Shown: one piece after another, positions 1 to 64,000 of the stretch
How positions within the stretch are numbered: position 1 is the first letter of the stretch
How the letters are laid out: every line of letters begins with the position of its first letter
NCBI GenBank assembly: GCA_002772995.1
Contig: PFCO01000001.1
Span: 128,244-192,243, forward strand
Reading direction: 5' to 3'
Length of the DNA stretch: 64,000 nt
From: Candidatus Niyogibacteria bacterium CG10_big_fil_rev_8_21_14_0_10_46_36
GTDB lineage: Bacteria; Patescibacteriota; Minisyncoccia; 1-14-0-10-42-19
Program-made: the position numbers and the translations under genes
Notes under the pieces: model-generated
Told to the model about the DNA's origin: nothing
Database searches by the model: none
The model's input: only the letters and a program-made list of their open reading frames with translations

Positions 1-213
1 AACCGTACGAAAATAAATATTTCCGTTGTATGTGTCCAATAACATGCTTATCTTTTCACTTGGTTCTTTTGCAATATCGGCAACAATAACCTTTGCGTTC
101 GCGCGCAATAATGTTTCTACATACTGCGCACCAAGCCTGCCATTACCGCCGGTTACAATAGCAACCCTGCCCTGGAGATTAAACATATCGTAAAGACATT
201 CTTTATGAAGCAT
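1..213 (-). CDS. Short-chain dehydrogenase/reductase (SDR), N-terminal part only; the C-terminus lies beyond the window start.
   Basis: Reverse-complement translation from the ATG at 213..211 gives MLHKECLYDMFNLQGRVAIVTGGNGRLGAQYVETLLRANAKVIVADIAKEP, with a TGGxGxLG Rossmann motif. An AAGGAGG ribosome-binding site sits 7 nt upstream (220-226 on the minus strand). The ORF is absent from the track because it runs off the window edge. Confidence 0.5.
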   Translation of the reverse strand, partial: MLHKECLYDMFNLQGRVAIVTGGNGRLGAQYVETLLRANAKVIVADIAKEPSEKISMLLDTYNGNIYFRTV

Positions 214-277
214 TCGTGCCTCCTTTATGTGTCTTTTTTTTAAATAACGCTGGACATATTATACAAGAAAATAAATG

Positions 278-306
278 AAAAACAAGCCCTTCCGGGCTTG
301 TTTTAT
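278..306 (-). terminator. Intrinsic terminator downstream of the HAD gene.
   Basis: ACAAGCCC-TTCC-GGGCTTGT 8-bp stem at 283-302, with a T-run on the minus strand. Confidence 0.6.
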
Positions 307-965
307 ATGTATCGTTTTATGTCGAGCACATTATGCACAACAGGGAACGGCTTATGCTCATCCCAAGCATTCATTTCATTCCTCACCCCCACAAACGCAC
401 ACCCAACCTCCTCTGCAGCTTTTACATCAGTATCGCTGTCTCCGATGAGAACCATCTCGTGAGCACTCACCCGTTCTCGCTCCAATATTTTTTCGAAATT
501 TCCTTGCTTTGCGGCAAGGATGCCGCCGTCTTGAGTTATCGGCCGGCCATATACTTCTTTAAAATATTTTCTTATATCCAGCCGTTCAAGAATGCGTATA
601 AGCGCGTCCTCGGGCGTTCCGGAATTAATGTATAACGAATACTGCCCCGATAAGTCTTTAATCGCCTCAAGCGCTCCGGCAACGCATCCCCGCTCAATAA
701 TTTTTGATTCTACCTTTTTGCTGTATGCGTCAGCATACCGCACTACAAGAGGTTCTATTCTATGTTCCGGAGTTTGCAACTCCTTCAAAATAGCGCGGAA
801 GATAGTATATCGTGACTCTTGCTCTTGCAAGGAAGCAAACACCTTCTGTACTGCGGCATGCCCCTCGGTATATGTCTCCGGAAAAAAATCAAACCACGCG
901 TCTTGCTTCAACTTTGGAGAATCAACGATAACGCCGTCAAAATCAAATACAATAACTTTTATCAT
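303..965 (-). CDS. HAD-superfamily hydrolase (beta-phosphoglucomutase/phosphatase-like).
   Basis: The N-terminus reads VIVFDFDGVIVDS (DxDGV motif I), and GDSDTDVKAA near the C-terminus matches motif III. Length is 220 aa. Confidence 0.7.
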   Translation of the reverse strand: MIKVIVFDFDGVIVDSPKLKQDAWFDFFPETYTEGHAAVQKVFASLQEQESRYTIFRAILKELQTPEHRIEPLVVRYADAYSKKVESKIIERGCVAGALEAIKDLSGQYSLYINSGTPEDALIRILERLDIRKYFKEVYGRPITQDGGILAAKQGNFEKILERERVSAHEMVLIGDSDTDVKAAEEVGCAFVGVRNEMNAWDEHKPFPVVHNVLDIKRYI

Positions 966-1000
966 GCTGCCATCCTATAATCCAAATGCGCTCTCGTCAA

Positions 1001-1036
1001 ACAAAAAATACCAGCATACATGCTGGTATTTTATAT
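1001..1036 (-). terminator. Intrinsic terminator downstream of the NeuB-family gene.
   Basis: ATACCAGCAT-ACA-TGCTGGTAT stem at 1008-1029, flanked by AAAAAATA and TTTTAT. Confidence 0.6.
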
Positions 1037-2110
1037 TTAAGAAATGTGCTTCTCAGTAATCACGCTGTCTTCTTCAATATCTACTGACGCAGTTTTCCCA
1101 AGAACTTCTTTTATCTGATACGGCTTAAATCCGTACCCGGGGCTCTTACATGAGAGCATATCCGCAGTAATGACTGTTCCCGCTTTGATGCGTTTTTGAG
1201 AGACAATACTCTTTCCATGCTTGTTGCGGACCTGCTCTTCGTCAGAAAGAAAATTTTTACGCGGCGTTCCCCATGCCCGTTCTATCCTGCGAGTGCTATC
1301 TACCATCTCTTTAAACTCTTCCGGCTCAATGCTTACCGTGCCATGATCAGGGCCCGGCATCGATTTATCAAGAGTGATGTGGCGCTCAATGGTTTTTGCG
1401 CCCATAGCCACTGCGGCGATGCTTGGAAGAATGTCCCGCTCATGCCCGGAATATCCTATGGGCACCTGAGCGTACCGTTTTTTAAAAAACGGTATGGTGG
1501 AAAGATGCAACTTTTCGTCAGACGTCGGGTACGAAGTAACGCAATGCTTAATAACAAGCTGGTTATTGTGCCTCAGTATAGTCCCCACTGCGCGATCAAG
1601 TTCTTCTATGGTAACCATGCCTGAAGAAAGAAATACCGGCTTTCCTTTCCGGGCAACATATTCCAAAAGCGGAGTGTTGGTAACATCAAAAGAAGCAATT
1701 TTGTATGTCTCTACACCTATGTCTTCCAGAAAATCAACACTATGCGTATCAAACGGGGTTGCAAAAAATATAACCCCCAATGACTCTGCATATTCTTTTA
1801 GCCGGATGAATTCTTCCTTTGTTAACTCAAGCGCTTCGCGATATTCGCCGTATGTCTTGCCGTATACTTCGTCTTTTGTTTGCGGCTTTTCACGAAGCTC
1901 GCGCGCAAACACATCAACAATAGAGCGTTTTTGCAATTTTACAGCATTTGCTCCCGCCCAAACCGCTTTTTCTATTGTACGCTTTGCAACATAATAATCC
2001 CCGTTATGATTATTGCCAATCTCGGCAATAAAAAAAACGGGCGCGCCGTTTCCAACCTGCACATTGCCTATCGTAATCTGAGATCTAGCTTTTTCAAGGT
2101 ACTGTTTCAT
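1037..2110 (-). CDS. NeuB-family nonulosonic acid synthase (N-acetylneuraminate/pseudaminate/legionaminate synthase type) with a C-terminal SAF domain.
   Basis: FIAEIGNNHNGDYYVAKRTIEKAVWAGANAVKLQKR is the NeuB TIM-barrel signature. The roughly 60 aa C-terminal SAF/antifreeze-like domain reads KRIKAGTVITADMLSCKSPGYG. Length is 357 aa. Confidence 0.8.
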   Translation of the reverse strand: MKQYLEKARSQITIGNVQVGNGAPVFFIAEIGNNHNGDYYVAKRTIEKAVWAGANAVKLQKRSIVDVFARELREKPQTKDEVYGKTYGEYREALELTKEEFIRLKEYAESLGVIFFATPFDTHSVDFLEDIGVETYKIASFDVTNTPLLEYVARKGKPVFLSSGMVTIEELDRAVGTILRHNNQLVIKHCVTSYPTSDEKLHLSTIPFFKKRYAQVPIGYSGHERDILPSIAAVAMGAKTIERHITLDKSMPGPDHGTVSIEPEEFKEMVDSTRRIERAWGTPRKNFLSDEEQVRNKHGKSIVSQKRIKAGTVITADMLSCKSPGYGFKPYQIKEVLGKTASVDIEEDSVITEKHIS

Positions 2111-2192
2111 AGCAGTCCTATAATAAAAAGCGCTGCCCCTTCAAGCAACGCAAATCATTAATAGACAATAAATACATTATTTTATCAAATGC

Positions 2193-3086
2193 TCAGAATG
2201 CTCTTTTGCAAGCCTGCCACATATCCTTTGCGATTCGCTTTTTACTCCAAAATACGAAACGAATCCATATCGGCACAAAGCCAATCTTTCTTTGCAGTGG
2301 AACAACCGGGGATGTTATCGGCCTCCACAAAAACATCCATACATAGATACTAAAAGAAAAGGGACGCGTATATACATGCCCGATCTGCTCATTGGCGTAC
2401 CGGATACGCCCTACTGTTTTTTTGTATTGCTTCGTAAATACTTTGTCCGGCACCGCATAAAATGGCGTCGCCAAAGCAAGCTCTGCAAGCATGGGCCTAT
2501 CCCAGCGTATGCATTCTGGCGTATTCCGCAAAAACGCGCGCTGAATAAATGCGGTGCGGAATAATCCATACAAATAGATATGAAGCGGCGCATCAAATGC
2601 CAATTTCTCATAAATTGCGTAAGGCGTTTGATGTGTTGTATGCAAATTGCCGGTAAGACGGACGCTATCCTTGAAGACGCCGTCATCATAAAAACGATCA
2701 AACGACCCCATTGCTACCTGATATTCGGGATGCGCCTCAAGCGCAGCAAGCAGCAGTTCTATAAAATTCTTTTCCCATACATCGTCATCAGACGCTAACA
2801 TAAAATACGAACCGCGCGCCTCACGGATCACAAAAGAAATATTCGCGACTTGTCCCTTATTTTCTGTGTGACGGATATAACGAATGCGCGAGTCTCTGGC
2901 TGCGTATGCCGTACATATTGCATCAGTGCTGTCAGAAGAAGCATTATCGGAAATGATGATCTCTGTGCGCGCATGCGTTTGAGCAAGCAATGAGTCAAGC
3001 GCGCGGCACAATTCCTTTTCACCATTTTCCCGGGAAACACTATTATAAACAGGCAGTCCTATTGAAATGAGCGGTTCGTGGGTCAT
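2193..3086 (-). CDS. Family 2 glycosyltransferase (GT-A fold).
   Basis: ISIGLPVYNSVSRENGEKELCRALDSLLAQTHARTEIIISDNASSDST is the typical GT2 N-terminal region with a DxD region. It overlaps the upstream gene by 4 nt (ATGA). Confidence 0.75.
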   Translation of the reverse strand: MTHEPLISIGLPVYNSVSRENGEKELCRALDSLLAQTHARTEIIISDNASSDSTDAICTAYAARDSRIRYIRHTENKGQVANISFVIREARGSYFMLASDDDVWEKNFIELLLAALEAHPEYQVAMGSFDRFYDDGVFKDSVRLTGNLHTTHQTPYAIYEKLAFDAPLHIYLYGLFRTAFIQRAFLRNTPECIRWDRPMLAELALATPFYAVPDKVFTKQYKKTVGRIRYANEQIGHVYTRPFSFSIYVWMFLWRPITSPVVPLQRKIGFVPIWIRFVFWSKKRIAKDMWQACKRAF

Positions 3087-3916
3087 AGGATATTACTATA
3101 AAAATCAGCTGTCTTCCGGATGCCTTCACGTAATAATGTGCGTGGCTCCCATCCCGTATCTTTCTTTATGCGCGTGATATCGGCGCATATCGTGTTGTGA
3201 ATAGGTCTCGGTATATAGTTGTACGAAAGAGCCACATGCGACACCATCGTACCAACCGCGCAAGCGCTGCCTGATCCTATATCATACGTCCCCGACGCCT
3301 GCTCTGATCCGACAAGGTCGCACATCGCATCAGCCGCGTCTTCTACGAAAACAAAATCATGGGAAGCATTCGGATTTTTAATATCCGGGATTATGCCATT
3401 TGATACTTGAGTGATCACTGACGGCAAAAGGGAGTCTTTCCGCTGCCCGGGTCCATACACATAAAATAGGCGCGCCCATATAAAACGAATATCGCTTTTC
3501 TGCGCGAGCAATTCTCCGTATTCCCGAACAGCTTGTTTCGCCCGCACAAATGATACGGGTGCTTCCGGGTCGTGCTCCCATCCGCTCCCCACGCCTACGA
3601 TCGTCCTGCATCCGGAACTGCGTAAAACATCGAAAAGGGTGATGCTATAAGCAGCATTTTTATCGCTTGTTCTTTTGTCATACTGAGGGATGCCCTCCCA
3701 TGCCATATGTATCGCCGCATCAGGAGCATAAGCATTCAAGGCGTCTTTCCATCGCAAACTATCCGCAAGATCTCCTTGTATGATGCGTTCTTTCGAACGC
3801 TCTTTTCTCCTTCCTGGAGAGCGCTCAAGAGATAATACATAATGACCACGCCTTAAAAGCAATTCGCGTACATACGAACCTATAAACCCAGTGCCTCCTG
3901 TTATAAAAATTCTCAT
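3083..3916 (-). CDS. NAD-dependent sugar epimerase/dehydratase (extended SDR).
   Basis: MRIFITGGTGFIGSYVRELLLRRGHYV carries the GxxGxxG motif. It has a 4-nt overlap with the upstream gene. Confidence 0.75.
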   Translation of the reverse strand: MRIFITGGTGFIGSYVRELLLRRGHYVLSLERSPGRRKERSKERIIQGDLADSLRWKDALNAYAPDAAIHMAWEGIPQYDKRTSDKNAAYSITLFDVLRSSGCRTIVGVGSGWEHDPEAPVSFVRAKQAVREYGELLAQKSDIRFIWARLFYVYGPGQRKDSLLPSVITQVSNGIIPDIKNPNASHDFVFVEDAADAMCDLVGSEQASGTYDIGSGSACAVGTMVSHVALSYNYIPRPIHNTICADITRIKKDTGWEPRTLLREGIRKTADFYSNIL

Positions 3917-5115
3917 GATAACGCGCTGGCAATAGATAAGAGGTCTTTTTGTCCGTTAAGCAAAAATGTTTTGCACCCCGCAGCGTTCCCCGCCTGCTCA
4001 TCACGGATATCATCCCCAATAAAAATAGCTTTCGTAATATCAAAGAAATGGTCGTGTGCCGCTTGTAAAAGCATCCCCGGTTTTGGTTTTCTACATCCGC
4101 AATTATCTGTGTCATTATGAAAACACGCATATATGCCGCGCACGGAAATCCCTTCTTTGTCGCATACATCCCGCATACGAGCATGAATATCGTCTACGTC
4201 CTTTTCCGCCATATATCCGCGGGCAACACCGCGCTGATTTGTTGCGATAAAAATATCATATCCCTTCCGCGTGAGCATACGCATCGCGTCTAACGCATCT
4301 GGCAAAAATTCGAACTCACTCCACCGCTTTACATAATCCCCCTCTCGCGGTTTTTTATTTATAACTCCATCCCGGTCAAGTATGACACTTTTTTTAGGAG
4401 TAAAAAATTTTTCAGCAACTAATAACCGATCGTGATTAGTAATTGTATAATAATGATGCTCAGTACTATACGCAGCAACCTTGCCCTGCGCTACAAGCGG
4501 CGGCAGGATGTCCTCTTCAAATGAAATATTCCCCGAAGGCATACCCTCACACATATCACGCGTAAGGACAAAACAACCTATATCAATAGCGTGAGCACGT
4601 TTATCTTTCCGCATTTTATCGTATACATACACCAGACCGTCCGAACGGAGAGCCACGTTATTTTCATTCCCGTACTCGCCGGCGCCGTCGGTATTTGCGT
4701 ACACCGACATAAGAACCGGCGCACCGATACGAACATATTCTGCGGATATGCGAGAAAGTATAAACGGCCAATAATTATCTCCGTACAATAAAAAAAATGT
4801 ATCGTGCAAAGCATGGCGCGCATCATATATGCGTTTGCCTGTTTGGTCTTCAGGCGAACCGTTGCTGTATGCGATATGTACACCGAAACGCGTTCCATCC
4901 CCAAAATGAGACTTAATCTTCTCCCCCAAGTATCCAATGAGTAATACTATGTCTGTAATACCCTCATCCCGGAGACGCGTTATCAGATATTCAAGAAATG
5001 GACGCCCATACACGGGCGCCATTGGTTTTGGTACCGTGCGCGTAAGCGGCAAAAGCCGCTCTCCTTTGCCGCCCGCGAGTATAACCGCTTGTCGTATGGG
5101 AGTCTTCATATCCAT
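3913..5115 (-). CDS. Bifunctional fusion of a sugar-1-phosphate nucleotidyltransferase (HddC-like) at the N-terminus and a D,D-heptose-1,7-bisphosphate phosphatase (GmhB-type HAD) at the C-terminus.
   Basis: The N-terminal region AVILAGGKGERLLPLTRTVPKPMAPVYGRPFLEY is the RmlA/GlmU-type nucleotidyltransferase G-rich loop. The C-terminal region KSVILDRDGVINKK...FIATNQRGVARGYM...CGCRKPKPGMLLQA...IFIGDDIRDEQAG matches GmhB motifs I-IV, including the Cys-rich insert. Length is 400 aa. Confidence 0.7.
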   Translation of the reverse strand: MDMKTPIRQAVILAGGKGERLLPLTRTVPKPMAPVYGRPFLEYLITRLRDEGITDIVLLIGYLGEKIKSHFGDGTRFGVHIAYSNGSPEDQTGKRIYDARHALHDTFFLLYGDNYWPFILSRISAEYVRIGAPVLMSVYANTDGAGEYGNENNVALRSDGLVYVYDKMRKDKRAHAIDIGCFVLTRDMCEGMPSGNISFEEDILPPLVAQGKVAAYSTEHHYYTITNHDRLLVAEKFFTPKKSVILDRDGVINKKPREGDYVKRWSEFEFLPDALDAMRMLTRKGYDIFIATNQRGVARGYMAEKDVDDIHARMRDVCDKEGISVRGIYACFHNDTDNCGCRKPKPGMLLQAAHDHFFDITKAIFIGDDIRDEQAGNAAGCKTFLLNGQKDLLSIASALS

Positions 5116-6137
5116 TCAAGTTGGGCATTCACCCGTTTTGTATCAAGAAGATGTTTGATCTGAAGAAGGCGATTCGTGCGCCGTCCGCGAAAATCGTCTT
5201 CTGTAAATCCTATACGGCCAAAAAACGAGACGAGTTCCTCTGCCCCCTTCTGCATAGTCCACTGCGGCGCAAATCTGTCTCCAAATGCGTTATAAAATTT
5301 TTTAAATGAAATTTTATATGTGCGGGCATCGCTCCCATGTTCGCCTGTATAGGTGACTTTGCTTTTCGGCACTGCTTTCTGCACCGCTTCCGCAATTTCC
5401 CGGACCGTGTAGTTGCCGTGCGGATACCCCACATGAAATGCCTGTTTTTGCACAATATCCGCAGGAGCTTCGAGTGCCAGCATAAATGCCATTGCGGCAT
5501 CCTGTACATGGAGTACCGGGCGCCAAGGAGTCCCATCGCTTTTTATCTCTATCACCCCCGCTGTATACGCAGATCCCGTTAAACTATTCAGCACAATGTC
5601 AGAGCGCAGATACGGACTTACGCCGAATACCGTAGACGGACGAAGCACCGTAACAATAAAATCATCCGACGCAAGAGCGCGGATTGCTTCTTCCGCTCTC
5701 CATTTTGTATCCGCATATGCTGTCAACGGATGCTTTGAGCTCTTATCTTCGTCAAGCTCTTCAACGCTTTCAGATATGCCATACATGCTTTGTGAAGACG
5801 AAAATACAAAACGCTTAACGCCCGCGTTTTTTGCACATACCGCAAGATGCGCCGTTCCTTTAAAATTAATGTCTTCTGTTAAAGACGGATTCAAGTCGCC
5901 CAACGGATCGTTTGAAAGGGCAGCAAGATGAATGACGGCATCCATATCCGCAAGGTCCTGAGCTGTAAGAGCGCGAATATCTTTGCGCAAAAAAACAATA
6001 TCAAAAGGCGTGCCGTCAAGCCGGCATTCTTCGTAATATCCTATATCACACCCAGTCACCTCGTGCCCGCGCCCCTGTAGCAGAGGAACAAGCACAGAAC
6101 CAATATAGCCGAGATGTCCGGTCACAAATACTCGCAT
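5106..6137 (-). CDS. NAD-dependent epimerase/dehydratase (possible nucleotide-heptose epimerase).
   Basis: MRVFVTGHLGYIGSVLVPLLQGRGHEVTGCD is a Rossmann GxxGxxG. It is the first gene of the minus-strand operon, with a 10-nt overlap with the next gene. Confidence 0.7.
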   Translation of the reverse strand: MRVFVTGHLGYIGSVLVPLLQGRGHEVTGCDIGYYEECRLDGTPFDIVFLRKDIRALTAQDLADMDAVIHLAALSNDPLGDLNPSLTEDINFKGTAHLAVCAKNAGVKRFVFSSSQSMYGISESVEELDEDKSSKHPLTAYADTKWRAEEAIRALASDDFIVTVLRPSTVFGVSPYLRSDIVLNSLTGSAYTAGVIEIKSDGTPWRPVLHVQDAAMAFMLALEAPADIVQKQAFHVGYPHGNYTVREIAEAVQKAVPKSKVTYTGEHGSDARTYKISFKKFYNAFGDRFAPQWTMQKGAEELVSFFGRIGFTEDDFRGRRTNRLLQIKHLLDTKRVNAQLEWI

Positions 6138-6166
6138 GCAAATAAACTATAAAATAAATATCGCAT

Positions 6167-6195
6167 TTGCGCTAATTGCACATCTATTGTAAAAT
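6167..6195 (+). promoter_or_regulatory. Candidate sigma70-like promoter for gmhA.
   Basis: TTGCGC (6167-6172), a 17-nt spacer, then TAAAAT (6190-6195). It lies 23 nt upstream of the gmhA ATG at 6218, inside the divergent intergenic region. Confidence 0.3.
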
Positions 6196-6217
6196 ATGTA
6201 TGCTACTTTTATTGAAT

Positions 6218-6802
6218 ATGGACAAATCATCAATAGAAACATTTCTCGCCCATATGAATAACGGCATTACCAATGCGTCTTTTACGGACGCACATGGTAA
6301 CGCATTTCCTTACGATAAAGCGCTTGGAGAAATAGCTGCTTTGTTCAAACATACAGCAGATACGGAGAAGAAACTGATATTTGTAGGAAATGGCGGGAGT
6401 GCCGCTATCGCAAGCCACATGGCGCAAGACTACACAAAAATAGGCGGTATCCGTGCCGTATGCTTCAATGACCCGTCTCTTATGAGCTGCTTTGGGAACG
6501 ACTATTCATTTGAAGATATGTTTGCGAAGGCAATAGAGTTCTACGCCGACCAAGGCGACACTGTTATTGCTATTTCTTCTTCGGGGTCATCAAAAAACAT
6601 TATTAACGCGGCAAAAACAGCAAAGGTTAATGGATGCGCTGTCGTAACTCTTTCCGGTTTTGATAAAAAAAATCCCCTCTTTGCATTGGGGACGCTCAAT
6701 ATTCATATTCCTACACAAACATACGGCACCACCGAAACTGCTCATGGTCTTTTTCTGCACGCAATCCTTGATCACCTTGCAGACAATCTCCCCCACAATT
6801 AA
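6218..6802 (+). CDS. gmhA: Sedoheptulose-7-phosphate isomerase (phosphoheptose isomerase, SIS domain).
   Basis: LIFVGNGGSAAIASHMAQDY and VIAISSSGSSKNIINAAKTAK are GmhA/SIS signatures. The track starts at a TTG at 6176. The ATG at 6218 (MDKSS...) is preferred, and the ATG at 6200 is an alternative. Confidence 0.75.
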   Translation: MDKSSIETFLAHMNNGITNASFTDAHGNAFPYDKALGEIAALFKHTADTEKKLIFVGNGGSAAIASHMAQDYTKIGGIRAVCFNDPSLMSCFGNDYSFEDMFAKAIEFYADQGDTVIAISSSGSSKNIINAAKTAKVNGCAVVTLSGFDKKNPLFALGTLNIHIPTQTYGTTETAHGLFLHAILDHLADNLPHN

Positions 6803-6804
6803 TA

Positions 6805-7782
6805 TCATTCGTCGTTATAGACAATAAGGCTCCCGGTGCGCTCAAATCGAAAATGCATCTCCCGCAATCCCGAAAGCGCCTTGCGCACATGTGCGTGATG
6901 TTCGGGTTCGCAATACAAAAGCAAAAATCCGCCCCCGCCGGAACCTAGAATCTTCCCCCCGCTTGCGCCCGCCGCACGAGCTTTTTCATAAAATGAGTCT
7001 ATCATCGCATTTGATATCTGGCTTGCGAGATTGCGCTTGTGCATCCAATTTTCATGAAGCGCCTGCCCGAGCGTCATGCGACCGGACCGCAGGTCCTCTT
7101 GTGTTTCTTGGGCAAGACAAACCATCGCCTGCAACATAGACATATTTTGAGATGTGCGCTTTTTTTGTTCGTTAAGCACAACGCTTGATTTTGTATCGGT
7201 CCCCGTATGGAACAGAAGGAGATTGCTTTCAAGTATCGCATGTATGTCCGGGGATACAGGCACCGTCACTACATCAACGCGCTCATCTGGATAAAATTGC
7301 ATATAATTAAGGCGTCCGAAAGCTGCTGCGTATTGATCTTGCTTCCCCGCAGGTCGCCCTAAAATATCAATTTCTACCCGGCACGCATCCTCTGCTAGCT
7401 TGCGAGGCGTTACCGGTATTTTCTTGAACGCCGCAAGCGCGTGCAACACTCCAACGGCTAAACTACTTGAAGCGCCGAGACCGGTTCCCACTCCGCGCAA
7501 CGGCAAATCCGAAACTACGACCACCTCAATGCCGCCTGTAATGCCGTACAATGTGAGAGCCTCCCTGATGATGTCGTGCCGTACCTGGCTTACATGTGCC
7601 ACTATCTCATTTTGAGAGTAACTAACGCGAACTTCATCGCCAAATTTTCTATTGACGATGACATAGACATATTTATCGATAGCGGTACTTACTACGCTCC
7701 CCGCTCTATGCGTATAAAACTCTTTGAAATCAGTTCCTCCCCCGACAAAACTTATCCGGAAGGGTGTTCGTGAAATAATCAT
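6805..7782 (-). CDS. GHMP-family sugar kinase, most consistent with D-glycero-alpha-D-manno-heptose-7-phosphate kinase (HddA-like).
   Basis: PLRGVGTGLGASSSLAVGVLHAL is the GHMP ATP-binding motif. A glycine-rich C-terminus (GGKILGSGGGGF) is present. It sits next to the gmhA, hddC-gmhB and epimerase genes. Confidence 0.7.
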   Translation of the reverse strand: MIISRTPFRISFVGGGTDFKEFYTHRAGSVVSTAIDKYVYVIVNRKFGDEVRVSYSQNEIVAHVSQVRHDIIREALTLYGITGGIEVVVVSDLPLRGVGTGLGASSSLAVGVLHALAAFKKIPVTPRKLAEDACRVEIDILGRPAGKQDQYAAAFGRLNYMQFYPDERVDVVTVPVSPDIHAILESNLLLFHTGTDTKSSVVLNEQKKRTSQNMSMLQAMVCLAQETQEDLRSGRMTLGQALHENWMHKRNLASQISNAMIDSFYEKARAAGASGGKILGSGGGGFLLLYCEPEHHAHVRKALSGLREMHFRFERTGSLIVYNDE

Positions 7783-7787
7783 ACAAA

Positions 7788-8237
7788 TTAGTAATGTTTG
7801 CGTGACCAGTCATAGGGTATCTCCCCGGAAAGCGGATCTATCCGCGTGTAGCGAATATCCGGATTATGCGGCTCAGAAGCAATGTTACACATAATAGAAA
7901 AAGGCGCGGCTATCCCTTTTGAAGCATTTGCGATACCGGGAGGAATATGGACGAGGCAATAATTATCATCACCGAAATATACTTCTTCAAATTGCCTATA
8001 GGTCGGTGAATCCGGGCGCATATCATGCAGCACAAGCTTTACCGCCCCATGGATGCAAATATAATTCAATATCAAAGACTCATGGACATGCCACCCATTA
8101 ATGATATCTTTATATAATTTTTTAAAATACACTTCACCAAAATCATTCAATATCGTATCTTTCCGGACGCCATGCATAATAGCGCCCCGCTCGTCGGGGA
8201 ATTTTTTTAAAGAAATTATACGCACTCCTTCTATCAT
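7788..8237 (-). CDS. Cupin-fold NDP-sugar epimerase/isomerase (RmlC/FdtA-like).
   Basis: GEVYFKKLYKDIINGWHVHESLILNYICIHGAVKLVLHD resembles the dTDP-4-dehydrorhamnose 3,5-epimerase-like jelly-roll core. Length is 149 aa. Confidence 0.5.
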   Translation of the reverse strand: MIEGVRIISLKKFPDERGAIMHGVRKDTILNDFGEVYFKKLYKDIINGWHVHESLILNYICIHGAVKLVLHDMRPDSPTYRQFEEVYFGDDNYCLVHIPPGIANASKGIAAPFSIMCNIASEPHNPDIRYTRIDPLSGEIPYDWSRKHY

Positions 8238-8254
8238 GGTGTGTTTATTATATC

Positions 8255-9478
8255 CTATTTTATAAGCCGAGGCATGCCGGGCAACGGAACATAATACGAT
8301 CCCCGATATCCGTATATTTTTTTTACATACTCCATTATTTCATCGGCAAAATTCCACCCCAAAAGAATGATGCAGGACGGATCTTCTGCCATAGCTTTTT
8401 CGGGCGAAGTAATCGGTATATGCGTTCCTGCGGTATATAGTCCTTGCTTTAATGGATTCGCATCCGCGATAACAGCAATTACCGTATCATCAATGTCACA
8501 AAAATTCAATAATGTAGAACTGCGAGCAGACGCGCCGTACCCCACTACACGCTCTCCTTTTTTCTTCATATCAAAAAGTGTTTCCCTTATGGCATCCCGA
8601 TGGACACACGAGCGTTCACGAAACATCTCCCAAGCAGGATAATTATTTATTCCTTTTTCTGTTTCGCGGCTTCGATATACGCGCAACGCGTCAGTTTCAG
8701 CAACGCTCTTTTTTGCGGCATACACAACCAATGAGCCGCCGCTTATCGGACTTTCAAACACATCATATACAAACAAGCCGTTATCACGGAGTAGCCGCTC
8801 CATCGTGCGTAGCGTAAAGTAACACAAATGCTCATGATAAATAGAATCATAGTGCAATTCCTCAAGAATGGTGCCCGCATAATGGAATTCTATTGCGCAT
8901 ACAGCGTCTTCATTCATAATGGCCCGGACACCTCTCACAAAATCAACGGTATTCACCACATGCGGCAGAACATTCCGGGCAAACACAAAAGAAGCTGGGC
9001 CTTCTCTTTTTAGAAGTCCACGAACATATGTTTCACCGAAAAATTCCGCTTCCGTAGGAATGCCGTCCTTGTTTGCCTGCGCGACGATATTCTTGGCGGG
9101 ATCAACCCCCAGGACTGCGTGACCGTTCCTCTGAAACGGCAAAAGAAATGTTCCGTCATTGCTTGCAATCTCCAACACATATCCGGTGTGTGTTCCTGGT
9201 ACGCGCGATTTATATTCGCGATAAAATGTCTCCGCATGCTCGTGGGCACGTTTTGAGGTGCCCGTTACCCACACATATTCAGAAAATAATTCTTTTGGGT
9301 CCGCTGTGTAGCCAAGCTGAACAAGACTGCATGCCGTGCAATACACAAGAGCGAGCGGATACAGCACCTCCTCCTGATCTTTTGTCTTGCGAAGCGCGTT
9401 TGCATACGGCTGCTTCCCCAGATCAAAAAATTGCTTTAGTTCGGCTGAACCGCAAACCCTGCATGTGACATCGTTCAT
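8255..9478 (-). CDS. NDP-hexose C-methyltransferase family (N-terminal zinc-ribbon plus class I SAM methyltransferase plus C-methyltransferase C-terminal domain).
   Basis: The N-terminus CRVCGSAELKQFFDLGKQPYANAL is the characteristic CxxC...DLG.QP..N zinc-binding motif of the TylCIII/TcaB9-type sugar C-methyltransferases. The second Cys pair is CTAC. Length is 407 aa. Confidence 0.7.
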   Translation of the reverse strand: MNDVTCRVCGSAELKQFFDLGKQPYANALRKTKDQEEVLYPLALVYCTACSLVQLGYTADPKELFSEYVWVTGTSKRAHEHAETFYREYKSRVPGTHTGYVLEIASNDGTFLLPFQRNGHAVLGVDPAKNIVAQANKDGIPTEAEFFGETYVRGLLKREGPASFVFARNVLPHVVNTVDFVRGVRAIMNEDAVCAIEFHYAGTILEELHYDSIYHEHLCYFTLRTMERLLRDNGLFVYDVFESPISGGSLVVYAAKKSVAETDALRVYRSRETEKGINNYPAWEMFRERSCVHRDAIRETLFDMKKKGERVVGYGASARSSTLLNFCDIDDTVIAVIADANPLKQGLYTAGTHIPITSPEKAMAEDPSCIILLGWNFADEIMEYVKKIYGYRGSYYVPLPGMPRLIK

Positions 9479-9479
9479 A

Positions 9480-10847
9480 TTATCGCTTTTTTACTAATAA
9501 TTCTATTTCACGAGCGGCAACCGTCCCCGCGGAATATTCCGTTCCACGCGGCCATATGAACTGGGAAATAAATCTTTTTCTCTGTCGGTCATACGAATTT
9601 TTATGCTCCATAATATCTTCAATGACGCACAATAATTCGTCCTCATTCTTTGCGATAGGAGTTGCTTGGTGCGATAAAAGATTACGAAAATGCAAAGATG
9701 CATTTTGGGTTTCTTCGTATTGTTGCGGCATAAATGTAATCACGGGCTTGCCAAGCGCCATTGCGTCAAGCATAGCGCTTGTATTCACGCCAACAATAGC
9801 ATCCGCGAAAAAAACGCTGTCGGCAAACAAAGAAGCAGCGGCTTCTTTTTCCGGAAGTTGCGCGTCTTTCTGAAGCGTAACATTCGGCAAAGAAAGATGC
9901 TCGAATGGATGGATATTCGCTGGATGCGGGCGGATAATTATATGGGCATCCTGAAGCGCGCGTTTTTTTGATTGGCGAAGACGAGAAGCGATTTTTTTAA
10001 TGACCCATGATTCGTCACGCGCAATGTTTTTTGATGAACCAAGATACAATATGACCGGGCACTTGTTATTAAAACCATACCGTTGACAAAATGCCGCGCG
10101 GGATTCGGATGGCTTCCGCCGTACAAGCCATTGGTCAAAGAGTGGCGAGCCTGTAATACGTATACGCTCCTTGGGAACGGCGTGATGCGTTATTGCCTCC
10201 CGCATATGTTCTTCGTTCCACGCCAAAAGAAGGTCGGGAATAACGTGAATAAGCCCGCGCACCGTCAAATTATCCCAGGACATTACTGGAAGAACCGTGG
10301 GAATACCAAGCGCCCGCGCGGCTTTTAAAAACTCCGTATCGGCGCTTGAATTTCTCATGTTGCCCGGAGCGCCAATAACAACATCCGGCTTATAGTCCCT
10401 CAAAAATGCCGATATGCCGGCATCCGGCGGCACAAAATGTTCAGGAATGCGCAACAATGCGCCCGCCACACGCGTTTTAAAAAACGTATTGAGCAAAGAA
10501 TTTTTATTGCGTAAAAAATTCCTGATGTTTCTCGGTAACGCTTTTTCGATCCAATCTGTGCGCCAATGGTCTGCTTGCTCCGCGACCACAAGATATTTCC
10601 GATAACTTAGAAAGTCTCTCGCGGGAAATAAAATGCTCGTCCACCTGTCACTTCTGCTCGGAATGGTCGCGTAACTGCATAAAGGATTATTTTCCACATA
10701 GGCGGCCACAACATCAAACGATTCCGTTTTATTTTTTGCCGCATCAAAAAGAATATGCACGGCATGTCCCCGCGCGCATAACTCGTCTATAATACTCTTA
10801 TAGTAATGAAACAAAAGCGCCCACCGAACAACAAAGAGGACTTTCAT
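9480..10847 (-). CDS. GT-B-like surface carbohydrate biosynthesis protein, paralog 1 of 4 (possible TagF/CDP-alcohol phosphotransferase-like or KpsS-like family).
   Basis: It shares an S-W-D-N-L-T motif (MSWDNLTVRGL) and a C-terminal SD..h...S......a..KPVI motif with three other ORFs in the window. The start is moved from 10877 to the MKVLFVV ATG at 10847. Function is uncertain. Confidence 0.45.
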   Translation of the reverse strand: MKVLFVVRWALLFHYYKSIIDELCARGHAVHILFDAAKNKTESFDVVAAYVENNPLCSYATIPSRSDRWTSILFPARDFLSYRKYLVVAEQADHWRTDWIEKALPRNIRNFLRNKNSLLNTFFKTRVAGALLRIPEHFVPPDAGISAFLRDYKPDVVIGAPGNMRNSSADTEFLKAARALGIPTVLPVMSWDNLTVRGLIHVIPDLLLAWNEEHMREAITHHAVPKERIRITGSPLFDQWLVRRKPSESRAAFCQRYGFNNKCPVILYLGSSKNIARDESWVIKKIASRLRQSKKRALQDAHIIIRPHPANIHPFEHLSLPNVTLQKDAQLPEKEAAASLFADSVFFADAIVGVNTSAMLDAMALGKPVITFMPQQYEETQNASLHFRNLLSHQATPIAKNEDELLCVIEDIMEHKNSYDRQRKRFISQFIWPRGTEYSAGTVAAREIELLVKKR

Positions 10848-10851
10848 TGTT

Positions 10852-11847
10852 TTATTTTTCAGGATTGATAATGGCAAGACGCATCATAGCGAGCGTGGGA
10901 TTGCGTAAACCAAATACCGACCGCGTTTCGTGATGAAACTCATCAATACTATAAATGACAACATTATCATCCGGACGGTACGGGAAAAATAACGGATTAT
11001 TATGCGAAATGTCTCCATTTTTTTCACGTACGGCCAAAATATAATTAACGTTATAAAATACCGAATGCGCTTTCCCGGCACGATATATATGCTCAATATA
11101 TTTTCGGATATCGGACTGCCGCATCTCGCTAAACGACCAAAAATTAAAACTAGCGTCAAAAAATGAATCAGGAAGCATACCTGCCTGCTCCGGGGTCAAT
11201 AAATATACTGTACGCGTTGCATCAAAGTTTTTTATTTGGTGGGGGTAGACAATGTCCCAATCGGTGTATTTTATAAATTGGAAAGCGGCATGTCCCAACA
11301 TTTCCGGGAGGTCGACAATAACATATCTCTCTATTGGGAATTCTTTTATACAAAACAACGCAAATCCTCCCGCGCCCGCGCCAATCTCAAGCACAGAACG
11401 CATGCCATGAGGAAAGAGCTGTTGTTGCTTGCGCTTAAGGACTTTCATGTACCAAAAGTATCGCGCCTGCGACATTGCCGACTCAACATCAAACGACGCA
11501 AGAAAATCCTTATACTCCGGATACAGTCCCCTTCTCCACAAAAAATAAAGGGCTCGTGCGTGTTCGTGATAACCTTCTCCCAGCAACGAAAATTGCAATC
11601 GCGCCAACTTCGCGAATACTTTTAATGAAGCGAATCTCGCGTAATCCAAAAAAGAAATCTTGCCTTTTCTAAAACCAAACGAGTGCTTTTCTCGTCCTTC
11701 CACCCTCCTTTCCGCCAGCCGGACCCAATCTTTCTTTGTGGCGTCTATTTTATATCCTTCAATCTGATTGCCCCAAAAATTTGAAATGTTTTGGGATTTC
11801 GCCGATATAAGGAGAAATTCTTTTAGTTGCTCAAATCTATTATCCAT
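10852..11847 (-). CDS. Class I SAM-dependent methyltransferase (putative sugar O-methyltransferase).
   Basis: VLEIGAGAGGFALFCIKEFPIERYVIVDLPEM carries motif I (E/DxGxGxG) followed by an acidic residue at the end of beta-2. Confidence 0.55.
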   Translation of the reverse strand: MDNRFEQLKEFLLISAKSQNISNFWGNQIEGYKIDATKKDWVRLAERRVEGREKHSFGFRKGKISFLDYARFASLKVFAKLARLQFSLLGEGYHEHARALYFLWRRGLYPEYKDFLASFDVESAMSQARYFWYMKVLKRKQQQLFPHGMRSVLEIGAGAGGFALFCIKEFPIERYVIVDLPEMLGHAAFQFIKYTDWDIVYPHQIKNFDATRTVYLLTPEQAGMLPDSFFDASFNFWSFSEMRQSDIRKYIEHIYRAGKAHSVFYNVNYILAVREKNGDISHNNPLFFPYRPDDNVVIYSIDEFHHETRSVFGLRNPTLAMMRLAIINPEK

Positions 11848-11851
11848 ATCA

Positions 11852-12733
11852 TTAACTCAACCCGCCATCCCATATATATTGTCGTTTGAATGGCTGTCCT
11901 TTTATTTTTTTTAGAAAACGATTCCAATAAACCCTACCGCACCGAAATATAGAAAATCTTTGCGCATACTCTTTTATCCGATAACGCACATAAAAAGAAA
12001 ATGAACAATGTTCCCGTGCCGCCTCTAAGCGGTGTTGCGCGTGGCGTTTTGCGTGCTTCTGGGTGGTGCTTGCCTCATCAATGGTGTGCTCAAATAATCG
12101 TACGCGTAAAAATTTAACGACTCCGCCCCGCGCAATACTTTGCGCTATAAAAGCGATGTCTGCCGCCCAGCCAACAGGATGGAGCCCTATCTTTGCGAAT
12201 GAACTCCGTCGTACAATAGTTCCTGACCCGCACGCCTTATGGCGAAACGGGTCTTCGGGACGAGAACCGTAACGCACCCCCGGAGGAACATAAAAAGGGA
12301 TGGCGCGTCTCCCGTACCACGAAAACCCCCCGCACACCAATACATCAATGGCGGGGTTGCCGTCCATCACCGCTATTGCTTGCTCTAGGGCATTTTTGTT
12401 TATGACGCTATCTCCGGATAAAAGCAGTGTGTATTTCCCTTGAGCCAGCAAAACTCCTTTGTTCGTTGCGTGCGCCCCGCACACATCCTCCTCCGATAGA
12501 AAGATGTGTATGTCTTGGTGATGTTTTTTGATTACCTCCTTTGTATTGTCGTTGGACGCGCCGTCTATAACCAGTAATTCATCTGCGTCGGTTATGAATT
12601 CCTTGGCGCGCTGGATTGCATATTCAAGCTCAGATGCATTATTTTTCGTTATTAAAATGAACGACATCCGCTTGCGCGGGATGCTGTCAAATGTAAAAAA
12701 TGTGTTCATTTCTTGCTGCGTGCCGATACGCAT
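11852..12733 (-). CDS. Family 2 glycosyltransferase.
   Basis: MSFILITKNNASELEYAIQRAKEFITDADELLVIDGASNDNTKEV is a GT2 N-terminal signature. Confidence 0.75.
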   Translation of the reverse strand: MRIGTQQEMNTFFTFDSIPRKRMSFILITKNNASELEYAIQRAKEFITDADELLVIDGASNDNTKEVIKKHHQDIHIFLSEEDVCGAHATNKGVLLAQGKYTLLLSGDSVINKNALEQAIAVMDGNPAIDVLVCGGFSWYGRRAIPFYVPPGVRYGSRPEDPFRHKACGSGTIVRRSSFAKIGLHPVGWAADIAFIAQSIARGGVVKFLRVRLFEHTIDEASTTQKHAKRHAQHRLEAAREHCSFSFYVRYRIKEYAQRFSIFRCGRVYWNRFLKKIKGQPFKRQYIWDGGLS

Positions 12734-12777
12734 AATTCAGTATATATTTTATAATTTTGTCAAGCAAGATAAATAAA

Positions 12778-12802
12778 AACACACGAGGTCTCACCTCGTG
12801 TG
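12778..12802 (-). terminator. Intrinsic terminator downstream of the 12812..13762 gene.
   Basis: A 9-bp perfect stem ACACGAGGT/ACCTCGTGT with loop CTC, followed on the minus strand by TTTTTATTT. Confidence 0.55.
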
Positions 12803-12811
12803 TCAAATTGG

Positions 12812-13762
12812 TTATGCGGCATGATTTTTTTCATACCACTTTATTGTCTTTGCTATGCCTTCTTTCAGCGATATTGCGGGCTTCCAGCCGTATACGGATA
12901 CGCGCGACGTATCAAGAATGCGCATCGCATCCCCTGTCGGTTTTTCGGTATCCCACACTATGGTGGGTTTCTCGGGCAGGCACGAAATAATAACCTCAAC
13001 AAGCTCCCGTATTGAAACACCTACCCCGCTTCCGATATTTACCGGCTTGGTGATACCATGTTCCGCGACAAAAAGCATGCCGCGCGCAACATCATCCGCA
13101 TAAATAAAATCACGGACAGCGGAACCATCGCCCCATACAACAAAGGGGCCTTCGCCCGACATCGCGCGCGCGATCAAAGACGGTATTACCATGGCTGATT
13201 CGGGGTCAAAGGTGTCATGCGGCCCGTATACATTCGCGGGGCGCACTATTGATATTGCGTTCCACCCGTATTCTTTCCCATAGGCTTCTGCCTGTAATTC
13301 CCCCATGCGCTTTGCCCAGCCCGCAAACTTGTCGTGTTCTGACGGAAATGTATGCCATACGCTATCTTCCTGCATTACTGCAGATGGTGCGTATACGCCC
13401 ACCGTGCTCGTATACAGAAATCCGGACACGCCTTTAAGCCGCGCCGCTTCCATAAGATTCGTATTGAATTGAATATGCGATACAAACACGCGTGCGGGGT
13501 GCTCCTTCATAAACAACGGTGAGCCTTTTACGCAAAGAAGATTAAACACATAATCCATTTCTGCGCATACTTTCAGGCACGCTTCAAACGAACGAAGGTC
13601 CGTTTGAACGAATGCGGCATCAGAATGCGCGCGTGACGGATCATCAAGAGAAGCCACCGTAACATTCGCGCCTTTTTCTATCAGCATCCGCACAAGCGGT
13701 GTGCCGATAAGACCGGTACCGCCCGCAACTAATACGTTCTTGCCCGTAAAATCAAATTTCAT
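12812..13762 (-). CDS. NAD(P)-dependent epimerase/reductase (GDP-fucose synthase/UDP-glucuronate decarboxylase-like extended SDR).
   Basis: NVLVAGGTGLIGTPLVRMLIEKGANV together with NVYGPHDTFDPESAMVIPSLIARA and a YxxxK-type catalytic region. Confidence 0.7.
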   Translation of the reverse strand: MKFDFTGKNVLVAGGTGLIGTPLVRMLIEKGANVTVASLDDPSRAHSDAAFVQTDLRSFEACLKVCAEMDYVFNLLCVKGSPLFMKEHPARVFVSHIQFNTNLMEAARLKGVSGFLYTSTVGVYAPSAVMQEDSVWHTFPSEHDKFAGWAKRMGELQAEAYGKEYGWNAISIVRPANVYGPHDTFDPESAMVIPSLIARAMSGEGPFVVWGDGSAVRDFIYADDVARGMLFVAEHGITKPVNIGSGVGVSIRELVEVIISCLPEKPTIVWDTEKPTGDAMRILDTSRVSVYGWKPAISLKEGIAKTIKWYEKNHAA

Positions 13763-14601
13763 CGTCCTCTCCCCGGGCTTCGAAATATCTTTCCCAGACG
13801 GTCCTTTTCATTATGATCGTCAAAAAGCGGGAATACGCGAGGTCTTCGTAATGCAATGCGTCTTCGCTGTGCATTCTTGCCCTCTACAAAGTCAACACCC
13901 GGCGGAAGATATGTGATAAGCATCAAGGGCCTGTCTCTGTCGGAAATATTCGGGTACGAGCCGTGAACGGTGTTTCCGTGCAATATAAAGATAGAGCCCC
14001 GTTTCAAGCATACGAGCGTTTCCTCGTAATGTTCGGGGATCTGTACTTTATTTCCGACTGCTGCGCGCTCACGGAATGTCGGAGTCGGCTCCGCTTCAAG
14101 AAGCGGCTCGACATGCGAACCCGGATATACATACAATGCCCCGTTCTCTTTGTCCTGGTCGGTTAACGCGATACCAACGGTAATGTACTGCCCCCAACGA
14201 GCGCGAGGATACGTATTATCCTGATGCGGATTCCATGGTTGTTCCTGAAAAGAAGTCCCTGCCTTTTTGAAATTAAAGTGCGTATGCGTTACTTCTACCG
14301 GGGCGTCTGACAGCGTATCAACAACCGAAAGAATGCGTGGATCCTCCACCACGCCCATAATCCATTCTTCATACCAATGAAGATTCATAAGCGGAGAAAA
14401 ATTTTCATCCGCATACGATTCATATAGAGCGTTTATCGCATGGCATTCTCCTTTTGAGAACACCTGCTCTCTTGTGAGAAATCCTTTCTCTCGGTAAAAA
14501 CGAAGCTCGTCAATAGAAACAACTGTCCCGTGCTTTCGTGTATCCGGCATATAACCTCCTGTACTGATGTTAAAGAACATCACCAGTGTAGAAGAAAACA
14601 A
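13759..14601 (-). CDS. Phytanoyl-CoA dioxygenase (PhyH) family Fe(II)/2-oxoglutarate-dependent oxygenase.
   Basis: WNPHQDNTYP gives the HxD iron ligands, and ALYVYPGSH...TVHGSYPN gives the distal His and Arg/Ser region typical of PhyH-like enzymes. Length is 280 aa. Confidence 0.6.
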   Translation of the reverse strand: MFSSTLVMFFNISTGGYMPDTRKHGTVVSIDELRFYREKGFLTREQVFSKGECHAINALYESYADENFSPLMNLHWYEEWIMGVVEDPRILSVVDTLSDAPVEVTHTHFNFKKAGTSFQEQPWNPHQDNTYPRARWGQYITVGIALTDQDKENGALYVYPGSHVEPLLEAEPTPTFRERAAVGNKVQIPEHYEETLVCLKRGSIFILHGNTVHGSYPNISDRDRPLMLITYLPPGVDFVEGKNAQRRRIALRRPRVFPLFDDHNEKDRLGKIFRSPGRGR

Positions 14602-14610
14602 GGACTTGCG

Positions 14611-15276
14611 TCAATCAGCAAGAAAAGTCGACACTACGGGAAGTTCTTTTATATCTCCAAACGAAGCAACAATAGTGTCAGCCTCTAAAAGCGTTTCTTT
14701 GGGCAAAGTTGACGCAATAGCAATACAATACGCACCTGCTCTTTTTGCCGCCCGTATTCCGAACGGGGCGTTTTCTACGACAATGCATTCATGAGGAGCA
14801 ACACCGATAGCGCCCGCTCCTGCAAGATACGGGTCCGGCTCCGGCTTCCCGCGCTCATACATATCGCTTGTGATTATTGCTTTAAATTGCGACAAAAAAT
14901 CATTAGGCACCGACGACTCCAGTCGTTTCATCAGTCCCGCCGTTACAATACCCGTAGGAATTTGCTTTGTGGCGCAAAGCTTTATAAAATCCTCAACATG
15001 CGGATACAATAAGAACGAATGGTCATCCATATAGTAGCGCTCCTTTGCGTGCATGATGTCTTCCGCGCGCGTTTCAGGAATGCCGTTTTTGTCGCAAAAA
15101 AATACAGCTACATCAATTGGCCGCATGCCCTCCAGAGGAAAATATTCTTCTCCGGTTATCTGCCCACCCGCGTCACCGAATGCCTTTTGCCATGCACGCA
15201 AATTGTCTTCCATAGTGCGCGCAAGCACCCCGTCAAAATCAAAAAGGATTCCTTTGTATGGCGCACTGTTATTCAT
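14611..15276 (-). CDS. HAD-superfamily hydrolase (beta-phosphoglucomutase family).
   Basis: GILFDFDGVLARTMEDNLRAWQKAF (DxDGV). Length is 221 aa. Confidence 0.7.
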   Translation of the reverse strand: MNNSAPYKGILFDFDGVLARTMEDNLRAWQKAFGDAGGQITGEEYFPLEGMRPIDVAVFFCDKNGIPETRAEDIMHAKERYYMDDHSFLLYPHVEDFIKLCATKQIPTGIVTAGLMKRLESSVPNDFLSQFKAIITSDMYERGKPEPDPYLAGAGAIGVAPHECIVVENAPFGIRAAKRAGAYCIAIASTLPKETLLEADTIVASFGDIKELPVVSTFLAD

Positions 15277-15778
15277 TAAAAAATGCGAGAGTTGCCTTCA
15301 TCCACGGACCCAAATGCTTGTAATGCGCGGATGTCACTATCTTATCATCAACCACGGCGGGCTCATCAATATATGTAGCCCCGGCGTTTTCAATGTCATC
15401 CTTGATGCTATAGTATCCTGATATTTTTTTGCCTTTTACTATTTTCGCGGATATCAACAACTGCGCCGCGTGACAAATGCTTGCGATCACTTTCCCACGC
15501 CCATGAAATTCCGCAATAAAATCAATTACCTCTTTATCTTGACGCAAATACTCCATGCATTTTGCTCCTCCAGGCAATACTAAGAGGTCATAATCATCTG
15601 GATTGATACCTGCAATGTCGCGTGTAGGGACAATCTTTGTGCCTAATATCCCCTGTACTGTTTCATTGCCGCGGATGGCCACATCAACATTGAACCCCGC
15701 CTCCTGCAAACGATAATACGGATAGATGAATTCGTGGTCCTGAACATTCTTTCCTGTAATAATAAGAGCTTTTTTCAT
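15269..15778 (-). CDS. DJ-1/PfpI family protein (class I glutamine amidotransferase-like).
   Basis: LLVLPGGAKCMEYLRQDKEVIDFIAEFHGRGKVIASICHAAQLL carries the nucleophile elbow C-H. Confidence 0.7.
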   Translation of the reverse strand: MKKALIITGKNVQDHEFIYPYYRLQEAGFNVDVAIRGNETVQGILGTKIVPTRDIAGINPDDYDLLVLPGGAKCMEYLRQDKEVIDFIAEFHGRGKVIASICHAAQLLISAKIVKGKKISGYYSIKDDIENAGATYIDEPAVVDDKIVTSAHYKHLGPWMKATLAFFNE

Positions 15779-15784
15779 ATCGCG

Positions 15785-16540
15785 TTAATGTGTTTTTGAT
15801 ATCAATAATAATTCTATTTCTTTCGGTATATGATATTCTTTTATGTTTTGCAAATCTCCTCCCCACACAACATCCCCCGGCTTCATACTGTATTCCTTCT
15901 TCGTGTGAGCAATCTCTCCGGCCAATATCGTTACTGAGGCATTCTGCATATTTGGCGCATCTTTGGATAGCGCATCTGTATGTGCATAGATTTTCTTGCT
16001 GATAGAACAATCTCCCATTTGAATATGCGGTGAATCAGCAAGAATCGGCAAAGTAAGCGAGTGCTCATTGGAAGAAGTAAAAGACTCCTTCCCCTCGTAT
16101 CCCTTTCCTTCCCTCCCATAACTGTCGCGCAAGCGCACAAGGTCTTTTTTATTTGTAGGCGTTTCTGTCTCCAGGACATAAATTCCTTTTGGGGAAAGAG
16201 CTTTTGTTGAATGAAAAACTCCTTTCTCAAGCAGAAGTCCCTTGCCGGCAGACATGTAAAGCGAGCGTTCTAGTGTTGAGCATTCAGCCTCCCCAGAAAG
16301 CACAGTAACCGATGTCTGTTTGTTCGGATGACAATGCATGGATGTTTGCGCCTGCGGTTGTATAAAAAGCATCCATATCGCGACAGCGTCGTTCTTGAAG
16401 AATAGATATTCATGCCCCCAGGGCTTTTGCACTAATACGCCTGAATAATCAAAAAAATCATCCTCAATGGATTCCGGATGAATACCTGCTTTTCGTAAGT
16501 GCTCTTTATCCGCCGCTGACGGGAAAATCCGTTCAATCAT
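15785..16540 (-). CDS. Cupin-domain protein, type II phosphomannose-isomerase-like.
   Basis: VQKPWGHEYLFFKNDAVAIWMLFIQPQAQTSMHCHPNKQTSVTVLSGEAE matches the PWGxE...H.H cupin motif seen in the ManC/PMI C-terminal domain. Length is 251 aa. Confidence 0.5.
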   Translation of the reverse strand: MIERIFPSAADKEHLRKAGIHPESIEDDFFDYSGVLVQKPWGHEYLFFKNDAVAIWMLFIQPQAQTSMHCHPNKQTSVTVLSGEAECSTLERSLYMSAGKGLLLEKGVFHSTKALSPKGIYVLETETPTNKKDLVRLRDSYGREGKGYEGKESFTSSNEHSLTLPILADSPHIQMGDCSISKKIYAHTDALSKDAPNMQNASVTILAGEIAHTKKEYSMKPGDVVWGGDLQNIKEYHIPKEIELLLISKTH

Positions 16541-16579
16541 ATACCATTCATACTACAAAAAAAGGTGATAAAATCAAGA

Positions 16580-16620
16580 AAAAACCGCACCGGATACCCG
16601 GTGCGGTTCTGTTTATTTTT
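16580..16620 (-). terminator. Bidirectional intrinsic terminator.
   Basis: Stem AACCGCACCGG / CCGGTGCGGTT with loop ATAC at 16586-16611. It is flanked by an A-run on one side and TTTATTTTTTT on the other. Confidence 0.6.
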
Positions 16621-17518
16621 TTACAATACGCTTTACATGCGCGTATATTTTTTCAGCAGTAGGAGGGAGATTATCGCATTGTTCCGCGAACCCCGCAGCG
16701 CGTTCCTCAAGCCCCAGCACATGCATTGTCTTTCCTGTCTGCTGCATAAGATCAAATGCAATATGCTTTGCTGTTCCGTTCTCAAAGTCACCGTCAATGA
16801 TAAGTCCGCCAAAGGACGAATCAGCAAGCGACTTCCGCATGACATCCGTTACCAAAAATGGCTTCAGCCACAGTAGATGAATGAGATTGCACCGTATCCT
16901 TCCTTCTTCCCAGAGCCGCTTTGCCGCTTTCATGGCTTCCAGCCGCGTTGACGATATTGCAAAAAGCGTGATGTCGGAATCGGGACGAATGATATTATGC
17001 ATCTCATAATCTATCCCAAAGCTTCTTCTATGTTCGCTTGCATACACCACCTCGTCATGCGCCGTAAAATAATCCCATACCTGCCGATACTCGTTCGGCG
17101 TCATGGGAGCGGCAACTGCGATACCAGGCATCCGCGCAAATAAGCTGTGATGACTACCTGACGCAACCGGCCCTATCGCGCCGTCCATCGCAATGGAACG
17201 CACGAACATGGGGCATGAATACCCCCACATGTCTTTTGCTTTCGCGGCGTAATTTATAACGCCGGGGCAATTGAACCACTGGAACCCCTGGTAGCGCACA
17301 ATATATATCGGCCGCCTGCCCGCGAGTGCGAGCCCTACAGCAATATACCCTCCGGAAACATCAGCCATTGATAATTCAATAAGACCTTGTTCTTCGGTGA
17401 GCTCGGGAACAGTTCCTCCAACCCAGCCGACTGCCGTAAGACATTGGCCGAGCGCTACGCCATGATGTTCAAGAAGATGCTTTCGCGTTATCTCTTTTAT
17501 CGTTTCGGCTACCGTCAT
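16613..17518 (-). CDS. TPP-dependent dehydrogenase E1 component, beta subunit (transketolase-like pyrimidine-binding plus C-terminal domains).
   Basis: GVALGQCLTAVGWVGGTVPELTEEQGLIELSMADVSGGYIAVGLALAGRRPIY is the E1-beta/transketolase central-domain signature. The start is moved to the MTVAETIKE ATG, giving an ATGA 4-nt overlap with the alpha subunit gene. Confidence 0.75.
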   Translation of the reverse strand: MTVAETIKEITRKHLLEHHGVALGQCLTAVGWVGGTVPELTEEQGLIELSMADVSGGYIAVGLALAGRRPIYIVRYQGFQWFNCPGVINYAAKAKDMWGYSCPMFVRSIAMDGAIGPVASGSHHSLFARMPGIAVAAPMTPNEYRQVWDYFTAHDEVVYASEHRRSFGIDYEMHNIIRPDSDITLFAISSTRLEAMKAAKRLWEEGRIRCNLIHLLWLKPFLVTDVMRKSLADSSFGGLIIDGDFENGTAKHIAFDLMQQTGKTMHVLGLEERAAGFAEQCDNLPPTAEKIYAHVKRIVKK

Positions 17519-18441
17519 GCCGGCACCTCCTTTATCGCCGTTTCCCACAGCAACTCCATATGGCGTTTCGTTTCTTTTTCTATCGCCCGAATCTCTTTGC
17601 CGTATCCCAGCGACTTCATCGTTTCTTTTGTCATTGCAAATCTATCCCATTCAGGCGGACCGTCGCATCCCGTACCATTATGCCACAGATGCCGGACCGT
17701 ATGGATATTTATGAACGCCGGAAGCTGCCCTTGCATCAAAAACGCATGCCACATAATAAGCCATGGGTCATCCGTTATTTCTATTGCGGGCATCCCGAAG
17801 GCACGGGCAACATCAACCATATTCCAGTTCCTGCGCACAGAAACTTCGGTAAGAATAGAAAGGCCGTTATCCATGCAAACGAACAGGACCGGCAATTGCT
17901 TGCGCGCGGCATATCCCATGGCGCCCAACACATAATCTTCTTCGGCGGAGGCGTCTCCCATAATACTCAGCACTTTACCCTCTCCTTTTTTTTGGAGACC
18001 GAGAGCAAAGCCAACGGATATCGGAACCTGTGTCCCCATATGGCCATCGTGACCAAACATACTAATCTTAGGCGAGTGGATGGAAGCCGAACCGCCCATG
18101 CCGCCCGCGCATCCGGTGGAACGCTGCAATAACTCATCTGCAAGCGCCCGCTCATCCCCGCCGTATGCAAGATAGACATCATGGCCCCGATGCTGTGCGA
18201 ATATATACGGTTCTTTGTATACCGCTGCAAGAGCAGATGTCACAGACTCCTGCCCCACAGAGAGATATATGGGCATCTTTTTCATACCGCCCGTATCAAA
18301 TGCGTATTTTACCTGAAGTTCAAAATACCGTATGCGGCACATATTCCGGAACACGGATAATATTTCATCCTTTTCTCCTATATGCACTTTCGCGCATGTT
18401 TCAATAAGCCGTTCCGTTATGCCACAGTCAGATGATCTCAT
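17515..18441 (-). CDS. TPP-dependent dehydrogenase E1 component, alpha subunit.
   Basis: GGMGGSASIHSPKISMFGHDGHMGTQVPISVGFALG...IMGDASAEEDYVLGAMGYAARKQLPVLFVCMDNG is the TPP-binding GDG-type motif. The start is moved to the MRSSDCG ATG (18441). Confidence 0.75.
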   Translation of the reverse strand: MRSSDCGITERLIETCAKVHIGEKDEILSVFRNMCRIRYFELQVKYAFDTGGMKKMPIYLSVGQESVTSALAAVYKEPYIFAQHRGHDVYLAYGGDERALADELLQRSTGCAGGMGGSASIHSPKISMFGHDGHMGTQVPISVGFALGLQKKGEGKVLSIMGDASAEEDYVLGAMGYAARKQLPVLFVCMDNGLSILTEVSVRRNWNMVDVARAFGMPAIEITDDPWLIMWHAFLMQGQLPAFINIHTVRHLWHNGTGCDGPPEWDRFAMTKETMKSLGYGKEIRAIEKETKRHMELLWETAIKEVPA

Positions 18442-19397
18442 AACGCACCTCCAAATTCCTCTTCGTACCATCGCATCGTCTTACGTATGCCTTCTTCCAA
18501 AGAAACTCGCGGCGTCCACAAAAAATCTTTTCTCGCCTTTGTGACATTGAGCACAAGAGATGTTTTAAGAGATGGCTTTGAAGCATCGTATCGTATTGTG
18601 ATGTTCTTCTCCGAAGCAGCGACTATTTTTTCTACAATCTCCCGTACGGCGTACGCTGTTCCGCTTCCGATATTAATTATCTCAAGCGGGCCGTGTTCTG
18701 TCCGTGTAAGTGTTTCTATAAAGCGGATGATGTCGTCTACATACACCAAGTCGCGCCGTTCACTTCCGTCACCCCACACAATAATCTCACCCCCCTCGGG
18801 AGCCTGCATCACCTTTGTGATGGTCGCCGCAAACATATGCGCACGGCTTATGTCGTATGTGTCATGCGGGCCGTAGATATTAGAATGACGAATGACGGTA
18901 AAGCGCGTGTTACCCATACGGGAATAAAATTCGCAGAGCTTCTCGCCGAATATTTTCATCCATGCGCCTCCAAAATAGACATCGTGGATTGAAGAATAAT
19001 CAACATCGCATTCCGTCACCGGATACCCTGTGTTCATTGGGTATAGCACCGTACAGCTCAAGAAAACGCAGTGCGGCACCTTTTGCACATGAACCGCTTC
19101 GCATATGAGCGTGTTCATGATGGCATTGTCCGTAACATGTATGAACGGACGCGAAACAATATCCGCGGCACCCGACGTTATCGCTGCTGCATGAATAACC
19201 ATGTCCATGCCACGCGTGATCTCAAAAATAGTGTTGCGATCCCGCAAGTCAGCTTGTATAAAGCGCTCCTTATGTTCAGGCTCCGAAGAAAAATATGTCC
19301 CATATACCTCCAGCTCATCGCGTACGGATAATACTTCAAAAATATTTCTTCCAATAAATCCCGACGCGCCTGTTACAAGAACCTTTTTTCTTTTCAT
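18438..19397 (-). CDS. NAD-dependent epimerase/dehydratase.
   Basis: KKVLVTGASGFIGRNIFEVL. The start is moved to the MKRKKVLV ATG (19397) with a 4-nt overlap. Confidence 0.75.
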   Translation of the reverse strand: MKRKKVLVTGASGFIGRNIFEVLSVRDELEVYGTYFSSEPEHKERFIQADLRDRNTIFEITRGMDMVIHAAAITSGAADIVSRPFIHVTDNAIMNTLICEAVHVQKVPHCVFLSCTVLYPMNTGYPVTECDVDYSSIHDVYFGGAWMKIFGEKLCEFYSRMGNTRFTVIRHSNIYGPHDTYDISRAHMFAATITKVMQAPEGGEIIVWGDGSERRDLVYVDDIIRFIETLTRTEHGPLEIINIGSGTAYAVREIVEKIVAASEKNITIRYDASKPSLKTSLVLNVTKARKDFLWTPRVSLEEGIRKTMRWYEEEFGGAL

Positions 19398-20197
19398 AGC
19401 ACCGACCTCCCTCTCCCGCCATCCAGACAAATACACTCGCCGGTTATAAAGTCAGCTGCATCGGACGCGAGAAACAGCACGAGACGCGCTACATCTTCAG
19501 GCGAACCCATGCGCGCAAGCGGCACTTTCTTTTTTTCTTGTTCTTCCATAATCGAACGCGCCTCTCCTATCCCGCATGAATGCCGATCCGCAAAGTCCCG
19601 AATATTGCGCTCCCAGGCATCACCTGTGAGCGTTCCGGGACATATTGCATTTACCAGAATGTTTTTATCGGCAAGTGCACGGGAAAGGTATTTGCTTACC
19701 GCAACCATCCCCGCCTTTGCCGCGACATAATGCGGATTATACATGCCTGGTTCTACCGCCGACATGGACGCTATATTGATAATGCGTCCCGTGTGAGACT
19801 GGCAGAGACAGGGTAGGACACCGCGCACCATACGAACCATACTCATACAATTTATTTCGTAGGAACGCGTCCAATCCTCATCCGAAAGTTCAAAAAAATT
19901 CCCGAACGGCGACGGATCACCCACATTATTCACCAGTATGTCTATCCTTTTATGATCTTTCTGTATGTTGCTAAGCGCCTTCTTCGCGCCCTCTGCATCA
20001 GCAAAATCAAACGCATACAAAAACACAGCTGCCGCCCCTTTGAGTAATAATTGCTTTTTTGTATTCTGTAAGCGCACTTCGTTGCGGCCGCAGACGATAA
20101 CATACGCATTTGCTTCTGCGAATGCTTCCGCAATCGCCTTGCCAACCCCTTGTGTTGCGCCCGTGACCAAAACAGTCTGTCCGGTGTATTTCCCCAT
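19394..20197 (-). CDS. Short-chain dehydrogenase/reductase (classical SDR).
   Basis: GQTVLVTGATQGVGKAIAEAFAEANAYVIVCGRN is a TGxxxGxG motif. NAICPG follows the YxxxK region. Confidence 0.8.
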   Translation of the reverse strand: MGKYTGQTVLVTGATQGVGKAIAEAFAEANAYVIVCGRNEVRLQNTKKQLLLKGAAAVFLYAFDFADAEGAKKALSNIQKDHKRIDILVNNVGDPSPFGNFFELSDEDWTRSYEINCMSMVRMVRGVLPCLCQSHTGRIINIASMSAVEPGMYNPHYVAAKAGMVAVSKYLSRALADKNILVNAICPGTLTGDAWERNIRDFADRHSCGIGEARSIMEEQEKKKVPLARMGSPEDVARLVLFLASDAADFITGECICLDGGRGRSVL

Positions 20198-20321
20198 TAC
20201 AGTTCTCCTTTGTATTTTTAAGGTAAATCACTGCCTATTGTACACAAAAATATGCAAAAAACAACTTTCTTTTGCGGTCAAATAAACGGCTCACACCCCC
20301 GTGTTAGCCGTTTAGCGGAAC

Positions 20322-20352
20322 AAAAAAACTCCATGCTATGGCATGGAGTTTT
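20322..20352 (-). terminator. Bidirectional intrinsic terminator.
   Basis: CTCCATGC-TATG-GCATGGAG forms an 8-bp stem at 20328-20347. It is flanked by AAAAAAA upstream and TTTT downstream. Confidence 0.6.
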
Positions 20353-20355
20353 GCA

Positions 20356-21303
20356 TCATACATTAGAGAATATCTCATTCCTTATGAATTGATATCCTTT
20401 GATGAGCTCCGAGATACCTTCCTGTAAGCATATCTCCGGATAGAATCCCGTGTGCTCAATTTTTGCGTTGCTTACAATATAGTTCCGCTTATCCTCGTCT
20501 TCATTGATATCCGATTCCGCCACATACAGATCAGAAACCTGTTTTTTTATCTCTTCGCACAATTCCCGCTTGCTCAGGTTGGCGTTCGATAATCCGACAT
20601 TGTACGGTTCGTCTTTCATATCATCAAAATGCGCAATGGCGTGCAGGAATGCACGCGCTATGTCGCGGACATGGACATAGTTGCGTTTAAAGCCGGCCTC
20701 GAAAAGAACGATATACCGGTCGCGCACCGCACGATACACAAAATCATTTACCAAGAGATCAAGCCGCATGCGCGGAGAAATGCCAAACGCCGTTGCAAAA
20801 CGGAATGTGATTGCATCACCGGATTCAAGTATCAAGCGTTCTGCTTCTACCTTTTGACGTCCATACAATGATACCGGGCGAAGCGGCGTTTCTTCAGTGC
20901 AATGTATGCCTTCTTCTCCTATGCCGTATCCGCTATTCGTTGTGGGAAACAATATACTCTGTCCCCTGCTGCGCAAGCGTAATATTGTTTGTATGGCATC
21001 TACATTGACTGCCTGGGACTCAAGCGGGAGTCTCTCGCATAACGGCGCGCCCACAAGCGCTGCGAGCGGAATTATAATATCCGCATTACGAATGTGCTTT
21101 GCTATAAGCTGTTCGTTACGGACATCGCCATATACGACATGTAATACTTTTTCGTGCATCACATCGAGTAATGATGCTTGCCCATAGAGACATACATCAA
21201 TGACTGTTACTTTATAGCCTTCTTTAAGCAGTGCCGGTACAAGGATGGAGCCGATATATCCTGCCCCGCCCGTTACCAGTACGTGCGTTTTATATGTCGA
21301 CAT
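20356..21303 (-). CDS. NAD-dependent epimerase/dehydratase (CapD/PseB-like nucleotide-sugar dehydratase candidate).
   Basis: HVLVTGGAGYIGSILVPALLKEGYKVTVID. Length is 315 aa. Confidence 0.7.
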   Translation of the reverse strand: MSTYKTHVLVTGGAGYIGSILVPALLKEGYKVTVIDVCLYGQASLLDVMHEKVLHVVYGDVRNEQLIAKHIRNADIIIPLAALVGAPLCERLPLESQAVNVDAIQTILRLRSRGQSILFPTTNSGYGIGEEGIHCTEETPLRPVSLYGRQKVEAERLILESGDAITFRFATAFGISPRMRLDLLVNDFVYRAVRDRYIVLFEAGFKRNYVHVRDIARAFLHAIAHFDDMKDEPYNVGLSNANLSKRELCEEIKKQVSDLYVAESDINEDEDKRNYIVSNAKIEHTGFYPEICLQEGISELIKGYQFIRNEIFSNV

Positions 21304-22468
21304 TGTTTACCACCTCGCATATACATTTGATATCGTTTTCGGTGAGCGACTCATTATTCGGCAAAAAGAAGCCGCGATTATACAGCCAATCAGAGACCGG
21401 GTGGCGAAACTCGCCGTAACGCTCAGTCCAGAACGGATGGCGTCCGAGGTTTCCCGCAGAAAATACGCGCGATTCAATGCCATGTCTCGTAAGCGCTTCA
21501 AGTATCCGCCTGCGATGCTCTCTGCTTTGAGCGACCGCGCAGAAATGAATACTGCAAGGTTCTTTTTCTTCTCCCCATGTCTGGCGTGACACAGTTTTAA
21601 GAGAACGAGCATACAGAACATGGTTACGATTACGAATAGCAAATATGTCTTTTGCCTTTTGTATCTGCCTGCGCCCCAGAAATGCCTGGATGTCTGTCGC
21701 GCGCACGTTGAAACCGGGCACAACAAACAAAAACGGGTCATAAAACGAATCTGGTCCGTATTTGGCAAACAACGCGAGCTGATCCTTCCGCATCAGGTCT
21801 TTCTGCCATCCGTGGCTCCGGAGCATCATCAACATATCGTGCAGCTCTTTGTTTTGCGTGCATATCATGCCGCCTTCTATAGTGGAAAGCTGATGGCCGA
21901 AATAAAACGAAAAGGAAGACATGCTTCCGCTTGAACCGACTGGCTCGCCGCGATATGTCGCGCCATACGACGCGCACGCGTCTTCCAATACGAGACAAAA
22001 TCCGTAGGCATCCTGCAACGCGCGGATAATATCCATATCGGCAGGAACACCGAGCGTATGCACAAGCACGACATAAAACGGACTATGCCGTTTTAGCGTA
22101 TCTTCCAGCTGATTATAATCGTACCCGAAATCTTCTTTGTTCGTGCCGCACATAAGCGACTGGAACCCTGCTTGCATAAATGGAGCTATGCTCGTCGGCC
22201 AACCGGTTGCGGGGACAATGACTTTTTTATTGCGTGTTCCTGCGTCTCCGGCAAGATACGCTTCGGCATACGCGGCAAGCAAATTTGCCGACGAGCCGGA
22301 ATTCACAAAAACCGCAAACCTGCTTCCCATGTGCCCTGCCCATTCGCGTTCAAACGCTTCTGTTTCTTCTCCTTTTGTAAGGCGAGGATACGTTCCGAGC
22401 CATTCCCGCAACGCATCTATGTCTTCAGTATTAATAACCTGTTCTGCTAACGGGTAGCGTGTTTTCAA
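21290..22468 (-). CDS. DegT/DnrJ/EryC1/StrS-family PLP-dependent nucleotide-sugar aminotransferase (or dehydratase).
   Basis: FEREWAGHMGSRFAVFVNSGSSANLLAAYA with a downstream GxxGxxxSFSFYFGHQLST region harbouring the fold-type I active site. Length is 392 aa. Confidence 0.8.
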   Translation of the reverse strand: MKTRYPLAEQVINTEDIDALREWLGTYPRLTKGEETEAFEREWAGHMGSRFAVFVNSGSSANLLAAYAEAYLAGDAGTRNKKVIVPATGWPTSIAPFMQAGFQSLMCGTNKEDFGYDYNQLEDTLKRHSPFYVVLVHTLGVPADMDIIRALQDAYGFCLVLEDACASYGATYRGEPVGSSGSMSSFSFYFGHQLSTIEGGMICTQNKELHDMLMMLRSHGWQKDLMRKDQLALFAKYGPDSFYDPFLFVVPGFNVRATDIQAFLGRRQIQKAKDIFAIRNRNHVLYARSLKTVSRQTWGEEKEPCSIHFCAVAQSREHRRRILEALTRHGIESRVFSAGNLGRHPFWTERYGEFRHPVSDWLYNRGFFLPNNESLTENDIKCICEVVNNVDI

Positions 22469-22545
22469 TGTTCGTCTCCTTACTGCCTATATCCACTCTG
22501 TTATAACAAAAAAATCCGCCGCGTCAAAGCGCAGCGGACCATTGT

Positions 22546-23505
22546 TTACTGTTTTTTTACCCATTCTCGTGCGTGGAAGAGCATATATTCGGCGGTTTCG
22601 GCAAGCATATAGCGGGGCTGCCAGCCGGTCAGTTTTTTAAAACGCGTTGTATCGGGAATTTGCAATGTCACATCAACCGGACGCAGTAAGTCAGAATCAA
22701 GGCGTGTTGGTATAGCACAAGAAGCATATGATATCAGAAGCTTCAAAAAATCACCCACCGGCAAGGAAGCATCTCCCCCAATATTATATACTTCTCCAGA
22801 ATGCCCCTTTGTCGTTGCAAGCCAATACGCCTCCATTGCGTCGCGCGGATCAAGAATAGTTCGTATGGAATCAAGATTTCCGTGGACTAATTCCCTCTTC
22901 TTGCCCTGCTCAATGAGTGCAATTTGCCGCGCAAACGATGTTGCAAATAAATCGCCTCTGCGCGGACTCATGTATGAAAACATCCGGCTGCGTATTATCT
23001 TCATTCCATCTACGCGCCAGTACAATTCTGCCAAAAAATCCTGCGTTATCTTTGACACTGCATAGGGACTTGCCGGGCGAAACGGACAAGACTCTTTTAT
23101 CGGTATGTCTGCTTGCGTAACACATCCATAGACTTCGGATGTACTAATATGGTGCGCGATTGTTTCCGGACAATGCTGCCGCAGCGCCTCAAACAAATTC
23201 GCTGTGCCCATGATATTGTTCTCAAGCACCGCAAGACGATTACTAAATGATGCCTTCACATCTGCATACGAGGCAAAATGAATAACAGCATCAGGTGTTA
23301 CGCCTTGGATCACGGAGGTAATTGCTCCAAAATCAAGCAGGTCGCATTCGTGCGTGGTAACGCCCTGAATGTCTCTTATTTCTGCCCCACTTCTCCATCG
23401 CGCAAGCCCGTGTACATCAATGCCCGGATGGTTTTCCAACACATATTCGGCAAAAGAGCCGCCTCCGGCTCCCCGAATGCCCGTTATTAGAATTGTTTTA
23501 AGCAA
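22546..23505 (-). CDS. GDP-sugar 4,6-dehydratase/4-reductase family (Gmd/Rmd-like extended SDR).
   Basis: ILITGIRGAGGGSFAEYVLENHPGIDVHGLARW...HISTSEVYG is collinear with the Gmd/Rmd N-terminus (ITGxxGQDGSYLAE..L...G.EVHG...STSE.YG). Confidence 0.6.
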   Translation of the reverse strand: MLKTILITGIRGAGGGSFAEYVLENHPGIDVHGLARWRSGAEIRDIQGVTTHECDLLDFGAITSVIQGVTPDAVIHFASYADVKASFSNRLAVLENNIMGTANLFEALRQHCPETIAHHISTSEVYGCVTQADIPIKESCPFRPASPYAVSKITQDFLAELYWRVDGMKIIRSRMFSYMSPRRGDLFATSFARQIALIEQGKKRELVHGNLDSIRTILDPRDAMEAYWLATTKGHSGEVYNIGGDASLPVGDFLKLLISYASCAIPTRLDSDLLRPVDVTLQIPDTTRFKKLTGWQPRYMLAETAEYMLFHAREWVKKQ

Positions 23506-24379
23506 CTATATTCTCCTTTCCCCCGAAGCCGCATGCTTTTGCGACGCGGTATCGTATATGCTTGTATTTGATTTTTAAAGGGTGTTCAAATGTCCTAAAC
23601 ATTTTATTCCGCAAACGAAAAAGTTTCAAGTCGCGCGTAAACGAAGGCCCATATTCTCTAATAGATTCATCAAGCAATGCATTCGCGTATGCATATAATT
23701 CCGCGTCCTGCGTGTTGTTCTTTTGTATTATCTGCATAACATCAATCGCGGTAGTCTCCCGCCGGGGGCGCTCTTTGGTAACATTGGCCAAAATATAACG
23801 AACATCATCCCAGCCGAACTTCTTTTTGCATACCAATAAAGATTCGTCAAAGCGGTCAACCACACCAACAAACGCGAAATGATCATGGATATTCTTTTTT
23901 GCTCGAGCCAAGGCGTCACCGGGCATGGGCAAAGTATCCCACCGGGTAATACCGCTTGCGACTTGACCCGCGAGAACACGCGTCTGGAAATTTGAGACAG
24001 ATACGCCCCCCTCCGCCACATATTGTCGAAGAGGCGTTGTTGCCATCTTTGTATGCGCGTAATGGCCGGAGCGAGCGCTCCCCCGCGCGTAATAATATTC
24101 GGAAAGAATACGATCGGCAGGATTACGTATAAAGGCTATGTATCCAAACGGCTGCGAAAAGTACTCATGAACGCCAAAAGGCATGTGCCCGCTTACACAC
24201 TGGATGCGCTGACGATGTTCTTCCGGCAATCCGGCAAGCGCCCGTATGTCTTTTTCTGTCCCGCCGTATGTCAAAAAAACTGCATCCTTAGGAAATTGCC
24301 GCGCAATAATGGCACGGAATGTCATCCCGCCCACTTTTGCGATATGAAGAAAGATGAGGTTTTGCATACCCCATATCAT
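23498..24379 (-). CDS. Sulfotransferase-family protein (carbohydrate sulfotransferase-like, Sulfotransfer_2/3 type).
   Basis: A 5'-PSB motif FLHIAKVGGMTF (cf. hIPKTGGT) and a 3'-PB motif FIRNPADRILSEYYY (cf. RDPxxRxxSxY) are both present and correctly ordered. Length is 293 aa. Confidence 0.55.
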   Translation of the reverse strand: MIWGMQNLIFLHIAKVGGMTFRAIIARQFPKDAVFLTYGGTEKDIRALAGLPEEHRQRIQCVSGHMPFGVHEYFSQPFGYIAFIRNPADRILSEYYYARGSARSGHYAHTKMATTPLRQYVAEGGVSVSNFQTRVLAGQVASGITRWDTLPMPGDALARAKKNIHDHFAFVGVVDRFDESLLVCKKKFGWDDVRYILANVTKERPRRETTAIDVMQIIQKNNTQDAELYAYANALLDESIREYGPSFTRDLKLFRLRNKMFRTFEHPLKIKYKHIRYRVAKACGFGGKENIVA

Positions 24380-24539
24380 ATAAACACATGCTTTTCTTTA
24401 CAAGAAAAATGCGCATTAGGGAGTTTATTTATAAAAATCATTTTCTGTTGCATAGTATGAAATCCGCTTTTAAGAAAAAAAAATATTGCTATATATTTTA
24501 AAAAAGGTCGAGCATTATCATTAGAAAAAATTAAACAAC

Positions 24540-25781
24540 ATGAACAGAATAAAATCAAATGCGCTAAGCGCAAAATTCATAGCGGGTTTTTTAGTTGTGG
24601 CGCTCGGTATCTCGCTCATCCTCTTCTATGACTTTGTAGATGCGGCAAACAGTCACTCTGTTGACCTGAAAGCAAGCTCTAGCCAGTACCTGTCAATTAC
24701 AGATGGCAGTCAAACGGGATTAGATTTATCAGGAGATTTAACTTTTGAAGCATGGGTTAAATTTGAAACCATTCCTTCCGGTGACGGAACGCGATATGAA
24801 ATCCTTGGCAAATGGAACAGTGTGCCCAATCTTTCTTATCATTGGAGTTTTATTGTGAATGGATCAACGCTGATGCAAGAATTCGAGGTTTCGGACGATG
24901 GAACAAACTTTGACACATACCAAGTCGCTGCTGGTTCTTTAAATACTGGCCAATGGTATCATGTCGCTATGACATGGGATGCCTCCGCGGCGAGTGCAGA
25001 GTTCTTTCATAACGGTACAAGCATAGGAACTGATGCTGCTTCAAAGACATCAATCTATAATAGCAATTCAACATTTAGAATCGGATCGCATCAAGGAACA
25101 AATAGTTATTTTGATGGCTTGATAGATGACGTGCGGGTATGGAGCGATATTAGAATCAACAGCGAAATATCAAACAACTACCAATCAGAGCTCGTAGGAA
25201 ACGAAACAAATCTTGTATCTTATTGGAAACTCAATAATGACTATACCGATCAAACGACGAATGGGAACACCTTAACGGCAAATAATAGCCCCGTATTCTC
25301 AACGGATATTCCTGGACTATCTAACCCCCCAACACAGGATTTGCAGGTATTCAAATCAACAACCGAAACAATTACAAACGATACAACGCTGTCAAACGAT
25401 AGCGAGCTTCAATTGATTGACCTGGAAGCAGGAAAAACATATATTGTAAGCGGGGCAATATTCGCAAGCACCACTGCTGCCGCCCCAGATCTAAAAATAG
25501 CATTTAACATTCCTGCAGGGGCCGTAGCCGATATAGGATTTGTATCCACAAGCGGGAGTTTGAGCAATTCGGATATACTTCAAGGAACAGGATCTGCAGA
25601 CATCACGAGCGATCGAATAGCATTAGCTAAGGACACTGATTCGATGATCGCCATTAACGGGACCATCCAGATGGGCTCTGTAGACGGAGATGTCATTTTT
25701 AAATGGGCGCAAGCACAATCAAACGCAGCGGCACTTTCTGTTATCCAGGGAAGTTACCTTTTAGCAAATGAGATAGATTAA
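24540..25781 (+). CDS. Secreted protein with a concanavalin A-like lectin/LamG (Laminin_G_3) domain.
   Basis: The signal peptide MNRIKSNALSAKFIAGFLVVALGISLILFYDFVDA|ANS has a positive n-region, a hydrophobic core and a VDA cleavage site. The LamG_3 signatures are DLTFEAWVKFE...GKW...YFDGLIDDVRVWS. Confidence 0.65.
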   Translation: MNRIKSNALSAKFIAGFLVVALGISLILFYDFVDAANSHSVDLKASSSQYLSITDGSQTGLDLSGDLTFEAWVKFETIPSGDGTRYEILGKWNSVPNLSYHWSFIVNGSTLMQEFEVSDDGTNFDTYQVAAGSLNTGQWYHVAMTWDASAASAEFFHNGTSIGTDAASKTSIYNSNSTFRIGSHQGTNSYFDGLIDDVRVWSDIRINSEISNNYQSELVGNETNLVSYWKLNNDYTDQTTNGNTLTANNSPVFSTDIPGLSNPPTQDLQVFKSTTETITNDTTLSNDSELQLIDLEAGKTYIVSGAIFASTTAAAPDLKIAFNIPAGAVADIGFVSTSGSLSNSDILQGTGSADITSDRIALAKDTDSMIAINGTIQMGSVDGDVIFKWAQAQSNAAALSVIQGSYLLANEID

Positions 25782-25795
25782 TATAACTGCAATCC

Positions 25796-25837
25796 AACCA
25801 AAAAGACCCCGTGCGCGGGGTCTTTTTGGTTTTTTGA
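25796..25837 (+). terminator. Bidirectional intrinsic terminator shared by the convergent LamG and FkbM genes.
   Basis: CCAAAAAGACCCCGTGCGCGGGGTCTTTTTGGTTTTTT contains an 8-bp GC-rich stem AGACCCCG/CGGGGTCT flanked by an A-run and a T-run. Confidence 0.75.
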
Positions 25838-25852
25838 ATATAATATTCTGTT

Positions 25853-26749
25853 CTAAAAATTCTCAATATCCTTCTTTAAAGACTCATAAAGGATATTATC
25901 AACATTGTCCTTCAACAAAAACAAGGCGAAACTAAAATATCCGTATAACATCATCAAAGACCCAAGGCGAATCTTCTGCAAAGAAGAAAGTTCGGAGCCA
26001 TCGTTATTTTTATCACGCACATACAAGCAATCCGCCCACATAATTTCTTTTTTTGATTTTTTAAAAGCAAACCCGCCTCTCCCCCTTCGTTTTGGTTCTA
26101 TTTCAATAAGACGAAATCCTTTTTCTGTAAGAAACGCATGAACATCAGAAAAAAGCGATTGATTTTTATATAAAGAAACAAATTCCGATTCAATAGCAAT
26201 TACAACAACGGAATGCAGCATTTCTTTTCCTGATTTTAAAATATCAAGCTCTGTTCCCTGCGTATCAATTTTTAAAAATGCGACATCCTTGCAATCATAA
26301 CGAGACGCAGCGTTATCAAGAGAAATAATTCTTACCTTTTCTTCCCCCACAATATCAAATTTAGAATGCGCAACATTAAAGAGAGAGAGGGAGTCTCTAT
26401 CAGACTCAAGGAGCGAAGAAAGCCCGGGCTGGCGCGTAATATAAAGTGTTGCCTCCCCCTCTTTTGAAAAAATTGCCTCGGGAATAACTATTGCTTTCCT
26501 CCACCCCTCTTTTTTAAGAATTTTTTTTAAATCTTCTCGTGCGACAGAATCCGGCTCGGAAATAGACAAATCCATACATGATTCAAATCCGTGGAATAAT
26601 TTTGATGCACCCCCCCTGCCTCCTATATCCATTATTTTTAAATTAGCTTTCTTAAATAACCCAATAATGCTTGGTGAATATTTAAGTCGTGCTATCGCAT
26701 CACGTCCTGTAATTTTTTTTCTTATTTTTTTATAAATATGATACAACAT
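25853..26749 (-). CDS. FkbM-family methyltransferase.
   Basis: MDIGGRGGAS carries motif I. FLKIDTQGTELDILKSGKEML matches the FkbM-domain hallmark LKIDvEGaElevL. Confidence 0.65.
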   Translation of the reverse strand: MLYHIYKKIRKKITGRDAIARLKYSPSIIGLFKKANLKIMDIGGRGGASKLFHGFESCMDLSISEPDSVAREDLKKILKKEGWRKAIVIPEAIFSKEGEATLYITRQPGLSSLLESDRDSLSLFNVAHSKFDIVGEEKVRIISLDNAASRYDCKDVAFLKIDTQGTELDILKSGKEMLHSVVVIAIESEFVSLYKNQSLFSDVHAFLTEKGFRLIEIEPKRRGRGGFAFKKSKKEIMWADCLYVRDKNNDGSELSSLQKIRLGSLMMLYGYFSFALFLLKDNVDNILYESLKKDIENF

Positions 26750-26874
26750 TTCTATAACATCAAAACAATAATATACACTGATTCGTAAGAAGAAAAAACT
26801 TCCTTACATGTTTATTTCCATCAACATATTCATCAATCGCCTGCTTTACACCGGGGCATGTGTTTGATAATGCG

Positions 26875-27549
26875 TCATCTACAATAATGACCCCCCCCCT
26901 CCGTCGCTAATCGCTTTCCAAAAAATCCCAAAGAGTATTTTGTGGGTCCGTATAAATCGGTATCAATATGCACAACATTAAACTTTTTATCTGCCGTGGT
27001 GTGGCTCACATCCTCTATTCTTCCTTTTATTGCTGTTATAGGCAACCCTGAAAGATATTTTTTAACATCTTCGTGCGACGCGTGATTGAATTTGCCCGCG
27101 CTGTGCGTATTGCTGTCTATGGGTGCGATGTCTTTTGCAGAATGGCCCTCAAATGTGTCTATGCTATACATTTCTGCATCCTCAGAAAAAAACAAGGCTG
27201 CTTTCGTCATAAATTTACTTGTTCCACCCCTATATACCCCCACTTCTGCCATACAAAATTTGCCGGCAGAATTTTTTACGGCATTTTCAATCGCCTGATA
27301 TATCGTATATAGCCTATCATGGCCTAACAAGGTTCTTCCTTCACGAGAAACTTCTTCCGCTAAGCGCCCGAATGGCTCAGATTCCCGAATGTCCATCAAG
27401 CGCCAAGTATCCGCGCCAAAAATCCCGGGAATATAATTATATCCTTTTTTCTTAGAAAACAACTCATACCCAAGTAAACGAACTGTTCGTTTTATTTCGT
27501 ATCCTATTCGTCTTTTTATTTTTTTAATTATTCTCATTGTCGGAAACAA
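26875..27549 (-). CDS. TylF/MycF-family class I SAM-dependent O-methyltransferase.
   Basis: MAEVGVYRGGTSKFM and VVHIDTDLYGPTKYSL match the macrocin O-methyltransferase family (E.GVwRGGS...DcDLYeST). A G9 tract lies 5 codons before the stop. Confidence 0.55.
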   Translation of the reverse strand: MFPTMRIIKKIKRRIGYEIKRTVRLLGYELFSKKKGYNYIPGIFGADTWRLMDIRESEPFGRLAEEVSREGRTLLGHDRLYTIYQAIENAVKNSAGKFCMAEVGVYRGGTSKFMTKAALFFSEDAEMYSIDTFEGHSAKDIAPIDSNTHSAGKFNHASHEDVKKYLSGLPITAIKGRIEDVSHTTADKKFNVVHIDTDLYGPTKYSLGFFGKRLATEGGGHYCR

Positions 27550-27580
27550 TAAAAGATTGATAGTTAGAGATTAGGATATA

Positions 27581-29434
27581 TCACTCAAAATATTTCCGTA
27601 ACCACAGCTCCAAATGCACCCACTGCCAGATATGAAACGAATTCGGGTTATGTTCCGCATGACAATATCTCCCGTATTCTTCAAGAGCCGCGCTTTGATT
27701 AAAGTAAGGGCGCTCAGCAAAAGACTTTGAAGCGAGGATGGGGTATATCCACGAAGTAAGGTCCTTTTTAAACCATTCGCGTTGCGGCGATGGAACCGCG
27801 CGCTTCGGGGCATTGCGCACCATATCCGGTATAAGATCGCGGAACGCTTTACGCATAAAATATCGCTGTTCTCCGTCCCGTATTTTATGCTCGCCCGGCA
27901 ATGATAAGCCGTACTCTATCAAACGATAATCAACAAAGGGGACGCGCTGTTCAACACCATACGCCATGGCTGCTCTATCCGCGCTATGCAAAATGCGGGG
28001 TAACTTTGTGTATAATATGTCGCGATATTGCATATTCCTAAAATGAGACACAAAGGGCTTTTCAAATTCAAGCCGGGAGGCGTGTGTTCGCAAAAACTCG
28101 CTGCGTAACGCGTGCGCATGCGTAAATGCCGTTCCATCCGCGGAAGTCCCCCCGTACAAATATGATGAAAGCGTGTTCATAAAAAAATTCATATGTTCCT
28201 CCGCTCCGGCAAACGCATGTGATTCTCCGTACCGCATTAGTTCTTTTTTTGCCTGTTCCCCTCCCTTCTCACGCATAACATCAAGCAAAAACGCCCCCAT
28301 GTAATACTCATATCCTCCTCCAATCTCATCTCCTCCTTGACCACCCAGCACAACGGGAATACCCTGCCTCTTGCAATGCTCAGCGACCATATGGAGTCCG
28401 AAAGTGGGCAGTCCAGGAAATGGCTCATCTTGATGCCATAGTACGCGTTCCGCAAGTTCCGCCATATGATGCGGCCGTATCTCTATAAAATTAACATGCC
28501 ATCCGAGCCCATCGGCAAGCGCCTGCATATAGGGCTTTTCTATATCTTGATGCTCGCCGTAAATATGAGAAAAAAGATGGAAATTCTTCTGCCCCTGCGA
28601 TACTTTATTCACCATTGCGGTAATCGCGGAAGAATCAAACCCGCCGGAAAGCTGAATGCCTATCGGAACATCACTCCTTAGCTGAAGCGTAACCGCGTCT
28701 TTGAATAAGTGCAAAAAACGCTCAGACACATCTCCCTCCGGGAGTGAGGATACGGCGTTAACCCGCTCGGCAAGATCCCAGTATCGTTGTATCGTAATAT
28801 GACCATCCCTCCAACGAAGCGTTGTGCCTGCCGGTAATTGAAAAATGTTTTTAAAAAAAGTTTCGTGCGAGTGCTGATAATAACCGCGCGCGAGATAATC
28901 ATAGATTATTTTATCATTCGGCTGCGTCTTAATGCCCGCGGCAAGCAACGCTTTTATCTCTGAAGCAAAATACAATACGCCGTTCTCCATCGCGTAGTAA
29001 AACGGCTTTACGCCGAGATGATCGCGAGCCGCAAAAAGTTCTTTTTTTCGCTCATCCCAGATGGCAAACGCGAATATCCCGTTCAGCCGCGAAACAACAG
29101 CCGGTCCCCATTTTTGATATCCATGCAAAATAACCTCGGTATCGCTCGTGCTTTTGAATGACACATCCTTCAGCTCCTCTTTTATCTCCAGATAGTTATA
29201 CACCTCTCCGTTATATGTAATCCAGCATGATTTGTCGGCAGATGCCATAGGTTGGTGCCCCGCCGAAGACAGGTCCAAAATGCTCAACCGCCTATGACCG
29301 AGCGCCACATTTTCACGCATATATGTTCCCTCGTCATCAGGACCCCGATGCTCAAGGCTTCGCACCATCGTATTGAGCTGCTCCTCTGAAGGAGCAAAAT
29401 TATCCCTATGAATAATGCCTGCAATACCACACAT
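27581..29434 (-). CDS. Asparagine synthetase B-type glutamine amidotransferase (WbpS-like candidate sugar amidotransferase).
   Basis: MCGIAGII is the N-terminal nucleophile Cys2. The SGGFDSS PP-loop ATP pyrophosphatase motif is present. Length is 617 aa. Confidence 0.85.
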   Translation of the reverse strand: MCGIAGIIHRDNFAPSEEQLNTMVRSLEHRGPDDEGTYMRENVALGHRRLSILDLSSAGHQPMASADKSCWITYNGEVYNYLEIKEELKDVSFKSTSDTEVILHGYQKWGPAVVSRLNGIFAFAIWDERKKELFAARDHLGVKPFYYAMENGVLYFASEIKALLAAGIKTQPNDKIIYDYLARGYYQHSHETFFKNIFQLPAGTTLRWRDGHITIQRYWDLAERVNAVSSLPEGDVSERFLHLFKDAVTLQLRSDVPIGIQLSGGFDSSAITAMVNKVSQGQKNFHLFSHIYGEHQDIEKPYMQALADGLGWHVNFIEIRPHHMAELAERVLWHQDEPFPGLPTFGLHMVAEHCKRQGIPVVLGGQGGDEIGGGYEYYMGAFLLDVMREKGGEQAKKELMRYGESHAFAGAEEHMNFFMNTLSSYLYGGTSADGTAFTHAHALRSEFLRTHASRLEFEKPFVSHFRNMQYRDILYTKLPRILHSADRAAMAYGVEQRVPFVDYRLIEYGLSLPGEHKIRDGEQRYFMRKAFRDLIPDMVRNAPKRAVPSPQREWFKKDLTSWIYPILASKSFAERPYFNQSAALEEYGRYCHAEHNPNSFHIWQWVHLELWLRKYFE

Positions 29435-29436
29435 AA

Positions 29437-30456
29437 TTATATTGTTTCAAAAAATTCTTTCATCTCGCTTTTAGGATTTTTTTTGTAAGCATCCCGGAAC
29501 CGCGCCCGCAATGTCCGTAACGGGCCCGCGTATTTATTCAAAAATAGTTTGTTTGCAGCCAGGTATGGAAGTTCTTTTATTTTTGTAGACGAACACAACC
29601 GAACGATGTCTTGATGCTTTTCTTTTTTGAACGTTTTTTTAATGCCTGTTTTTTTCGCGATAATGTGTATCTCGCCCGGAATGCAATTTTCCGGAAAAAA
29701 GATGTTTGAATGCCTTTTTAAAAGTGGCACGGAAAGCATGCGTTCCACCTCAAAACCCTCCTGCTCAAGCAGGCTTGAGAGTGTTACCGAGGTGAAATAA
29801 TATGTATGCACAAATTTAAAAAATTGCTTGCGAAATGTCATGCCATACAAGTCGGGAGTATTCAAATACAGTACGCCGCCGGGCTTTAACGCTTCCCCCA
29901 TGCGCTTTATCGCCGCCCTCGGATCAAGCATATGCTCAATTAAAGCAATACCAACTACCGCATCATATGACCCCGGAGAATATGCTTGGGAGAAAAAATC
30001 ACCCACAGTTATCGGAACCCCAAACACATCTTGTGCTTTCTGCGCCGCTTCTTCTCCCATCTCAACACCTGATACGTTCTCATATCCGCGTTCTTTTAAA
30101 AAATATAAAAATGCGCCCATACCGCATCCCACCTCTAATACGGATGCGGTTTTAGGAAGGCCCCAATGCCGCACCACCCAATCCGCATACCACTCTTGGT
30201 ATCGCTTTTTATCTAATATACTCTCTTTTGATAGTGTGTTATTTCGCTTTTTTCTAGAGCCAAGTCCTCCGCTGTAATATGCCGCATACGCTGATGCGGC
30301 AGGCCGCGGATGCAAAAAACAAAGCCCGCAACGCTTACACACAACAACATCAAAGGAGTCGCCTAAAAAGTCGTACCCCTCATTCCCCCGAAAGGTTAAG
30401 AGCGTATGAAAATCGCGAGCTACACAATTATTACAAAGGGTTATTCTCTTGGACAT
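29437..30456 (-). CDS. Class I SAM-dependent methyltransferase with an N-terminal zinc-ribbon.
   Basis: CNNC...CKRCG four-Cys N-terminus. VLEVGCGMGAFLYFLKERGYENVSGVEMGEEAAQKA is motif I. VLYLNTPD is post-I. Confidence 0.6.
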   Translation of the reverse strand: MSKRITLCNNCVARDFHTLLTFRGNEGYDFLGDSFDVVVCKRCGLCFLHPRPAASAYAAYYSGGLGSRKKRNNTLSKESILDKKRYQEWYADWVVRHWGLPKTASVLEVGCGMGAFLYFLKERGYENVSGVEMGEEAAQKAQDVFGVPITVGDFFSQAYSPGSYDAVVGIALIEHMLDPRAAIKRMGEALKPGGVLYLNTPDLYGMTFRKQFFKFVHTYYFTSVTLSSLLEQEGFEVERMLSVPLLKRHSNIFFPENCIPGEIHIIAKKTGIKKTFKKEKHQDIVRLCSSTKIKELPYLAANKLFLNKYAGPLRTLRARFRDAYKKNPKSEMKEFFETI

Positions 30457-30463
30457 TGTGTAA

Positions 30464-31300
30464 TTAGAGATTAAAAATTTTTTGTAATGTTGTTTCTGCC
30501 TTATTCAATCGCAATGCCTGATACCACTTGTTCCATTTTTTAAAACGCGCAAGATCACGCGTAAATTCGGAGCCATATGCTTTTTTCTCTCTTTCGAAAC
30601 GCTCACGAACATAATGATACAGCTGTATGTCTAATTGATTCTTTTCTTTTATACGAACGATCAAAGATTCGGGGATTCGTGTTCGTTCTTTGCTATATCG
30701 CGGGGCTTTGTTTTCATTCGCCCGCGCATAATACACCCGACGGATACCCAGCGCTTTTTTCAACAAAAGCAAAGATTCATCGAATTGTTCAACAACGCCC
30801 GAAAATACAATATGTTCATCTATATTTTTCTTTGCCGTCTCAAGCGCGCGCGCATCAATTGGAACCGCTTTCGCATAGCCCATTATGTCTTCTCCCGCAA
30901 TCATGCGGGTCTGAAAATTAGAAACCATAGCGACATCACTTTCAATAAATTCGCGCAGTGAAATGTCTTTTGCCATTTGATCCGCCTTGTACGGCGATGC
31001 TTTTTTTTCTTGTGCTGCGTAATAAAATGAAACAACCCGCGAAATAGGCTCGCGGAGCATCGTGACATAATTGACAGGCCTTGAAAAATACGTATGCGCT
31101 CCAAAAGGAATATGCCCCCATAAAAACTTAATAGAATCCTTTTCCTGCTGTGAAAGGCCGCTAAACCCCCACATCGTTCCGTCCTCAAGAAGTTTTGTGC
31201 GTACTGCTGCCCGCTCTGGAAATGCGCGTGCGATGACCCGCTGGAATGTAACGCCACCCCCCTTCACGATATGAAGAAAAATTATGGGATCACGTGTCAT
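30464..31300 (-). CDS. Sulfotransferase-family protein, paralog of 23498..24379.
   Basis: IIFLHIVKGGGVTFQRV is the 5'-PSB motif and VTMLREPISRVVSFYYAA is the 3'-PB motif. Length is 278 aa. Confidence 0.55.
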   Translation of the reverse strand: MTRDPIIFLHIVKGGGVTFQRVIARAFPERAAVRTKLLEDGTMWGFSGLSQQEKDSIKFLWGHIPFGAHTYFSRPVNYVTMLREPISRVVSFYYAAQEKKASPYKADQMAKDISLREFIESDVAMVSNFQTRMIAGEDIMGYAKAVPIDARALETAKKNIDEHIVFSGVVEQFDESLLLLKKALGIRRVYYARANENKAPRYSKERTRIPESLIVRIKEKNQLDIQLYHYVRERFEREKKAYGSEFTRDLARFKKWNKWYQALRLNKAETTLQKIFNL

Positions 31301-32405
31301 GATGTTTTACAAGATACCCTATTTGTTCCAAATGCCTGGCTAATTCATCATGCTTATGCTTATCGGGGTAATGTTCAAGAACCAACGATGCATGTTTTAA
31401 AATTCTATTCATGGTCATAACTGCTTCTATGGGATGTTTTCCTATAGCGGTCTCCGCTGACAATGTAACGCCTGCCGCACCGTCACGCACCGTTGTTACA
31501 ATGTCGTGCACCTCCGCAAGCGTCGGGCTTCTTTTCTCAACCATTGTCTCCAAAAGATTTGTTGCCACAAAAACCTCTTTGCCTGCCTCGCGAGCTTTTT
31601 TGAGTATAATTTTCTGCACAAATGGTATTTTTTCAACGGGTATTTCCTTGCTCAAATCTCCCCTGTCTATCAAGATCATATCCGATCTTTTTATTATGTC
31701 ATCTATATGCAGTAATGCATCAGCGCATTCTACCTTTGAGATAATCTTCATAGAATTGTTTGACGCCTTTCGCATAGCGTCCACATACTCTCCGGAACGA
31801 ATAAAAGAGGCAGCAAGATGTCCAATCTGCTCCCGCAGTCCGATCGCGATAGATTCGTGGTCCTTCTTTGTTAACGGATGAAGATTAAACTGTTTTTGGG
31901 CTGAAGAATGCACAGCAATTCCTTTATTGCTTCCTAATACCCCGCTTTCATGCACCCGCAAAACAATATATCCTTCCGCAAGCATCGTAACATCGGATAC
32001 ACACAACGCCAAAGAATCAAACCCGACACGCAATATATCTCCGACCGCGAGCTGACCCAAAATATGGCCTGGCCGCAACGAAAACGAATGCGCATCGCCA
32101 ACCGTCGGAACAGCATACGCTTTAATCATATGTCCTTTTTCAAGATATGCCGCATCATGCGCGATCATGTCTGAGCGGATTTGCGAGCCTTCGGTATCAA
32201 TAATAAACGGGATGCCGACCTTACGCGCGAGCGCAACAAAATATTCAAGATCCTCGATGCTTGAATGGGACATATTTACGCGCACAAAATCAACCCCGTT
32301 ATCCTTAAGGCGCCTGAGATCCGATTCATTTTTCGTTGACGGACCAAGAGTGACAATAAGTTTTATCCTATTGTTCATGGAATTAGCATAAAGTATTTGA
32401 CACAA
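31290..32405 (-). CDS. Pyruvate kinase homolog (A/B barrel domains only; lacks the C-terminal regulatory domain).
   Basis: IKLIVTLGPSTKNE...VRVNMSHS...IIDTEGSQIR is the PK N-terminal K+/substrate region. MILIDRGDLSKEIPVEKIPFVQKIILKKAREAGKEVFVATNLLETMVEKRSPTLAEVHDIVTTVRDGAAGVTLSAETAIGKHPIEAV is collinear with the PK active site (MVARGDLG.EIP.EKV...QK.......GKPVI.ATQMLESM...PRPTRAE..DVANAV.DG.D..MLSGETA.G.YP.EAV). Length is 371 aa versus about 470 for canonical PK. Confidence 0.7.
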   Translation of the reverse strand: MCQILYANSMNNRIKLIVTLGPSTKNESDLRRLKDNGVDFVRVNMSHSSIEDLEYFVALARKVGIPFIIDTEGSQIRSDMIAHDAAYLEKGHMIKAYAVPTVGDAHSFSLRPGHILGQLAVGDILRVGFDSLALCVSDVTMLAEGYIVLRVHESGVLGSNKGIAVHSSAQKQFNLHPLTKKDHESIAIGLREQIGHLAASFIRSGEYVDAMRKASNNSMKIISKVECADALLHIDDIIKRSDMILIDRGDLSKEIPVEKIPFVQKIILKKAREAGKEVFVATNLLETMVEKRSPTLAEVHDIVTTVRDGAAGVTLSAETAIGKHPIEAVMTMNRILKHASLVLEHYPDKHKHDELARHLEQIGYLVKHHDT

Positions 32406-32431
32406 AAATTCAAACCTGTTGGAATAACCAT

Positions 32432-33163
32432 ATGAAACAACAAAACGGGCTGCGGGTACTTGGAGTGGTGGGCGCGCGTTCTGGTTCTAAAGGCATACCC
32501 GATAAGAACATCAAACCGCTTGCAGGCAAACCACTCATGGCATGGATAATTGAGGCAGCAAAAAAATCAATCCACGCCCCCCGCGTTGTCCTTTCTACCG
32601 ACTCTCAAGCATACGCGGATATCGGTAAGCAATACGGCACAGAAGTTCCATTTTTGCGCCCGAAAGAACTCGCGGGAGACAATATTCCCGACTTTGATTT
32701 TTTGTATCACGCGGCAACATGGCTTAAGGAACACGAAGGCTGGCAAGCAGATATTATTCTGCGTCTTCCACCAACCACCCCGCTATGCACGCCCGAACAC
32801 ATAGATGCCTGCATCAAGCTTTTATTGGATGACCCGCGCGCTGACTCTTCAAGAACAGTCACAAAGGCGAACAAGCATCCCTATAAATTATGGCGCCTAA
32901 ACGGCAATTATATTGAACCTTTCTTCCTGGAAGAGTATACGGGCCTCAAAGACGCGCACAATCTCCCCCGCCAATCATTCCCCGAAGCCTATGCGCATGT
33001 GGATGTCATCGCGCTTCGATGGAAAACATTAGTAGAAAACAAAGAGATGGCCGGCAAATATGTGCGCTACCATCTTATACCAAAAGAAGAAGCGATTGAC
33101 ATAGATACCGAAATTGATTTCTTAACCGCAGAAGAACTACTAAAAAGAAAAAAAGAAGGCTAA
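32432..33163 (+). CDS. CMP-nonulosonic/ulosonic acid cytidylyltransferase (NeuA/KdsB family).
   Basis: LGVVGARSGSKGIPDKNIKPLAGKPLMAWIIEAA is the N-terminal P-loop-like signature of acylneuraminate cytidylyltransferases. Length is 243 aa. Confidence 0.8.
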   Translation: MKQQNGLRVLGVVGARSGSKGIPDKNIKPLAGKPLMAWIIEAAKKSIHAPRVVLSTDSQAYADIGKQYGTEVPFLRPKELAGDNIPDFDFLYHAATWLKEHEGWQADIILRLPPTTPLCTPEHIDACIKLLLDDPRADSSRTVTKANKHPYKLWRLNGNYIEPFFLEEYTGLKDAHNLPRQSFPEAYAHVDVIALRWKTLVENKEMAGKYVRYHLIPKEEAIDIDTEIDFLTAEELLKRKKEG

Positions 33164-33165
33164 TC

Positions 33166-33768
33166 TTATCCTTCTTTTTTTATGAATAATGACTGGTTGT
33201 TAAGCCAATTAAAAGAAAACGCGTGCCCCGAAAGATGCTGCCTAAGAAAATTACAATTTGATTTCCGGGAATCAACTACTATATATGTCGGTCGATTTTG
33301 CATAAGGAGAATATCTACCGCGACCAATCTATCAGGCAAAAGTTCGGGTCCGTCAAGATAAACAAAATCGGCATGCTTAACATCGCCATCAAAATAAAAT
33401 CCTTGGACTCCCTGGTATTCGGTTTCCTTTTTCGGCGCATAGAAAACGGTAACAAAGTTTTTTACATGAGCAGGCAAAGAGTTTTCCGTAACCTTTTTCC
33501 ATTTTTCGCTTTCATCATACGCAAAAAGATGTCCTTTTCTATTCTCATACAACGCCTGTCCAATAATAATAGTTGAACATCCACTCCCAAACTCCACTAC
33601 TGTTTCGGGCTTGTATTTCTTTATTCTCCAATACAGATTCCATAACTTATGCCATTTTGGAGAATACGCATCTGCCGGACGGCTATCAAAAAGGCGCTTA
33701 AAGCGGCGCATACGAAACGCAGAGTATCGCCAATACAACATTTTAATATAGTAACGAAAATGCCCCAT
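33166..33768 (-). CDS. Class I SAM-dependent O-methyltransferase-like protein (family 3-like).
   Basis: TVVEFGSGCSTIIIGQAL is motif I. FVYLDGPE is the D-rich post-II region. Length is 200 aa. Confidence 0.45.
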   Translation of the reverse strand: MGHFRYYIKMLYWRYSAFRMRRFKRLFDSRPADAYSPKWHKLWNLYWRIKKYKPETVVEFGSGCSTIIIGQALYENRKGHLFAYDESEKWKKVTENSLPAHVKNFVTVFYAPKKETEYQGVQGFYFDGDVKHADFVYLDGPELLPDRLVAVDILLMQNRPTYIVVDSRKSNCNFLRQHLSGHAFSFNWLNNQSLFIKKEG

Positions 33769-33771
33769 AAA

Positions 33772-35145
33772 CTATGCCCCCGAAGCAATAATTAAAAACT
33801 TTGCGAGCCGCTCCCCGGATTTGCCGTCCATAATACCGCAACACGCCTCTCGGAATTCTTTACGCGCCTCTTTGTCTTGCGATGGGTCTTTCATGTAATT
33901 ATGAAGAGCGCTTATATATTCCTCTTTTGTTTTTGCTAAACGAATGGCGCCAAGCGCGACGGGATGCGCGTAATGATTATAATCCCACCGGTGGTCTCCC
34001 TCAAAATACCCCCGAGGACGCGAGTGGAATCCGGCGATCACAACAGGCTTATCAAAAAATACGCCGTCTAGCGCAATGGAAGACGGCCCACAGCTTACTA
34101 CATCGCTATAATATATCGCGCACATGAGATTATCGTCGTCTTCAATGCTGATCTCTCTATCCCCCTCTACATCATCGCGAAATACCACGCCGGGTTTATC
34201 AAAGTACATGTTTGGATAAGGCTTTTGGCCTTGCAACTGTCTCGTAGGAATAGTAGGGGCGAAACGCACATAGACCTGTTCGGACATTGTGCTCAATATA
34301 CCCAATACATATGGATCGGTATCATTGTCAGGTATATATTGATCCCCGATAACTGCGTGCATAATCATTTTTTTTGCCGGATCAAAGCCGATTTTTTTGA
34401 AAAACTCATCACGCGAAAGCTTTGGGCCGCGGAAATATTTATCATAATGAGGAATCCCTACAACGGTTATATTTTTATTCTCAAAATCATGAAAGCGAAG
34501 TGCGTCATCACGCAACCGGTAGGTCGCGGTCACCAGGTGATCAGGCATGGCGCGCACTAAGCCATGGAGTGTTAGGTTGTCCCATGAACGGACCATTCCG
34601 TACGCCGGAACGGCATAGCGTTTTGATTCATGAATAAGCTCCACATCCCGTTCATTTAATAAATCAGTGGCAAATATGAGATTAGGATTGTATTTCTCAA
34701 AATACGGCTTGAATCTTCCCTTGTACGCGGTATGAAAATCTATAAATCGCAGAAACGAACGCATAAAACGAAAACGGAAGAGTGGTTCGAGCGCAAACAT
34801 CCCCAGCCAATAAAAGAATTTCCCCTCTTGCTTCCACTTCAATTTCCGCTCAAGGCGCACCGATGCCGTATGATGAACAAATTTTGAGATACGCTTGCAC
34901 GCAAGAGTGGCAAAATTGCCGGAGGGAGAAGGCATGGCGATGCTCTCTATTATTACATTCGGATATGAAAAGTGTTTTTCAAAATAATCCTTTTTGTAAT
35001 GAAGCACAAAAAGAACAACCCGGACATTTCCATTCTCCGAAAGAAAGCGCAGTACATCCGTTGCAAGAATGTTGCGCGATATGAACGGATGAAAGCTTGA
35101 AATAAAAACGGTTTTTTTGATATTTGCGCGTTTATCTCGGGACAT
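33772..35145 (-). CDS. GT-B-like surface carbohydrate biosynthesis protein, paralog 2 of 4.
   Basis: RSWDNLTLHGL motif, C-terminal SDVVSCGPSSIALDGVFFDKPVV, and an N-terminal KKTVFISSFHPFISRNI. Length is 457 aa. Confidence 0.45.
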   Translation of the reverse strand: MSRDKRANIKKTVFISSFHPFISRNILATDVLRFLSENGNVRVVLFVLHYKKDYFEKHFSYPNVIIESIAMPSPSGNFATLACKRISKFVHHTASVRLERKLKWKQEGKFFYWLGMFALEPLFRFRFMRSFLRFIDFHTAYKGRFKPYFEKYNPNLIFATDLLNERDVELIHESKRYAVPAYGMVRSWDNLTLHGLVRAMPDHLVTATYRLRDDALRFHDFENKNITVVGIPHYDKYFRGPKLSRDEFFKKIGFDPAKKMIMHAVIGDQYIPDNDTDPYVLGILSTMSEQVYVRFAPTIPTRQLQGQKPYPNMYFDKPGVVFRDDVEGDREISIEDDDNLMCAIYYSDVVSCGPSSIALDGVFFDKPVVIAGFHSRPRGYFEGDHRWDYNHYAHPVALGAIRLAKTKEEYISALHNYMKDPSQDKEARKEFREACCGIMDGKSGERLAKFLIIASGA

Positions 35146-35157
35146 AAGCGTTTTTTA

Positions 35158-36552
35158 TTATACACGAACGACCTTCCTTAGAAAACCCGAGGAAAGCGAA
35201 ATGATAGTCCGCAAAAAAACCTTGTCCTCTTCTCCGAAAGAGAATAATTTTTTCCACTCAAATTGGATAGAAATCTTATATCGCCGAAGATAAAAATAAA
35301 TAAGTGGCAAGATAACTAACGGCGTTACGATACGCTCCAATGGAAGCGCCCAAATACCGATAAGCGGTATACACACGAGATAAAAAACAAATATAAAGGT
35401 CTCATTCAAAGCGCTTTTTACAAATAAAAACTTCTGCTTGCGTAAATACACAAGATATGACCCCAGGAGCGACCCAAAGGCTATGATGGGAACATTGAAA
35501 AGCAAAATATAAAAGAATGGGAGGGCGGGGGTATATTGCTCAAAAAATATTCTAATAACCGGCGGGAACACAATAAGCGCGCCGCCCGCAAGAACAAGCG
35601 ACAGTAAAAACATATATTTTGTACCGTATGTAAAAATCCTTTGCTGGCGGACTGCGTCGCTCCCTACAAGCGGAATAAGTGTCACAAATGACTTTACTGG
35701 GAAAAAGTCTTTTACCATGCCAATAATGCTTTTTGCGACAACAAAAAGACCGAGCACCTCTGTGCTTAAAAGAACCTTGATTATCCATGGCTGAACAAGA
35801 TCCGATGTGTTATTGATAAGCGGGCGAAACAGATTCCATTTTCCGTACGAGCGGAAAATACCGAACATCATAAACCGCTCTTTTGCAGACGCGATGCTTC
35901 GCCAGGGAGCATACGCCTTCAATGCGAGCGGGACCATTGTTGCAAGCCCGACAAATGCGCCGATTATCTCCGAAAGAACCACCTCGCGTATACCGATATG
36001 CGCGGTAAAATAAAACACCGCAAGCGCTATGAGTTGTGCAAGTTTGTTAACATTAGAACGCACCGCAATGGCGCGGAAAAACAAGCGCGCGCGAACCAAG
36101 AGTTTGCATAGATCAAAAAAGATATCATGAAGAAAAAGAAAAGAGAGCAACCGCATGATGCCGATAAACTCTTCCCCGAACCGAAAAGACAATAAGGATG
36201 CTCCAAAAAATACTCCCGCCCATATCAACACTCCCGATATAAACCGATATAACGCGAGCTCATGGAATAATTTTTTTGCGCGCGCGTCATCTCCTTCCCC
36301 AAAAAACCGAAAAATATCATTACCGATAACGCCCCCTCCCCAGCCAACAAACGCCGAAAAAAATGCATATGTCACAATAAGCAGCTGGTATGCTCCGTAC
36401 TCATACGGTGAGAGGGATGATAATATAAAAAAACTAATCCCAAGAGCAAGTACCCGCACAATGACGCGGGAAATGGTCGCATATGATTCTGATGCGAGCA
36501 TTCTTTCGGTGAAAAAGAGATCTTTTCCTCGTTGTTGTGCTGTATTGCTCAT
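35158..36552 (-). CDS. Polysaccharide biosynthesis protein / Wzx-like oligosaccharide flippase (MOP superfamily).
   Basis: The 464-aa protein is hydrophobic along its full length, with about 12-14 predicted TM helices. The N-terminus reads ...SVSRVIVRVLALGISFFILSSLSPYEYGAYQLLI, typical of the Wzx/PST family. Confidence 0.7.
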   Translation of the reverse strand: MSNTAQQRGKDLFFTERMLASESYATISRVIVRVLALGISFFILSSLSPYEYGAYQLLIVTYAFFSAFVGWGGGVIGNDIFRFFGEGDDARAKKLFHELALYRFISGVLIWAGVFFGASLLSFRFGEEFIGIMRLLSFLFLHDIFFDLCKLLVRARLFFRAIAVRSNVNKLAQLIALAVFYFTAHIGIREVVLSEIIGAFVGLATMVPLALKAYAPWRSIASAKERFMMFGIFRSYGKWNLFRPLINNTSDLVQPWIIKVLLSTEVLGLFVVAKSIIGMVKDFFPVKSFVTLIPLVGSDAVRQQRIFTYGTKYMFLLSLVLAGGALIVFPPVIRIFFEQYTPALPFFYILLFNVPIIAFGSLLGSYLVYLRKQKFLFVKSALNETFIFVFYLVCIPLIGIWALPLERIVTPLVILPLIYFYLRRYKISIQFEWKKLFSFGEEDKVFLRTIISLSSGFLRKVVRV

Positions 36553-37577
36553 TCTCGAAAATATTCATGACGATACATCGTCATCCTAGGATTAAGCATC
36601 GCTATAGAACCATCGTCTTTTATAGAAAAATACGGCGCCCTCCCTCCAATGACATCATTTGTGTCCAGTCGCGATAATAACAGCGGATGAGAAAGAGCTT
36701 TATTAAAGCTCCGCTCCATCGTAAAGCCGAGCTGAAACCCAAGCGACTCCCCTATGTTAGGAATTGATGCGGGGATTACCTCGGCATTGCCGTACGGGTA
36801 TGAGACACTTGATAGACGGAAAGGATGTTCTTGTATCACCGATGAAAGCGCTTCAACGCACAAATCAAATTCTTTCCTTATAACCCCCTCATCGATTGAT
36901 GAGAGAGCCGGATGTGAATATGTATGAATGCCCAGCATCCCGCGTTTATATAATTGCCGAAGCTGTTCAGGAGACATATAAAACTCTTTTACAAAATCCT
37001 TCTCATTCTGCACCAACTCCAAAAATATTCTATCCACTATGCGCTCCCGGATGTCAGCGGATATAAATCCTTTATTAAGCGCAAACTTTAAACGCGCAAC
37101 ATACGGATCATCATAATAGTAGTGCTTCCGAAGCTCCTCCTCGCTTACGCTCAATTGAGAAAGATCAAGTATATCGCCGGTTATATCCCGAAAATAATCC
37201 TGCACCTTCTGCCAAAATGTTTCCGGAGGCATATGAGCCCGCGCCCAATGTATTTTATGGATAGAAATCGCTTTTTGTTCCCCGTATGGAAGCCCATTTA
37301 CAAAAAAAACTGCGGGGATGCCGAGTTTGTCCAGTATTGGCAGCGCCCGTTCGTATTGGTTCTGCATTCCGTCATCAAAAGTTACGATACAAGCACGCTC
37401 GGGGAGTGCTGCCTCTCCCGCAATTACTTTAAGCAAATCCCGCTCCCCCATAAAAGAAAAATGCCTCTCCAGCAATTCTAACTGGGATGTAAGGTGCGCA
37501 GGCGAAGTTGCGTAAATCCCCGGATACGGATATTCGTTCTCTTCACCAATATAGTGATAATTGACGCCCAACAGCAT
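36549..37577 (-). CDS. Polysaccharide deacetylase (CE4/NodB homology domain).
   Basis: ACIVTFDDGMQNQYERALPILDKLGIPAVFFVNG carries the TFDDG motif 1 with a catalytic Asp and a metal-binding Asp. Length is 342 aa. Confidence 0.7.
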   Translation of the reverse strand: MLLGVNYHYIGEENEYPYPGIYATSPAHLTSQLELLERHFSFMGERDLLKVIAGEAALPERACIVTFDDGMQNQYERALPILDKLGIPAVFFVNGLPYGEQKAISIHKIHWARAHMPPETFWQKVQDYFRDITGDILDLSQLSVSEEELRKHYYYDDPYVARLKFALNKGFISADIRERIVDRIFLELVQNEKDFVKEFYMSPEQLRQLYKRGMLGIHTYSHPALSSIDEGVIRKEFDLCVEALSSVIQEHPFRLSSVSYPYGNAEVIPASIPNIGESLGFQLGFTMERSFNKALSHPLLLSRLDTNDVIGGRAPYFSIKDDGSIAMLNPRMTMYRHEYFRE

Positions 37578-37579
37578 AT

Positions 37580-38926
37580 TTATTGTTTCTCTGTGAGTGC
37601 TGCGATGCGCTCGATAAGATTAATGTTTCTTTCGTAGCTTTTCCCATCGTGGTGCGGGATAAACTCTCGGAGTAATGTTTGGCGTTTTGTCTCGTGAAGC
37701 GCAGGATTGTCTAGATACGCATTAATAGCGCCCGCAAGCTCTTCATCTGTTTTCGCAAGCACCGCCGCACCATGCCGAAGCACTGGTTCGTAATGGCGCT
37801 CCTTATACATCATCCCATATACATCATCAAATGTAATATTTACAACAGGGGTATGAAAAATACAGCACTCAATCGTAACCGTAGAGCGATGGTTCACATT
37901 AACATCCGCATACATAAGCGTGTGTTTTAAATTCAGAAGATCTTCTTTTGTCATCTCGGTGTATTTTTTCCCGTTCGTATTGGAAATTTCGGCTCCCGCC
38001 TTTTCCATGTACACCCGTTCTGTATTAGCGAATGCACTATAGGTTTCTATAAGATCGCGCGGGTGGACCCGAAAGAATATATTTGGCGATCCTTTTATTT
38101 TTCCTGAATCCCGGAGCGCAATAATCCGCCCGAGCAATTCCACTTGAAACGGATACGCCTTGGTAACGCTCGTAATAAGAATGGTCTTTTTGTGGGGATC
38201 AAGCCCCTTGCTCCGTAAAAAATCTTCACGCCCCACCAAAGGAATAGAACTATCAAAGTAATAGTCAAAACGGATAGGCCCTCCAATAAAAACATGGTCG
38301 GGCGTGTAGCGGTGAATAGAAAGCGCATCATCATACTGCATTTGGTTCCAACAAATCAAATAATCTGTTTTTCTTGTATGTCCAAAATTCGTTGTAAGGT
38401 TATCCCAACTGAAATTCATAGCAACCGTAGGGATATTGAATTTTCGCGCCTGGATAACTGCCTGCGCTTCAAACGGCTTAAGGCCGGGAGTGGGCATTAA
38501 GACCAAACTTGGCTTATACGCCTGTACAGCACGCTCAAACTCGGGCATTTTTTTGGTCAGTATGCCCTCAATAAAAGTAAATGTGTCGTTGCGGATAATG
38601 CCTTTGTGTATGAACTTGGCAATAAAACGGAGCCTTTTGCGGTGGGGAAAATCGATGCGTAGCCGGTTTACCAAGGGCTCATACCACGATTCGTTTTCGC
38701 GATTGAGCGTTAAGCGCAGTTCTTTCATCCGATTCCAAAAACGAAGATCCGCAATAGGCATCTTCTCATATGTCACATTTTTTATCACAGGATATATATT
38801 GGTTGAGAGCGTATCGGGCAAAAAGACAATAACCCGGAACGTACGCGCAAGGTGATGGATGTATTCCGTCCGTAACAGATCGGAGGTGTGAACGGTGTTT
38901 GAAATAAAAAGAAAAACAGTCTTCAT
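37580..38926 (-). CDS. GT-B-like surface carbohydrate biosynthesis protein, paralog 3 of 4.
   Basis: NFSWDNLTTNFG motif and C-terminal ADVNVNHRSTVTIECCIFHTPVV. Length is 448 aa. Confidence 0.45.
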   Translation of the reverse strand: MKTVFLFISNTVHTSDLLRTEYIHHLARTFRVIVFLPDTLSTNIYPVIKNVTYEKMPIADLRFWNRMKELRLTLNRENESWYEPLVNRLRIDFPHRKRLRFIAKFIHKGIIRNDTFTFIEGILTKKMPEFERAVQAYKPSLVLMPTPGLKPFEAQAVIQARKFNIPTVAMNFSWDNLTTNFGHTRKTDYLICWNQMQYDDALSIHRYTPDHVFIGGPIRFDYYFDSSIPLVGREDFLRSKGLDPHKKTILITSVTKAYPFQVELLGRIIALRDSGKIKGSPNIFFRVHPRDLIETYSAFANTERVYMEKAGAEISNTNGKKYTEMTKEDLLNLKHTLMYADVNVNHRSTVTIECCIFHTPVVNITFDDVYGMMYKERHYEPVLRHGAAVLAKTDEELAGAINAYLDNPALHETKRQTLLREFIPHHDGKSYERNINLIERIAALTEKQ

Positions 38927-39039
38927 ACGAAGATAATGCTTTACAATAAACCATTTTTGGCGTTTTTGTCAAAATTGACGGATTAGCAAATTTGTATAAA
39001 AATAATAATACAAAACCTCTGTTATTGTAACGAAATTGC

Positions 39040-40773
39040 ATGAATAAACGCATACAATCTATCCTTCTCCACCCCCACCATACGATCAAAGATGCAATGA
39101 AAAAAATGGAGGAAGGAAAAAAAATCGGACCCTCAGCCCCCTGGGGTATTTGTCTTATTGTCGACGAAAAAAAGAAGCTCAAAGGCGTAGTGACTGACGG
39201 TGATATACGCCAGGCATTGCTCGCCGGACACACGCTCTCCACGCCAGTCTCGTCCATCATGACCAAAAATCCCCTTACCGTAAAAAGCGCGTCTCTTCCG
39301 AAAGATATGCTTATAGACCTTCACCACGAATTTAAAAATAGGAACGCAACAGAAAACAAATATCATCAAATAGTTATCGTGCATGAAAATGGCGCCGTTG
39401 AAGACGTGGTAACACCGTTTGAATTATGGCGACGGAGTGAACTCAAAACAAAAAATGTCGCCATCATAGGGCTTGGGTATGTCGGCCTCACTCTCGGGCT
39501 TAGTTTTGCGGATCTCGGCATTAAGGTGTTTGGTATTGATACAAGCGCGCATGTTGTAAAGCAATTAACAAAAGGGGTTCCTCATTTTTATGAGAAAGGC
39601 CTTGATGCGCTCCTCAAAAAACACATCAATAAGAATCTGTTTGTTAAAAAAACGCTCTCAAAAAATGAAAGCGACATCTATATTATTTGCGTTGGAACTG
39701 CAACTGATGAAAAAAATAATATGATATCGTCATACATTAAAAACGCGGCTCACGCAGTGGGGAAAGCGCTCAAAGCCCACGACCTGATTGTTCTCCGTTC
39801 AACCGTTGTCGTAGGAACGACGCGCGATATTGTGGTCCCCATTCTTGAAAAAGAATCGGGATTAAAAGCGGGACGCGATTTTTTCATCGCGTTCGCTCCG
39901 GAACGCACCGCCCAAGGAAAAGCACTTGAAGAACTTCGTACACTTCCGCAAGTCATTGGCGGGCTCAACAAACAAAGCCTTGATTATACCGCTCAACTCT
40001 TCCAACCTCTTACAAATACCATTATCAGCGTATCCAGTATGGAAGCGGCAGAAACGGTAAAGCTGCTTAATAACACATTCCGCGATATCAGCTTCTCGTT
40101 CTCAAATGAAGTAGCGCAGATATGCGACCGCATGAACTTGAACACGATGGAAATTATCCGTGCAGCAAATGAGGGCTACCCCCGGAACCCAATTCCTTAC
40201 CCAAGCCCCGGAGTGGGAGGCTCATGCCTGGTCAAAGACCCGTACATTTTTGCAGAATCAGCAAAAAAAGTGAACTACAAAGCCCAGCTTCCGCTCGTCT
40301 CCAGAGCGATAAATCAACATATGGTTGATTTTGTCCACGAGAAAGTGCACGCGTTCTGCAAGCGAAATAAAAAATCTGCGAAACATGCAAAAATATTTAT
40401 TGTGGGAATGGCATTTAAAGGAAGCCCGGAAACATCCGACATCCGTAACTCCACCGCGGTAGATATTACAAAAAAGCTTCAGCGTACATATAAAAATATT
40501 GTAGCGTATGATCCGGTGGCAACATCATACGACCTAAAAAAACTGGGAATAAAAATAGCACCCTCCCTTGCCGCAGGATTTAAAAATGCGGATTGTGTTC
40601 TTTTGCTTAATAATCACCACTCATATAAAAATATAGATATCCATAAAGCGACGCAGGCAATGAACACACCAAGCCTTCTTTTAGACGGCTGGAGTGTATT
40701 TGCGCCGCAGGATTTTGCCCACTTTGACCATATTACCTACGATGGCTTGGGAGTGGGACAACTGCCGCAGTAA
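39040..40773 (+). CDS. Fusion of a tandem CBS-domain N-terminus with a UDP-glucose/GDP-mannose/UDP-ManNAc dehydrogenase family nucleotide-sugar dehydrogenase.
   Basis: Residues 1-150 read IKDAMKKM...GVVTDGDIRQAL...SIMTKNPLTV..., a CBS pair. Then VAIIGLGYVGLTLGLSFADLGIKVFGID gives the NAD-binding motif, and the catalytic region GGSCLVKD matches GGxCxxKD of UGDH. Length is 577 aa. Confidence 0.8.
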   Translation: MNKRIQSILLHPHHTIKDAMKKMEEGKKIGPSAPWGICLIVDEKKKLKGVVTDGDIRQALLAGHTLSTPVSSIMTKNPLTVKSASLPKDMLIDLHHEFKNRNATENKYHQIVIVHENGAVEDVVTPFELWRRSELKTKNVAIIGLGYVGLTLGLSFADLGIKVFGIDTSAHVVKQLTKGVPHFYEKGLDALLKKHINKNLFVKKTLSKNESDIYIICVGTATDEKNNMISSYIKNAAHAVGKALKAHDLIVLRSTVVVGTTRDIVVPILEKESGLKAGRDFFIAFAPERTAQGKALEELRTLPQVIGGLNKQSLDYTAQLFQPLTNTIISVSSMEAAETVKLLNNTFRDISFSFSNEVAQICDRMNLNTMEIIRAANEGYPRNPIPYPSPGVGGSCLVKDPYIFAESAKKVNYKAQLPLVSRAINQHMVDFVHEKVHAFCKRNKKSAKHAKIFIVGMAFKGSPETSDIRNSTAVDITKKLQRTYKNIVAYDPVATSYDLKKLGIKIAPSLAAGFKNADCVLLLNNHHSYKNIDIHKATQAMNTPSLLLDGWSVFAPQDFAHFDHITYDGLGVGQLPQ

Positions 40774-40779
40774 TAATAT

Positions 40780-41916
40780 ATGGCGCCTCATTCATACATC
40801 ATCACCAACTTTGCATATGGCACGGGCCCTTATGTGCGCACCACGGAACTCGCACTCGCGGTAAACGACGAACTGGAGCGCCTTGGGCATCCGCGTTCTT
40901 CTATTGTCGTCCCCCTTATCTATGGAGAAAAACAAAAACGCATTATGCAGGAAGAGTTTTCTTTGCTCTTTGCCAAGCACCCAAAAGAGATAATTCTTGA
41001 TGAAACATTCGGCTCGCATCTCAAAAAAACTTTTTATATCGGCACCGATACATACGAAACGCATCTAAACGCGTGGGCAAAAAATGCTGAAGACGCATCA
41101 AAAAAGCTAGAGAAACACATACAAGATACATACGGCAACCGTATTGCAATGATTTTGCAACGCTCCCCAAGGGTCCGTATCAATATCGCTCCCTCGTACT
41201 TTGCCTCATTCGGTTACCTGTCAGATATTTATGAGCGCTCCATAGATAATACCGATATAGCAATACGCAAAGAAACGCTTCTTCATGCCGCCGAATATGC
41301 GTCCTCCATTGAAAAAGAGCACTTGATGCACATTATCTCAACGCCCGGAACATTTTCATGGAAACACTATTCAAAAAAATACGCTGACGAAATTCTTTCT
41401 CCCCCATTGATATCGCCTTATACACATACCGAAGCGCCCGTTGAAAAAGGCATATTCGTGAATGTTACAGGCATCCCAGGCCTTGCAGGACTCTACAAGG
41501 CTGCGTTAGAGATGGAGACCCACATCTATACGAATGACACAACGACGCTCCCCCAAGGAACAAAAACTCCGTCTTCCGTTATGTTTAGCGGGAACATACT
41601 ATTCCAATTTGCGCGCACGGGCTGGAGCTCGGTATGGCTCTCCCACCTTTCCGGCACCCCGTTGGTGTATCCGCAATGGAAACACACAGACGATCCCGAA
41701 ATATACTTTAATAATATATGCGTCAAAACATTGGGGTTGGGAATCCCATACGAAGGCCAGCATATCGATTCCCTTATTAAAACTACTGAAACGCTTCGTG
41801 CTACAATAAAATCGTACAACGCAAAGATTTTGGACACATTCGGAACAACAAACGGCACACACTATGCTGCAAAAAAAATAGCGGAACATTTTGCAAAAAA
41901 TCACTTATCACTATGA
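40780..41916 (+). CDS. Hypothetical protein, possibly a divergent GT-B fold glycosyltransferase/2-epimerase-like.
   Basis: The 378-aa protein has an N-terminal IITNFAYGTGPYVRTTELALAV and a C-terminal ARTGWSSVWLSHLSGTPLVYP arrangement, reminiscent of GT-B nucleotide-binding halves. No definitive motif was found. Confidence 0.3.
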   Translation: MAPHSYIITNFAYGTGPYVRTTELALAVNDELERLGHPRSSIVVPLIYGEKQKRIMQEEFSLLFAKHPKEIILDETFGSHLKKTFYIGTDTYETHLNAWAKNAEDASKKLEKHIQDTYGNRIAMILQRSPRVRINIAPSYFASFGYLSDIYERSIDNTDIAIRKETLLHAAEYASSIEKEHLMHIISTPGTFSWKHYSKKYADEILSPPLISPYTHTEAPVEKGIFVNVTGIPGLAGLYKAALEMETHIYTNDTTTLPQGTKTPSSVMFSGNILFQFARTGWSSVWLSHLSGTPLVYPQWKHTDDPEIYFNNICVKTLGLGIPYEGQHIDSLIKTTETLRATIKSYNAKILDTFGTTNGTHYAAKKIAEHFAKNHLSL

Positions 41917-42629
41917 GAAAAAAGAAATACGCCATTCTCGCCGTAATCCCGGCCCGAGGTGGATCAAAATCCATACCCCGGAAAAACATAAAACCCCTTG
42001 CGGGAAAACCATTACTCACCTATTCCATAACGGAAGCGCTGAAAAGCAAATTACTTACAAGAGTAGTTGTTTCCTCTGAGGATAAGCGCATCATCCGCAC
42101 AGCAAAGAGATACGGAGCTGAAGCGCCATTTGTCCGCCCAAAAGCACTCGCAACAGACACCGCCCTTGCCGTGCCTACCATCCAGCATGCTGTACGAGAA
42201 ATGGAACGCCAAGAAAACACAACATACGATTATGTTGTTATGCTTCAGCCGACCACTCCGCTTCGCACCACCCGCCATATTGATGCTTGTCTCCTGCAGC
42301 TCATCCGCACGAAAGCTGATTCGGTCATAAGCGTTGTCCGCGTATGGGACAAGCACCCCTACCGCATGAAAACAATAAAGCGCGGGCGGCTCGTAGACTT
42401 TGGGAAAGAAACAAAAGAGAATATGCCCCGCCAAAGCCTTCCTCCGGTGTACTTGAGAAACGGGGCGATATACGCATGCAAAAGAAATGTACTGATGCGG
42501 CAAAACAGTTTTAAGGGAAAAGATTCCCGCCCCTACATCATGACAGAAGAAGAGTCGGTGAATATAGATAGCGTTTTAGATTTTCAGATTGCCGAACTTC
42601 TGATAAAAAATCGACGAAGCAAGCGTTAA
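41913..42629 (+). CDS. Second CMP-sugar cytidylyltransferase (NeuA/KdsB family).
   Basis: AVIPARGGSKSIPRKNIKPLAGKPLLTYSI. Length is 238 aa. It shares the KNIKPLAGKPL core with the 32432..33163 gene. Confidence 0.8.
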   Translation: MRKKKYAILAVIPARGGSKSIPRKNIKPLAGKPLLTYSITEALKSKLLTRVVVSSEDKRIIRTAKRYGAEAPFVRPKALATDTALAVPTIQHAVREMERQENTTYDYVVMLQPTTPLRTTRHIDACLLQLIRTKADSVISVVRVWDKHPYRMKTIKRGRLVDFGKETKENMPRQSLPPVYLRNGAIYACKRNVLMRQNSFKGKDSRPYIMTEEESVNIDSVLDFQIAELLIKNRRSKR

Positions 42630-43408
42630 AATATTTCTTTCCCGAACAGCGTAAGCACCTTTCGCAATATAGAAAATATACGGCTCTCATAACGATATGT
42701 GTACTCCGGAATAACATCCCCCCCGAATGATTGTTTGAATTGAGCAATCCCCTTTTTTGCGTTTTGAGAAAAATTAATCCCTCCCAAATCAATCGTCGTG
42801 TATCCTTTTTCTTTGCCGTACATACATATCTCCCACACAAGACGGCGGGTAGCATACCCAATGATGCGCGGATCCATGTCTTCGTCTTTGCGCAAAGACG
42901 CTATCGTCTTGAAACGCAGAATGCCATCAGCACGATACGAAGCAATGGATACAATCATTTTTCCCTTCCAATAGGCATTTGACAGCAGGCATTGGCTAAA
43001 CTCCCGTTTAAGGGAAAGAAGCGCGCCATCAACAGTCTTTGCGTGAGCATACACGGCATATGACTCGCGGCGGTTGGTGTCATCTACCCTAAATGTGAGT
43101 TCCGGAATGTGCTCGCTTTTCCGTATCTCATTGCGCGTATTTTTTTTGAACCGGGCAAGAATAGCATCGGGGGCATCTGTAAGCGGAATGACTGCTGTAT
43201 GCTTTTCGGTACGCGTACAGCCTCGGGGTGCTGCGCATTTTACATACGAAACAAGATATATGTAGTGATGTTTCTTTTGCAGAGACGCGAGCTCACCCGC
43301 AGTAACCGTATGCATCACAGTACGGATATACGGGAGACCACAAAGAGAAAAGTGAGGCAATAATTCTAGGAGCCTTTGTTTATGCTGTTGCTCGTCTATT
43401 TGTTGCAT
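42626..43408 (-). CDS. FemAB-like / GNAT-fold acyl(aminoacyl)transferase (Acetyltransf_6-type).
   Basis: The 260-aa protein has the C-terminal region GYTTIDLGGINFSQNAKKGIAQFKQSFGG, resembling FemAB/BioF2-like acetyltransferase domains. Family-level call only. Confidence 0.4.
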   Translation of the reverse strand: MQQIDEQQHKQRLLELLPHFSLCGLPYIRTVMHTVTAGELASLQKKHHYIYLVSYVKCAAPRGCTRTEKHTAVIPLTDAPDAILARFKKNTRNEIRKSEHIPELTFRVDDTNRRESYAVYAHAKTVDGALLSLKREFSQCLLSNAYWKGKMIVSIASYRADGILRFKTIASLRKDEDMDPRIIGYATRRLVWEICMYGKEKGYTTIDLGGINFSQNAKKGIAQFKQSFGGDVIPEYTYRYESRIFSILRKVLTLFGKEIF

Positions 43409-44061
43409 GCAATAACGTAATGAAAATCGCGCGTTTTGAATAAATAGGTATCGTAGTGCCCTATCTTAATATCGGAAAACTGCCCATATATGTTTCGTAT
43501 CTCGTCTTCGCTATCAAAACAATACAAAATAGCGTCTTGTTGCGAAGGTGTGCGCGAAGGCCGGTATAAAGACGGGGCTATCTCTTCTGCGCATAAATTA
43601 TGCTTTGTAGATACCATGGATGATAAAAATTGCCCGCCCGATTTCAATACGCGAAACACCTCGGCAAGCGACTCGGTGAGCGTTTCGCGTGAGTTGTAAT
43701 ACAATGACTGCCATGCAACCACCACATCAAATGTATTGTCATCAAACGGGAGTCTGGGAGAATCAACCCGTTTAAACTCCGCATTAAACCCAGATTTTGC
43801 CAGAAGCTCTTTTGCGTGCGCGATCCGGTTTTCCGCAAGTTCAACGCCAGAACACATAAACCCCTCCTTTGCAAAATGTAAAAGATCCTGACCTTCGCCA
43901 AACCCAATAGAAAGAAGTTTTTTGCCCTTACCGTCAGGAAATAAAGCTTTTTGCGCCTTTATGAGATGTATGTCCGGATGCATGCCATGTATGGCCATAT
44001 GTTCCCATGTTTCGGCATTTCGCTTATAAATATTTTTTTCTGAAAATGACATACTAGGCAT
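43396..44061 (-). CDS. Class I SAM-dependent methyltransferase.
   Basis: KKLLSIGFGEGQDLLHFAKEGFMCSGVELAENRIAHAKE is motif I plus an acidic beta-2 end. FDVVVAWQSLYY is motif II/III. Confidence 0.65.
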   Translation of the reverse strand: MPSMSFSEKNIYKRNAETWEHMAIHGMHPDIHLIKAQKALFPDGKGKKLLSIGFGEGQDLLHFAKEGFMCSGVELAENRIAHAKELLAKSGFNAEFKRVDSPRLPFDDNTFDVVVAWQSLYYNSRETLTESLAEVFRVLKSGGQFLSSMVSTKHNLCAEEIAPSLYRPSRTPSQQDAILYCFDSEDEIRNIYGQFSDIKIGHYDTYLFKTRDFHYVIACNK

Positions 44062-45424
44062 TCTGAAGAATAAAATTGGCTAATCGTTCTGATGACCTTC
44101 CGTCTATCTTGTAACACATCTTGTCCACGAGATCCTTGCGAAGCTCTCTATCCTGCCCCGGGTCATCCAGATATGCCCTTATCTGCGCGAATAACTCGGG
44201 GAATGATTTAATCACCTTTACACTCCCTGTATCAAGCACATGGCGAAAATGCGCAAGATCTTCCCAACGCCTTACAGACTGGTGATACGGCCGTTTTTTA
44301 TACCCGTCAAATCCTATTGTAAGCACAGGCTTATCAAATATTGCCGCCTCTATTGCAGTCGTTGAAAAAAGGGAAATAACTACGTCTGCGTGGTACATCA
44401 TATTCACATAGTGCAAAAAATTATCCATGCTATTTGTATTGTCTATCCAATTTATGAAAACATTCTGATCTTGCTCGAATTGCAGATACTTTGCCTTTTC
44501 GCTTGTTTGCGGATACGGACGCAGCAATAGCCGCACAGAAGGTCCAAAAAAACCTTTCGATATCTGGTTGGAGATTGCTTGCAAAATATCCGGCTCGTCA
44601 GCCGCATATACGCTTCCCGATACAAAAAGGATGACTTTGCTGTCTCCCGGCATGCCCATCTTCTTTAAGAATTCATCTCGCTGTATTACATGGCGCTCAA
44701 TACCGTAATAATTATCCCATTGCGGAAAGCCAACCACATCAACCTCCGAAGACTTGTACCCCTCATATTTGACTGCTTCTTTTTTCATTGGCTCGTTCTG
44801 CACCGCAAGAACATCCGTTTGCACGGGTACAAAATATTTATTGAAATGGTCCCACTTTGAAGGCATCCCCGCTGTTTTTATATTCCGGCGTTTTGCTTCG
44901 GCCGCTATTTCTATATCGGGGAAATGCGCGATATCAGAGCAAAACACAAGATCAGGATTATGCGTATCAAATAATGCTTTATACGGTCGCTCAGTAAAAA
45001 TCTTTTGATAGAGCCACGGAACTACATTCCGTTTTATTATGTTAAATTTTCCAAAGGTATGCGCTATAACCCATTTTATAACCCATAAGTGTCTGTTCCC
45101 TCCGGCGGGAGGCGCATCCAGCCGGTCGCCAACAGTAGCAAGCAATTTCGTAGTGCCAGTAAATACCAGATATGAATAGAAAAAATGAAACGCGCGCTCA
45201 AGCCGCGTTTTGGGACGAAAATAAGATATATTCTCTATCACTACATGCGGCATATTTTTTAATTCTTCCGCAGAAAAAAATTCGGGCAATACTTGAGAGC
45301 GCCGCAGTATGACAATATTATGGTCTCCACGCAAAACAAGTTTCCGGACAACACTGTCCGGAGGCAAAAAAAGGTTTCGGAATACGTGCACATCGTACAC
45401 ACTGAAAAAAATTGTTTTTTTCAT
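44054..45424 (-). CDS. GT-B-like surface carbohydrate biosynthesis protein, paralog 4 of 4.
   Basis: PSKWDHFNKYFVP is the degenerate form of the shared motif. The C-terminus reads ADVVISLFSTTAIEAAIFDKPVLTIGFDGY. The start is moved to the MKKTIFF ATG (45424) so that it overlaps the GT4 gene by ATGA. Confidence 0.4.
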   Translation of the reverse strand: MKKTIFFSVYDVHVFRNLFLPPDSVVRKLVLRGDHNIVILRRSQVLPEFFSAEELKNMPHVVIENISYFRPKTRLERAFHFFYSYLVFTGTTKLLATVGDRLDAPPAGGNRHLWVIKWVIAHTFGKFNIIKRNVVPWLYQKIFTERPYKALFDTHNPDLVFCSDIAHFPDIEIAAEAKRRNIKTAGMPSKWDHFNKYFVPVQTDVLAVQNEPMKKEAVKYEGYKSSEVDVVGFPQWDNYYGIERHVIQRDEFLKKMGMPGDSKVILFVSGSVYAADEPDILQAISNQISKGFFGPSVRLLLRPYPQTSEKAKYLQFEQDQNVFINWIDNTNSMDNFLHYVNMMYHADVVISLFSTTAIEAAIFDKPVLTIGFDGYKKRPYHQSVRRWEDLAHFRHVLDTGSVKVIKSFPELFAQIRAYLDDPGQDRELRKDLVDKMCYKIDGRSSERLANFILQNA

Positions 45425-46638
45425 ACGCTCGCTTTTACAAAAAGACGTATGAGGGCATCGGCGGTTTGCGCCCAAGAAAGCTTTTTCTCAACAAACGACC
45501 TGCCGTTTTTTCGGAGAGTATTGTATAGCTGTGAATCAGAAACCAGTATCTCTATGCTTTTCGCCAAAGCTCCGACGTCTTTTGCACTAAATAAAACAGC
45601 ATTTTCCTTGTCTGTCAATACTTCTGATGCCCCTGCGGTATCCGAAACAATAACGGGCATCCCACAAGACATTGCCTCAAACACCGCCAGCCCCCAACTT
45701 TGCATGTGATTCGGAAACAGGAAAAGATGATGCTTATGGTATTCTGCCAAAAAATCTTCTTCGGATATCTCTCCCGTAAAACGCACACGCTTCTGCAGAC
45801 CTAAGCGAGCAACAAGACTTACGAGCGATGCATAATATTTTTCATTGCTTTTTGTGCTTCCGGAAATAGTGAGCGTCGCATTGTATCCCCTCTGCACTAA
45901 GAGACCGAGTGCAGATATGCCGTCCTCGAAACGCCGGTGCGGAAAAAATATGCCGTTCATAAAAAGTGACACCGTTTCTTTTGTAGGCGGGATGCGCTCT
46001 TGGTATGAAAAATAATTAGCATCAACGCCGTTCCGGATTATCGTTGCGTTTTTCCCAAAATATTTTTTTGCCCATTTCTTATCGCGCTCATCCAGCACGG
46101 CAATCTCGTTCTGCGCCTTAATAAACTTATGAGCATCATAGGCATCATATACCCGGTAAAACGCGCGCTTTACAAGAGATACGCGGAGTTGCGAATCTAA
46201 TTTTTGTGCGCGGAGCATCATAAATTGTTTTGTCGGCATGTCATGCATCACCCATACGGAAGGCACATTTTTTGAGCGCTCCTTAAAATAGTACGCAACA
46301 CGGTAACATACATGGTCATGCGGGTTCAGTATGTCTGTATCCTTATCAATAAGGTCAGCGAGTTCTTTTGATGCGTCGTTCTCACGGAACATCTGCCCGA
46401 ACGAGCGGAATATATTGACTATGCTCCACGCGCTCCGATGCTTGTACGTAGGGAAAAAATCCAACGAACGCACATCCATGCCCTCAAGCAAATCCGCAAA
46501 GCAATCTTCCTTTGAATAGAGAAAGGTGTAGAGCACCACTTCGTGCCCTGCTTTTTTGAGCTCCCGCGCAACATATAAGACATGACGCTGGACACCTCCG
46601 CGTGTATTCAATTTTCGCACTATCATAGCTACCTTCAT
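45421..46638 (-). CDS. Family 4 (GT-B) glycosyltransferase.
   Basis: The N-terminus MKVAMIVRKLNTRGGVQRHVLYVARELKKAGHEV together with the C-terminal E(x7)E-like FEAMSCGMPVIVSDTAGASEVL is the GT4 signature. Confidence 0.75.
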   Translation of the reverse strand: MKVAMIVRKLNTRGGVQRHVLYVARELKKAGHEVVLYTFLYSKEDCFADLLEGMDVRSLDFFPTYKHRSAWSIVNIFRSFGQMFRENDASKELADLIDKDTDILNPHDHVCYRVAYYFKERSKNVPSVWVMHDMPTKQFMMLRAQKLDSQLRVSLVKRAFYRVYDAYDAHKFIKAQNEIAVLDERDKKWAKKYFGKNATIIRNGVDANYFSYQERIPPTKETVSLFMNGIFFPHRRFEDGISALGLLVQRGYNATLTISGSTKSNEKYYASLVSLVARLGLQKRVRFTGEISEEDFLAEYHKHHLFLFPNHMQSWGLAVFEAMSCGMPVIVSDTAGASEVLTDKENAVLFSAKDVGALAKSIEILVSDSQLYNTLRKNGRSFVEKKLSWAQTADALIRLFVKASV

Positions 46639-46673
46639 AGATGTTGGCCTATTTCAATATATCTATTATAGCA

Positions 46674-46712
46674 ATAAAAAAGCCTCGTACGACCTGTACG
46701 AGGCTTTGTTTT
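46674..46712 (-). terminator. Bidirectional intrinsic terminator at the boundary between the glycan locus and the housekeeping block.
   Basis: AGCCTCGTAC-GACC-TGTACGAGGCT forms a stem of about 10 bp. It is flanked by AAAAA and TTTGTTTTT. Confidence 0.7.
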
Positions 46713-48373
46713 TACGCTGTAAAAAGAACGCCCTGGGACATATAATTTTCACATATGCCTGCCTCATTAATGAAAAAATGCAGGCGATCTTTTGTGCCGA
46801 GCTTATACCCGCTCCCCGACTGATTCATCGGCCCAAACTGATGCTGTCCTGCCACCGCACCGATAATCTCGCGGTTCACATATATCAGCCCTGATTTGCC
46901 GCCAGTAACCATGCCGCGCACAAATTGTTTTTTTTCCTCTTCGCTTTGCGAATAAATCCCTGCGGTGATATGCGGATATGCATTTGCAAGCAATATTGCT
47001 TCTTTGAGCGTACCTGCAAAAAAGATAAATAGAACCGGTCCGAATATTTCTTCACCCACCAAAGGCGAATCGTGCGGTATACCCTCAAATATCTGCGGCC
47101 CGATAAAATATCCGCATTCTTCCATGTGCGAGAGATCAACTGCTAAAAGCGGCTGTTTAATCTCCGCGCAGTCAGCAATCCGTTTCTTTATACGGTCAAA
47201 CGCATTTCTATCAATAACCGCATTGTAATTATATTTTTTCTTGCGATTCGCCGGATGGCCGTATTCCAAAGAAGATGCGGCATCAATAATCCGCGATGTT
47301 GCCGATACGGAAAATTCGTGTTTGGGTTCTGCAACTATGATAAGACGCTGCAACGCGGAACATTTTTCTCCTTGCTGTTCCCACTTTGAACGCAACACAG
47401 CCTTAATAACATCATCAAGGTTTGCGCTTCGCGTAACGATCATCGGATTGTTTGCGCCAAGCTCCGGCTCAAACCGCTTTATGCCATAGGGATACCCATA
47501 CGGATCATCCGCAACGGATAACGCAGCCGCAGTATTTATCTTATGTCCTACGCTCATAGAACCGGTAAAGCAAACACCCGAAACAAAACGATGCCGCACG
47601 AGCGCTTCACCAGTATCACCGTGCCCCGGAAGATACGCGATAAAATCAGCCTCCATTCCTGCGCGAAGCAAGAGACGCGCAAGGTAATATCCTATTATTG
47701 GGGATTGTTCTGCCGGCTTAAACAGCACGGGACATCCGGTCAAGTATGCTGCAAAGATCTTTTCGACACTAAGCGAAAATGGAAAATTCCATACGCTTAT
47801 TGCCGCAATCGGTCCTTTCGGGAGCGGAATGCGAATGTTTTTCTCCGACACAAGATCCGGACGCGAATACACCCGCACAAACACATCATCAATATGCCGC
47901 AGGTATAGTTCGCCAAAATCAATCGCCTCTTCTACCTCTCCGAGCGCTCCTTTGATCGATTTTGAAACCTCATGCGCTATAATCGTTGCTATGTGATAGC
48001 GCTCTTCGCGTATGAAAGATACCGCATTTCTCACCACATGTTTTCTTCTGTGAAGCCATCCATCAAAATCATCCCAGAATAATTCCTGACTCTTTCTGAA
48101 TGCCTGTTCGGCAACGGTACACGCGCGCGCCAGAAGTTCAGGTGTTGTTTTGCATACTTTCCCGAATATCTTATAACAATCCGCGGGGTCGTATACTTCG
48201 ATATACTCTTTTGTGTAATACTCCTTGCCTCCTATGAGTATGGGGCAGGGTTTCAGCATATCTAGTCTTTTTGAATCAATATAGCGAACCGCTTCTTCTA
48301 TGCGTGCATGCACCTTGGGATTGGAAAAATCTTCTTGCGGCTCATTCCGGAATTGTTCTTCTCTGTATTTCAT
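46712..48373 (-). CDS. L-glutamate gamma-semialdehyde (1-pyrroline-5-carboxylate) dehydrogenase, ALDH superfamily.
   Basis: The 553-aa ALDH has FTGSMSVGHKI, ELGANNPMIV and the catalytic Cys region EKCSALQRLIIV. Its N-terminal extension is typical of PruA/RocA-type P5CDH. It lies adjacent to the proline dehydrogenase gene. Confidence 0.7.
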   Translation of the reverse strand: MKYREEQFRNEPQEDFSNPKVHARIEEAVRYIDSKRLDMLKPCPILIGGKEYYTKEYIEVYDPADCYKIFGKVCKTTPELLARACTVAEQAFRKSQELFWDDFDGWLHRRKHVVRNAVSFIREERYHIATIIAHEVSKSIKGALGEVEEAIDFGELYLRHIDDVFVRVYSRPDLVSEKNIRIPLPKGPIAAISVWNFPFSLSVEKIFAAYLTGCPVLFKPAEQSPIIGYYLARLLLRAGMEADFIAYLPGHGDTGEALVRHRFVSGVCFTGSMSVGHKINTAAALSVADDPYGYPYGIKRFEPELGANNPMIVTRSANLDDVIKAVLRSKWEQQGEKCSALQRLIIVAEPKHEFSVSATSRIIDAASSLEYGHPANRKKKYNYNAVIDRNAFDRIKKRIADCAEIKQPLLAVDLSHMEECGYFIGPQIFEGIPHDSPLVGEEIFGPVLFIFFAGTLKEAILLANAYPHITAGIYSQSEEEKKQFVRGMVTGGKSGLIYVNREIIGAVAGQHQFGPMNQSGSGYKLGTKDRLHFFINEAGICENYMSQGVLFTA

Positions 48374-49627
48374 TTATTCCCTCCCGGGGAGCGCCTGGAT
48401 TCCTTTTTGCAGGATATCTATAGCGTTTTTCATTTTCTTGCCGTGAAAACGTGCAAGGAAACTTTCGGAGCCTGTGTTGTCGTCAACGCGGCGGATCAAG
48501 AATCCTATACCTTGCGCAAAGCTACTTGTTAAAAGAACCGGCACATAGAAACGCACCGGAAGCCCGTTCGGAATAAGAGCCTGCTCTGCATACGGCTCGC
48601 CCATTCCACGGATAAGCTGGGTTTCGTAAGAACCGTGCACAAGCGCATGAAGGATGTGGTCGACATTATGAGTCCCCGACACCATATGCAGTCCTTGCCT
48701 AATACCCTCAATGAAACAGGCACGAAAATTCCTATTCGTGTCTTCTTTCACCGTCCAGACAGGAACATGCCATCCGCGTAATTCCGCCAGATACTGTTCA
48801 AATGAATGGTACGCACCGAGTACTAAGCGGACCCATAATTCATCTCCGTAGCGGTAATGCAAGCGTGCGAGCCTATGGATTATCTCAAGCGAATCAGTAG
48901 TATATGACTGCAATACACACCGGGCGATTGCGCCGTACTTTTTATAGTACCGCTCAAACACGCGGAGCTGTATCTCTCGGTAATCCCGTTCAAGCGCATC
49001 AAAGAATATATTGAATCCTGTTTTCTGTGCGAGCACAAAGAATGGCTCAAGCCGGTCGCATATCATATCAACCGAATATTCAAGCGAAAGAGGATCAATC
49101 TGGGAATACGCCGCTGAAATTTTTACCGACGCGCTGACATCATACGATGCGTCAATTCCGTATTTCGGAAGCCCAGAAAACAAACGGCAATAATCGTCTA
49201 CATATTTCTGCGCTTCTGTTTCGGAAAACACCGCGTCTCCTAAAATATCCAGATTCACTTTTATCTTCTTCTTATGGTATCCGCGTATTGTCCGCGATAT
49301 GCTCGAAAGATCATTCCCGCCAATAAAGCGGCCGGCAAAAAGCCGGAACCCCCAGTGAAGCTCACGCGCAAGCATGCGGGAAGACAAACGACCCGATGCA
49401 AACAGTGGCGCGAATGTCCACGGAAGCCTGTCATGGACAGGCTCAAGCACTTCGTAAAATGCGTCCCGAATATCTCCCGCATCATTCGTCTGGGAAACAA
49501 TCGTCGTCATCTGCATAAGGCGCGAGGCAACTTCTTTGTCGCCCAAAAACCAATCCATTGGATCCACGCCCATACATTCTAATACATTCATACTATTCCT
49601 CCTTGTCCGCAAAATCATGTATTTCAA
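48374..49627 (-). CDS. Proline dehydrogenase.
   Basis: C-terminal motifs VRLVLGAY and SGTHN match the conserved ProDH motifs (VRLVKGAY ... [AS]THN). It is directly upstream of P5CDH with no gap. Confidence 0.65.
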   Translation of the reverse strand: MKYMILRTRRNSMNVLECMGVDPMDWFLGDKEVASRLMQMTTIVSQTNDAGDIRDAFYEVLEPVHDRLPWTFAPLFASGRLSSRMLARELHWGFRLFAGRFIGGNDLSSISRTIRGYHKKKIKVNLDILGDAVFSETEAQKYVDDYCRLFSGLPKYGIDASYDVSASVKISAAYSQIDPLSLEYSVDMICDRLEPFFVLAQKTGFNIFFDALERDYREIQLRVFERYYKKYGAIARCVLQSYTTDSLEIIHRLARLHYRYGDELWVRLVLGAYHSFEQYLAELRGWHVPVWTVKEDTNRNFRACFIEGIRQGLHMVSGTHNVDHILHALVHGSYETQLIRGMGEPYAEQALIPNGLPVRFYVPVLLTSSFAQGIGFLIRRVDDNTGSESFLARFHGKKMKNAIDILQKGIQALPGRE

Positions 49628-49711
49628 GGGCGGGTTATTGTAATGTTTTCAAAGTATCTCCGGAACACTTTTTATTAAAAGTGCCAGGCAAACTGCACAA
49701 ACAGTACCACA

Positions 49712-49746
49712 CTTTTCCCAAAAAGAAAAGCCCCTAAGGGCTTCAA
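49712..49746 (-). terminator. Intrinsic terminator downstream of tatD.
   Basis: AAGCCC-CTAA-GGGCTT hairpin at 49728-49743, followed on the minus strand by TTTTCTTTTTGGG. Confidence 0.5.
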
Positions 49747-49768
49747 GCTATTGGCACTCAGCACACTA

Positions 49769-50611
49769 TCATACCCCGAATTTTTCTTTCGCATTCAAAA
49801 CCGTTTGTCGCGCCGCACCTTCAAACGACACTTCTTTGAGCTCCGCTATTTTTTTAACAACCTCTTCTACATATGCCGGCTCATTCCGCTTGCCTCGGTG
49901 GGGTGCAGGAGTCACATAGGGCGCATCAGTTTCGGAGAGTATCCGGTCAAGCGGGATATGACGCGCAACTTTATCGTAATCGTGCACGAATGTTATCACG
50001 CCGCCGAATGTAAACGAAAATCCGAGCGACAAAAACTCATCGGCAACCTCGCGTGAACCTACAAAAAAATGAACAACGCCATTCGTTGCGCTTTTTTCAC
50101 GGAGTATTTCAATAATGTCCCTGTATGCGTCGTCCTTTTTTGAGGGACGGCAATGAATCATAAGGGGCTTAGAAATGGCCTTCGCAATATCAATATGTTT
50201 GCGGAAAATATTTTTTTGTTTTTCTTTTATGGCGTCTATATCGCCTTCAATCCGATAATAATCCAGGCCGCATTCGCCAATTGCTACTACCTTTGGGTGG
50301 CGCGCAAGTTCTGTGTATTCTTCAACGCTGAATTCTTCTCCCCTACTTGTAAATCCTTCGCCTCCCCCTAATTCCTGCGGATCGTGATACGATGCATCGG
50401 TATGAATCGGATGAAGCCCTACGGTTGCATACACCCCGTCTTCGTATTGTTCCGCGAGCGCAACTGCCTGTTTTGATGTGTCTTTTTGGGTACCGACATT
50501 TATTATCCATATTCCCTTTCCGCGCGCACGCCAAATAACCTCGGACACATCATCCTTAAACGCAGCAAACTGCATATGCGTATGAGAATCAATCATCTTT
50601 GGAATTGACAT
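49769..50611 (-). CDS. TatD-family metal-dependent hydrolase/DNase.
   Basis: MIDSHTHMQF is the HxH motif. GLHPIHTD, IGECGLDY and the downstream H/D metal ligands are present. Length is 280 aa. Confidence 0.8.
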   Translation of the reverse strand: MSIPKMIDSHTHMQFAAFKDDVSEVIWRARGKGIWIINVGTQKDTSKQAVALAEQYEDGVYATVGLHPIHTDASYHDPQELGGGEGFTSRGEEFSVEEYTELARHPKVVAIGECGLDYYRIEGDIDAIKEKQKNIFRKHIDIAKAISKPLMIHCRPSKKDDAYRDIIEILREKSATNGVVHFFVGSREVADEFLSLGFSFTFGGVITFVHDYDKVARHIPLDRILSETDAPYVTPAPHRGKRNEPAYVEEVVKKIAELKEVSFEGAARQTVLNAKEKFGV

Positions 50612-50666
50612 ACAAAAATCATTATACTAGAATCAACAAGGATTTTAAACGGGGGTATGTGATTAT

Positions 50667-50918
50667 ATGGGTAAAGAACTAATGCCAACAAGCGGGAGAG
50701 GCAGTAAAGAATCGTACGCAACATGGGCACACCCAGGCGATATCCAGTGCGAACATACAGATACAGGAGTGTTGCTTACTATGCGCCAACCCAAAAAAGC
50801 CTCTTTCGCAGTCCAAAATGAAAAAGGATTTTTGCTTGAAATCTTTACGGATCCCAAAGAAAAAACAATAAAAATCCTCAAAAGGAAAGACACGAAAATT
50901 ATCATTGAAAATATCTGA
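50667..50918 (+). CDS. Small hypothetical protein (83 aa).
   Basis: An ORF with a good hairpin terminator immediately downstream. No recognisable motif was found. It could start at the internal Met (MPTSG). Confidence 0.3.
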   Translation: MGKELMPTSGRGSKESYATWAHPGDIQCEHTDTGVLLTMRQPKKASFAVQNEKGFLLEIFTDPKEKTIKILKRKDTKIIIENI

Positions 50919-50920
50919 AG

Positions 50921-50952
50921 CAAAAAAAACGGCTCTCCTGGCCGTTTTTTAT
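50921..50952 (+). terminator. Bidirectional intrinsic terminator between the small ORF and metG.
   Basis: AAAAAAAACGGCTCTCCTGGCCGTTTTTTATTTT, with stem AAAACGGC/GCCGTTTT. Confidence 0.6.
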
Positions 50953-52514
50953 TTTCTCGGGAAGAGCCCTTCTCCCATCGTCACGCGGAATACATCCCTT
51001 GTTTTGTAATCCTCGGGAGCTGCGCCAAAAATAGCAAATATCTTTTCAGATGTCGCGGGCAAGAACGGACGCACCATATCCGCAAATGCTAACGCGCCAT
51101 ATACTGTGTGCCATAATACCGCCCGCGTTTTCTCTGCGTCGGTCTTAATAAGCTTAAACGGCTCATAATGCTGGATAAACCTATCAAGCTCTCCTAAAAA
51201 TCCCCACGCGATATCAAGCGCCCGCGAAAATTGATACGCATCAAGTGCTTCTTGGTACTGCGGGCGGATATATTGCTCAAAGGAAAACGGCACGCTGAAT
51301 GTTTCTATATTCCCTCCGTTCACTTTATGTTGGCGCAAAAGTTCAGAAGATTCCTGGAGCGGCACCGCGTCCAACAGAGCGCCTTCAGGTTTTTTAAAAT
51401 CTTCCCCGAAATATTGGGTTATCATTTTTGCAACACGCGATACATAATTGCCGAGCCCATTTGCAAGATTTGCATTATACGCATCAACAAACCGCTCCTC
51501 TGTAAAGTCACCATCCTCAAACGGCTCTATCTCGCGGAGCAGAAAATACCGGAGCGCATCTGCGCTAAACCGACGCATAATATCAAAGGGGTCTATCACA
51601 TTACCGATTGTCTTCGACATCTTTTTTCCCCCTGATGTAATAAATCCGTGCACAAAGATGGCCTTCGGCAACGAAAGACCGGCGGATAAAAGCATTCCGG
51701 TCCAAATTGCTGCATGAAATCGCAAAATATCCTTTCCAATAACATGGAGGTTCGCGGGCCAATACTTCTGGAAATGCGCATCATCTTCGCTTCCAAACCC
51801 GAGCGCTGAAATATAATTTGAAAGCGCGTCACACCACACATACATCGTCTGCGTGTCATCTCCCGGGACCGGCACCCCCCACGGAATATCTTTCGCGGGA
51901 CGCGAAAAGCTTATGTCCTGGAGCCCATCATCCAAAAGCGCCATAATTTCGTTTTTACGCGATTCAGGAAACACCGTAAGCTCTCCCTTTGCAATGAGTT
52001 CTTTTATCTTTTTAGAATAACGGGAAAGTTTGAAATAGTAATTTTCTTCTTCAAGTAATTCAGGCTTCTGGTTGTGATCAACGCACTTGCCGTCAATAAG
52101 ATCCTTTTCGGTGATAAAGGCTTCGTGTCCTACGCAATAGAGCCCCTTATACGTCGCCTTATAGAGATCGCCTTTTGCTTCTATCTTTTTCCAGAGCACT
52201 TGCGCACCTGGCCAATGCCGCTTTGTATCCGATGTCCGTATAAAATCCGTATGCGATATGAAGAGCTCTTCTAATAGCTTTTTGAACGTGGCGGCATTTG
52301 CATCAACTAGTTCTTGCGGAGTTTTCCCTTCCTTTTCAGCGCTTCGCGCTATTTTCGCCCCATGCTCATCCGTGCCCGACAAAAAAAAGACATCATCTCC
52401 TTTGATGCGTCTCCATCGTGCAATGACATCTGTTTGTACCGCTTCAAGAGCAAATCCTATATGAGGCGGCGCGTTCACATACGGAAGCGACGTTGTAACA
52501 TAAAATTTTTCCAT
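50949..52514 (-). CDS. metG: Methionyl-tRNA synthetase (short form without the C-terminal tRNA-binding appendix).
   Basis: YVTTSLPYVNAPPHIGFALE is the MetRS HIGH region. KMSKTIGN is the KMSKS motif. Length is 521 aa. Confidence 0.9.
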   Translation of the reverse strand: MEKFYVTTSLPYVNAPPHIGFALEAVQTDVIARWRRIKGDDVFFLSGTDEHGAKIARSAEKEGKTPQELVDANAATFKKLLEELFISHTDFIRTSDTKRHWPGAQVLWKKIEAKGDLYKATYKGLYCVGHEAFITEKDLIDGKCVDHNQKPELLEEENYYFKLSRYSKKIKELIAKGELTVFPESRKNEIMALLDDGLQDISFSRPAKDIPWGVPVPGDDTQTMYVWCDALSNYISALGFGSEDDAHFQKYWPANLHVIGKDILRFHAAIWTGMLLSAGLSLPKAIFVHGFITSGGKKMSKTIGNVIDPFDIMRRFSADALRYFLLREIEPFEDGDFTEERFVDAYNANLANGLGNYVSRVAKMITQYFGEDFKKPEGALLDAVPLQESSELLRQHKVNGGNIETFSVPFSFEQYIRPQYQEALDAYQFSRALDIAWGFLGELDRFIQHYEPFKLIKTDAEKTRAVLWHTVYGALAFADMVRPFLPATSEKIFAIFGAAPEDYKTRDVFRVTMGEGLFPRK

Positions 52515-52517
52515 ACG

Positions 52518-53552
52518 TTACGTAGTATGCTTTTCTGCCATTATATCATTTGATATCTCCACGATAACAACGACAATGGGAACTGCTAAAAGAACTCCCG
52601 CAATACCGCCTAACTGTGCGCCAATGATCATCGACAAAATGACAAGCGCCGGATGAACCCCTATTGCCTTACGCATAACAATAGGATAGACGAGATTGTT
52701 CTCTATCTGCTGGATAATAATGTAGAGCGCAAGCACCAATAGCCCCAGGATTGGCTCCTGCAAAAAAGCGAGAATAACCGCGGGGACGGCAGCAAGTGTT
52801 GCCCCGAATATCGGGATAAGCTCAAATACTCCCGCAAGTATGGCAAGCGAAAGCGCAAAATCAACCTGCAAAATAGCAAGTCCCAAAAAGCTCATAACGC
52901 CTACAAGTACTCCCAGCAGTATTTGTCCCCGCATCCATCGCCCAATCTTTCGCTTTGAGCGCTTCCATACATTCAGCACATAATCTTCATAATTAAGCGG
53001 GGTGATAATACGAAGGAAATTTTCTATTCCATTTTCCTGTACGGACAAGTAAAAAGATAAAACTACGATTACAAGCAACGAAAGCGCGCCACCGAATATC
53101 CCGGATACAGTTTGGAAAAAGTCCCCCGAAAATCCGGAAATAGCCTGGGAGAGCTCTCTGCCGATTGAGCCGAGGATGCTTCCGATAGAAGACGGCAATG
53201 AGGGAAAGTACTGGGCAAGCACCGTAGGCTCCGTAACATTTTGAATGAATGTAGGAATATCCGTTGCAAGGCTTGAGAATTCAGAGAAGAGCGGCGGCAC
53301 GACGAGCGAAAATGCCGCAGTAAGCACTATAACCGCAAGGATATATGTAATAAGTACGCCGATAACCCGAGGTATCTTTCTGTCTGAAAACCATATTGCC
53401 GCAGGCTCAACTGCCGACGCGATAACAACGGAAAAAATTGCTATCGCAAGAATATTCCGGATGATATACAAAAAAGCAAAAAGTAACAGAAAAAGAATGA
53501 CACGCAAAATGGTGCCGCTCCCTACTTCAATTATCTGCTTGCGAGACTCCAT
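52518..53552 (-). CDS. AI-2E family transporter (UPF0118/PerM).
   Basis: The 344-aa polytopic membrane protein has the characteristic N-terminal ILRVILFLLLFAFLYIIRNILAIAIFSVVIA and a C-terminal glycine-rich helix. Confidence 0.75.
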   Translation of the reverse strand: MESRKQIIEVGSGTILRVILFLLLFAFLYIIRNILAIAIFSVVIASAVEPAAIWFSDRKIPRVIGVLITYILAVIVLTAAFSLVVPPLFSEFSSLATDIPTFIQNVTEPTVLAQYFPSLPSSIGSILGSIGRELSQAISGFSGDFFQTVSGIFGGALSLLVIVVLSFYLSVQENGIENFLRIITPLNYEDYVLNVWKRSKRKIGRWMRGQILLGVLVGVMSFLGLAILQVDFALSLAILAGVFELIPIFGATLAAVPAVILAFLQEPILGLLVLALYIIIQQIENNLVYPIVMRKAIGVHPALVILSMIIGAQLGGIAGVLLAVPIVVVIVEISNDIMAEKHTT

Positions 53553-53557
53553 ACAAA

Positions 53558-54853
53558 CTACTTTTTATACCGCGAAGCATGCTTGATGAGCGTTGAGAGA
53601 TTCACTGATGCCCGCGGCCCTACGAGCGCGAAATTTATTTTTTTAGGATTAAAAACATCGCGCGCTACTTCTATAATATCATTCTTGGTTACTTTCTCAA
53701 ACTCCCGCAAGAGCTCTTCGGGGGGTTTTATATCCTTATAAAAAAGCTCCCGCTCAGCATAAAATTGCGCGATGTCATCAGATGATTCAAACGAAAGCGC
53801 AAGCGAGCCGCGCAGATGGTCTTTTGCAAATGCCAACTCCTCATCGGTCGGCCCGGAGAGCTTGAGGTCAAACATTTGTTCGAGCATTTTTTCTGCAGCC
53901 AGCTTTACCGAGCCGTGCGTAACACCTGCGCGTGCAAGGATATACCCGGAATCCGTATACGATTCAACACCGGATTGCACATAATAGGCAAGGCCGAGCC
54001 GTTCGCGTATTTCAACAAAAAGCCGGGAGGACATTGTGCCGCCCAAAATATCGCTCAACAGACCGAGCGCATACTTCCGCCTGTCGTACATATCATACGC
54101 CCGCGCCCCCACAACAAGATGCGATTGTTCCGTTTTTTTCGTAAATATTTTTTGCGCAGGACGCACCTGATGTTCTTTGACTGCGACCTTCCCCCTCGGG
54201 CGCCCTCGCTTGAATGTGAAAAATGCTTTTCGTATTTTCCGGAATGCAGTATCGCCATCAATATTCCCCGCAACAACAACAACGCTGTTTGTCGCAACAT
54301 ACTGGCTTTCCCGGTATTTTATAATATCGTTGCGCTTAATGCCGCGCATAGTTTCAGCGGTTCCTCCGATTGGCCATCCAGAAGGCTGGTTCCCGTAGAG
54401 CAGCTCTTCCCATACATCAAAGACCTTCCGCTGAGGCATGTCTTCGTACATTAAAAGCTCCTGGATAATAACACCGCGCTCTTTCTCTATTTCTTCCTTC
54501 TGAAAAAGCGGATCAAGCAAAATATCCGCGATAATATCAAGCGATGTATCAAAATGCTTCGCGGCGCTCTTCACCCAATATCCTGTCGTCTCTTTGAGCG
54601 TAAACGCATTAAACTGCGCGCCCATCCGGTCTAATTCCCGCGCAATCTGCTCGGGACGGGGACGCTTTGTAGTCCCCTTAAAGAATAGGTGCTCCAAATA
54701 ATGCGAAACGCCGTTTGTGCGGAGGGTTTCGTACTTAGATCCGGTCTTTACGAGCACCAGCAATGTTACCGCCTGTGTCGCTTTCATGGGGGCTACAATA
54801 ACACGAAGACCGTTGGGGAGCGTTTTTTTAAAAAATGATTTTTTCTTTTTCAT
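53558..54853 (-). CDS. M16-family zinc metallopeptidase (insulinase/pitrilysin-like).
   Basis: GSKYETLRTNGVSHYLEHLFFKGT carries the inverted zinc-binding motif HxxEH. Length is 431 aa. Confidence 0.8.
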   Translation of the reverse strand: MKKKKSFFKKTLPNGLRVIVAPMKATQAVTLLVLVKTGSKYETLRTNGVSHYLEHLFFKGTTKRPRPEQIARELDRMGAQFNAFTLKETTGYWVKSAAKHFDTSLDIIADILLDPLFQKEEIEKERGVIIQELLMYEDMPQRKVFDVWEELLYGNQPSGWPIGGTAETMRGIKRNDIIKYRESQYVATNSVVVVAGNIDGDTAFRKIRKAFFTFKRGRPRGKVAVKEHQVRPAQKIFTKKTEQSHLVVGARAYDMYDRRKYALGLLSDILGGTMSSRLFVEIRERLGLAYYVQSGVESYTDSGYILARAGVTHGSVKLAAEKMLEQMFDLKLSGPTDEELAFAKDHLRGSLALSFESSDDIAQFYAERELFYKDIKPPEELLREFEKVTKNDIIEVARDVFNPKKINFALVGPRASVNLSTLIKHASRYKK

Positions 54854-54855
54854 AA

Positions 54856-56184
54856 TTATCCGAGCTTTTCTTTGATATATGAAGCAATAGCATCAGCGGG
54901 TATCCGTTCCTGCTCCATAGTGTCCCGGTCGCGTACTGTCACCGTGCCGTCTTCAAGCGTATCGTAATCAACTGTAATACACCACGGCGTTCCTATTTCG
55001 TCCTGTCTCCGATACCGTTTGCCTATATTGCCGATATCATCCCACGCAGCAGACATATCCTTCCGCAGCCCCTCGTACACATCCCTTGCCTTTTTTACGA
55101 TGTTCTCTTTATTAGAAACAAGCGGGAATATTGCAACCTGATATGGTGCGAGTTTTTTGGGAAGCTTAAGAACGGTGCGGACATCTTTTTCTTTCACTTG
55201 CTCTTCAGCATATGATTCTGCGAGCACCGCGAGAAACGCGCGATCAAGCCCGAATGTCGGCTCTACTACATGCGGCAGCTCATGCGTTTTTGTCTCCTCA
55301 TCAAAATAACGGATGTCCGTGCTGCTCCCCTCCATGTGGAGATTCATATCATAATCCCCGCGGTACGCTATCGCCATAAGTTCTTTTACGCCGAACGGGT
55401 ATTCGTATTCAAAATCAATCGTGCGCGATGAATAATGCGCGCGCTCTCCGTCAGGCAAATCATTCGCGTGCAGTTTTTTCCGCGACAAGCCGAGGATATC
55501 CGTCCATTTCATCATTTCTTCAGACCAATATTCAAATGCCTTCTTCCATCCTTTTTCATGTACAAAATATTCAAATTCCATAAGCTCAAATTCGCGCGTG
55601 CGGAATAAGAATTCGCCGGGCGATATCTCGTTCCGGAACACTTTGCCCACTTGCGCGATACCGAACGGCAACTTCGGGTGAAGCGTATCCATGACATTTT
55701 TAAAGTTAATAAAAATGCCTTGCGCGTTTTCAGGACGCAAGTATGCTTCAGATGATTTTTCTTCAAGCGGCCCTATCCATGTCTTAAACAACATATTAAA
55801 GGGGCGCGCTTCGGTTAGCTCTTCCTTGCCACACTCTGGGCATGCCGTACCCTCTATATGGTCTGCGCGGAACCGTCCCTTGCAATGCTTGCAATCAACC
55901 AGTGGGTCCGTAAATTCTTTGAGATGGCCTGATGTTTCCCATACTTTCGGGTGCAACAAAATAGGGGCATCTATCGCATGCACATCGTCGCGGCTATCAA
56001 CAAAAAAAGAAAGCCACGCCCTTCGGATATTTTCTTTCAGGCGGAACCCGAGCGGACCGTAGTCCCAGGTGCCTGCAAGCCCGCCGTACAGCGAAGAACC
56101 GGGGAATATAAATCCCCGTCGTTTAGAGAACCGTATGATATTTTCCATCTTTTCCTGATCCATACCTTTCCCGCCATAATACAA
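54856..56184 (-). CDS. glyQS: Glycyl-tRNA synthetase, alpha2-dimer (eukaryote/archaeal-like) type.
   Basis: IIRFSKRRGFIFPGSSLYGGLAGTWDYGPLGFRLKENIRRAW is the canonical N-terminus of alpha2 GlyRS. The start is probably at the internal MDQEKMEN rather than 56184. Confidence 0.85.
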   Translation of the reverse strand: MYYGGKGMDQEKMENIIRFSKRRGFIFPGSSLYGGLAGTWDYGPLGFRLKENIRRAWLSFFVDSRDDVHAIDAPILLHPKVWETSGHLKEFTDPLVDCKHCKGRFRADHIEGTACPECGKEELTEARPFNMLFKTWIGPLEEKSSEAYLRPENAQGIFINFKNVMDTLHPKLPFGIAQVGKVFRNEISPGEFLFRTREFELMEFEYFVHEKGWKKAFEYWSEEMMKWTDILGLSRKKLHANDLPDGERAHYSSRTIDFEYEYPFGVKELMAIAYRGDYDMNLHMEGSSTDIRYFDEETKTHELPHVVEPTFGLDRAFLAVLAESYAEEQVKEKDVRTVLKLPKKLAPYQVAIFPLVSNKENIVKKARDVYEGLRKDMSAAWDDIGNIGKRYRRQDEIGTPWCITVDYDTLEDGTVTVRDRDTMEQERIPADAIASYIKEKLG

Positions 56185-56193
56185 GATTTGGCG

Positions 56194-58137
56194 CTATGGC
56201 GCTACTTTCCAGTCGTCTTGCCCCGTCTGCGAATCAGAGCGAAGCTCTGTATTTTGTGCGGGTGCTGTTTCGCGTATAGGAACTTGAGTGAACGCATCTG
56301 TTCCCTCCGCTATAACTTCAGACACAATAATGGGACGCGCGCCAACATCGCCCGGCGCAGGAATGTACCCAATCTGGAACCGTATTTCACGGACCGGACG
56401 GATAATGCCCGTGCCCTGCGGAAGCGTCCCCACGGCCCATATCACCTCTCCCGTTAGCGAATTATAAGACACACCGGAGCCCTGTGGTGAAACAAGCCCC
56501 TTCCATATCACATAGGAAGGAAGTGATGCTTTGACTGTAAGATTATTAATATCGTTTGATGAATTTATAAGCGACCAAATGACAGTGTATATTGTCTCTG
56601 TTCCTACTTCTGGCGGCAACGGACCGGAACCCGGCAATACTGTGTCGTGGTACAAGGCTTTGCGCACCAACTGCAAGTCCGTACTTATTTTTATTTCATG
56701 CTGCTTAGTCGTTGCGATATCTATATTCTCAAAACCCGGCGGGCGCTGCAATGCCTCAAATGTTCCCTCAAACCGTACGAAAAAGTTCGCATCAGCAGTT
56801 GAATGGATTGGGAACGACTGCGGAGTACGGAAACGGAAATTAAATGCCCCCTCTTCACCGGGCTCAAGGAACGCAAATGGCGCATACGAAGACGCATTCC
56901 ATGTTATTGTCTGGTCGGTGCCGCGGTATGTTCCGTTTGGAACAATAACCGATGCTTCTTGATATCCCTTTCCTTCGAAGCGAAGGCGGAATATGGCATT
57001 TTCAACCGGTACCGATAAATTATTCTTCCAGCGTATTTGCACATCAACAAAACTGTCAGGTGCAAGCACAATCGGACTGCCATCGTTTATAACATACAAA
57101 AAATCAAGAAATGATTTTGCAACCGTGACTGACACGCTATCAACGCCGTAAAGCACGGTAAGAATGCTATTTTCTTCCTGACCTATTTCCGCGCGGAATA
57201 ATTTAGCATCAAGCTCACTTCCAGTGACAGCGCCGCGGAATGTAATTTTCATAGATTCCCCGCGCTCAATGGTGCCAAGTGCCCACCGATTGTCTCCAAA
57301 TGACGGCACTGGGTCTGCGGTACGAAATGAAAACCCCTCCGGATACTGGAGCACAAGCGTTGCGTTTTCTAGCACATCATCGGCTTGCGAAGATATCTCT
57401 ACAGTAAATTCCGCCTCATCTCCGGAATTAATTATTTCGGGAGCGGTCAAAAAAACTGAGAGCGGTGATTGAGTTATCCGCGTCTGTCCTTCGGATTCGT
57501 TCGCCAGAATAACATTGGATCCGGCAGCGCGGTATTCAAGCGTCGCACGCGCAGTTTTGATACTGTCCTCTTCTCCGAAAAGAAATGCTTCAAATGTCTT
57601 TGTGACTTCTTCTCCCGGACGAAGCGGTCCGAGTGATATCCGGCGCCGGAGCGTTTTGCGGTCTTCTTCAGTCACCGGGCGGGCGCCATCAGGATATTCA
57701 AATATGAGGTCAGCGACTTCGAGCGCGCTTTCTGTTTGGTTGCGCACATGCACTTCCCACGCAACAAAATCCCCTCCGGCAATCTCGCGCGGCGCATCAA
57801 CGGATATTTCGGCACCCTCAAGAGAAACGCCGCCACCACCGGATAAAACAACCCACGCCGCAACGCCCATAGTAACCAACGCAAGAACGCCGCTCCCGAT
57901 AAGGAAGAGTTTGAGATAAGACATTTTTTTGGGCAGATGTTTTTTTTGCTTTGCCATTTCTTCTTCTTTTATATCCTTCCAATCGTGCGGAGCCCGGTCA
58001 TGCAACGGAGCCAATTCCGGGCGCTGTATGCGCTCCTGTCCGTATGATTCTCCCCTGCCATAAATACGCTTGCGCAGCCGCTCAATAGAATCGCCGGGAA
58101 CATAGTCTGAATTATTGCCGTCAAGTTCTTCATTCAT
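56194..58137 (-). CDS. Single-pass membrane protein with a large extracytoplasmic beta-rich (CARDB/DUF11-like) region.
   Basis: A cytoplasmic N-terminus of about 85 aa is followed by a TM helix YLKLFLIGSGVLALVTMGVAAWVVL. Repeated segments of about 100 aa with alternating hydrophobic patterns follow. Length is 647 aa. Confidence 0.55.
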   Translation of the reverse strand: MNEELDGNNSDYVPGDSIERLRKRIYGRGESYGQERIQRPELAPLHDRAPHDWKDIKEEEMAKQKKHLPKKMSYLKLFLIGSGVLALVTMGVAAWVVLSGGGGVSLEGAEISVDAPREIAGGDFVAWEVHVRNQTESALEVADLIFEYPDGARPVTEEDRKTLRRRISLGPLRPGEEVTKTFEAFLFGEEDSIKTARATLEYRAAGSNVILANESEGQTRITQSPLSVFLTAPEIINSGDEAEFTVEISSQADDVLENATLVLQYPEGFSFRTADPVPSFGDNRWALGTIERGESMKITFRGAVTGSELDAKLFRAEIGQEENSILTVLYGVDSVSVTVAKSFLDFLYVINDGSPIVLAPDSFVDVQIRWKNNLSVPVENAIFRLRFEGKGYQEASVIVPNGTYRGTDQTITWNASSYAPFAFLEPGEEGAFNFRFRTPQSFPIHSTADANFFVRFEGTFEALQRPPGFENIDIATTKQHEIKISTDLQLVRKALYHDTVLPGSGPLPPEVGTETIYTVIWSLINSSNDINNLTVKASLPSYVIWKGLVSPQGSGVSYNSLTGEVIWAVGTLPQGTGIIRPVREIRFQIGYIPAPGDVGARPIIVSEVIAEGTDAFTQVPIRETAPAQNTELRSDSQTGQDDWKVAP

Positions 58138-58184
58138 AGCTTACATATATAGTATATAAAAATTTGCACGAACGCGGTATCTCG

Positions 58185-58766
58185 CTACAGATGGCTTGCA
58201 CGAATGCCCTTACTGCACACTGTTTGCAAAATATTCTCTTCGTTCCCGGTGAACGGAACATTCCAATTGTCTGCACGCAGCAGCCGGCGGATATGTTCTT
58301 CTTGCTCGTCGACATAGCCGAGATAATAAAGCATGCGCGCCTGGAAGAGCAGTTCAATAGACACCGGCACGCCGTGTTCGTTGCCCACATTCGTTCCCTG
58401 CAAAAAATGGAACGCAGAAAGTAATGCTTCCCATATGCGCATATCGCGCTCTTCTCCTTGTATAACCCGCAACAGAAACCTGCCCATGCGTCCCGCCATA
58501 AAAAACGCTTCCTCCGAAAATGAATATGCGTGCTTTTCCTCGGCATCAATCAGCCGCGGGAAAGCTCTTCCGAGTACAAATGATACCCGGCTATAAGAAA
58601 ATAACTGCAGATGACTTTTGAGCTTTGAGGATTGCGCCCGTACGCTTTTCGCAAACACGCGCACAAGTCCGAATTCTTTTGTGAATAACACATACATCCG
58701 ATCAGTCTCCCCGATATCAAATGCATCAAGCACAATGCTATCAGTATGGTATATCAAAGCCGACAT
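58185..58766 (-). CDS. recO: DNA repair protein RecO (short form).
   Basis: MSALIYHTDSIVLDAFDIGETDRMYVLFTKEFGLVRVFAKSVR is the RecO N-terminal OB-fold signature. Length is 193 aa. Confidence 0.7.
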   Translation of the reverse strand: MSALIYHTDSIVLDAFDIGETDRMYVLFTKEFGLVRVFAKSVRAQSSKLKSHLQLFSYSRVSFVLGRAFPRLIDAEEKHAYSFSEEAFFMAGRMGRFLLRVIQGEERDMRIWEALLSAFHFLQGTNVGNEHGVPVSIELLFQARMLYYLGYVDEQEEHIRRLLRADNWNVPFTGNEENILQTVCSKGIRASHL

Positions 58767-58768
58767 GC

Positions 58769-61700
58769 CTATCTTTTTACAAACCCTATCTCAAAATAAT
58801 AGTCATCTACCTGAAGCGATGTTTTCATAAATAACTGGTGTGATAATGCTTCACGGACGATTGCATGCGCGCCCACCCCCTGCTTAATGTCATGTTCATA
58901 TTGAGATAATATTTCTTCCCCTTTTTCATCCGTACCAATATGCAGGATGATCTTGTCTTTTGGCGTAAGCCCTGCTTCTTTGCGCATGCCCTGTATCTGC
59001 CTGGTGAGCTCTCTGAACGCTCCCTCCTTTTTCAATTCCGGAGTAAGTACAGTATCCAGCCGTACCGCTTCTTTCATCTTTGCATCAAATAGCACCTGTT
59101 TTACATTCACCTCTCCCGCGATAAGCTCGTGCAATGCTTTCTTTTTCTCAATATGATACTGTGCAGTACGGATAGTAAGAGATGCTAACGGCTGGCGTAC
59201 CTTTATTCCTGCTTGCGTGCGCGCTTGAAGCGCTAGGGAAACGATCTCACGCACTTCCTTCATATCTTTAATAAGAGTTTTTTCTTTTACAGTAAGCGTT
59301 TTATTTTTTGGCCATGAGGATTCGTGCACGCTTCCGCTCTTTTTCATACGGGCGGATATCGCTTCGCTCAAAAATGGAGTGAAGGGCGCTGCGAGCGTTG
59401 CTGCCGCCTGAAGTACATCGCCGAGGACATACACTATCTCTTGCTGTTCCGCTTTTGAACCGAGCTTTACCGCATCGCGAACCCTGCGCACATACCAGCG
59501 TGAGATATCCTCTCCGACAAATTCTTCAAGCACGCGCGCAGCACGCACAACATCATACGCTTCAAGGTATTCGGTTACTTCGCGCGTCACCTCGTGCAGA
59601 CGGGCATACAGCCAATCGTGCAGCGTAAGCGTGGGGCGCGTTATTTTTTTGACAGACACTCCTCCTTGTGCGCCATCCCAGTATTGAAATACATTCCAAA
59701 ATATCATAAGAAATTTGCGCGATGCAGCTTGCACGTCTTTTTCTTCAAACAACTTTTCATCCCACGGCTGGTTGAGTGTATAAAAATACCACCGTACCGC
59801 GTCTGCACCGTACAAAGAGAACAGTGAAAACGGATCAACGGCATTGCCGCGCGACTTGGACATTTTCTCTCCCTTTTTATCAAGCACCAAGCCCATAGTA
59901 ATGACATTTTTATAGGGCGCCGGCAGATGCATAAGAGAAGACACCGCGAGGAGCGTATAAAACCACCCGCGCGTCTGGTCTATACCTTCGGCGATGTAGT
60001 CGGCAGGATACGGAATTGTCTTTTTAATATCCCGCGCGCCCACCGTTTTGCTTTTTATCTTTGCCCAAAACTTTTCGTTCTGCGCATATGGCATTGAGCC
60101 TGAATCAAACCAAACATCCGCAACATCAGGGATGCGGTGCATTTCTTCGTTGCATGACGGACACCGAAGAACAATATTGTCGATATATGGCCGGTGAAAA
60201 TCAAGCTCGCCGCGCGTAAAACTATACGGCCAGTTATGCAGGCGGAGTTTTTTTACCTCTCCTGTGTTTGGATACCACGAATCAAAAAAGTCCTCTTCTT
60301 TTTTTCCTTCAAGTGCGGCGTACAATTCCCACAACGGATCGCCATGCGAAACAACAAGTATGCGTTTGCCTTTGTGGCGCGTAATAATGTCACGGATATT
60401 ATTCATCATACGCACACGGACATCACGCATACTCTCTCCATTGGGAAAGGGTGTGGCAAAACGCGTTTCGCGCGGAAAGATTTTATTTACTTCTGTTATT
60501 GTTTTTCCGGTATAATCGCCGACATCAATATCGTGAATGCTTTCTTCCACCTCCACGGGAATACCATCTAATTCCTTAGATACAATATGCGCTGTGTCTT
60601 TCGTGCGCTTAAGCGGCGAGCAGACAATAACATCTATTTTTCCTTTCAGCGCACGCGCGGTTTGCTGCGCCTGCTTTTTTCCTTTTTCAGTCAGCTGGTT
60701 TTTCTTGTCTGTCTTTGGAGTTGCTGGCCCCACTATCCCCGCTTTGTTATGCGTTGCTTCACCGTGCCGCATAACATACAGCTCTGTCGTATCCGGCATT
60801 GCGCGTCTATCTAAATCATCCAGAGACGAAACAATCTCATGCGAATCGCATGACGCACATGTCCATATCGGGAGCGGCATTCCCCAATAACGCTCACGGC
60901 TGATTGCCCAATCCACATTTTCGCGGAGCCATTCGCCAAATCTGTTCTTTCCTACAAAGTCCGGATGCCACCCAATTTTTGCATTCTCTTTTTGCATAGC
61001 GCTTTTCACCGCGGTTGTACGCAAAAACCAAGAATTTTTTGCGTAATACATAAGCGCCGATTTGCACCGCCAGCAATACGGATAATCGTGCTCATATATT
61101 TCTTTTTTAAAAAGAAGTTTTTTTTCTGCGAGATCCTTGGTAATAATTGCATTCGCATCAGAAAATATTTTTTTATCCCAGGCATAACCGGGTGTTTTCA
61201 TTTGCCCGTCTTCACCTACGGTAACAAGCGTCGGCAAATCGTGCTTTTTTCCCACCCGTTGGTCATCAGCGCCGAACGCGGGTGCTATGTGCACAATGCC
61301 AGTTCCATCTTCCGTTGTTACAAAATCGTCCGCAATAACCGTATATGCATTTTTGTGTTTTTCTTTTGTGGGGTAGAGCGGTTCATACGCCATCCCCGCA
61401 AAGTCATTCCCCCTTTTTTCTTCTCCGCCAGAATACTCTTCGCCTAAGCTAGAAATACGGTCTTTGCCGAGAATGAGCTTTTCTCCGTTGTGCGTTACTG
61501 TTACATACACAGCCTTAGGATTCACTGCCAACGCAACATTCCCCGGCAATGTCCACGGAGTCGTGGTCCACGCCAAAAAGAATGTATTTTTCTCCCCCTT
61601 CACCGGAAACTTTATATAGAGAGAAGTATCTTTCGTTTTTTTATACCCCTGCGCGACTTCGTGCGACGAAAGGGAGGTTTCGCATCGAGGACACCACGGC

Positions 61701-62251
61701 AATACTTTGTAATCGCGGTATACATATCCATTACGCGCAATCTGCCCGAATACCCACCACAACCCCTCTATGTATTCGTTCGTCATTGTGACATAGGGAT
61801 GTTCAAGATCAAGCCAATAGCCCATCCGTTCGGTCATCTTTTCCCAGTCCGCTTTATATTCAAAAACGTTCTCACGCGCGGTCTCAACAAACTTTTCAAG
61901 TCCGAGTTCTTCTATCTTCTTTTTGGTATGTACATTCAATTTTTTCTCAACTTCCATTTCGGTCGGAAGACCGTGCGTATCCCAGCCGGCTTTACGCGGT
62001 ATAGCATACCCCTGCATGGTGCGGAACCGTAATATAACATCTTTGTAAGCGCGTGCGAGCACATGATGAATGCCCGGCCTGCCGTTCGCGTAGGGCGGAC
62101 CTTCATAAAATACAAACGGTTTGCCTTTCGCCGTTTTTTTGACAAGCTTCTTGAATGTGTCATTTTTTGCCCAATACGAAAGAATCTCCTCTTCTATCTG
62201 AGGAAATATCGTTTTGGGGACTCGTTTTTCTTTTTTATCCGTATCTGCCAT
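58769..62251 (-). CDS. ileS: Isoleucyl-tRNA synthetase with an inserted histidine-phosphatase-superfamily domain.
   Basis: PYANGRPGIHHVLARAYKDVI is the HIGH region. GKKHDLPTLV and WRCKSAL belong to the editing/CP1 region. KMSKSRGN is the KMSKS motif. The Zn-finger reads RCPSCNEE. Length is 1160 aa versus about 940-1050 for typical IleRS. The extra length is a roughly 185 aa block (residues about 485-670) carrying the RHGE and SHG motifs. Confidence 0.9.
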   Translation of the reverse strand: MADTDKKEKRVPKTIFPQIEEEILSYWAKNDTFKKLVKKTAKGKPFVFYEGPPYANGRPGIHHVLARAYKDVILRFRTMQGYAIPRKAGWDTHGLPTEMEVEKKLNVHTKKKIEELGLEKFVETARENVFEYKADWEKMTERMGYWLDLEHPYVTMTNEYIEGLWWVFGQIARNGYVYRDYKVLPWCPRCETSLSSHEVAQGYKKTKDTSLYIKFPVKGEKNTFFLAWTTTPWTLPGNVALAVNPKAVYVTVTHNGEKLILGKDRISSLGEEYSGGEEKRGNDFAGMAYEPLYPTKEKHKNAYTVIADDFVTTEDGTGIVHIAPAFGADDQRVGKKHDLPTLVTVGEDGQMKTPGYAWDKKIFSDANAIITKDLAEKKLLFKKEIYEHDYPYCWRCKSALMYYAKNSWFLRTTAVKSAMQKENAKIGWHPDFVGKNRFGEWLRENVDWAISRERYWGMPLPIWTCASCDSHEIVSSLDDLDRRAMPDTTELYVMRHGEATHNKAGIVGPATPKTDKKNQLTEKGKKQAQQTARALKGKIDVIVCSPLKRTKDTAHIVSKELDGIPVEVEESIHDIDVGDYTGKTITEVNKIFPRETRFATPFPNGESMRDVRVRMMNNIRDIITRHKGKRILVVSHGDPLWELYAALEGKKEEDFFDSWYPNTGEVKKLRLHNWPYSFTRGELDFHRPYIDNIVLRCPSCNEEMHRIPDVADVWFDSGSMPYAQNEKFWAKIKSKTVGARDIKKTIPYPADYIAEGIDQTRGWFYTLLAVSSLMHLPAPYKNVITMGLVLDKKGEKMSKSRGNAVDPFSLFSLYGADAVRWYFYTLNQPWDEKLFEEKDVQAASRKFLMIFWNVFQYWDGAQGGVSVKKITRPTLTLHDWLYARLHEVTREVTEYLEAYDVVRAARVLEEFVGEDISRWYVRRVRDAVKLGSKAEQQEIVYVLGDVLQAAATLAAPFTPFLSEAISARMKKSGSVHESSWPKNKTLTVKEKTLIKDMKEVREIVSLALQARTQAGIKVRQPLASLTIRTAQYHIEKKKALHELIAGEVNVKQVLFDAKMKEAVRLDTVLTPELKKEGAFRELTRQIQGMRKEAGLTPKDKIILHIGTDEKGEEILSQYEHDIKQGVGAHAIVREALSHQLFMKTSLQVDDYYFEIGFVKR

Positions 62252-62280
62252 TTCCTTTATTTTATAGAAAAAAAGATAAT

Positions 62281-62325
62281 AAAAAAAGCCGTCTCTCTAT
62301 ATGTAAGAGAACGGCTTTGTTTTTT
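62281..62325 (-). terminator. Intrinsic terminator downstream of acs and upstream of ileS.
   Basis: AAAAAAAGCCGTCTCTCTATATGTAAGAGAACGGCTTTGTTTTTT, with stem GCCGTCTCT/AGAGAACGGC. Confidence 0.65.
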
Positions 62326-64000
62326 ACGCACGAGAGAAGTATGATTCTCCATGGCATGCTATTTCTTCAAGTGCCTGAGGGTTAACAACGCGCGTTTGCG
62401 CTATTACATACCTATCACAGAACACCCTACTTATTGCTTTATATGGCACTTTTGCCGCGGCATTGCGCGGAAGCTCTTTGATGGCAAATATGCGTTCGGG
62501 TTTTGCTTGCGGATTAACAATATCCGCAACTACAGATCTAAGCGCCGCCTCATCCGTTTCGGTCAGCCGGTCTTGCCCCTCAAGAATAACAAAACATATT
62601 ATTTTGTTTTCTGAATTTTTATCTGGAATGCCGACGGCAATCGCTTCCATAACCCGGAACTCTGCCGCCCGGAAACCAATGAGCGCGCTTTCTATATTTG
62701 CCGGAGAAAATTTTATCCCATTTTTATTAATAATGTCGTCGCTCCGCCCCCGCATGAATACAAACCCGTCTTCGTCCATTTCGGCAAAGTCACCGTGCGC
62801 CCAGACGCCGCGAAAGGCAGAAAAATATGTTTCCTGGTAGCCTTCCTCGTCAGCATAAAATCCGCGGGTCATAGATGGAAAGGGATGCGTGCAGACAACC
62901 CGGCCGGTTTCGCGCCGCACCGATTCCCCTTTTTCGTTGAATATATCTCCGCCCATGCCAAGCGCGAACACGCCGACACTTCCTATTTTGCAGGGGATAT
63001 TCGGAAGATTTTGCGCAAAACAGCCCAGCATCTCCGTGCCGCCGATAATATTATTTATCGGGCACTTTCCCTTCCCAAACACGGAAAAGAACCACTCCCA
63101 ATTTTCCGAAAAAAGAATGGAGCCGGTTGAGCCGAGTATCCGTAACGAAGAAAGGTTAAAATCATCTCCGCTTATATGATTCTTGCGGAGCCCCGCTATA
63201 AAACCGGGCGTTGAACCGAAGATGCTTACTTTATATCTTTCTATGATGCCAAATATCCTATCGGGCTTTGGATACGAAGGGGCGCCCTCAAAACAGACGA
63301 GCGTAGCGCCAAAATGCAGCGCACCGACAATCTCCCACGGCGCCATCATCCAGCCGAAATTTGTCATCCAGTAAAAGACATCGTCTTCTTTGCAGTCAAA
63401 TCCAAACCCCACCTCTTTGCATATCTGCGCAAGCACTCCGCCATGCGTATGAAGAATACGCTTTGGCTTTTTCCCCTTTTCCCGCGTTGTTCCGGAGCTA
63501 AAAAGCATAAGGGCTACATCTTCGGCATTGCACCGTTCCGTGCGCGCTATCGTGCTTTTGCCCTGCTTGCAAAAATCATCCCAGAAAACACTTCTCATTT
63601 CTTTCTTTCCGAAAACAAACGGGGAAAACGGACTATGAGGCGCATCGTTCTCAAACACAACAATATGCCGCACCGAAAAAATATCGGAAACACCCTGATG
63701 AATTTTTTCCAGAGTAAAGTTTTTTCCGCCATACGAATAACTATCGGCCATAAAGAACATTTTTGCCCGCGCTATTCTCACATGGTCAACAATATCTTTT
63801 GTCCCGTCAGTGCTCGTGGTCGGCGCCATTTGCATGCACACCGCCCCAATCTTAAAACACGCGAACATGACCGCTATAGAATCGATTGATATTGGCATGC
63901 ACATCCCTACAAAATCGCCTTTCCCTATGCCATGTGCTTTCATGGCGGAAGCAATAGTATCAACAAGTAGCTTTAGCTGCCAAAATGTGATTGCGCGCTT
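62324..64000 (-). CDS. Acetyl-CoA synthetase / AMP-forming acyl-CoA synthetase, 5' end outside the window.
   Basis: GIGKGDFVGMCMPISIDSIAVMFACFKIGAV, YWMTNFGWMMAPWEIVGALHFGATLV and GRSDDIINKNGIKFSPANIESAL are collinear with Acs. The reading frame stays open upstream of the track's Met through to the window end (..KRAITFWQLKLLVDTIASAM..). Confidence 0.75.
   Translation of the reverse strand, partial: KRAITFWQLKLLVDTIASAMKAHGIGKGDFVGMCMPISIDSIAVMFACFKIGAVCMQMAPTTSTDGTKDIVDHVRIARAKMFFMADSYSYGGKNFTLEKIHQGVSDIFSVRHIVVFENDAPHSPFSPFVFGKKEMRSVFWDDFCKQGKSTIARTERCNAEDVALMLFSSGTTREKGKKPKRILHTHGGVLAQICKEVGFGFDCKEDDVFYWMTNFGWMMAPWEIVGALHFGATLVCFEGAPSYPKPDRIFGIIERYKVSIFGSTPGFIAGLRKNHISGDDFNLSSLRILGSTGSILFSENWEWFFSVFGKGKCPINNIIGGTEMLGCFAQNLPNIPCKIGSVGVFALGMGGDIFNEKGESVRRETGRVVCTHPFPSMTRGFYADEEGYQETYFSAFRGVWAHGDFAEMDEDGFVFMRGRSDDIINKNGIKFSPANIESALIGFRAAEFRVMEAIAVGIPDKNSENKIICFVILEGQDRLTETDEAALRSVVADIVNPQAKPERIFAIKELPRNAAAKVPYKAISRVFCDRYVIAQTRVVNPQALEEIACHGESYFSRA

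What the first reader, a model, noticed from the sequence alone, without database searches (positions are those of the whole stretch)
31290..32405. Truncated pyruvate-kinase homolog inside the glycan locus next to a CMP-sugar synthetase
The 371-aa ORF is collinear with the catalytic A/B domains of pyruvate kinase, including the K+/PEP-binding N-terminus and the MxxRGDLG...ATQMLESM...SGETAxGxYP active-site block. It lacks the C-terminal allosteric domain. It is transcribed divergently from a 27-bp spacer shared with the neuA-like gene and is translationally overlapped with a sulfotransferase gene. A housekeeping PK would not be expected here. Possibilities are a dedicated PEP-generating or PEP-consuming step for the NeuB-type condensation, or a neofunctionalised PK-fold enzyme.
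Basis: seen in the sequence. Interest (0 to 1): 0.55.

Follow-up and report, generated by a model that had tools for sequence, protein, structure and literature searches.

The report
Short pyruvate kinase serving glycan sulfation
The gene is a real pyruvate kinase lacking its regulatory domain, and it belongs to a large, apparently undescribed subfamily that is almost always fused or adjacent to the enzymes that make or use the sulfate donor PAPS, so it probably regenerates ATP for sugar sulfation and has no specific link to sialic-acid-type sugar synthesis.

Summary
The ORF is real. It matches the whole pyruvate-kinase A+B barrel (Pfam E 3.6e-62; AlphaFold pLDDT 94; best solved folds are all pyruvate kinases). 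It has no C-terminal allosteric domain, and the window holds no remnant of one. The likely start is the ATG at 32378 (362 aa; NCBI PIR69971.1, Candidatus Niyogibacteria). All PEP, ADP, Mg2+ and K+ ligand residues are conserved.

The link is to sulfation, not to NeuB. Of 261 relatives retrieved, 139 are fused to ATP sulfurylase and/or APS kinase, including trifunctional PK-sulfurylase-APS kinase proteins. In every relative at 35% identity or more with readable flanks, the gene is fused or adjacent to ATP sulfurylase, APS kinase or a sulfotransferase. In the window it overlaps a PAPS-type carbohydrate sulfotransferase gene by 11 nt and heads a six-gene glycan-tailoring operon.

The subfamily has an invariant signature next to the active site: K114E, E117Q, A292D, G297S, Q328N.

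Best reading: an unregulated PEP:ADP phosphotransferase that keeps ATP high and ADP low for PAPS synthesis, as PK/PEP does in test-tube PAPS synthesis.

Main gap: no ATP sulfurylase or APS kinase lies in the 64-kb window or about 14 kb of extra flank.

I found no paper on this association. I rate it a new variant of a known kind.

The parts
31290..32378 (-). Short pyruvate kinase (A+B domains only), 362 aa from the ATG at 32378. The mechanical ORF extends to a TTG at 32405 (371 aa). It is the first gene of the operon.
30464..31300 (-). PAPS-type carbohydrate sulfotransferase. Its ATG overlaps the PK stop region by 11 nt. The 5'-PSB (FLHIVKGGG) and 3'-PB (REPISRVVS) motifs align with heparan sulfate 6-O and 2-O sulfotransferases.
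   Evidence: (PF03567, 28.7 bits against a cut-off of 22)
29437..30456 (-). Class I SAM methyltransferase, third gene of the operon (7-nt gap).
27581..29434 (-). Asparagine-synthase-type glutamine amidotransferase, fourth gene (2-nt gap). The block PK-ST-MT-AsnB appears syntenic with L009, from another Niyogibacteria genome: the PK and ST matches were confirmed by tblastn, while the MT and AsnB correspondence is inferred from ORF order and size.
26875..27549 (-). TylF-like O-methyltransferase, fifth gene.
25853..26749 (-). FkbM-family methyltransferase, last gene of the operon.
25796..25831 (.). 16-bp-stem G+C-rich palindromic hairpin flanked by T and A runs, between convergent genes. It is the probable bidirectional terminator that ends the operon.
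32432..33163 (+). CMP-nonulosonate-type cytidylyltransferase (CTP_transf_3; PseF-like but below cut-off), transcribed divergently from the PK gene.
23498..24379 (-). Second sulfotransferase of the glycan locus, 38% identical to the L009 sulfotransferase.

Best explanation
The gene encodes a constitutively active pyruvate kinase with no allosteric domain: PEP + ADP -> pyruvate + ATP. It belongs to a distinct subfamily dedicated to the sulfation pathway.

Proposed mechanism:
- ATP sulfurylase uses ATP to make APS.
- APS kinase uses a second ATP to make PAPS and releases ADP.
- The short PK converts that ADP back to ATP at the expense of PEP, which keeps PAPS synthesis running for the sulfotransferases of the glycan locus.

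In the window, the PK is translationally coupled to a PAPS-type carbohydrate sulfotransferase and leads a six-gene glycan-tailoring operon.

Shown: the fold, conservation of the catalytic residues, and the fusions and gene neighbourhoods.
Inferred: PK activity itself, ATP regeneration as the physiological purpose, and the presence of a PAPS-synthesis route elsewhere in this genome.
For: 1. Fold and chemistry.
- Full PK barrel match. The AF2 model has pLDDT 94, and all top solved matches are pyruvate kinases over about 340 columns, TM about 0.8.
- Residues equivalent to rabbit R72, N74, S76, H77, D112, T113, R119, K206, K269, E271, R293, G294, D295, T327 and E363, plus P52 of the adenine pocket, are conserved in 59-60 of 60 family members and in the window protein (reference PykF sequence verified).

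2. Fusions.
- In relatives the PK barrel is fused to PUA_2 + ATP-sulfurylase, to APS kinase, or to both in 904-930 aa trifunctional proteins. It also occurs in the reverse order and with the PK_C domain retained.
- 139 of 261 retrieved relatives carry such a fusion, and 52 look like complete PK-sulfurylase proteins.

3. Neighbourhoods. Every relative at 35% identity or more with readable flanks is fused or adjacent to Sat, APSK or a sulfotransferase:
- L001, L006, L007, L008 and the P0100 contig.
- L009-L012.
- L024-L027.
- L031-L041 and L044.
These span CPR bacteria, Anaerolineaceae and DPANN archaea, with further family members annotated as Omnitrophica, Planctomycetota and Gammaproteobacteria. 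More distant PKs (31-33% identity) next to Sat in an alphaproteobacterium (L018) and a Liptonbacteria genome (L021) share the A292D substitution.

4. Window context.
- The PK gene overlaps the sulfotransferase gene by 11 nt. The same PK->ST pair is conserved in another Niyogibacteria genome (L009, 67% and 63% identity) and in L024.
- The sulfotransferase has a 3'-phosphate-binding motif aligned with heparan sulfate sulfotransferases, so it should need PAPS.

5. Biochemical rationale from papers.
- ADP binds ATP sulfurylase like APS (PMC3734648).
- There is a precedent for a pathway-pulling helper enzyme fused to ATP sulfurylase: inorganic pyrophosphatase in stramenopiles and haptophytes (PMC2275785).
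Against: - No ATP sulfurylase or APS kinase gene lies in the 64-kb window (tblastn at E<=10 gives only noise). None lies in about 6 kb further left or about 8 kb further right either. The PAPS source in this genome is therefore unknown. L009 (tblastn) and L024 (called-gene Pfam list) show the same PK->ST arrangement with no Sat or APSK detected nearby.
- The most common fusion partner is ATP sulfurylase, which does not produce ADP. APS kinase, which does, is a rarer partner. Simple ADP scavenging may not be the whole story.
- The subfamily has invariant substitutions next to the active site, which hint at altered properties: K114E, E117Q, A292D, G297S, Q328N, and mostly S361A and G362A.
- The scores are below NCBIfam's pyruvate-kinase cut-offs (260 vs 306; 271 vs 432), and NCBI's annotation pipeline calls the protein hypothetical.
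- No activity has been measured.
Confidence: 0.6

Rival explanations
1. Neofunctionalised PK-fold enzyme of the sulfation pathway. It would still bind PEP or pyruvate and a nucleotide, but would do something other than plain ADP phosphorylation. Examples: act on, or be tuned against, sulfonucleotides (APS, PAPS, PAP); work with a different cation requirement; or serve mainly as a regulatory or scaffolding partner of ATP sulfurylase, where the sulfurylase sits in place of the lost C domain.
For: - The invariant subfamily signature lies next to the K+, Mg2+, PEP and nucleotide sites, and matches neither the K+-dependent (T113/K114/E117/T120) nor the K+-independent (L113/Q114/K117) PK signature (PMC8835810 and PMC4374775).
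- A292D is shared by all sulfurylase-linked PKs, including those that group with canonical PKs in a rough NJ tree (L018, P0243, P0251). This suggests a context-specific adaptation.
- The preferred fusion partner is ATP sulfurylase, not the ADP-producing APS kinase.
- Some loci carry two sulfurylase domains, one fused to PK and one fused to APS kinase.
Against: - All catalytic and substrate-binding residues for both PEP and ADP, and the B-domain lid with K206, are strictly conserved. This is hard to explain if the chemistry had changed.
- Trifunctional PK-Sat-APSK proteins show that the PK does not replace either known step.
- Fusions also occur with PKs that keep the C domain and a canonical K+-independent signature (P0251).
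Confidence: 0.17
2. It is simply the housekeeping pyruvate kinase of a reduced CPR genome that happens to sit in the glycan locus. The short form reflects genome streamlining and no pathway-specific role.
For: - All catalytic residues are intact.
- CPR genomes are small.
- No second PK is seen in the window or its readable flanks.
- UniProt names it pyruvate kinase.
Against: - The same subfamily is fused or adjacent to sulfate-activation genes in very different organisms, including a 5.2-Mb Anaerolineaceae genome.
- The PK->sulfotransferase coupling is conserved in L009 and L024.
- Canonical full-length PKs of other CPR and other bacteria lack the subfamily signature (L013-L017, L019, L020).
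- Only 78 kb of a contig of at least 459 kb was inspected, so the absence of another pyk is not established.
Confidence: 0.13
3. One reading: the enzyme supplies or consumes PEP for the NeuB-type condensation that makes the nonulosonic acid activated by the neighbouring cytidylyltransferase.
For: - NeuB and CTP_transf_3 genes occur in the window (1037-2110; 32432-33163; 41913-42629).
- They also occur near several relatives: L001, L007, L012, L026 and L039.
Against: - PK consumes PEP, so it would compete with NeuB, and running it backwards to make PEP is strongly unfavourable (established thermodynamics).
- Many relatives have no NeuB nearby, but all have Sat, APSK or a sulfotransferase: L006, L008, L010, L011, L024 and L031-L038.
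- No fusion to NeuB-pathway enzymes was seen among 261 relatives.
- NeuB lies 29 kb from the PK gene in the window.
Confidence: 0.04

Closest known systems
Canonical pyruvate kinase (EC 2.7.1.40; e.g. E. coli PykF, G. stearothermophilus PK 2e28, rabbit muscle M1)
   Same: Same A-domain TIM barrel and B-domain lid. About 29-33% identity. Every known ligand residue for PEP, ADP, Mg2+ and K+ is kept.
   Different: - No C-terminal allosteric domain.
- Invariant K114E, E117Q, A292D, G297S and Q328N.
- Below the NCBIfam PK cut-offs.
- In the window protein and L009, the A-A interface arginine (R341) is replaced by Leu.
- The genomic context is sulfation, not glycolysis.
Short 352-aa pyruvate kinase of NCBIfam NF005234 (PRK06739)
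   Same: Also a PK of about 350 aa, close to the length of the window protein. That it lacks the C domain is inferred from its profile length (352); I did not test this.
   Different: The window protein scores 175 bits against a cut-off of 564, so it is not a member. I did not examine that family's context or signature.
Bifunctional PAPS synthases (ATP sulfurylase + APS kinase fusions) and ATP sulfurylase-pyrophosphatase fusions of stramenopiles and haptophytes
   Same: The same evolutionary logic: enzymes of sulfate activation, and a helper enzyme that pulls the unfavourable reaction, are fused into one polypeptide (PMC3734648; PMC2275785). Relatives of the window protein form PK-Sat, PK-APSK and PK-Sat-APSK fusions.
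   Different: - The helper here is a pyruvate kinase, which I did not find described.
- The window's copy is stand-alone and is coupled to a sulfotransferase, not to Sat or APSK.
Engineered in vitro PAPS-synthesis cascades with PK/PEP ATP regeneration
   Same: The same set of activities: ATP sulfurylase, APS kinase, pyruvate kinase + PEP, and a sulfotransferase. PK is needed to remove ADP, which locks APS kinase in a dead-end complex (PMC9885120).
   Different: That is a laboratory design using commercial full-length PK. Here the combination appears to be encoded naturally, with a dedicated short PK.

Membership tests
Pyruvate kinase (Pfam PF00224 barrel; EC 2.7.1.40) | Full-length match to the PK A+B barrel domain | tested here: met
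   PF00224 E 3.6e-62, 210.8 bits against a cut-off of 30, profile 2-328 of 328. Foldseek top hits are all PKs.
Pyruvate kinase (Pfam PF00224 barrel; EC 2.7.1.40) | Catalytic and ligand residues: R72, N74, S76, D112, T113, R119, K206, K269, E271, G294, D295, T327, E363 (rabbit numbering) | tested here: met
   All are present in the window protein and in 59-60 of 60 family members.
Pyruvate kinase (Pfam PF00224 barrel; EC 2.7.1.40) | C-terminal alpha/beta allosteric domain (PF02887) | tested here: not met
   No PF02887 hit. The protein ends about 30 residues after the barrel. There is no remnant in the window.
Pyruvate kinase (Pfam PF00224 barrel; EC 2.7.1.40) | Score above the curated NCBIfam equivalog or subfamily cut-offs | tested here: not met
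   TIGR01064: 260.3 against 306.4. NF004491: 271.3 against 432. NCBI's annotation pipeline calls it a hypothetical protein.
Pyruvate kinase (Pfam PF00224 barrel; EC 2.7.1.40) | One of the two described monovalent-cation signatures: T113/K114/E117/T120 or L113/Q114/K117/(L,I,V)120 | tested here: not met
   The window has T/E/Q/S. The family has T or S / E / Q / N, T or S. Signatures are taken from PMC8835810.
Pyruvate kinase (Pfam PF00224 barrel; EC 2.7.1.40) | PEP + ADP -> pyruvate + ATP activity | not testable with these tools
   Needs an enzyme assay.
Sulfation-linked short PK subfamily (defined here) | Signature E114, S/A116, Q117, D292, S297, N328, L329 (rabbit numbering) | tested here: met
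   The window protein has E, S, Q, D, S, N, L. The same signature is found in more than 130 representatives clustered at 50% identity.
Sulfation-linked short PK subfamily (defined here) | Fused or adjacent to ATP sulfurylase, APS kinase or a PAPS-type sulfotransferase | tested here: met
   11-nt overlap with the sulfotransferase gene. However, no Sat or APSK lies in the window or its readable flanks.
Short pyruvate kinase NF005234 (PRK06739) | Score above the curated cut-off (564 bits) | tested here: not met
   175.4 bits.
PAPS synthase / ATP sulfurylase / APS kinase | Presence of PF01747, PF14306 or PF01583 domains in the protein | tested here: not met
   Only PF00224 is found in the window protein. 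Those domains occur only in fused relatives.

The most novel reading that the evidence does not exclude
The D292/E114/Q117 short PKs would be an unrecognised third component of prokaryotic PAPS synthases. The PK active site would be re-tuned to work with sulfonucleotides: for example, to discriminate ADP from the look-alike APS, to be controlled by APS, PAPS or PAP, or to hand ATP directly to the fused sulfurylase. That would make sulfate activation PEP-driven in CPR bacteria, DPANN archaea and many other uncultured lineages. In Niyogibacteria, the stand-alone PK would act directly with the sulfotransferase.
Probability: 0.2. Interest if true: 0.75.

Novelty: new variant of a known kind. Interest (0 to 1): 0.58.

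Why it matters
Sulfation of glycans and metabolites depends on PAPS, and PAPS synthesis is thermodynamically and kinetically awkward. Known natural solutions are fusion of ATP sulfurylase with APS kinase, a GTPase subunit, or pyrophosphatase.

The data here point to a further widespread solution: a dedicated pyruvate kinase without its regulatory domain, wired into the pathway, often as PK-sulfurylase(-APS kinase) fusion proteins. More than 50 complete fusion proteins were seen in two database searches. This mirrors the PK/PEP ATP-regeneration trick that chemists add to enzymatic PAPS synthesis.

If confirmed, it would:
- give a correct annotation for hundreds of proteins now labelled "pyruvate kinase", "sulfate adenylyltransferase" or "hypothetical";
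- provide compact natural PAPS-synthesis modules for biocatalytic sulfation;
- indicate that CPR bacteria and DPANN archaea invest in sulfated, methylated and amidated surface glycans that probably contain nonulosonic acids.

Tried and rejected
- Frameshifted full-length pyk: rejected. There is no PK_C remnant in any frame, and the downstream sequence is a complete sulfotransferase gene.
- Sat or APSK hidden in the window: tblastn with APS-kinase and sulfurylase domains gave only noise at E<=10. Pfam scans of essentially all ORFs of 150 aa or more found none.
- Extending the window: I used terminal genes to read about 6 kb to the left (L028) and about 8 kb to the right (L029). Neither held Sat, APSK or PK. 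One look-up failed because the last ORF is truncated by the window end.
- Finding this MAG's own APS kinase: I searched with a close relative's APSK and looked for hits on the 459,142-bp contig. None was among the best 120 hits, which is inconclusive.
- The genome-contig scan did not contain the source genome itself (best hit 67%, L009).
- Five literature searches for a PK-sulfurylase or PK-APS kinase fusion or gene cluster returned only papers that use PK in coupled assays, or unrelated papers.
- P0237 (PK-PK-adenylate kinase) first looked like support for nucleotide recycling. However, its PK domains carry the canonical A292 and K117 signature and are not subfamily members, so I did not count it as evidence.
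- The sigma-70 promoter scan found no more sites than shuffled sequence (15 against 17.7 +/- 4.3), so I make no promoter claim.
- PK replacing APS kinase: considered and disfavoured, because PK-APSK and PK-Sat-APSK fusions exist.
Full report
**1. Observation**

The ORF 31290..32405 on the minus strand (371 aa, TTG start) exists as described.
- It matches the whole Pfam pyruvate-kinase barrel profile (PF00224, E 3.6e-62, profile positions 2-328 of 328).
- It matches solved pyruvate kinases at E 1e-47 to 1e-38.
- An AlphaFold2 model built on a 60-sequence alignment is confident (mean pLDDT 94, pTM 0.91).
- Its best solved-structure matches are all pyruvate kinases, aligned over about 340 columns at TM about 0.8. 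This corresponds to the A-domain TIM barrel plus the all-beta B-domain lid (model residues about 67-157).
- There is no C-terminal allosteric domain: no PF02887 hit, and no remnant anywhere in the window by tblastn with the E. coli PykF C domain.
- The sequence downstream is a complete sulfotransferase gene whose ATG overlaps the PK stop region by 11 nt.

Two small corrections apply. Homologs all start at residues 10-15 of the ORF, and the public records hold a 362-aa protein (PIR69971.1, "hypothetical protein COU47_00875"; UniProt A0A2H0TEK0, "Pyruvate kinase"). The probable start is therefore the ATG at 32378, and the divergent spacer to the cytidylyltransferase gene is 53 nt (26 nt if counted from the TTG).

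The window comes from a Candidatus Niyogibacteria (CPR/Parcubacteria) MAG, from a contig of 459,142 bp.

**2. Surroundings**

The window is mostly one very large glycan-biosynthesis region. It contains:
- NeuB (1037-2110) and two CTP_transf_3 cytidylyltransferases;
- several nucleotide-sugar dehydratases, epimerases and aminotransferases;
- four Glyphos_transf-like genes;
- two sulfotransferases (30464-31300 and 23498-24379);
- many methyltransferases.

The PK gene heads a tightly packed six-gene minus-strand operon. The gene order is PK, sulfotransferase, methyltransferase, AsnB-type amidotransferase, TylF-like methyltransferase, FkbM methyltransferase. The successive gaps are -11, 7, 2, 31 and 125 nt. 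The operon ends at a 16-bp-stem hairpin at 25796-25831.

The sulfotransferase passes the Pfam Sulfotransfer_2 threshold. Its nearest solved relatives are heparan sulfate 6-O and 2-O sulfotransferases. Both the 5'-phosphosulfate-binding motif (FLHIxKxGG) and the 3'-phosphate-binding motif (RxPxxRxxS) are aligned. That these motifs mark PAPS-dependent enzymes rests on my own knowledge of the sulfotransferase literature.

**3. What the relatives show**

A search of 5.8 billion proteins returned relatives at 37-67% identity. Very many of them carry ATP-sulfurylase domains (PF14306 + PF01747) or an APS-kinase domain (PF01583).

Mapping showed that the PK barrel is N-terminal. The extension is either about 172 aa (APS kinase) or about 389 aa (a complete ATP sulfurylase).

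A profile search of 1.84 billion representatives was dominated by 710-756 aa proteins. Pfam scans of selected representatives confirmed these architectures:

| Architecture | Example(s) |
|---|---|
| PK-PUA_2-ATP-sulfurylase | P0121 |
| PK-sulfurylase-APS kinase (trifunctional) | P0122, P0157 |
| Sulfurylase-PK (reverse order) | P0243 |
| PK + PK_C-sulfurylase | P0251 |
| Phosphodiesterase-PK(-sulfurylase) | P0233, P0253 |

Over both searches, 139 of 261 relatives are fused to sulfurylase and/or APS kinase, and 52 look like complete PK-sulfurylase proteins.

Gene neighbourhoods agree with this in every case I could read:
- PK-APSK fusion in a NeuB / NeuC-like epimerase (Epimerase_2) / cytidylyltransferase locus with two sulfotransferases (L001).
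- PK-Sat next to Sat-APSK and a sulfotransferase (L006).
- PK->APSK->sulfotransferase (L007).
- Sat-APSK->PK-Sat in a 5.2-Mb Anaerolineaceae genome (L008).
- PK->APSK (P0100 contig, L026 and L027).
- PK with APSK 3.6 kb downstream (L025).
- PK->sulfotransferase (L024).
- PK-Sat in Pacearchaeota (L010, L011).
- NeuB, cytidylyltransferase and PK-Sat (L012), and Sat->PK->APSK in an alphaproteobacterium (L018).
- Eleven more metagenome loci with PK-Sat or PK-Sat-APSK (L031-L041 and L044).

The closest genome hit is another Niyogibacteria (L009). It repeats the window's arrangement, with the PK at 67% and the sulfotransferase at 63% identity. The following ORFs have the same order and sizes as the window's methyltransferase and AsnB genes. 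I did not compare those two by sequence.

Canonical full-length PKs picked up by the same scans (L013-L017, L019, L020) have no such neighbours.

**4. Active site**

I used E. coli PykF as the reference. My remembered sequence was verified as identical to PDB 4yng.

All residues known to bind PEP, ADP, Mg2+ and K+ or to catalyse transfer are present in the window protein and in 59-60 of 60 family members. In rabbit numbering these are R72, N74, S76, H77, D112, T/S113, R119, K206, K269, E271, R293, G294, D295, T327 and E363. The TxGP motif with the adenine-pocket proline is also invariant.

The subfamily also has its own invariant set: K114E, E117Q, A292D, G297S, Q328N, M329L and G362A, and mostly S361A (the window keeps S). 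The same string is seen in more than 130 representatives clustered at 50% identity.

Position 117 and its neighbours define the K+-dependent (T113/K114/E117/T120) and K+-independent (L113/Q114/K117) PK classes (PMC8835810, PMC4374775). The subfamily fits neither class.

A292D is the most general marker. It also occurs in sulfurylase-linked PKs that otherwise look canonical and fall with canonical PKs in a rough neighbour-joining tree (L018, P0243, P0251). I cannot explain what Asp292 does.

The window protein and L009 have also lost the PTRAE arginine (R341L). From memory, this arginine makes the A-A interface contact in allosteric PKs.

**5. Mechanism**

The simplest reading that fits all of this is ordinary PK chemistry placed at the service of sulfate activation.
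- ATP sulfurylase and APS kinase each consume ATP, and APS kinase releases ADP.
- ADP traps APS kinase with APS in a dead-end complex and binds ATP sulfurylase in the same manner as APS (PMC3734648).
- In a test-tube cascade, PAPS was practically not formed unless PK + PEP regenerated ATP (PMC9885120).
- Loss of the allosteric domain would make the enzyme independent of glycolytic effectors.
- Fusion of a "pulling" helper enzyme to ATP sulfurylase has a precedent in the pyrophosphatase fusions of stramenopiles and haptophytes (PMC2275785).

In the window, translational coupling to the sulfotransferase suggests that the two proteins are made together.

What is shown: the fold, residue conservation, fusions and synteny.
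What is inferred: the enzymatic activity, the purpose (ATP regeneration and ADP removal), and the existence of a PAPS-synthesis route elsewhere in this genome.

**6. Weak points and rivals**

- No ATP sulfurylase or APS kinase gene lies in the window or in about 14 kb of additional flank. An attempt to find this MAG's APS kinase by homology was inconclusive.
- The commonest fusion partner is the sulfurylase, which makes no ADP.
- The invariant substitutions next to the active site leave room for a re-tuned or partly new function (rival 1, about 0.17).
- It could still be the only PK of a reduced genome (rival 2, about 0.13). Against this, the conserved linkage across phyla, and the fact that canonical PKs from other CPR lack the signature, both argue otherwise.
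It also fails because sulfation genes are the universal neighbours, while NeuB is not.

**7. Comparison with what is known, and novelty**

The protein works like a pyruvate kinase and is a homolog of that family, but it fails three of the family's usual criteria:
- it has no C domain;
- it scores below the curated NCBIfam thresholds;
- it has neither of the two described cation signatures.

It is not a member of the short-PK model NF005234 (175 against 564 bits).

Five full-text searches found no description of a PK-ATP sulfurylase or PK-APS kinase fusion or operon. That library omits most subscription journals, so this is absence of evidence only.

I rate it a new variant of a known kind: a dedicated, sulfation-linked pyruvate-kinase subfamily, of which the window's gene is a stand-alone member coupled to a sulfotransferase. 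Interest is moderate to fairly high (0.58). The chemistry is probably ordinary. The association is strong and widespread, appears unreported, is directly testable, and is useful for annotation and for biocatalytic sulfation.

Noticed in passing
window 58769-62251 (-): The isoleucyl-tRNA synthetase (1160 aa) carries a complete histidine-phosphatase (His_Phos_1, PGM-like) domain inserted at residues 491-663, between the two halves of the catalytic domain. It has an RHG motif at 495-497 and an SHGD motif near 635. The identical protein is present on other metagenome contigs (L029, L030).
   Followed up: partly
relatives: L018 10001-11419; P0243; P0251; all family members: The Ala-to-Asp change just before the RGD Mg2+/PEP motif (rabbit A292D) is shared by every ATP-sulfurylase-linked PK. 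This includes PKs that keep the C domain or have the reverse domain order and that cluster with canonical PKs. Canonical PKs have Ala. The role of this Asp is unexplained.
   Followed up: partly
L044 (contig Ga0066639_10044258, 3230 bp): A PK (50% identical, partial)-ATP sulfurylase-APS kinase stretch comes from the same JGI metagenome (Ga0066639) as a contig that carries this window's IleRS region (L029). It could belong to another organism, or it could be this organism's missing PAPS synthase. I could not decide.
   Followed up: no
P0233 (1151 aa), P0253 (786 aa): Some subfamily-related PKs are fused at the N-terminus to a type I phosphodiesterase / nucleotide pyrophosphatase domain (PF01663), with or without ATP sulfurylase. 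This may be a further helper activity acting on PPi, PAP or other nucleotides.
   Followed up: no
L006 8001-14720; L008 8315-11704: Two ATP-sulfurylase domains sit side by side in one operon, one fused to PK and one fused to APS kinase. In both loci the PK-fused copy is interrupted or truncated (a frameshift in L006, an early stop in L008).
   Followed up: no
window 9480-10877, 33772-35145, 37580-38926, 44054-45475 (all -): Four paralogous genes of 448-473 aa have weak CDP-glycerol glycerophosphotransferase (Glyphos_transf) matches confined mostly to the C-terminal part. They may be polymerases or transferases for the nonulosonate or phospho-sugar part of the glycan.
   Followed up: no
window 39040-40773 (+): A UDP-glucose/GDP-mannose dehydrogenase-family protein has an extra N-terminal region of about 130 aa containing a CBS domain.
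   Followed up: no
window 25796-25831: A perfect 16-bp-stem G+C-rich hairpin flanked by A and T runs lies between the convergent Laminin_G_3 gene (24540-25781, +) and the FkbM gene (25853-26749, -). It is a likely bidirectional terminator.
   Followed up: partly
window 46712-49627 (-) and L029 764-5604 (beyond the right end of the window): Proline dehydrogenase plus an aldehyde (P5C-type) dehydrogenase lie in the window. Just outside it are Glyoxalase-family, cupin-family and FAA-hydrolase-family genes, which may be tyrosine-catabolism genes (4-HPPD, homogentisate dioxygenase and fumarylacetoacetase by my reading). This is an unusually rich amino-acid catabolism for a CPR bacterium.
   Followed up: no
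window 13759-18471 (-): Inside the glycan region there is a PhyH-type dioxygenase, a HAD phosphatase, a DJ-1/PfpI protein, a cupin, and a split transketolase/E1-like pair (17515-18471 and 16613-17548). This suggests an unusual branched or two-carbon-extended sugar pathway.
   Followed up: no

What the first reader, a model, noticed from the sequence alone, without database searches (positions are those of the whole stretch)
60229..60799. Isoleucyl-tRNA synthetase carries an in-frame histidine-phosphatase (RHG) domain insertion
IleRS here is 1160 aa. About residues 485-670 lie between the conserved R-E-R-Y-W-G-M-P-L-P block and the RCPSCNEE/ DVWFDSGS block, where E. coli IleRS has roughly 75 residues. 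This segment reads like a complete histidine-phosphatase-superfamily domain (phosphoglycerate-mutase/phosphatase fold). It has LYVMRHGEATHN (RHG catalytic His), a central basic cluster and ILVVSHGDPL (second His). Flanking IleRS sequence is intact and in frame (HIGH, CP1 editing motifs and KMSKS all present). This is therefore a domain insertion rather than a pseudogene. No intein signatures (N-terminal Cys/Ser, C-terminal HN, endonuclease blocks) are present. A phosphatase embedded in an aaRS is not a described IleRS architecture, to my knowledge.
Basis: seen in the sequence. Interest (0 to 1): 0.6.

Follow-up and report, generated by a model that had tools for sequence, protein, structure and literature searches.

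The report
Phosphatase domain nested inside isoleucyl-tRNA synthetase
The enzyme that loads isoleucine onto tRNA in this tiny groundwater bacterium carries a complete phosphatase that looks catalytically active spliced into its catalytic domain; in related bacteria the same phosphatase is the gene just upstream or is nested at other positions, which suggests an undescribed partnership whose chemical purpose is unknown.

Summary
The ORF at 58769-62251 (-) is a 1160-aa type-2 IleRS. An insertion of about 198 aa (aa 486-683) sits in a zinc-ribbon loop and is a complete His_Phos_1 domain (E = 6e-39) with a PhoE/iPSP1-like fold. The gene is not a pseudogene, an intein or a recent arrival.

The architecture is not unique to this window. 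All 120 nearest homologues, from Parcubacteria/Paceibacteria, share it, and R495, H496, R549 and H636 are kept in 120/120.

New findings:
- **Operon form.** In sister lineages the orthologous ~190-aa phosphatase is a separate gene directly upstream of an insert-less ileS. This holds for 55 of 80 metagenome loci, with a median gap of 3 nt, and synteny with this window is conserved.
- **Several sites and copies.** Other lineages nest the domain at two or more further sites, with 1-4 copies per enzyme. Nearly every complete copy keeps its catalytic residues.
- **Repeated change of state.** Bootstrapped trees show the state changed at least twice.

The best reading is a catalytically active phosphatase that partners IleRS. 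Tethering or matched dosage appears to be what is selected, not one precise geometry. The substrate is unknown. I tentatively favour a small phosphorylated product such as pyrophosphate or a nucleotide. The main rival is an unrelated operon neighbour that hitch-hiked into the gene. I found no description of this in the literature I could search.

The parts
58769..62251 (-). ileS: a type-2 (eukaryote/archaeal-like) isoleucyl-tRNA synthetase of 1160 aa with a nested phosphatase.
   Evidence: ORF. TIGR00392 scores 830 bits against a cut-off of 621. Best solved relatives are 8c8w (E = 3e-226) and 1ile. The AlphaFold model matches 1ile at TM 0.91.
60203..60796 (-). Inserted block, aa 486-683 (198 aa): the phosphatase plus short linkers, measured relative to insert-less IleRSs.
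   Evidence: MAFFT alignment against insert-less L101, L049 and L009. Blastp against the L027 IleRS. Coordinates translated.
60248..60787 (-). His_Phos_1 (branch 1) core, aa 489-668. It corresponds to a whole free-standing ~190-aa phosphatase.
   Evidence: Pfam E = 6e-39. The family HMM covers positions 1-187 of 187. AlphaFold pLDDT 94.5. Foldseek gives PhoE 1h2e TM 0.83 and iPSP1 4ij5 TM 0.85.
60761..60769 (-). R495-H496-G497: the phosphate-binding Arg and the nucleophilic His.
   Evidence: R and H are kept in 120/120 homologues and G in 117/120. They are also kept in nearly every copy elsewhere.
60605..60607 (-). R549: the second phosphate-binding Arg.
   Evidence: Kept in 120/120 homologues.
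60530..60532 (-). D574: the presumed general acid, at the position of the PhoE and iPSP1 Glu.
   Evidence: HMMER alignments to 4ij5 and 1ebb. The column is always acidic in the 120-member family, D:62 / E:58.
60344..60346 (-). H636: the second catalytic His (motif SHGDPLW).
   Evidence: Kept in 120/120 homologues.
60848..60859 (-). C465-x-x-C468: the first half of the zinc ribbon that is split by the insert.
   Evidence: Both Cys are kept in 120/120 homologues. In the model, strands 462-465 and 471-473 flank this knuckle.
60152..60163 (-). C697-x-x-C700: the second half of the zinc ribbon, preceded by HRPYID (60179-60196).
   Evidence: Both Cys are kept in 120/120 homologues, and so are H686, P688 and D691. 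Translated.
62063..62077 (-). P-G-I-H-H: the GxHH variant of the class I HIGH motif.
   Evidence: Translated. G60 and H62 are invariant in the family. The motif is described for IleRS2 in PMC10485003.
59852..59866 (-). KMSKS loop motif.
58185..58766 (-). recO-like gene downstream of ileS. It is part of the block that is syntenic with loci where the phosphatase is a separate upstream gene.
   Evidence: Pfam RecO_N. Blastp to L027 recO gives 5e-15. The next two genes also match, at 4e-61 and 3e-74.

Best explanation
The insert is a catalytically competent, PhoE-like branch-1 histidine phosphatase. It would work through a phospho-His496 intermediate, with R495, R549 and H636 binding the phosphate and D574 acting as the general acid.

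It is the internalised form of a ~190-aa phosphatase that partners IleRS across Parcubacteria. In sister lineages the two proteins are made from translationally coupled adjacent genes (phosphatase first, then ileS). In this lineage the whole phosphatase ORF has been nested into the loop of a zinc ribbon in the connective-peptide region of the IleRS catalytic domain. The result is a single polypeptide carrying three hydrolytic or synthetic sites: aminoacylation, CP1 editing and phosphatase.

Other lineages nest the same domain in different IleRS loops and keep up to 3-4 copies with intact catalytic residues. This suggests that co-localisation or fixed stoichiometry with IleRS is what selection favours, not one precise geometry.

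My tentative, inferred chemical role is removal of a small phosphorylated product of the adenylation reaction. Pyrophosphate is the leading candidate, with AMP or another nucleotide as alternatives. Removing it would pull the reversible activation step forward.

Shown: the domain's identity, its fold, conservation of its catalytic residues, its distribution, the operon linkage, and the multiple sites and copies. Inferred: that the domain is catalytically active, that it is functionally coupled to IleRS, and what its substrate is.
For: **Identity and fold.**

**Catalytic conservation.** R495, H496, R549 and H636 are kept in 120/120 homologues, E606 in 118 and R614 in 119. Position 574 is always Asp or Glu in those 120. 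Among 172 domain copies from the best 149 representatives, nearly all complete copies keep the same signature. This includes both copies of the two-copy enzymes I checked.

**Not recent.** GC and GC3 of the insert match the host. Homologues down to 44% identity share site A.

**Operon linkage.** Five of nine free-standing relatives that I looked up sit next to an insert-less IleRS. In 80 metagenome loci, 55 have the phosphatase directly upstream on the same strand, 15 have it nested, 2 have IleRS about 2.3 kb downstream, 7 lie on contigs too short to judge, and 1 is unlinked. The stop-to-start distance has a median of 3 nt, and 52 of 62 pairs are 50 nt or less apart. Twelve outgroup IleRS2 loci lack the phosphatase. 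Synteny between L027 and this window is confirmed.

**Co-divergence.** Host and phosphatase distances correlate (Spearman 0.42, reached by 0 of 500 permutations).

**Repeated, multi-site nesting.** The state changed at least twice, with key nodes at 100% and 99% bootstrap. Sites A, A', B and C were verified by alignment.

**Hint about the substrate.** The only two non-IleRS fusions among the top 150 relatives are to ATP sulfurylase and to TsaC/Sua5. Like IleRS, both convert ATP to an adenylate and release PPi. Phosphoanhydride cleavage has precedent in branch 2 of the superfamily (PMC13573052).
Against: There are no activity data of any kind.

No clade-specific residues in the substrate pocket were identified, and no NCBIfam equivalog cut-off is reached, so the substrate cannot be read from the sequence.

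The pyrophosphate idea has several weaknesses:
- It does not explain why IleRS alone among the PPi-releasing synthetases has this partner.
- It rests on two singleton fusions.
- The ATP-sulfurylase fusion lies next to a sulfotransferase, so it could instead be a PAP phosphatase.
- The precedent for phosphoanhydride cleavage is in branch 2 of the superfamily, not branch 1.

Tethering gives little kinetic advantage for a freely diffusing product (my own reasoning). Conserved operons around ileS that have no functional logic do exist. E. coli ribF-ileS-lspA is an example (my own knowledge).

I could not obtain model coordinates, so I do not know where the phosphatase active site lies relative to the ATP and tRNA sites.
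Confidence: 0.55

Rival explanations
1. Hitch-hiker. The phosphatase is a housekeeping metabolic enzyme with no connection to isoleucylation, for example a broad-specificity sugar-phosphate, phosphoserine or nucleotide phosphatase. It happens to sit upstream of ileS in a conserved operon. Local duplication and illegitimate recombination repeatedly dropped copies into permissive surface loops of the neighbouring gene. In streamlined genomes these copies persist because nesting guarantees expression.
For: The adjacent gene supplies an obvious DNA source for insertions into ileS, and this would explain why only IleRS is hit. The insertion sites fall in different IleRS domains (CP zinc ribbon, Rossmann half, anticodon-binding domain). 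That argues against a positioned catalytic role. The domain keeps a generic PhoE-like pocket and fold. Functionally unrelated conserved operons around ileS are known, such as E. coli ribF-ileS-lspA (my own knowledge).
Against: The phosphatase-ileS pair stays together across very deep divergence, about 33-36% IleRS identity and across two IleRS lineages, while the genes further upstream differ. Ancient extra copies in one enzyme all keep their catalytic residues instead of decaying, with copy-to-copy distances of 1.4-1.9 substitutions per site. Nesting an unrelated enzyme into the catalytic core of an essential synthetase, several independent times, is a costly route to co-expression.
Confidence: 0.25
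2. Macromolecular substrate. The phosphatase acts on something bound to IleRS or on IleRS itself. It could remove a 3'- or 2',3'-phosphate or a pyrophosphate from damaged or toxin-modified tRNA(Ile) ends. Alternatively it could reverse an inhibitory phosphorylation of IleRS, by analogy with HipA-type kinases that target class I synthetases.
For: The window's insertion site is in the connective-peptide region of the catalytic domain. The domain lacks the last ~20 positions of the profile, which form the C-terminal tail that caps the site in mutases. The domains are basic, with net charge about +8 (nested) to +13 (free-standing) per ~185 aa. Toxins that phosphorylate synthetases or pyrophosphorylate tRNA CCA ends exist (my own knowledge).
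Against: Copies nested in the anticodon-binding domain (site C) or present in 3-4 copies fit poorly with a single positioned target. There is no match to any defence-system model. The high positive charge is common in these Lys-rich proteomes, and the window's own insert is only +4. A repair or immunity role rarely shows such universal, vertical conservation.
Confidence: 0.12
3. Non-catalytic module. The domain has become a structural, tRNA-binding or regulatory (phospho-ligand sensing) appendage, and hydrolysis is irrelevant.
For: Accessory domains of synthetases are often non-catalytic RNA binders (my own knowledge). The domain is basic.
Against: The nucleophilic His, both Arg, the second His and an acidic residue at the general-acid position are kept in 120/120 homologues. 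They are also kept in nearly all complete copies across about 1 substitution per site of divergence. A pure binding module would not need the acid catalyst.
Confidence: 0.06
4. Artefact. The feature results from an assembly chimera, a disrupted pseudogene, an intein or a mobile-element insertion.
For: None beyond the unusual length of the protein.
Against: The ORF is uninterrupted. The identical protein is on record from 3 contigs, one of 459 kb. Hundreds of independent metagenomic homologues share the same junctions. No intein or endonuclease families match. The composition of the insert equals that of the host. The fold of the whole protein is confidently predicted.
Confidence: 0.01

Closest known systems
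Bacterial type-2 IleRS (Priestia megaterium IleRS2, PDB 8C8U/8C8W; Thermus thermophilus IleRS, 1ILE)
   Same: The domain order is the same: HUP/Rossmann core, CP1 editing domain, CP zinc ribbons, and the anticodon-binding and DUF5915 C-terminal domains. The window's enzyme has the GxHH signature-motif variant described for some IleRS2, which 8C8W carries as an engineered HIGH-motif mutant. E = 3e-226 to 8c8w, and TM is 0.82-0.91.
   Different: The known enzymes have about 12-20 residues in the zinc-ribbon loop, where this enzyme has a 198-aa phosphatase.
Short branch-1 histidine phosphatases: Geobacillus PhoE (1H2E/1EBB), Hydrogenobacter phosphoserine phosphatase iPSP1 (4IJ5), CobC, Rv3214
   Same: The fold matches (TM 0.83-0.85, rmsd 2.3-2.6 A, 27-29% identity). 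The size is about 190-200 aa. The catalytic residues match in kind: R, H, R, an acidic residue and H.
   Different: Those enzymes are free-standing metabolic phosphatases. This one is nested in a synthetase or encoded in an operon with one. It has Asp in place of Glu at the acid position, carries the clade motif SHGDPLW, and reaches none of the subfamily cut-offs.
NCBIfam NF040702 'isoleucine--tRNA ligase, N-acetyltransferase domain-containing' (ileS_w_GNAT)
   Same: It is a precedent for an IleRS that carries an extra enzyme domain.
   Different: The extra domain is a different kind (GNAT). The window protein scores 283 bits against a cut-off of 1999, so it is not a member.
CP1 editing domain of class Ia synthetases
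   Same: It is a hydrolytic domain nested in the Rossmann fold through a zinc-stabilised connective peptide, giving two active sites in one polypeptide (my own knowledge).
   Different: CP1 is universal and ancient and hydrolyses aminoacyl esters. This insert is restricted to one lineage, has a different fold, performs phosphoryl-transfer chemistry, and occurs at variable sites and in variable copy number.
Bifunctional enzymes that pair a histidine phosphatase with a nucleotide-using partner (PPIP5K/Vip1 kinase-phosphatase; PFK-2/FBPase-2)
   Same: A histidine-phosphatase domain is covalently coupled to an ATP-using catalytic domain. In PPIP5K/Vip1 the phosphatase cleaves a phosphoanhydride (PMC13573052).
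   Different: Those are end-to-end fusions with opposing activities on one metabolite, and the PPIP5K/Vip1 phosphatase belongs to branch 2. Here a branch-1 domain is nested inside a synthetase, and no shared substrate is known.

Membership tests
Isoleucyl-tRNA synthetase (TIGR00392 ileS) | The whole-protein score reaches the curated equivalog cut-off. | tested here: met
   830.2 bits against a cut-off of 621.4.
Isoleucyl-tRNA synthetase (TIGR00392 ileS) | Class I signature motifs HIGH and KMSKS are present. | tested here: met
   KMSKS is at aa 796-800. HIGH is present as the GxHH variant (PGIHH), which is reported to be functional in IleRS2.
Isoleucyl-tRNA synthetase (TIGR00392 ileS) | The CP1 editing-domain motifs are present (the Thr-rich TTTPWTLP and GTGxVHxAPxxGxDD). 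| tested here: met
   Both motifs are present and conserved in the family.
Isoleucyl-tRNA synthetase (TIGR00392 ileS) | The enzyme shows isoleucine-specific aminoacylation activity. | not testable with these tools
   This needs biochemistry.
Type-2 IleRS (IleRS2) | The C-terminal organisation is type 2 (ARD domains/DUF5915, with no C-terminal zinc-binding domain), and the closest relatives are IleRS2 enzymes. | tested here: met
   DUF5915 matches at aa 991-1136. The MupA/MupB models are the best subtype hits. 8c8w and 1ile are the best structures.
Histidine phosphatase superfamily, branch 1 (PF00300) | The profile score exceeds the gathering threshold. | tested here: met
   134 bits against 21.7, E = 6e-39.
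Histidine phosphatase superfamily, branch 1 (PF00300) | The catalytic core is present: RHG, a second Arg, an acidic proton donor and a second His. | tested here: met
   R495, H496, R549, D574 and H636. The Arg and His positions are invariant in the 120 homologues, and the acid position is always D or E.
Histidine phosphatase superfamily, branch 1 (PF00300) | The domain has the alpha/beta fold of the superfamily. | tested here: met
   AlphaFold pLDDT 94.5. TM 0.83-0.85 to PhoE and iPSP1.
Histidine phosphatase superfamily, branch 1 (PF00300) | The domain has phosphatase activity through a phospho-histidine intermediate. | not testable with these tools
   This needs an enzyme assay and the H496A mutant.
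Cofactor-dependent phosphoglycerate mutase (TIGR01258 pgm_1; dPGM_arch NF038349) | The score reaches the curated cut-off and the domain has the mutase-length architecture. | tested here: not met
   44.8 against 81.7, and 71.5 against 225. Mutases are 230-250 aa and align with lower target TM.
Phosphoserine phosphatase PspA, alpha-ribazole phosphatase CobC and SixA | The score reaches the curated equivalog cut-off. | tested here: not met
   89.9 against 350, 79.5 against 162.9, and 53.7 against 74.5.
Intein | A Hint/intein splicing domain, an N-terminal Cys/Ser, a C-terminal HN, or a homing-endonuclease domain is present. | tested here: not met
   No such Pfam family matches. The insert starts PDTTELY and ends TRGEL. 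By contrast, the relative P0307 does carry PF14890.
IleRS with GNAT domain (NF040702) | The score reaches the curated cut-off. | tested here: not met
   282.7 against 1999.
Anti-phage defence systems (PADLOC) | The sequence matches a defence-protein model. | tested here: not met
   No family matches the insert.

The most novel reading that the evidence does not exclude
Parcubacterial IleRS is a previously unrecognised bifunctional synthetase-phosphatase system. A dedicated histidine phosphatase is functionally required for isoleucyl-tRNA synthesis in these organisms. It might clear pyrophosphate or a nucleotide product in cells that otherwise conserve PPi, or it might heal a phosphorylated tRNA or enzyme. 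Evolution has captured this partner repeatedly, as an operon subunit and as a domain nested at three or more different loops in 1-4 copies. If so, it would be a natural experiment in domain insertion from a neighbouring gene.
Probability: 0.35. Interest if true: 0.85.

Novelty: new variant of a known kind. Interest (0 to 1): 0.7.

Why it matters
Aminoacyl-tRNA synthetases are among the best-studied enzymes. Their accessory domains (editing, tRNA-binding, signalling) have each revealed new biology. As far as I could find, a conserved phosphatase with intact catalytic residues nested inside the catalytic domain has not been described. The same phosphatase also occurs as a translationally coupled upstream gene, and nested at other sites and in several copies.

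If the coupling is functional, there is an unrecognised requirement in tRNA charging in the Candidate Phyla Radiation. That is a huge, uncultivated and metabolically minimal part of the bacterial tree. The requirement could be product removal, repair or regulation.

If the coupling is not functional, this is still an unusually clear natural series showing how a neighbouring gene becomes a nested domain of an essential enzyme. It also shows which IleRS loops tolerate a 20-kDa insertion, which is useful for protein engineering.

There is a practical point for annotation too. Many of these proteins are currently labelled only 'class I tRNA ligase family protein', and their length can mislead annotation and phylogenetic marker pipelines.

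Tried and rejected
- **Intein, pseudogene or chimera:** rejected.
- **Recent horizontal insertion:** rejected. GC and GC3 equal those of the host, and the insert is shared down to 44% identity.
- **A link between the phosphatase and the GxHH motif:** rejected. Both GxHH and HxGH occur among phosphatase-associated IleRSs.
- **N-terminal fusion in the 'adjacent' loci:** none found. A stop codon or frame change separates the genes in every case.
- **Nested and adjacent forms as two clean clades:** rejected by bootstrapped NJ trees.
- **Defence-system membership:** no match.
- **Structured RNA in the window:** no Rfam match.
- **Mutase, PspA, CobC or SixA identity:** no curated cut-off is reached.
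- **Net charge as evidence for RNA binding:** inconclusive.
- **TsaC and ATP-sulfurylase fusions as recurrent families:** not supported. Each was seen on a single contig, and the TsaC fusion's phosphatase relatives are all free-standing.

Attempts that led nowhere:
- The GTDB genome scan with a single protein reached only close relatives, 8 of which carry the insert.
- The 35-sequence alignment was too diverse for the metagenome scan.
- Cluster look-ups gave almost no organism names.
- Papers on IleRS structure do not describe the role of the split zinc ribbon.
- The Méheust CPR protein-family paper that I opened from the pyrophosphatase search (PMC6744442) mentions pyrophosphatase only in its reference list, so I learned nothing on whether these bacteria have one.
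- Model coordinates are not exposed, so I could not measure distances from the phosphatase site to the ATP and tRNA sites.
Full report
**1.

The window has one uninterrupted ORF at 58769..62251 on the minus strand, encoding 1160 aa. Pfam finds the class I synthetase catalytic domain (tRNA-synt_1, E = 1.3e-109) in two stretches. Between them lies His_Phos_1 at aa 491-663, with E = 6e-39 and covering profile positions 1-174 of 194. Anticodon_1 and DUF5915 follow. NCBIfam names the protein ileS (830 bits against a cut-off of 621), and the type-2 MupA/MupB models are the next best hits.

Against solved structures the best matches are Priestia megaterium IleRS2 (8c8w, E = 3e-226) and Thermus IleRS (1ile). 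The alignment stops at query residue 484 and resumes at about 667-680, and both ends map to 8c8w residues 472-480. Insert-less type-2 IleRS genes from Clostridia and several archaea span the same 256-aa query in 62-64 codons. A blastp against the L027 IleRS puts 12 residues opposite query residues 485-685. A multiple alignment with three insert-less enzymes delimits the inserted block as aa 486-683, which is 60203-60796 in window coordinates.

The insert splits a zinc ribbon. C465-x-x-C468 lies before it, and H686-R-P-Y-I-D followed by C697-x-x-C700 lies after it. All of these residues are invariant in 120 homologues.

GC (46.4% against 46.4%) and GC3 (45.5% against 47.3%) do not differ between insert and host. 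No intein or endonuclease family matches.

AlphaFold models are confident. The full-length model has pLDDT 90.1 and pTM 0.84, and its host part superposes on 1ile at TM 0.91. The insert alone has pLDDT 94.5 and pTM 0.91.

This variant has been described for some IleRS2 enzymes and is associated with mupirocin hyper-resistance (PMC10485003).

**2. The phosphatase appears catalytically intact.**

Its closest solved relatives are the short phosphatases of branch 1: iPSP1 4ij5, PhoE 1ebb/1h2e, CobC and Rv3214 (TM 0.83-0.85, rmsd 2.3-2.6 A). The longer mutases are more distant. It reaches no curated subfamily cut-off for PspA, CobC, SixA or dPGM.

In 120 homologues, R495, H496, R549 and H636 are invariant. 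E606 is kept in 118 and R614 in 119. The general-acid position is always acidic, D:62 / E:58. The window has Asp where PhoE and iPSP1 have Glu.

**3. It is a lineage-wide architecture.**

The identical protein belongs to a Candidatus Niyogibacteria MAG, on a contig of 459 kb. All 120 best database hits, at 44-72% identity, carry PF00300. They are named Niyogi-, Giovannoni-, Taga- and Nealsonbacteria or Parcubacteria/Patescibacteria. All 120 have the domain at the same site.

An exhaustive search with the insert alone found 15,042 relatives at E <= 1e-3, but only 8 at E <= 1e-30. This is consistent with a fast-evolving domain, and its distances run about 1.3 times the host's. Among the best 149 representatives, 90 are embedded in IleRS and 59 are not.

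**4. The same phosphatase is also an operon partner of insert-less IleRS.**

I looked up nine free-standing ~190-aa relatives.
- Five lie directly beside an insert-less IleRS. In L027 the phosphatase ends 1 nt before a 972-aa ileS.
- A sixth is cut off by the end of its contig.

I then ran a metagenome scan with an alignment of free-standing proteins. It returned 576 relatives, and I classified the best 80 loci with family HMMs:

| Arrangement | Loci |
|---|---|
| Phosphatase immediately upstream of an insert-less ileS, same strand | 55 |
| Phosphatase nested in ileS | 15 |
| ileS about 2.3 kb downstream | 2 |
| Contig too short to judge | 7 |
| Room on the contig, but no ileS | 1 |

No case is an N-terminal fusion. 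The distance from the phosphatase stop to the ileS start has a median of 3 nt. It is 50 nt or less in 52 of 62 pairs, and sixteen pairs have a 4-nt overlap. Twelve outgroup IleRS2 loci have no phosphatase nearby.

The window's gene order is ileS, recO, a DUF11 surface protein, then a class II synthetase. L027 has the same order with a separate phosphatase gene in front. Blastp between the corresponding proteins gives 5e-15, 4e-61 and 3e-74. The window has no second copy of either gene.

The nested domain corresponds to the whole free-standing protein. One nested clade still shows that protein's own N-terminus (xNxYYILRHGQT...YPWPE) and its last strand (GExRKI).

**5. The state has changed repeatedly, and several sites are used.**

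I built a neighbour-joining tree of 97 host sequences with inserts removed (900 columns, 200 bootstraps). It gives the following support:

| Grouping | Bootstrap support |
|---|---|
| A clade mixing nine 'adjacent' loci with nested forms | 100% |
| All nested forms as one group that excludes those nine loci | 0% |
| The two-copy enzymes as one group | 100% |
| The two-copy enzymes as sister to the adjacent-type loci L101 and L087 | 99% |

Host and phosphatase distances correlate, with Spearman 0.42, a value reached by 0 of 500 permutations. In the two site-A clades the RHG motif starts 40-41 residues after the host RYWG motif, so the insertion point is the same.

Other lineages differ. Direct alignment shows further ~170-200-aa phosphatase blocks at these positions:
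- **Site A':** inside the second CxxC knuckle (P0138, second copy).
- **Site B:** between WFDSGxxPFA and PADFIxEAxDQTR (P0170, P0254, P0168, P0124).
- **Site C:** in a loop of the anticodon-binding helical domain, before DxWILSRL (P0141, P0170, P0254, and the truncated start of a third copy in P0124).
- **Possible site D:** a divergent, truncated protein (P0122) has four copies, one of them ahead of the RYWG segment.

The architecture counts among the sequences I hold are:

| Architecture | Sequences |
|---|---|
| A | 198 |
| A+A | 7 |
| B+C | 7 |
| A+C | 2 |
| A+B(+C) | 1 |
| B | 1 |
| D+A+A+A | 1 |

Nearly every complete copy keeps the catalytic signature. This includes both copies of the two-copy enzymes I checked, even though those copies are 1.4-1.9 substitutions per site apart.

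The association also spans two very different IleRS lineages. One has KMSKS and DVWFDSG. The other is archaeal-like, with EMHKS and NPWLDAGI. Relatives of the second lineage are named Nealsonbacteria or Patescibacteria.

**6. What it most likely does.**

Five things are shown:
- An intact-looking phosphatase is kept under purifying selection.
- It is tightly linked to ileS over deep time, either as a coupled upstream gene or as a nested domain.
- It has been nested more than once.
- It is nested at several sites.
- It is sometimes present in several conserved copies.

Gene neighbourhood and gene fusion pointing the same way are the classical signature of a functional partnership. The variety of sites and copy numbers suggests that tethering or stoichiometry matters more than a fixed geometry.

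The substrate is not determined. One hint comes from the only two non-IleRS fusions among the top 150 relatives. They are to ATP sulfurylase (P0195) and to TsaC/Sua5 (P0145). Like IleRS, both form an adenylate from ATP and release pyrophosphate. Phosphoanhydride cleavage by a histidine phosphatase has precedent in branch 2 of the superfamily (PMC13573052). I therefore tentatively favour clearance of pyrophosphate, or of a nucleotide product.

The caveats are substantial:
- Both fusions are singletons.
- The ATP-sulfurylase fusion is followed by a sulfotransferase, so it could instead be a PAP phosphatase.
- Nothing explains why IleRS alone would need this partner.
- Proximity gives little kinetic gain for a product that diffuses freely (my own reasoning).

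The main rival is that an unrelated housekeeping phosphatase in a conserved ileS operon was repeatedly copied into permissive loops of its neighbour. E. coli ribF-ileS-lspA shows that functionally unrelated ileS operons exist (my own knowledge). A macromolecular substrate, such as tRNA ends or phospho-IleRS, fits less well with copies in the anticodon-binding domain. A non-catalytic role fits poorly with the conservation of the catalytic residues.

**7. Comparison with what is known, and novelty.**

- **Host.** It is a bona fide member of IleRS, and of the type-2 group.
- **Insert.** It is a bona fide branch-1 histidine phosphatase of the PhoE/iPSP1-like short subgroup. It does not belong to any characterised subfamily.
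- **Precedent.** NCBIfam has an 'IleRS with GNAT domain' model, so IleRS with an extra enzyme domain has a precedent, but this protein is not a member.
- **Literature searches.** Full-text searches for IleRS with histidine phosphatase, phosphoglycerate mutase or His_Phos_1, for synthetase insertions in the Candidate Phyla Radiation, and for Parcubacteria with IleRS all found nothing relevant.
- **Recent IleRS studies.** Two recent structural and phylogenetic studies mention neither a phosphatase nor Patescibacteria. One of them annotated domains in about 96,000 IleRS sequences.
- **Databases.** The proteins are already in public databases and carry precomputed Pfam hits. They are labelled only 'isoleucine--tRNA ligase' or 'class I tRNA ligase family protein'.

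I therefore rate the finding as a new variant of a known kind: a synthetase with an accessory domain. It has unusual evolutionary behaviour and an unknown function.

**8. Verdict.**

Interest is 0.7. The finding is real, widespread, apparently undescribed and directly testable, but its mechanism remains inferred.

Noticed in passing
window 62063-62077 (-): The class I HIGH signature of this IleRS reads P-G-I-H-H. This is the swapped GxHH variant reported to give IleRS2 hyper-resistance to mupirocin (PMC10485003). It is the majority state in the nested family, but phosphatase-associated IleRSs also include canonical HxGH forms.
   Followed up: partly
window 54856-62251 (-) compared with L027 6001-12573: The block ileS, recO, DUF11/CLIPPER-like surface protein (647 aa) and class II aaRS is conserved with L027, although the two IleRSs are only 33-36% identical. 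The recO here is short (193 aa) and only its RecO_N half matches Pfam.
   Followed up: partly
P0307 (1539 aa; relative of the L027-type IleRS): An insert-less-type patescibacterial IleRS carries an intein splicing domain (PF14890). IleRS in this group therefore also hosts a true intein, distinct from the phosphatase insertion.
   Followed up: no
L113 6001-7707 (P0195) and L114 977-2140 (P0145): There are rare fusions of the same phosphatase clade to other enzymes. One is to PUA_2 plus ATP sulfurylase, in a glycan-synthesis cluster, and it overlaps a sulfotransferase gene. The other is to TsaC/Sua5. Each was seen on a single contig.
   Followed up: partly
L022 1045-2286 and L023 1519-2760 (P0159); L108 4430-5576: Free-standing two-domain phosphatases of 380-480 aa exist, with ten representatives. 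P0159 is not next to ileS. L108 has two phosphatase copies in tandem directly upstream of ileS.
   Followed up: no
L024 2682-5609 (-): An insert-less IleRS lies convergent to the phosphatase gene with a 3-nt gap. It was called as two genes (554 and 412 aa), split between the editing-domain segment and the RYWG segment. This could be a split IleRS, a frameshift or a sequencing error.
   Followed up: no
L027, L034, L041, L050, L051, L073-L077, L082, L086, L092, L107 (adjacent-type loci): A clade of patescibacterial IleRS has archaeal-like motifs: MGVHH for HIGH, EMHKS for KMSKS, and NPWLDAGI for DVWFDSGS. In the NJ tree it groups near archaeal IleRS, but it keeps the upstream phosphatase gene.
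   Followed up: partly
window 50949-52514, 54856-56184, 58769-62251 (all -): Three aminoacyl-tRNA synthetase genes lie within 12 kb on one strand: MetRS, a class II tRNA-synt_2b/HGTP_anticodon enzyme, and IleRS. They are interspersed with an M16 peptidase and an AI-2E transporter. TatD and a proline dehydrogenase lie just downstream of MetRS.
   Followed up: no
window 62324-63943 (-): The gene upstream of ileS, where sister lineages have the phosphatase, is an AMP-binding (acyl-CoA synthetase-like) enzyme. Its match starts at profile position 39, so its N-terminus may be shortened or its start mis-placed. It is another adenylate-forming enzyme that releases PPi.
   Followed up: no
L021 2526-3140: In one locus a 23S_rRNA_IVP (four-helix-bundle) gene sits between the phosphatase gene and ileS.
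   Followed up: no
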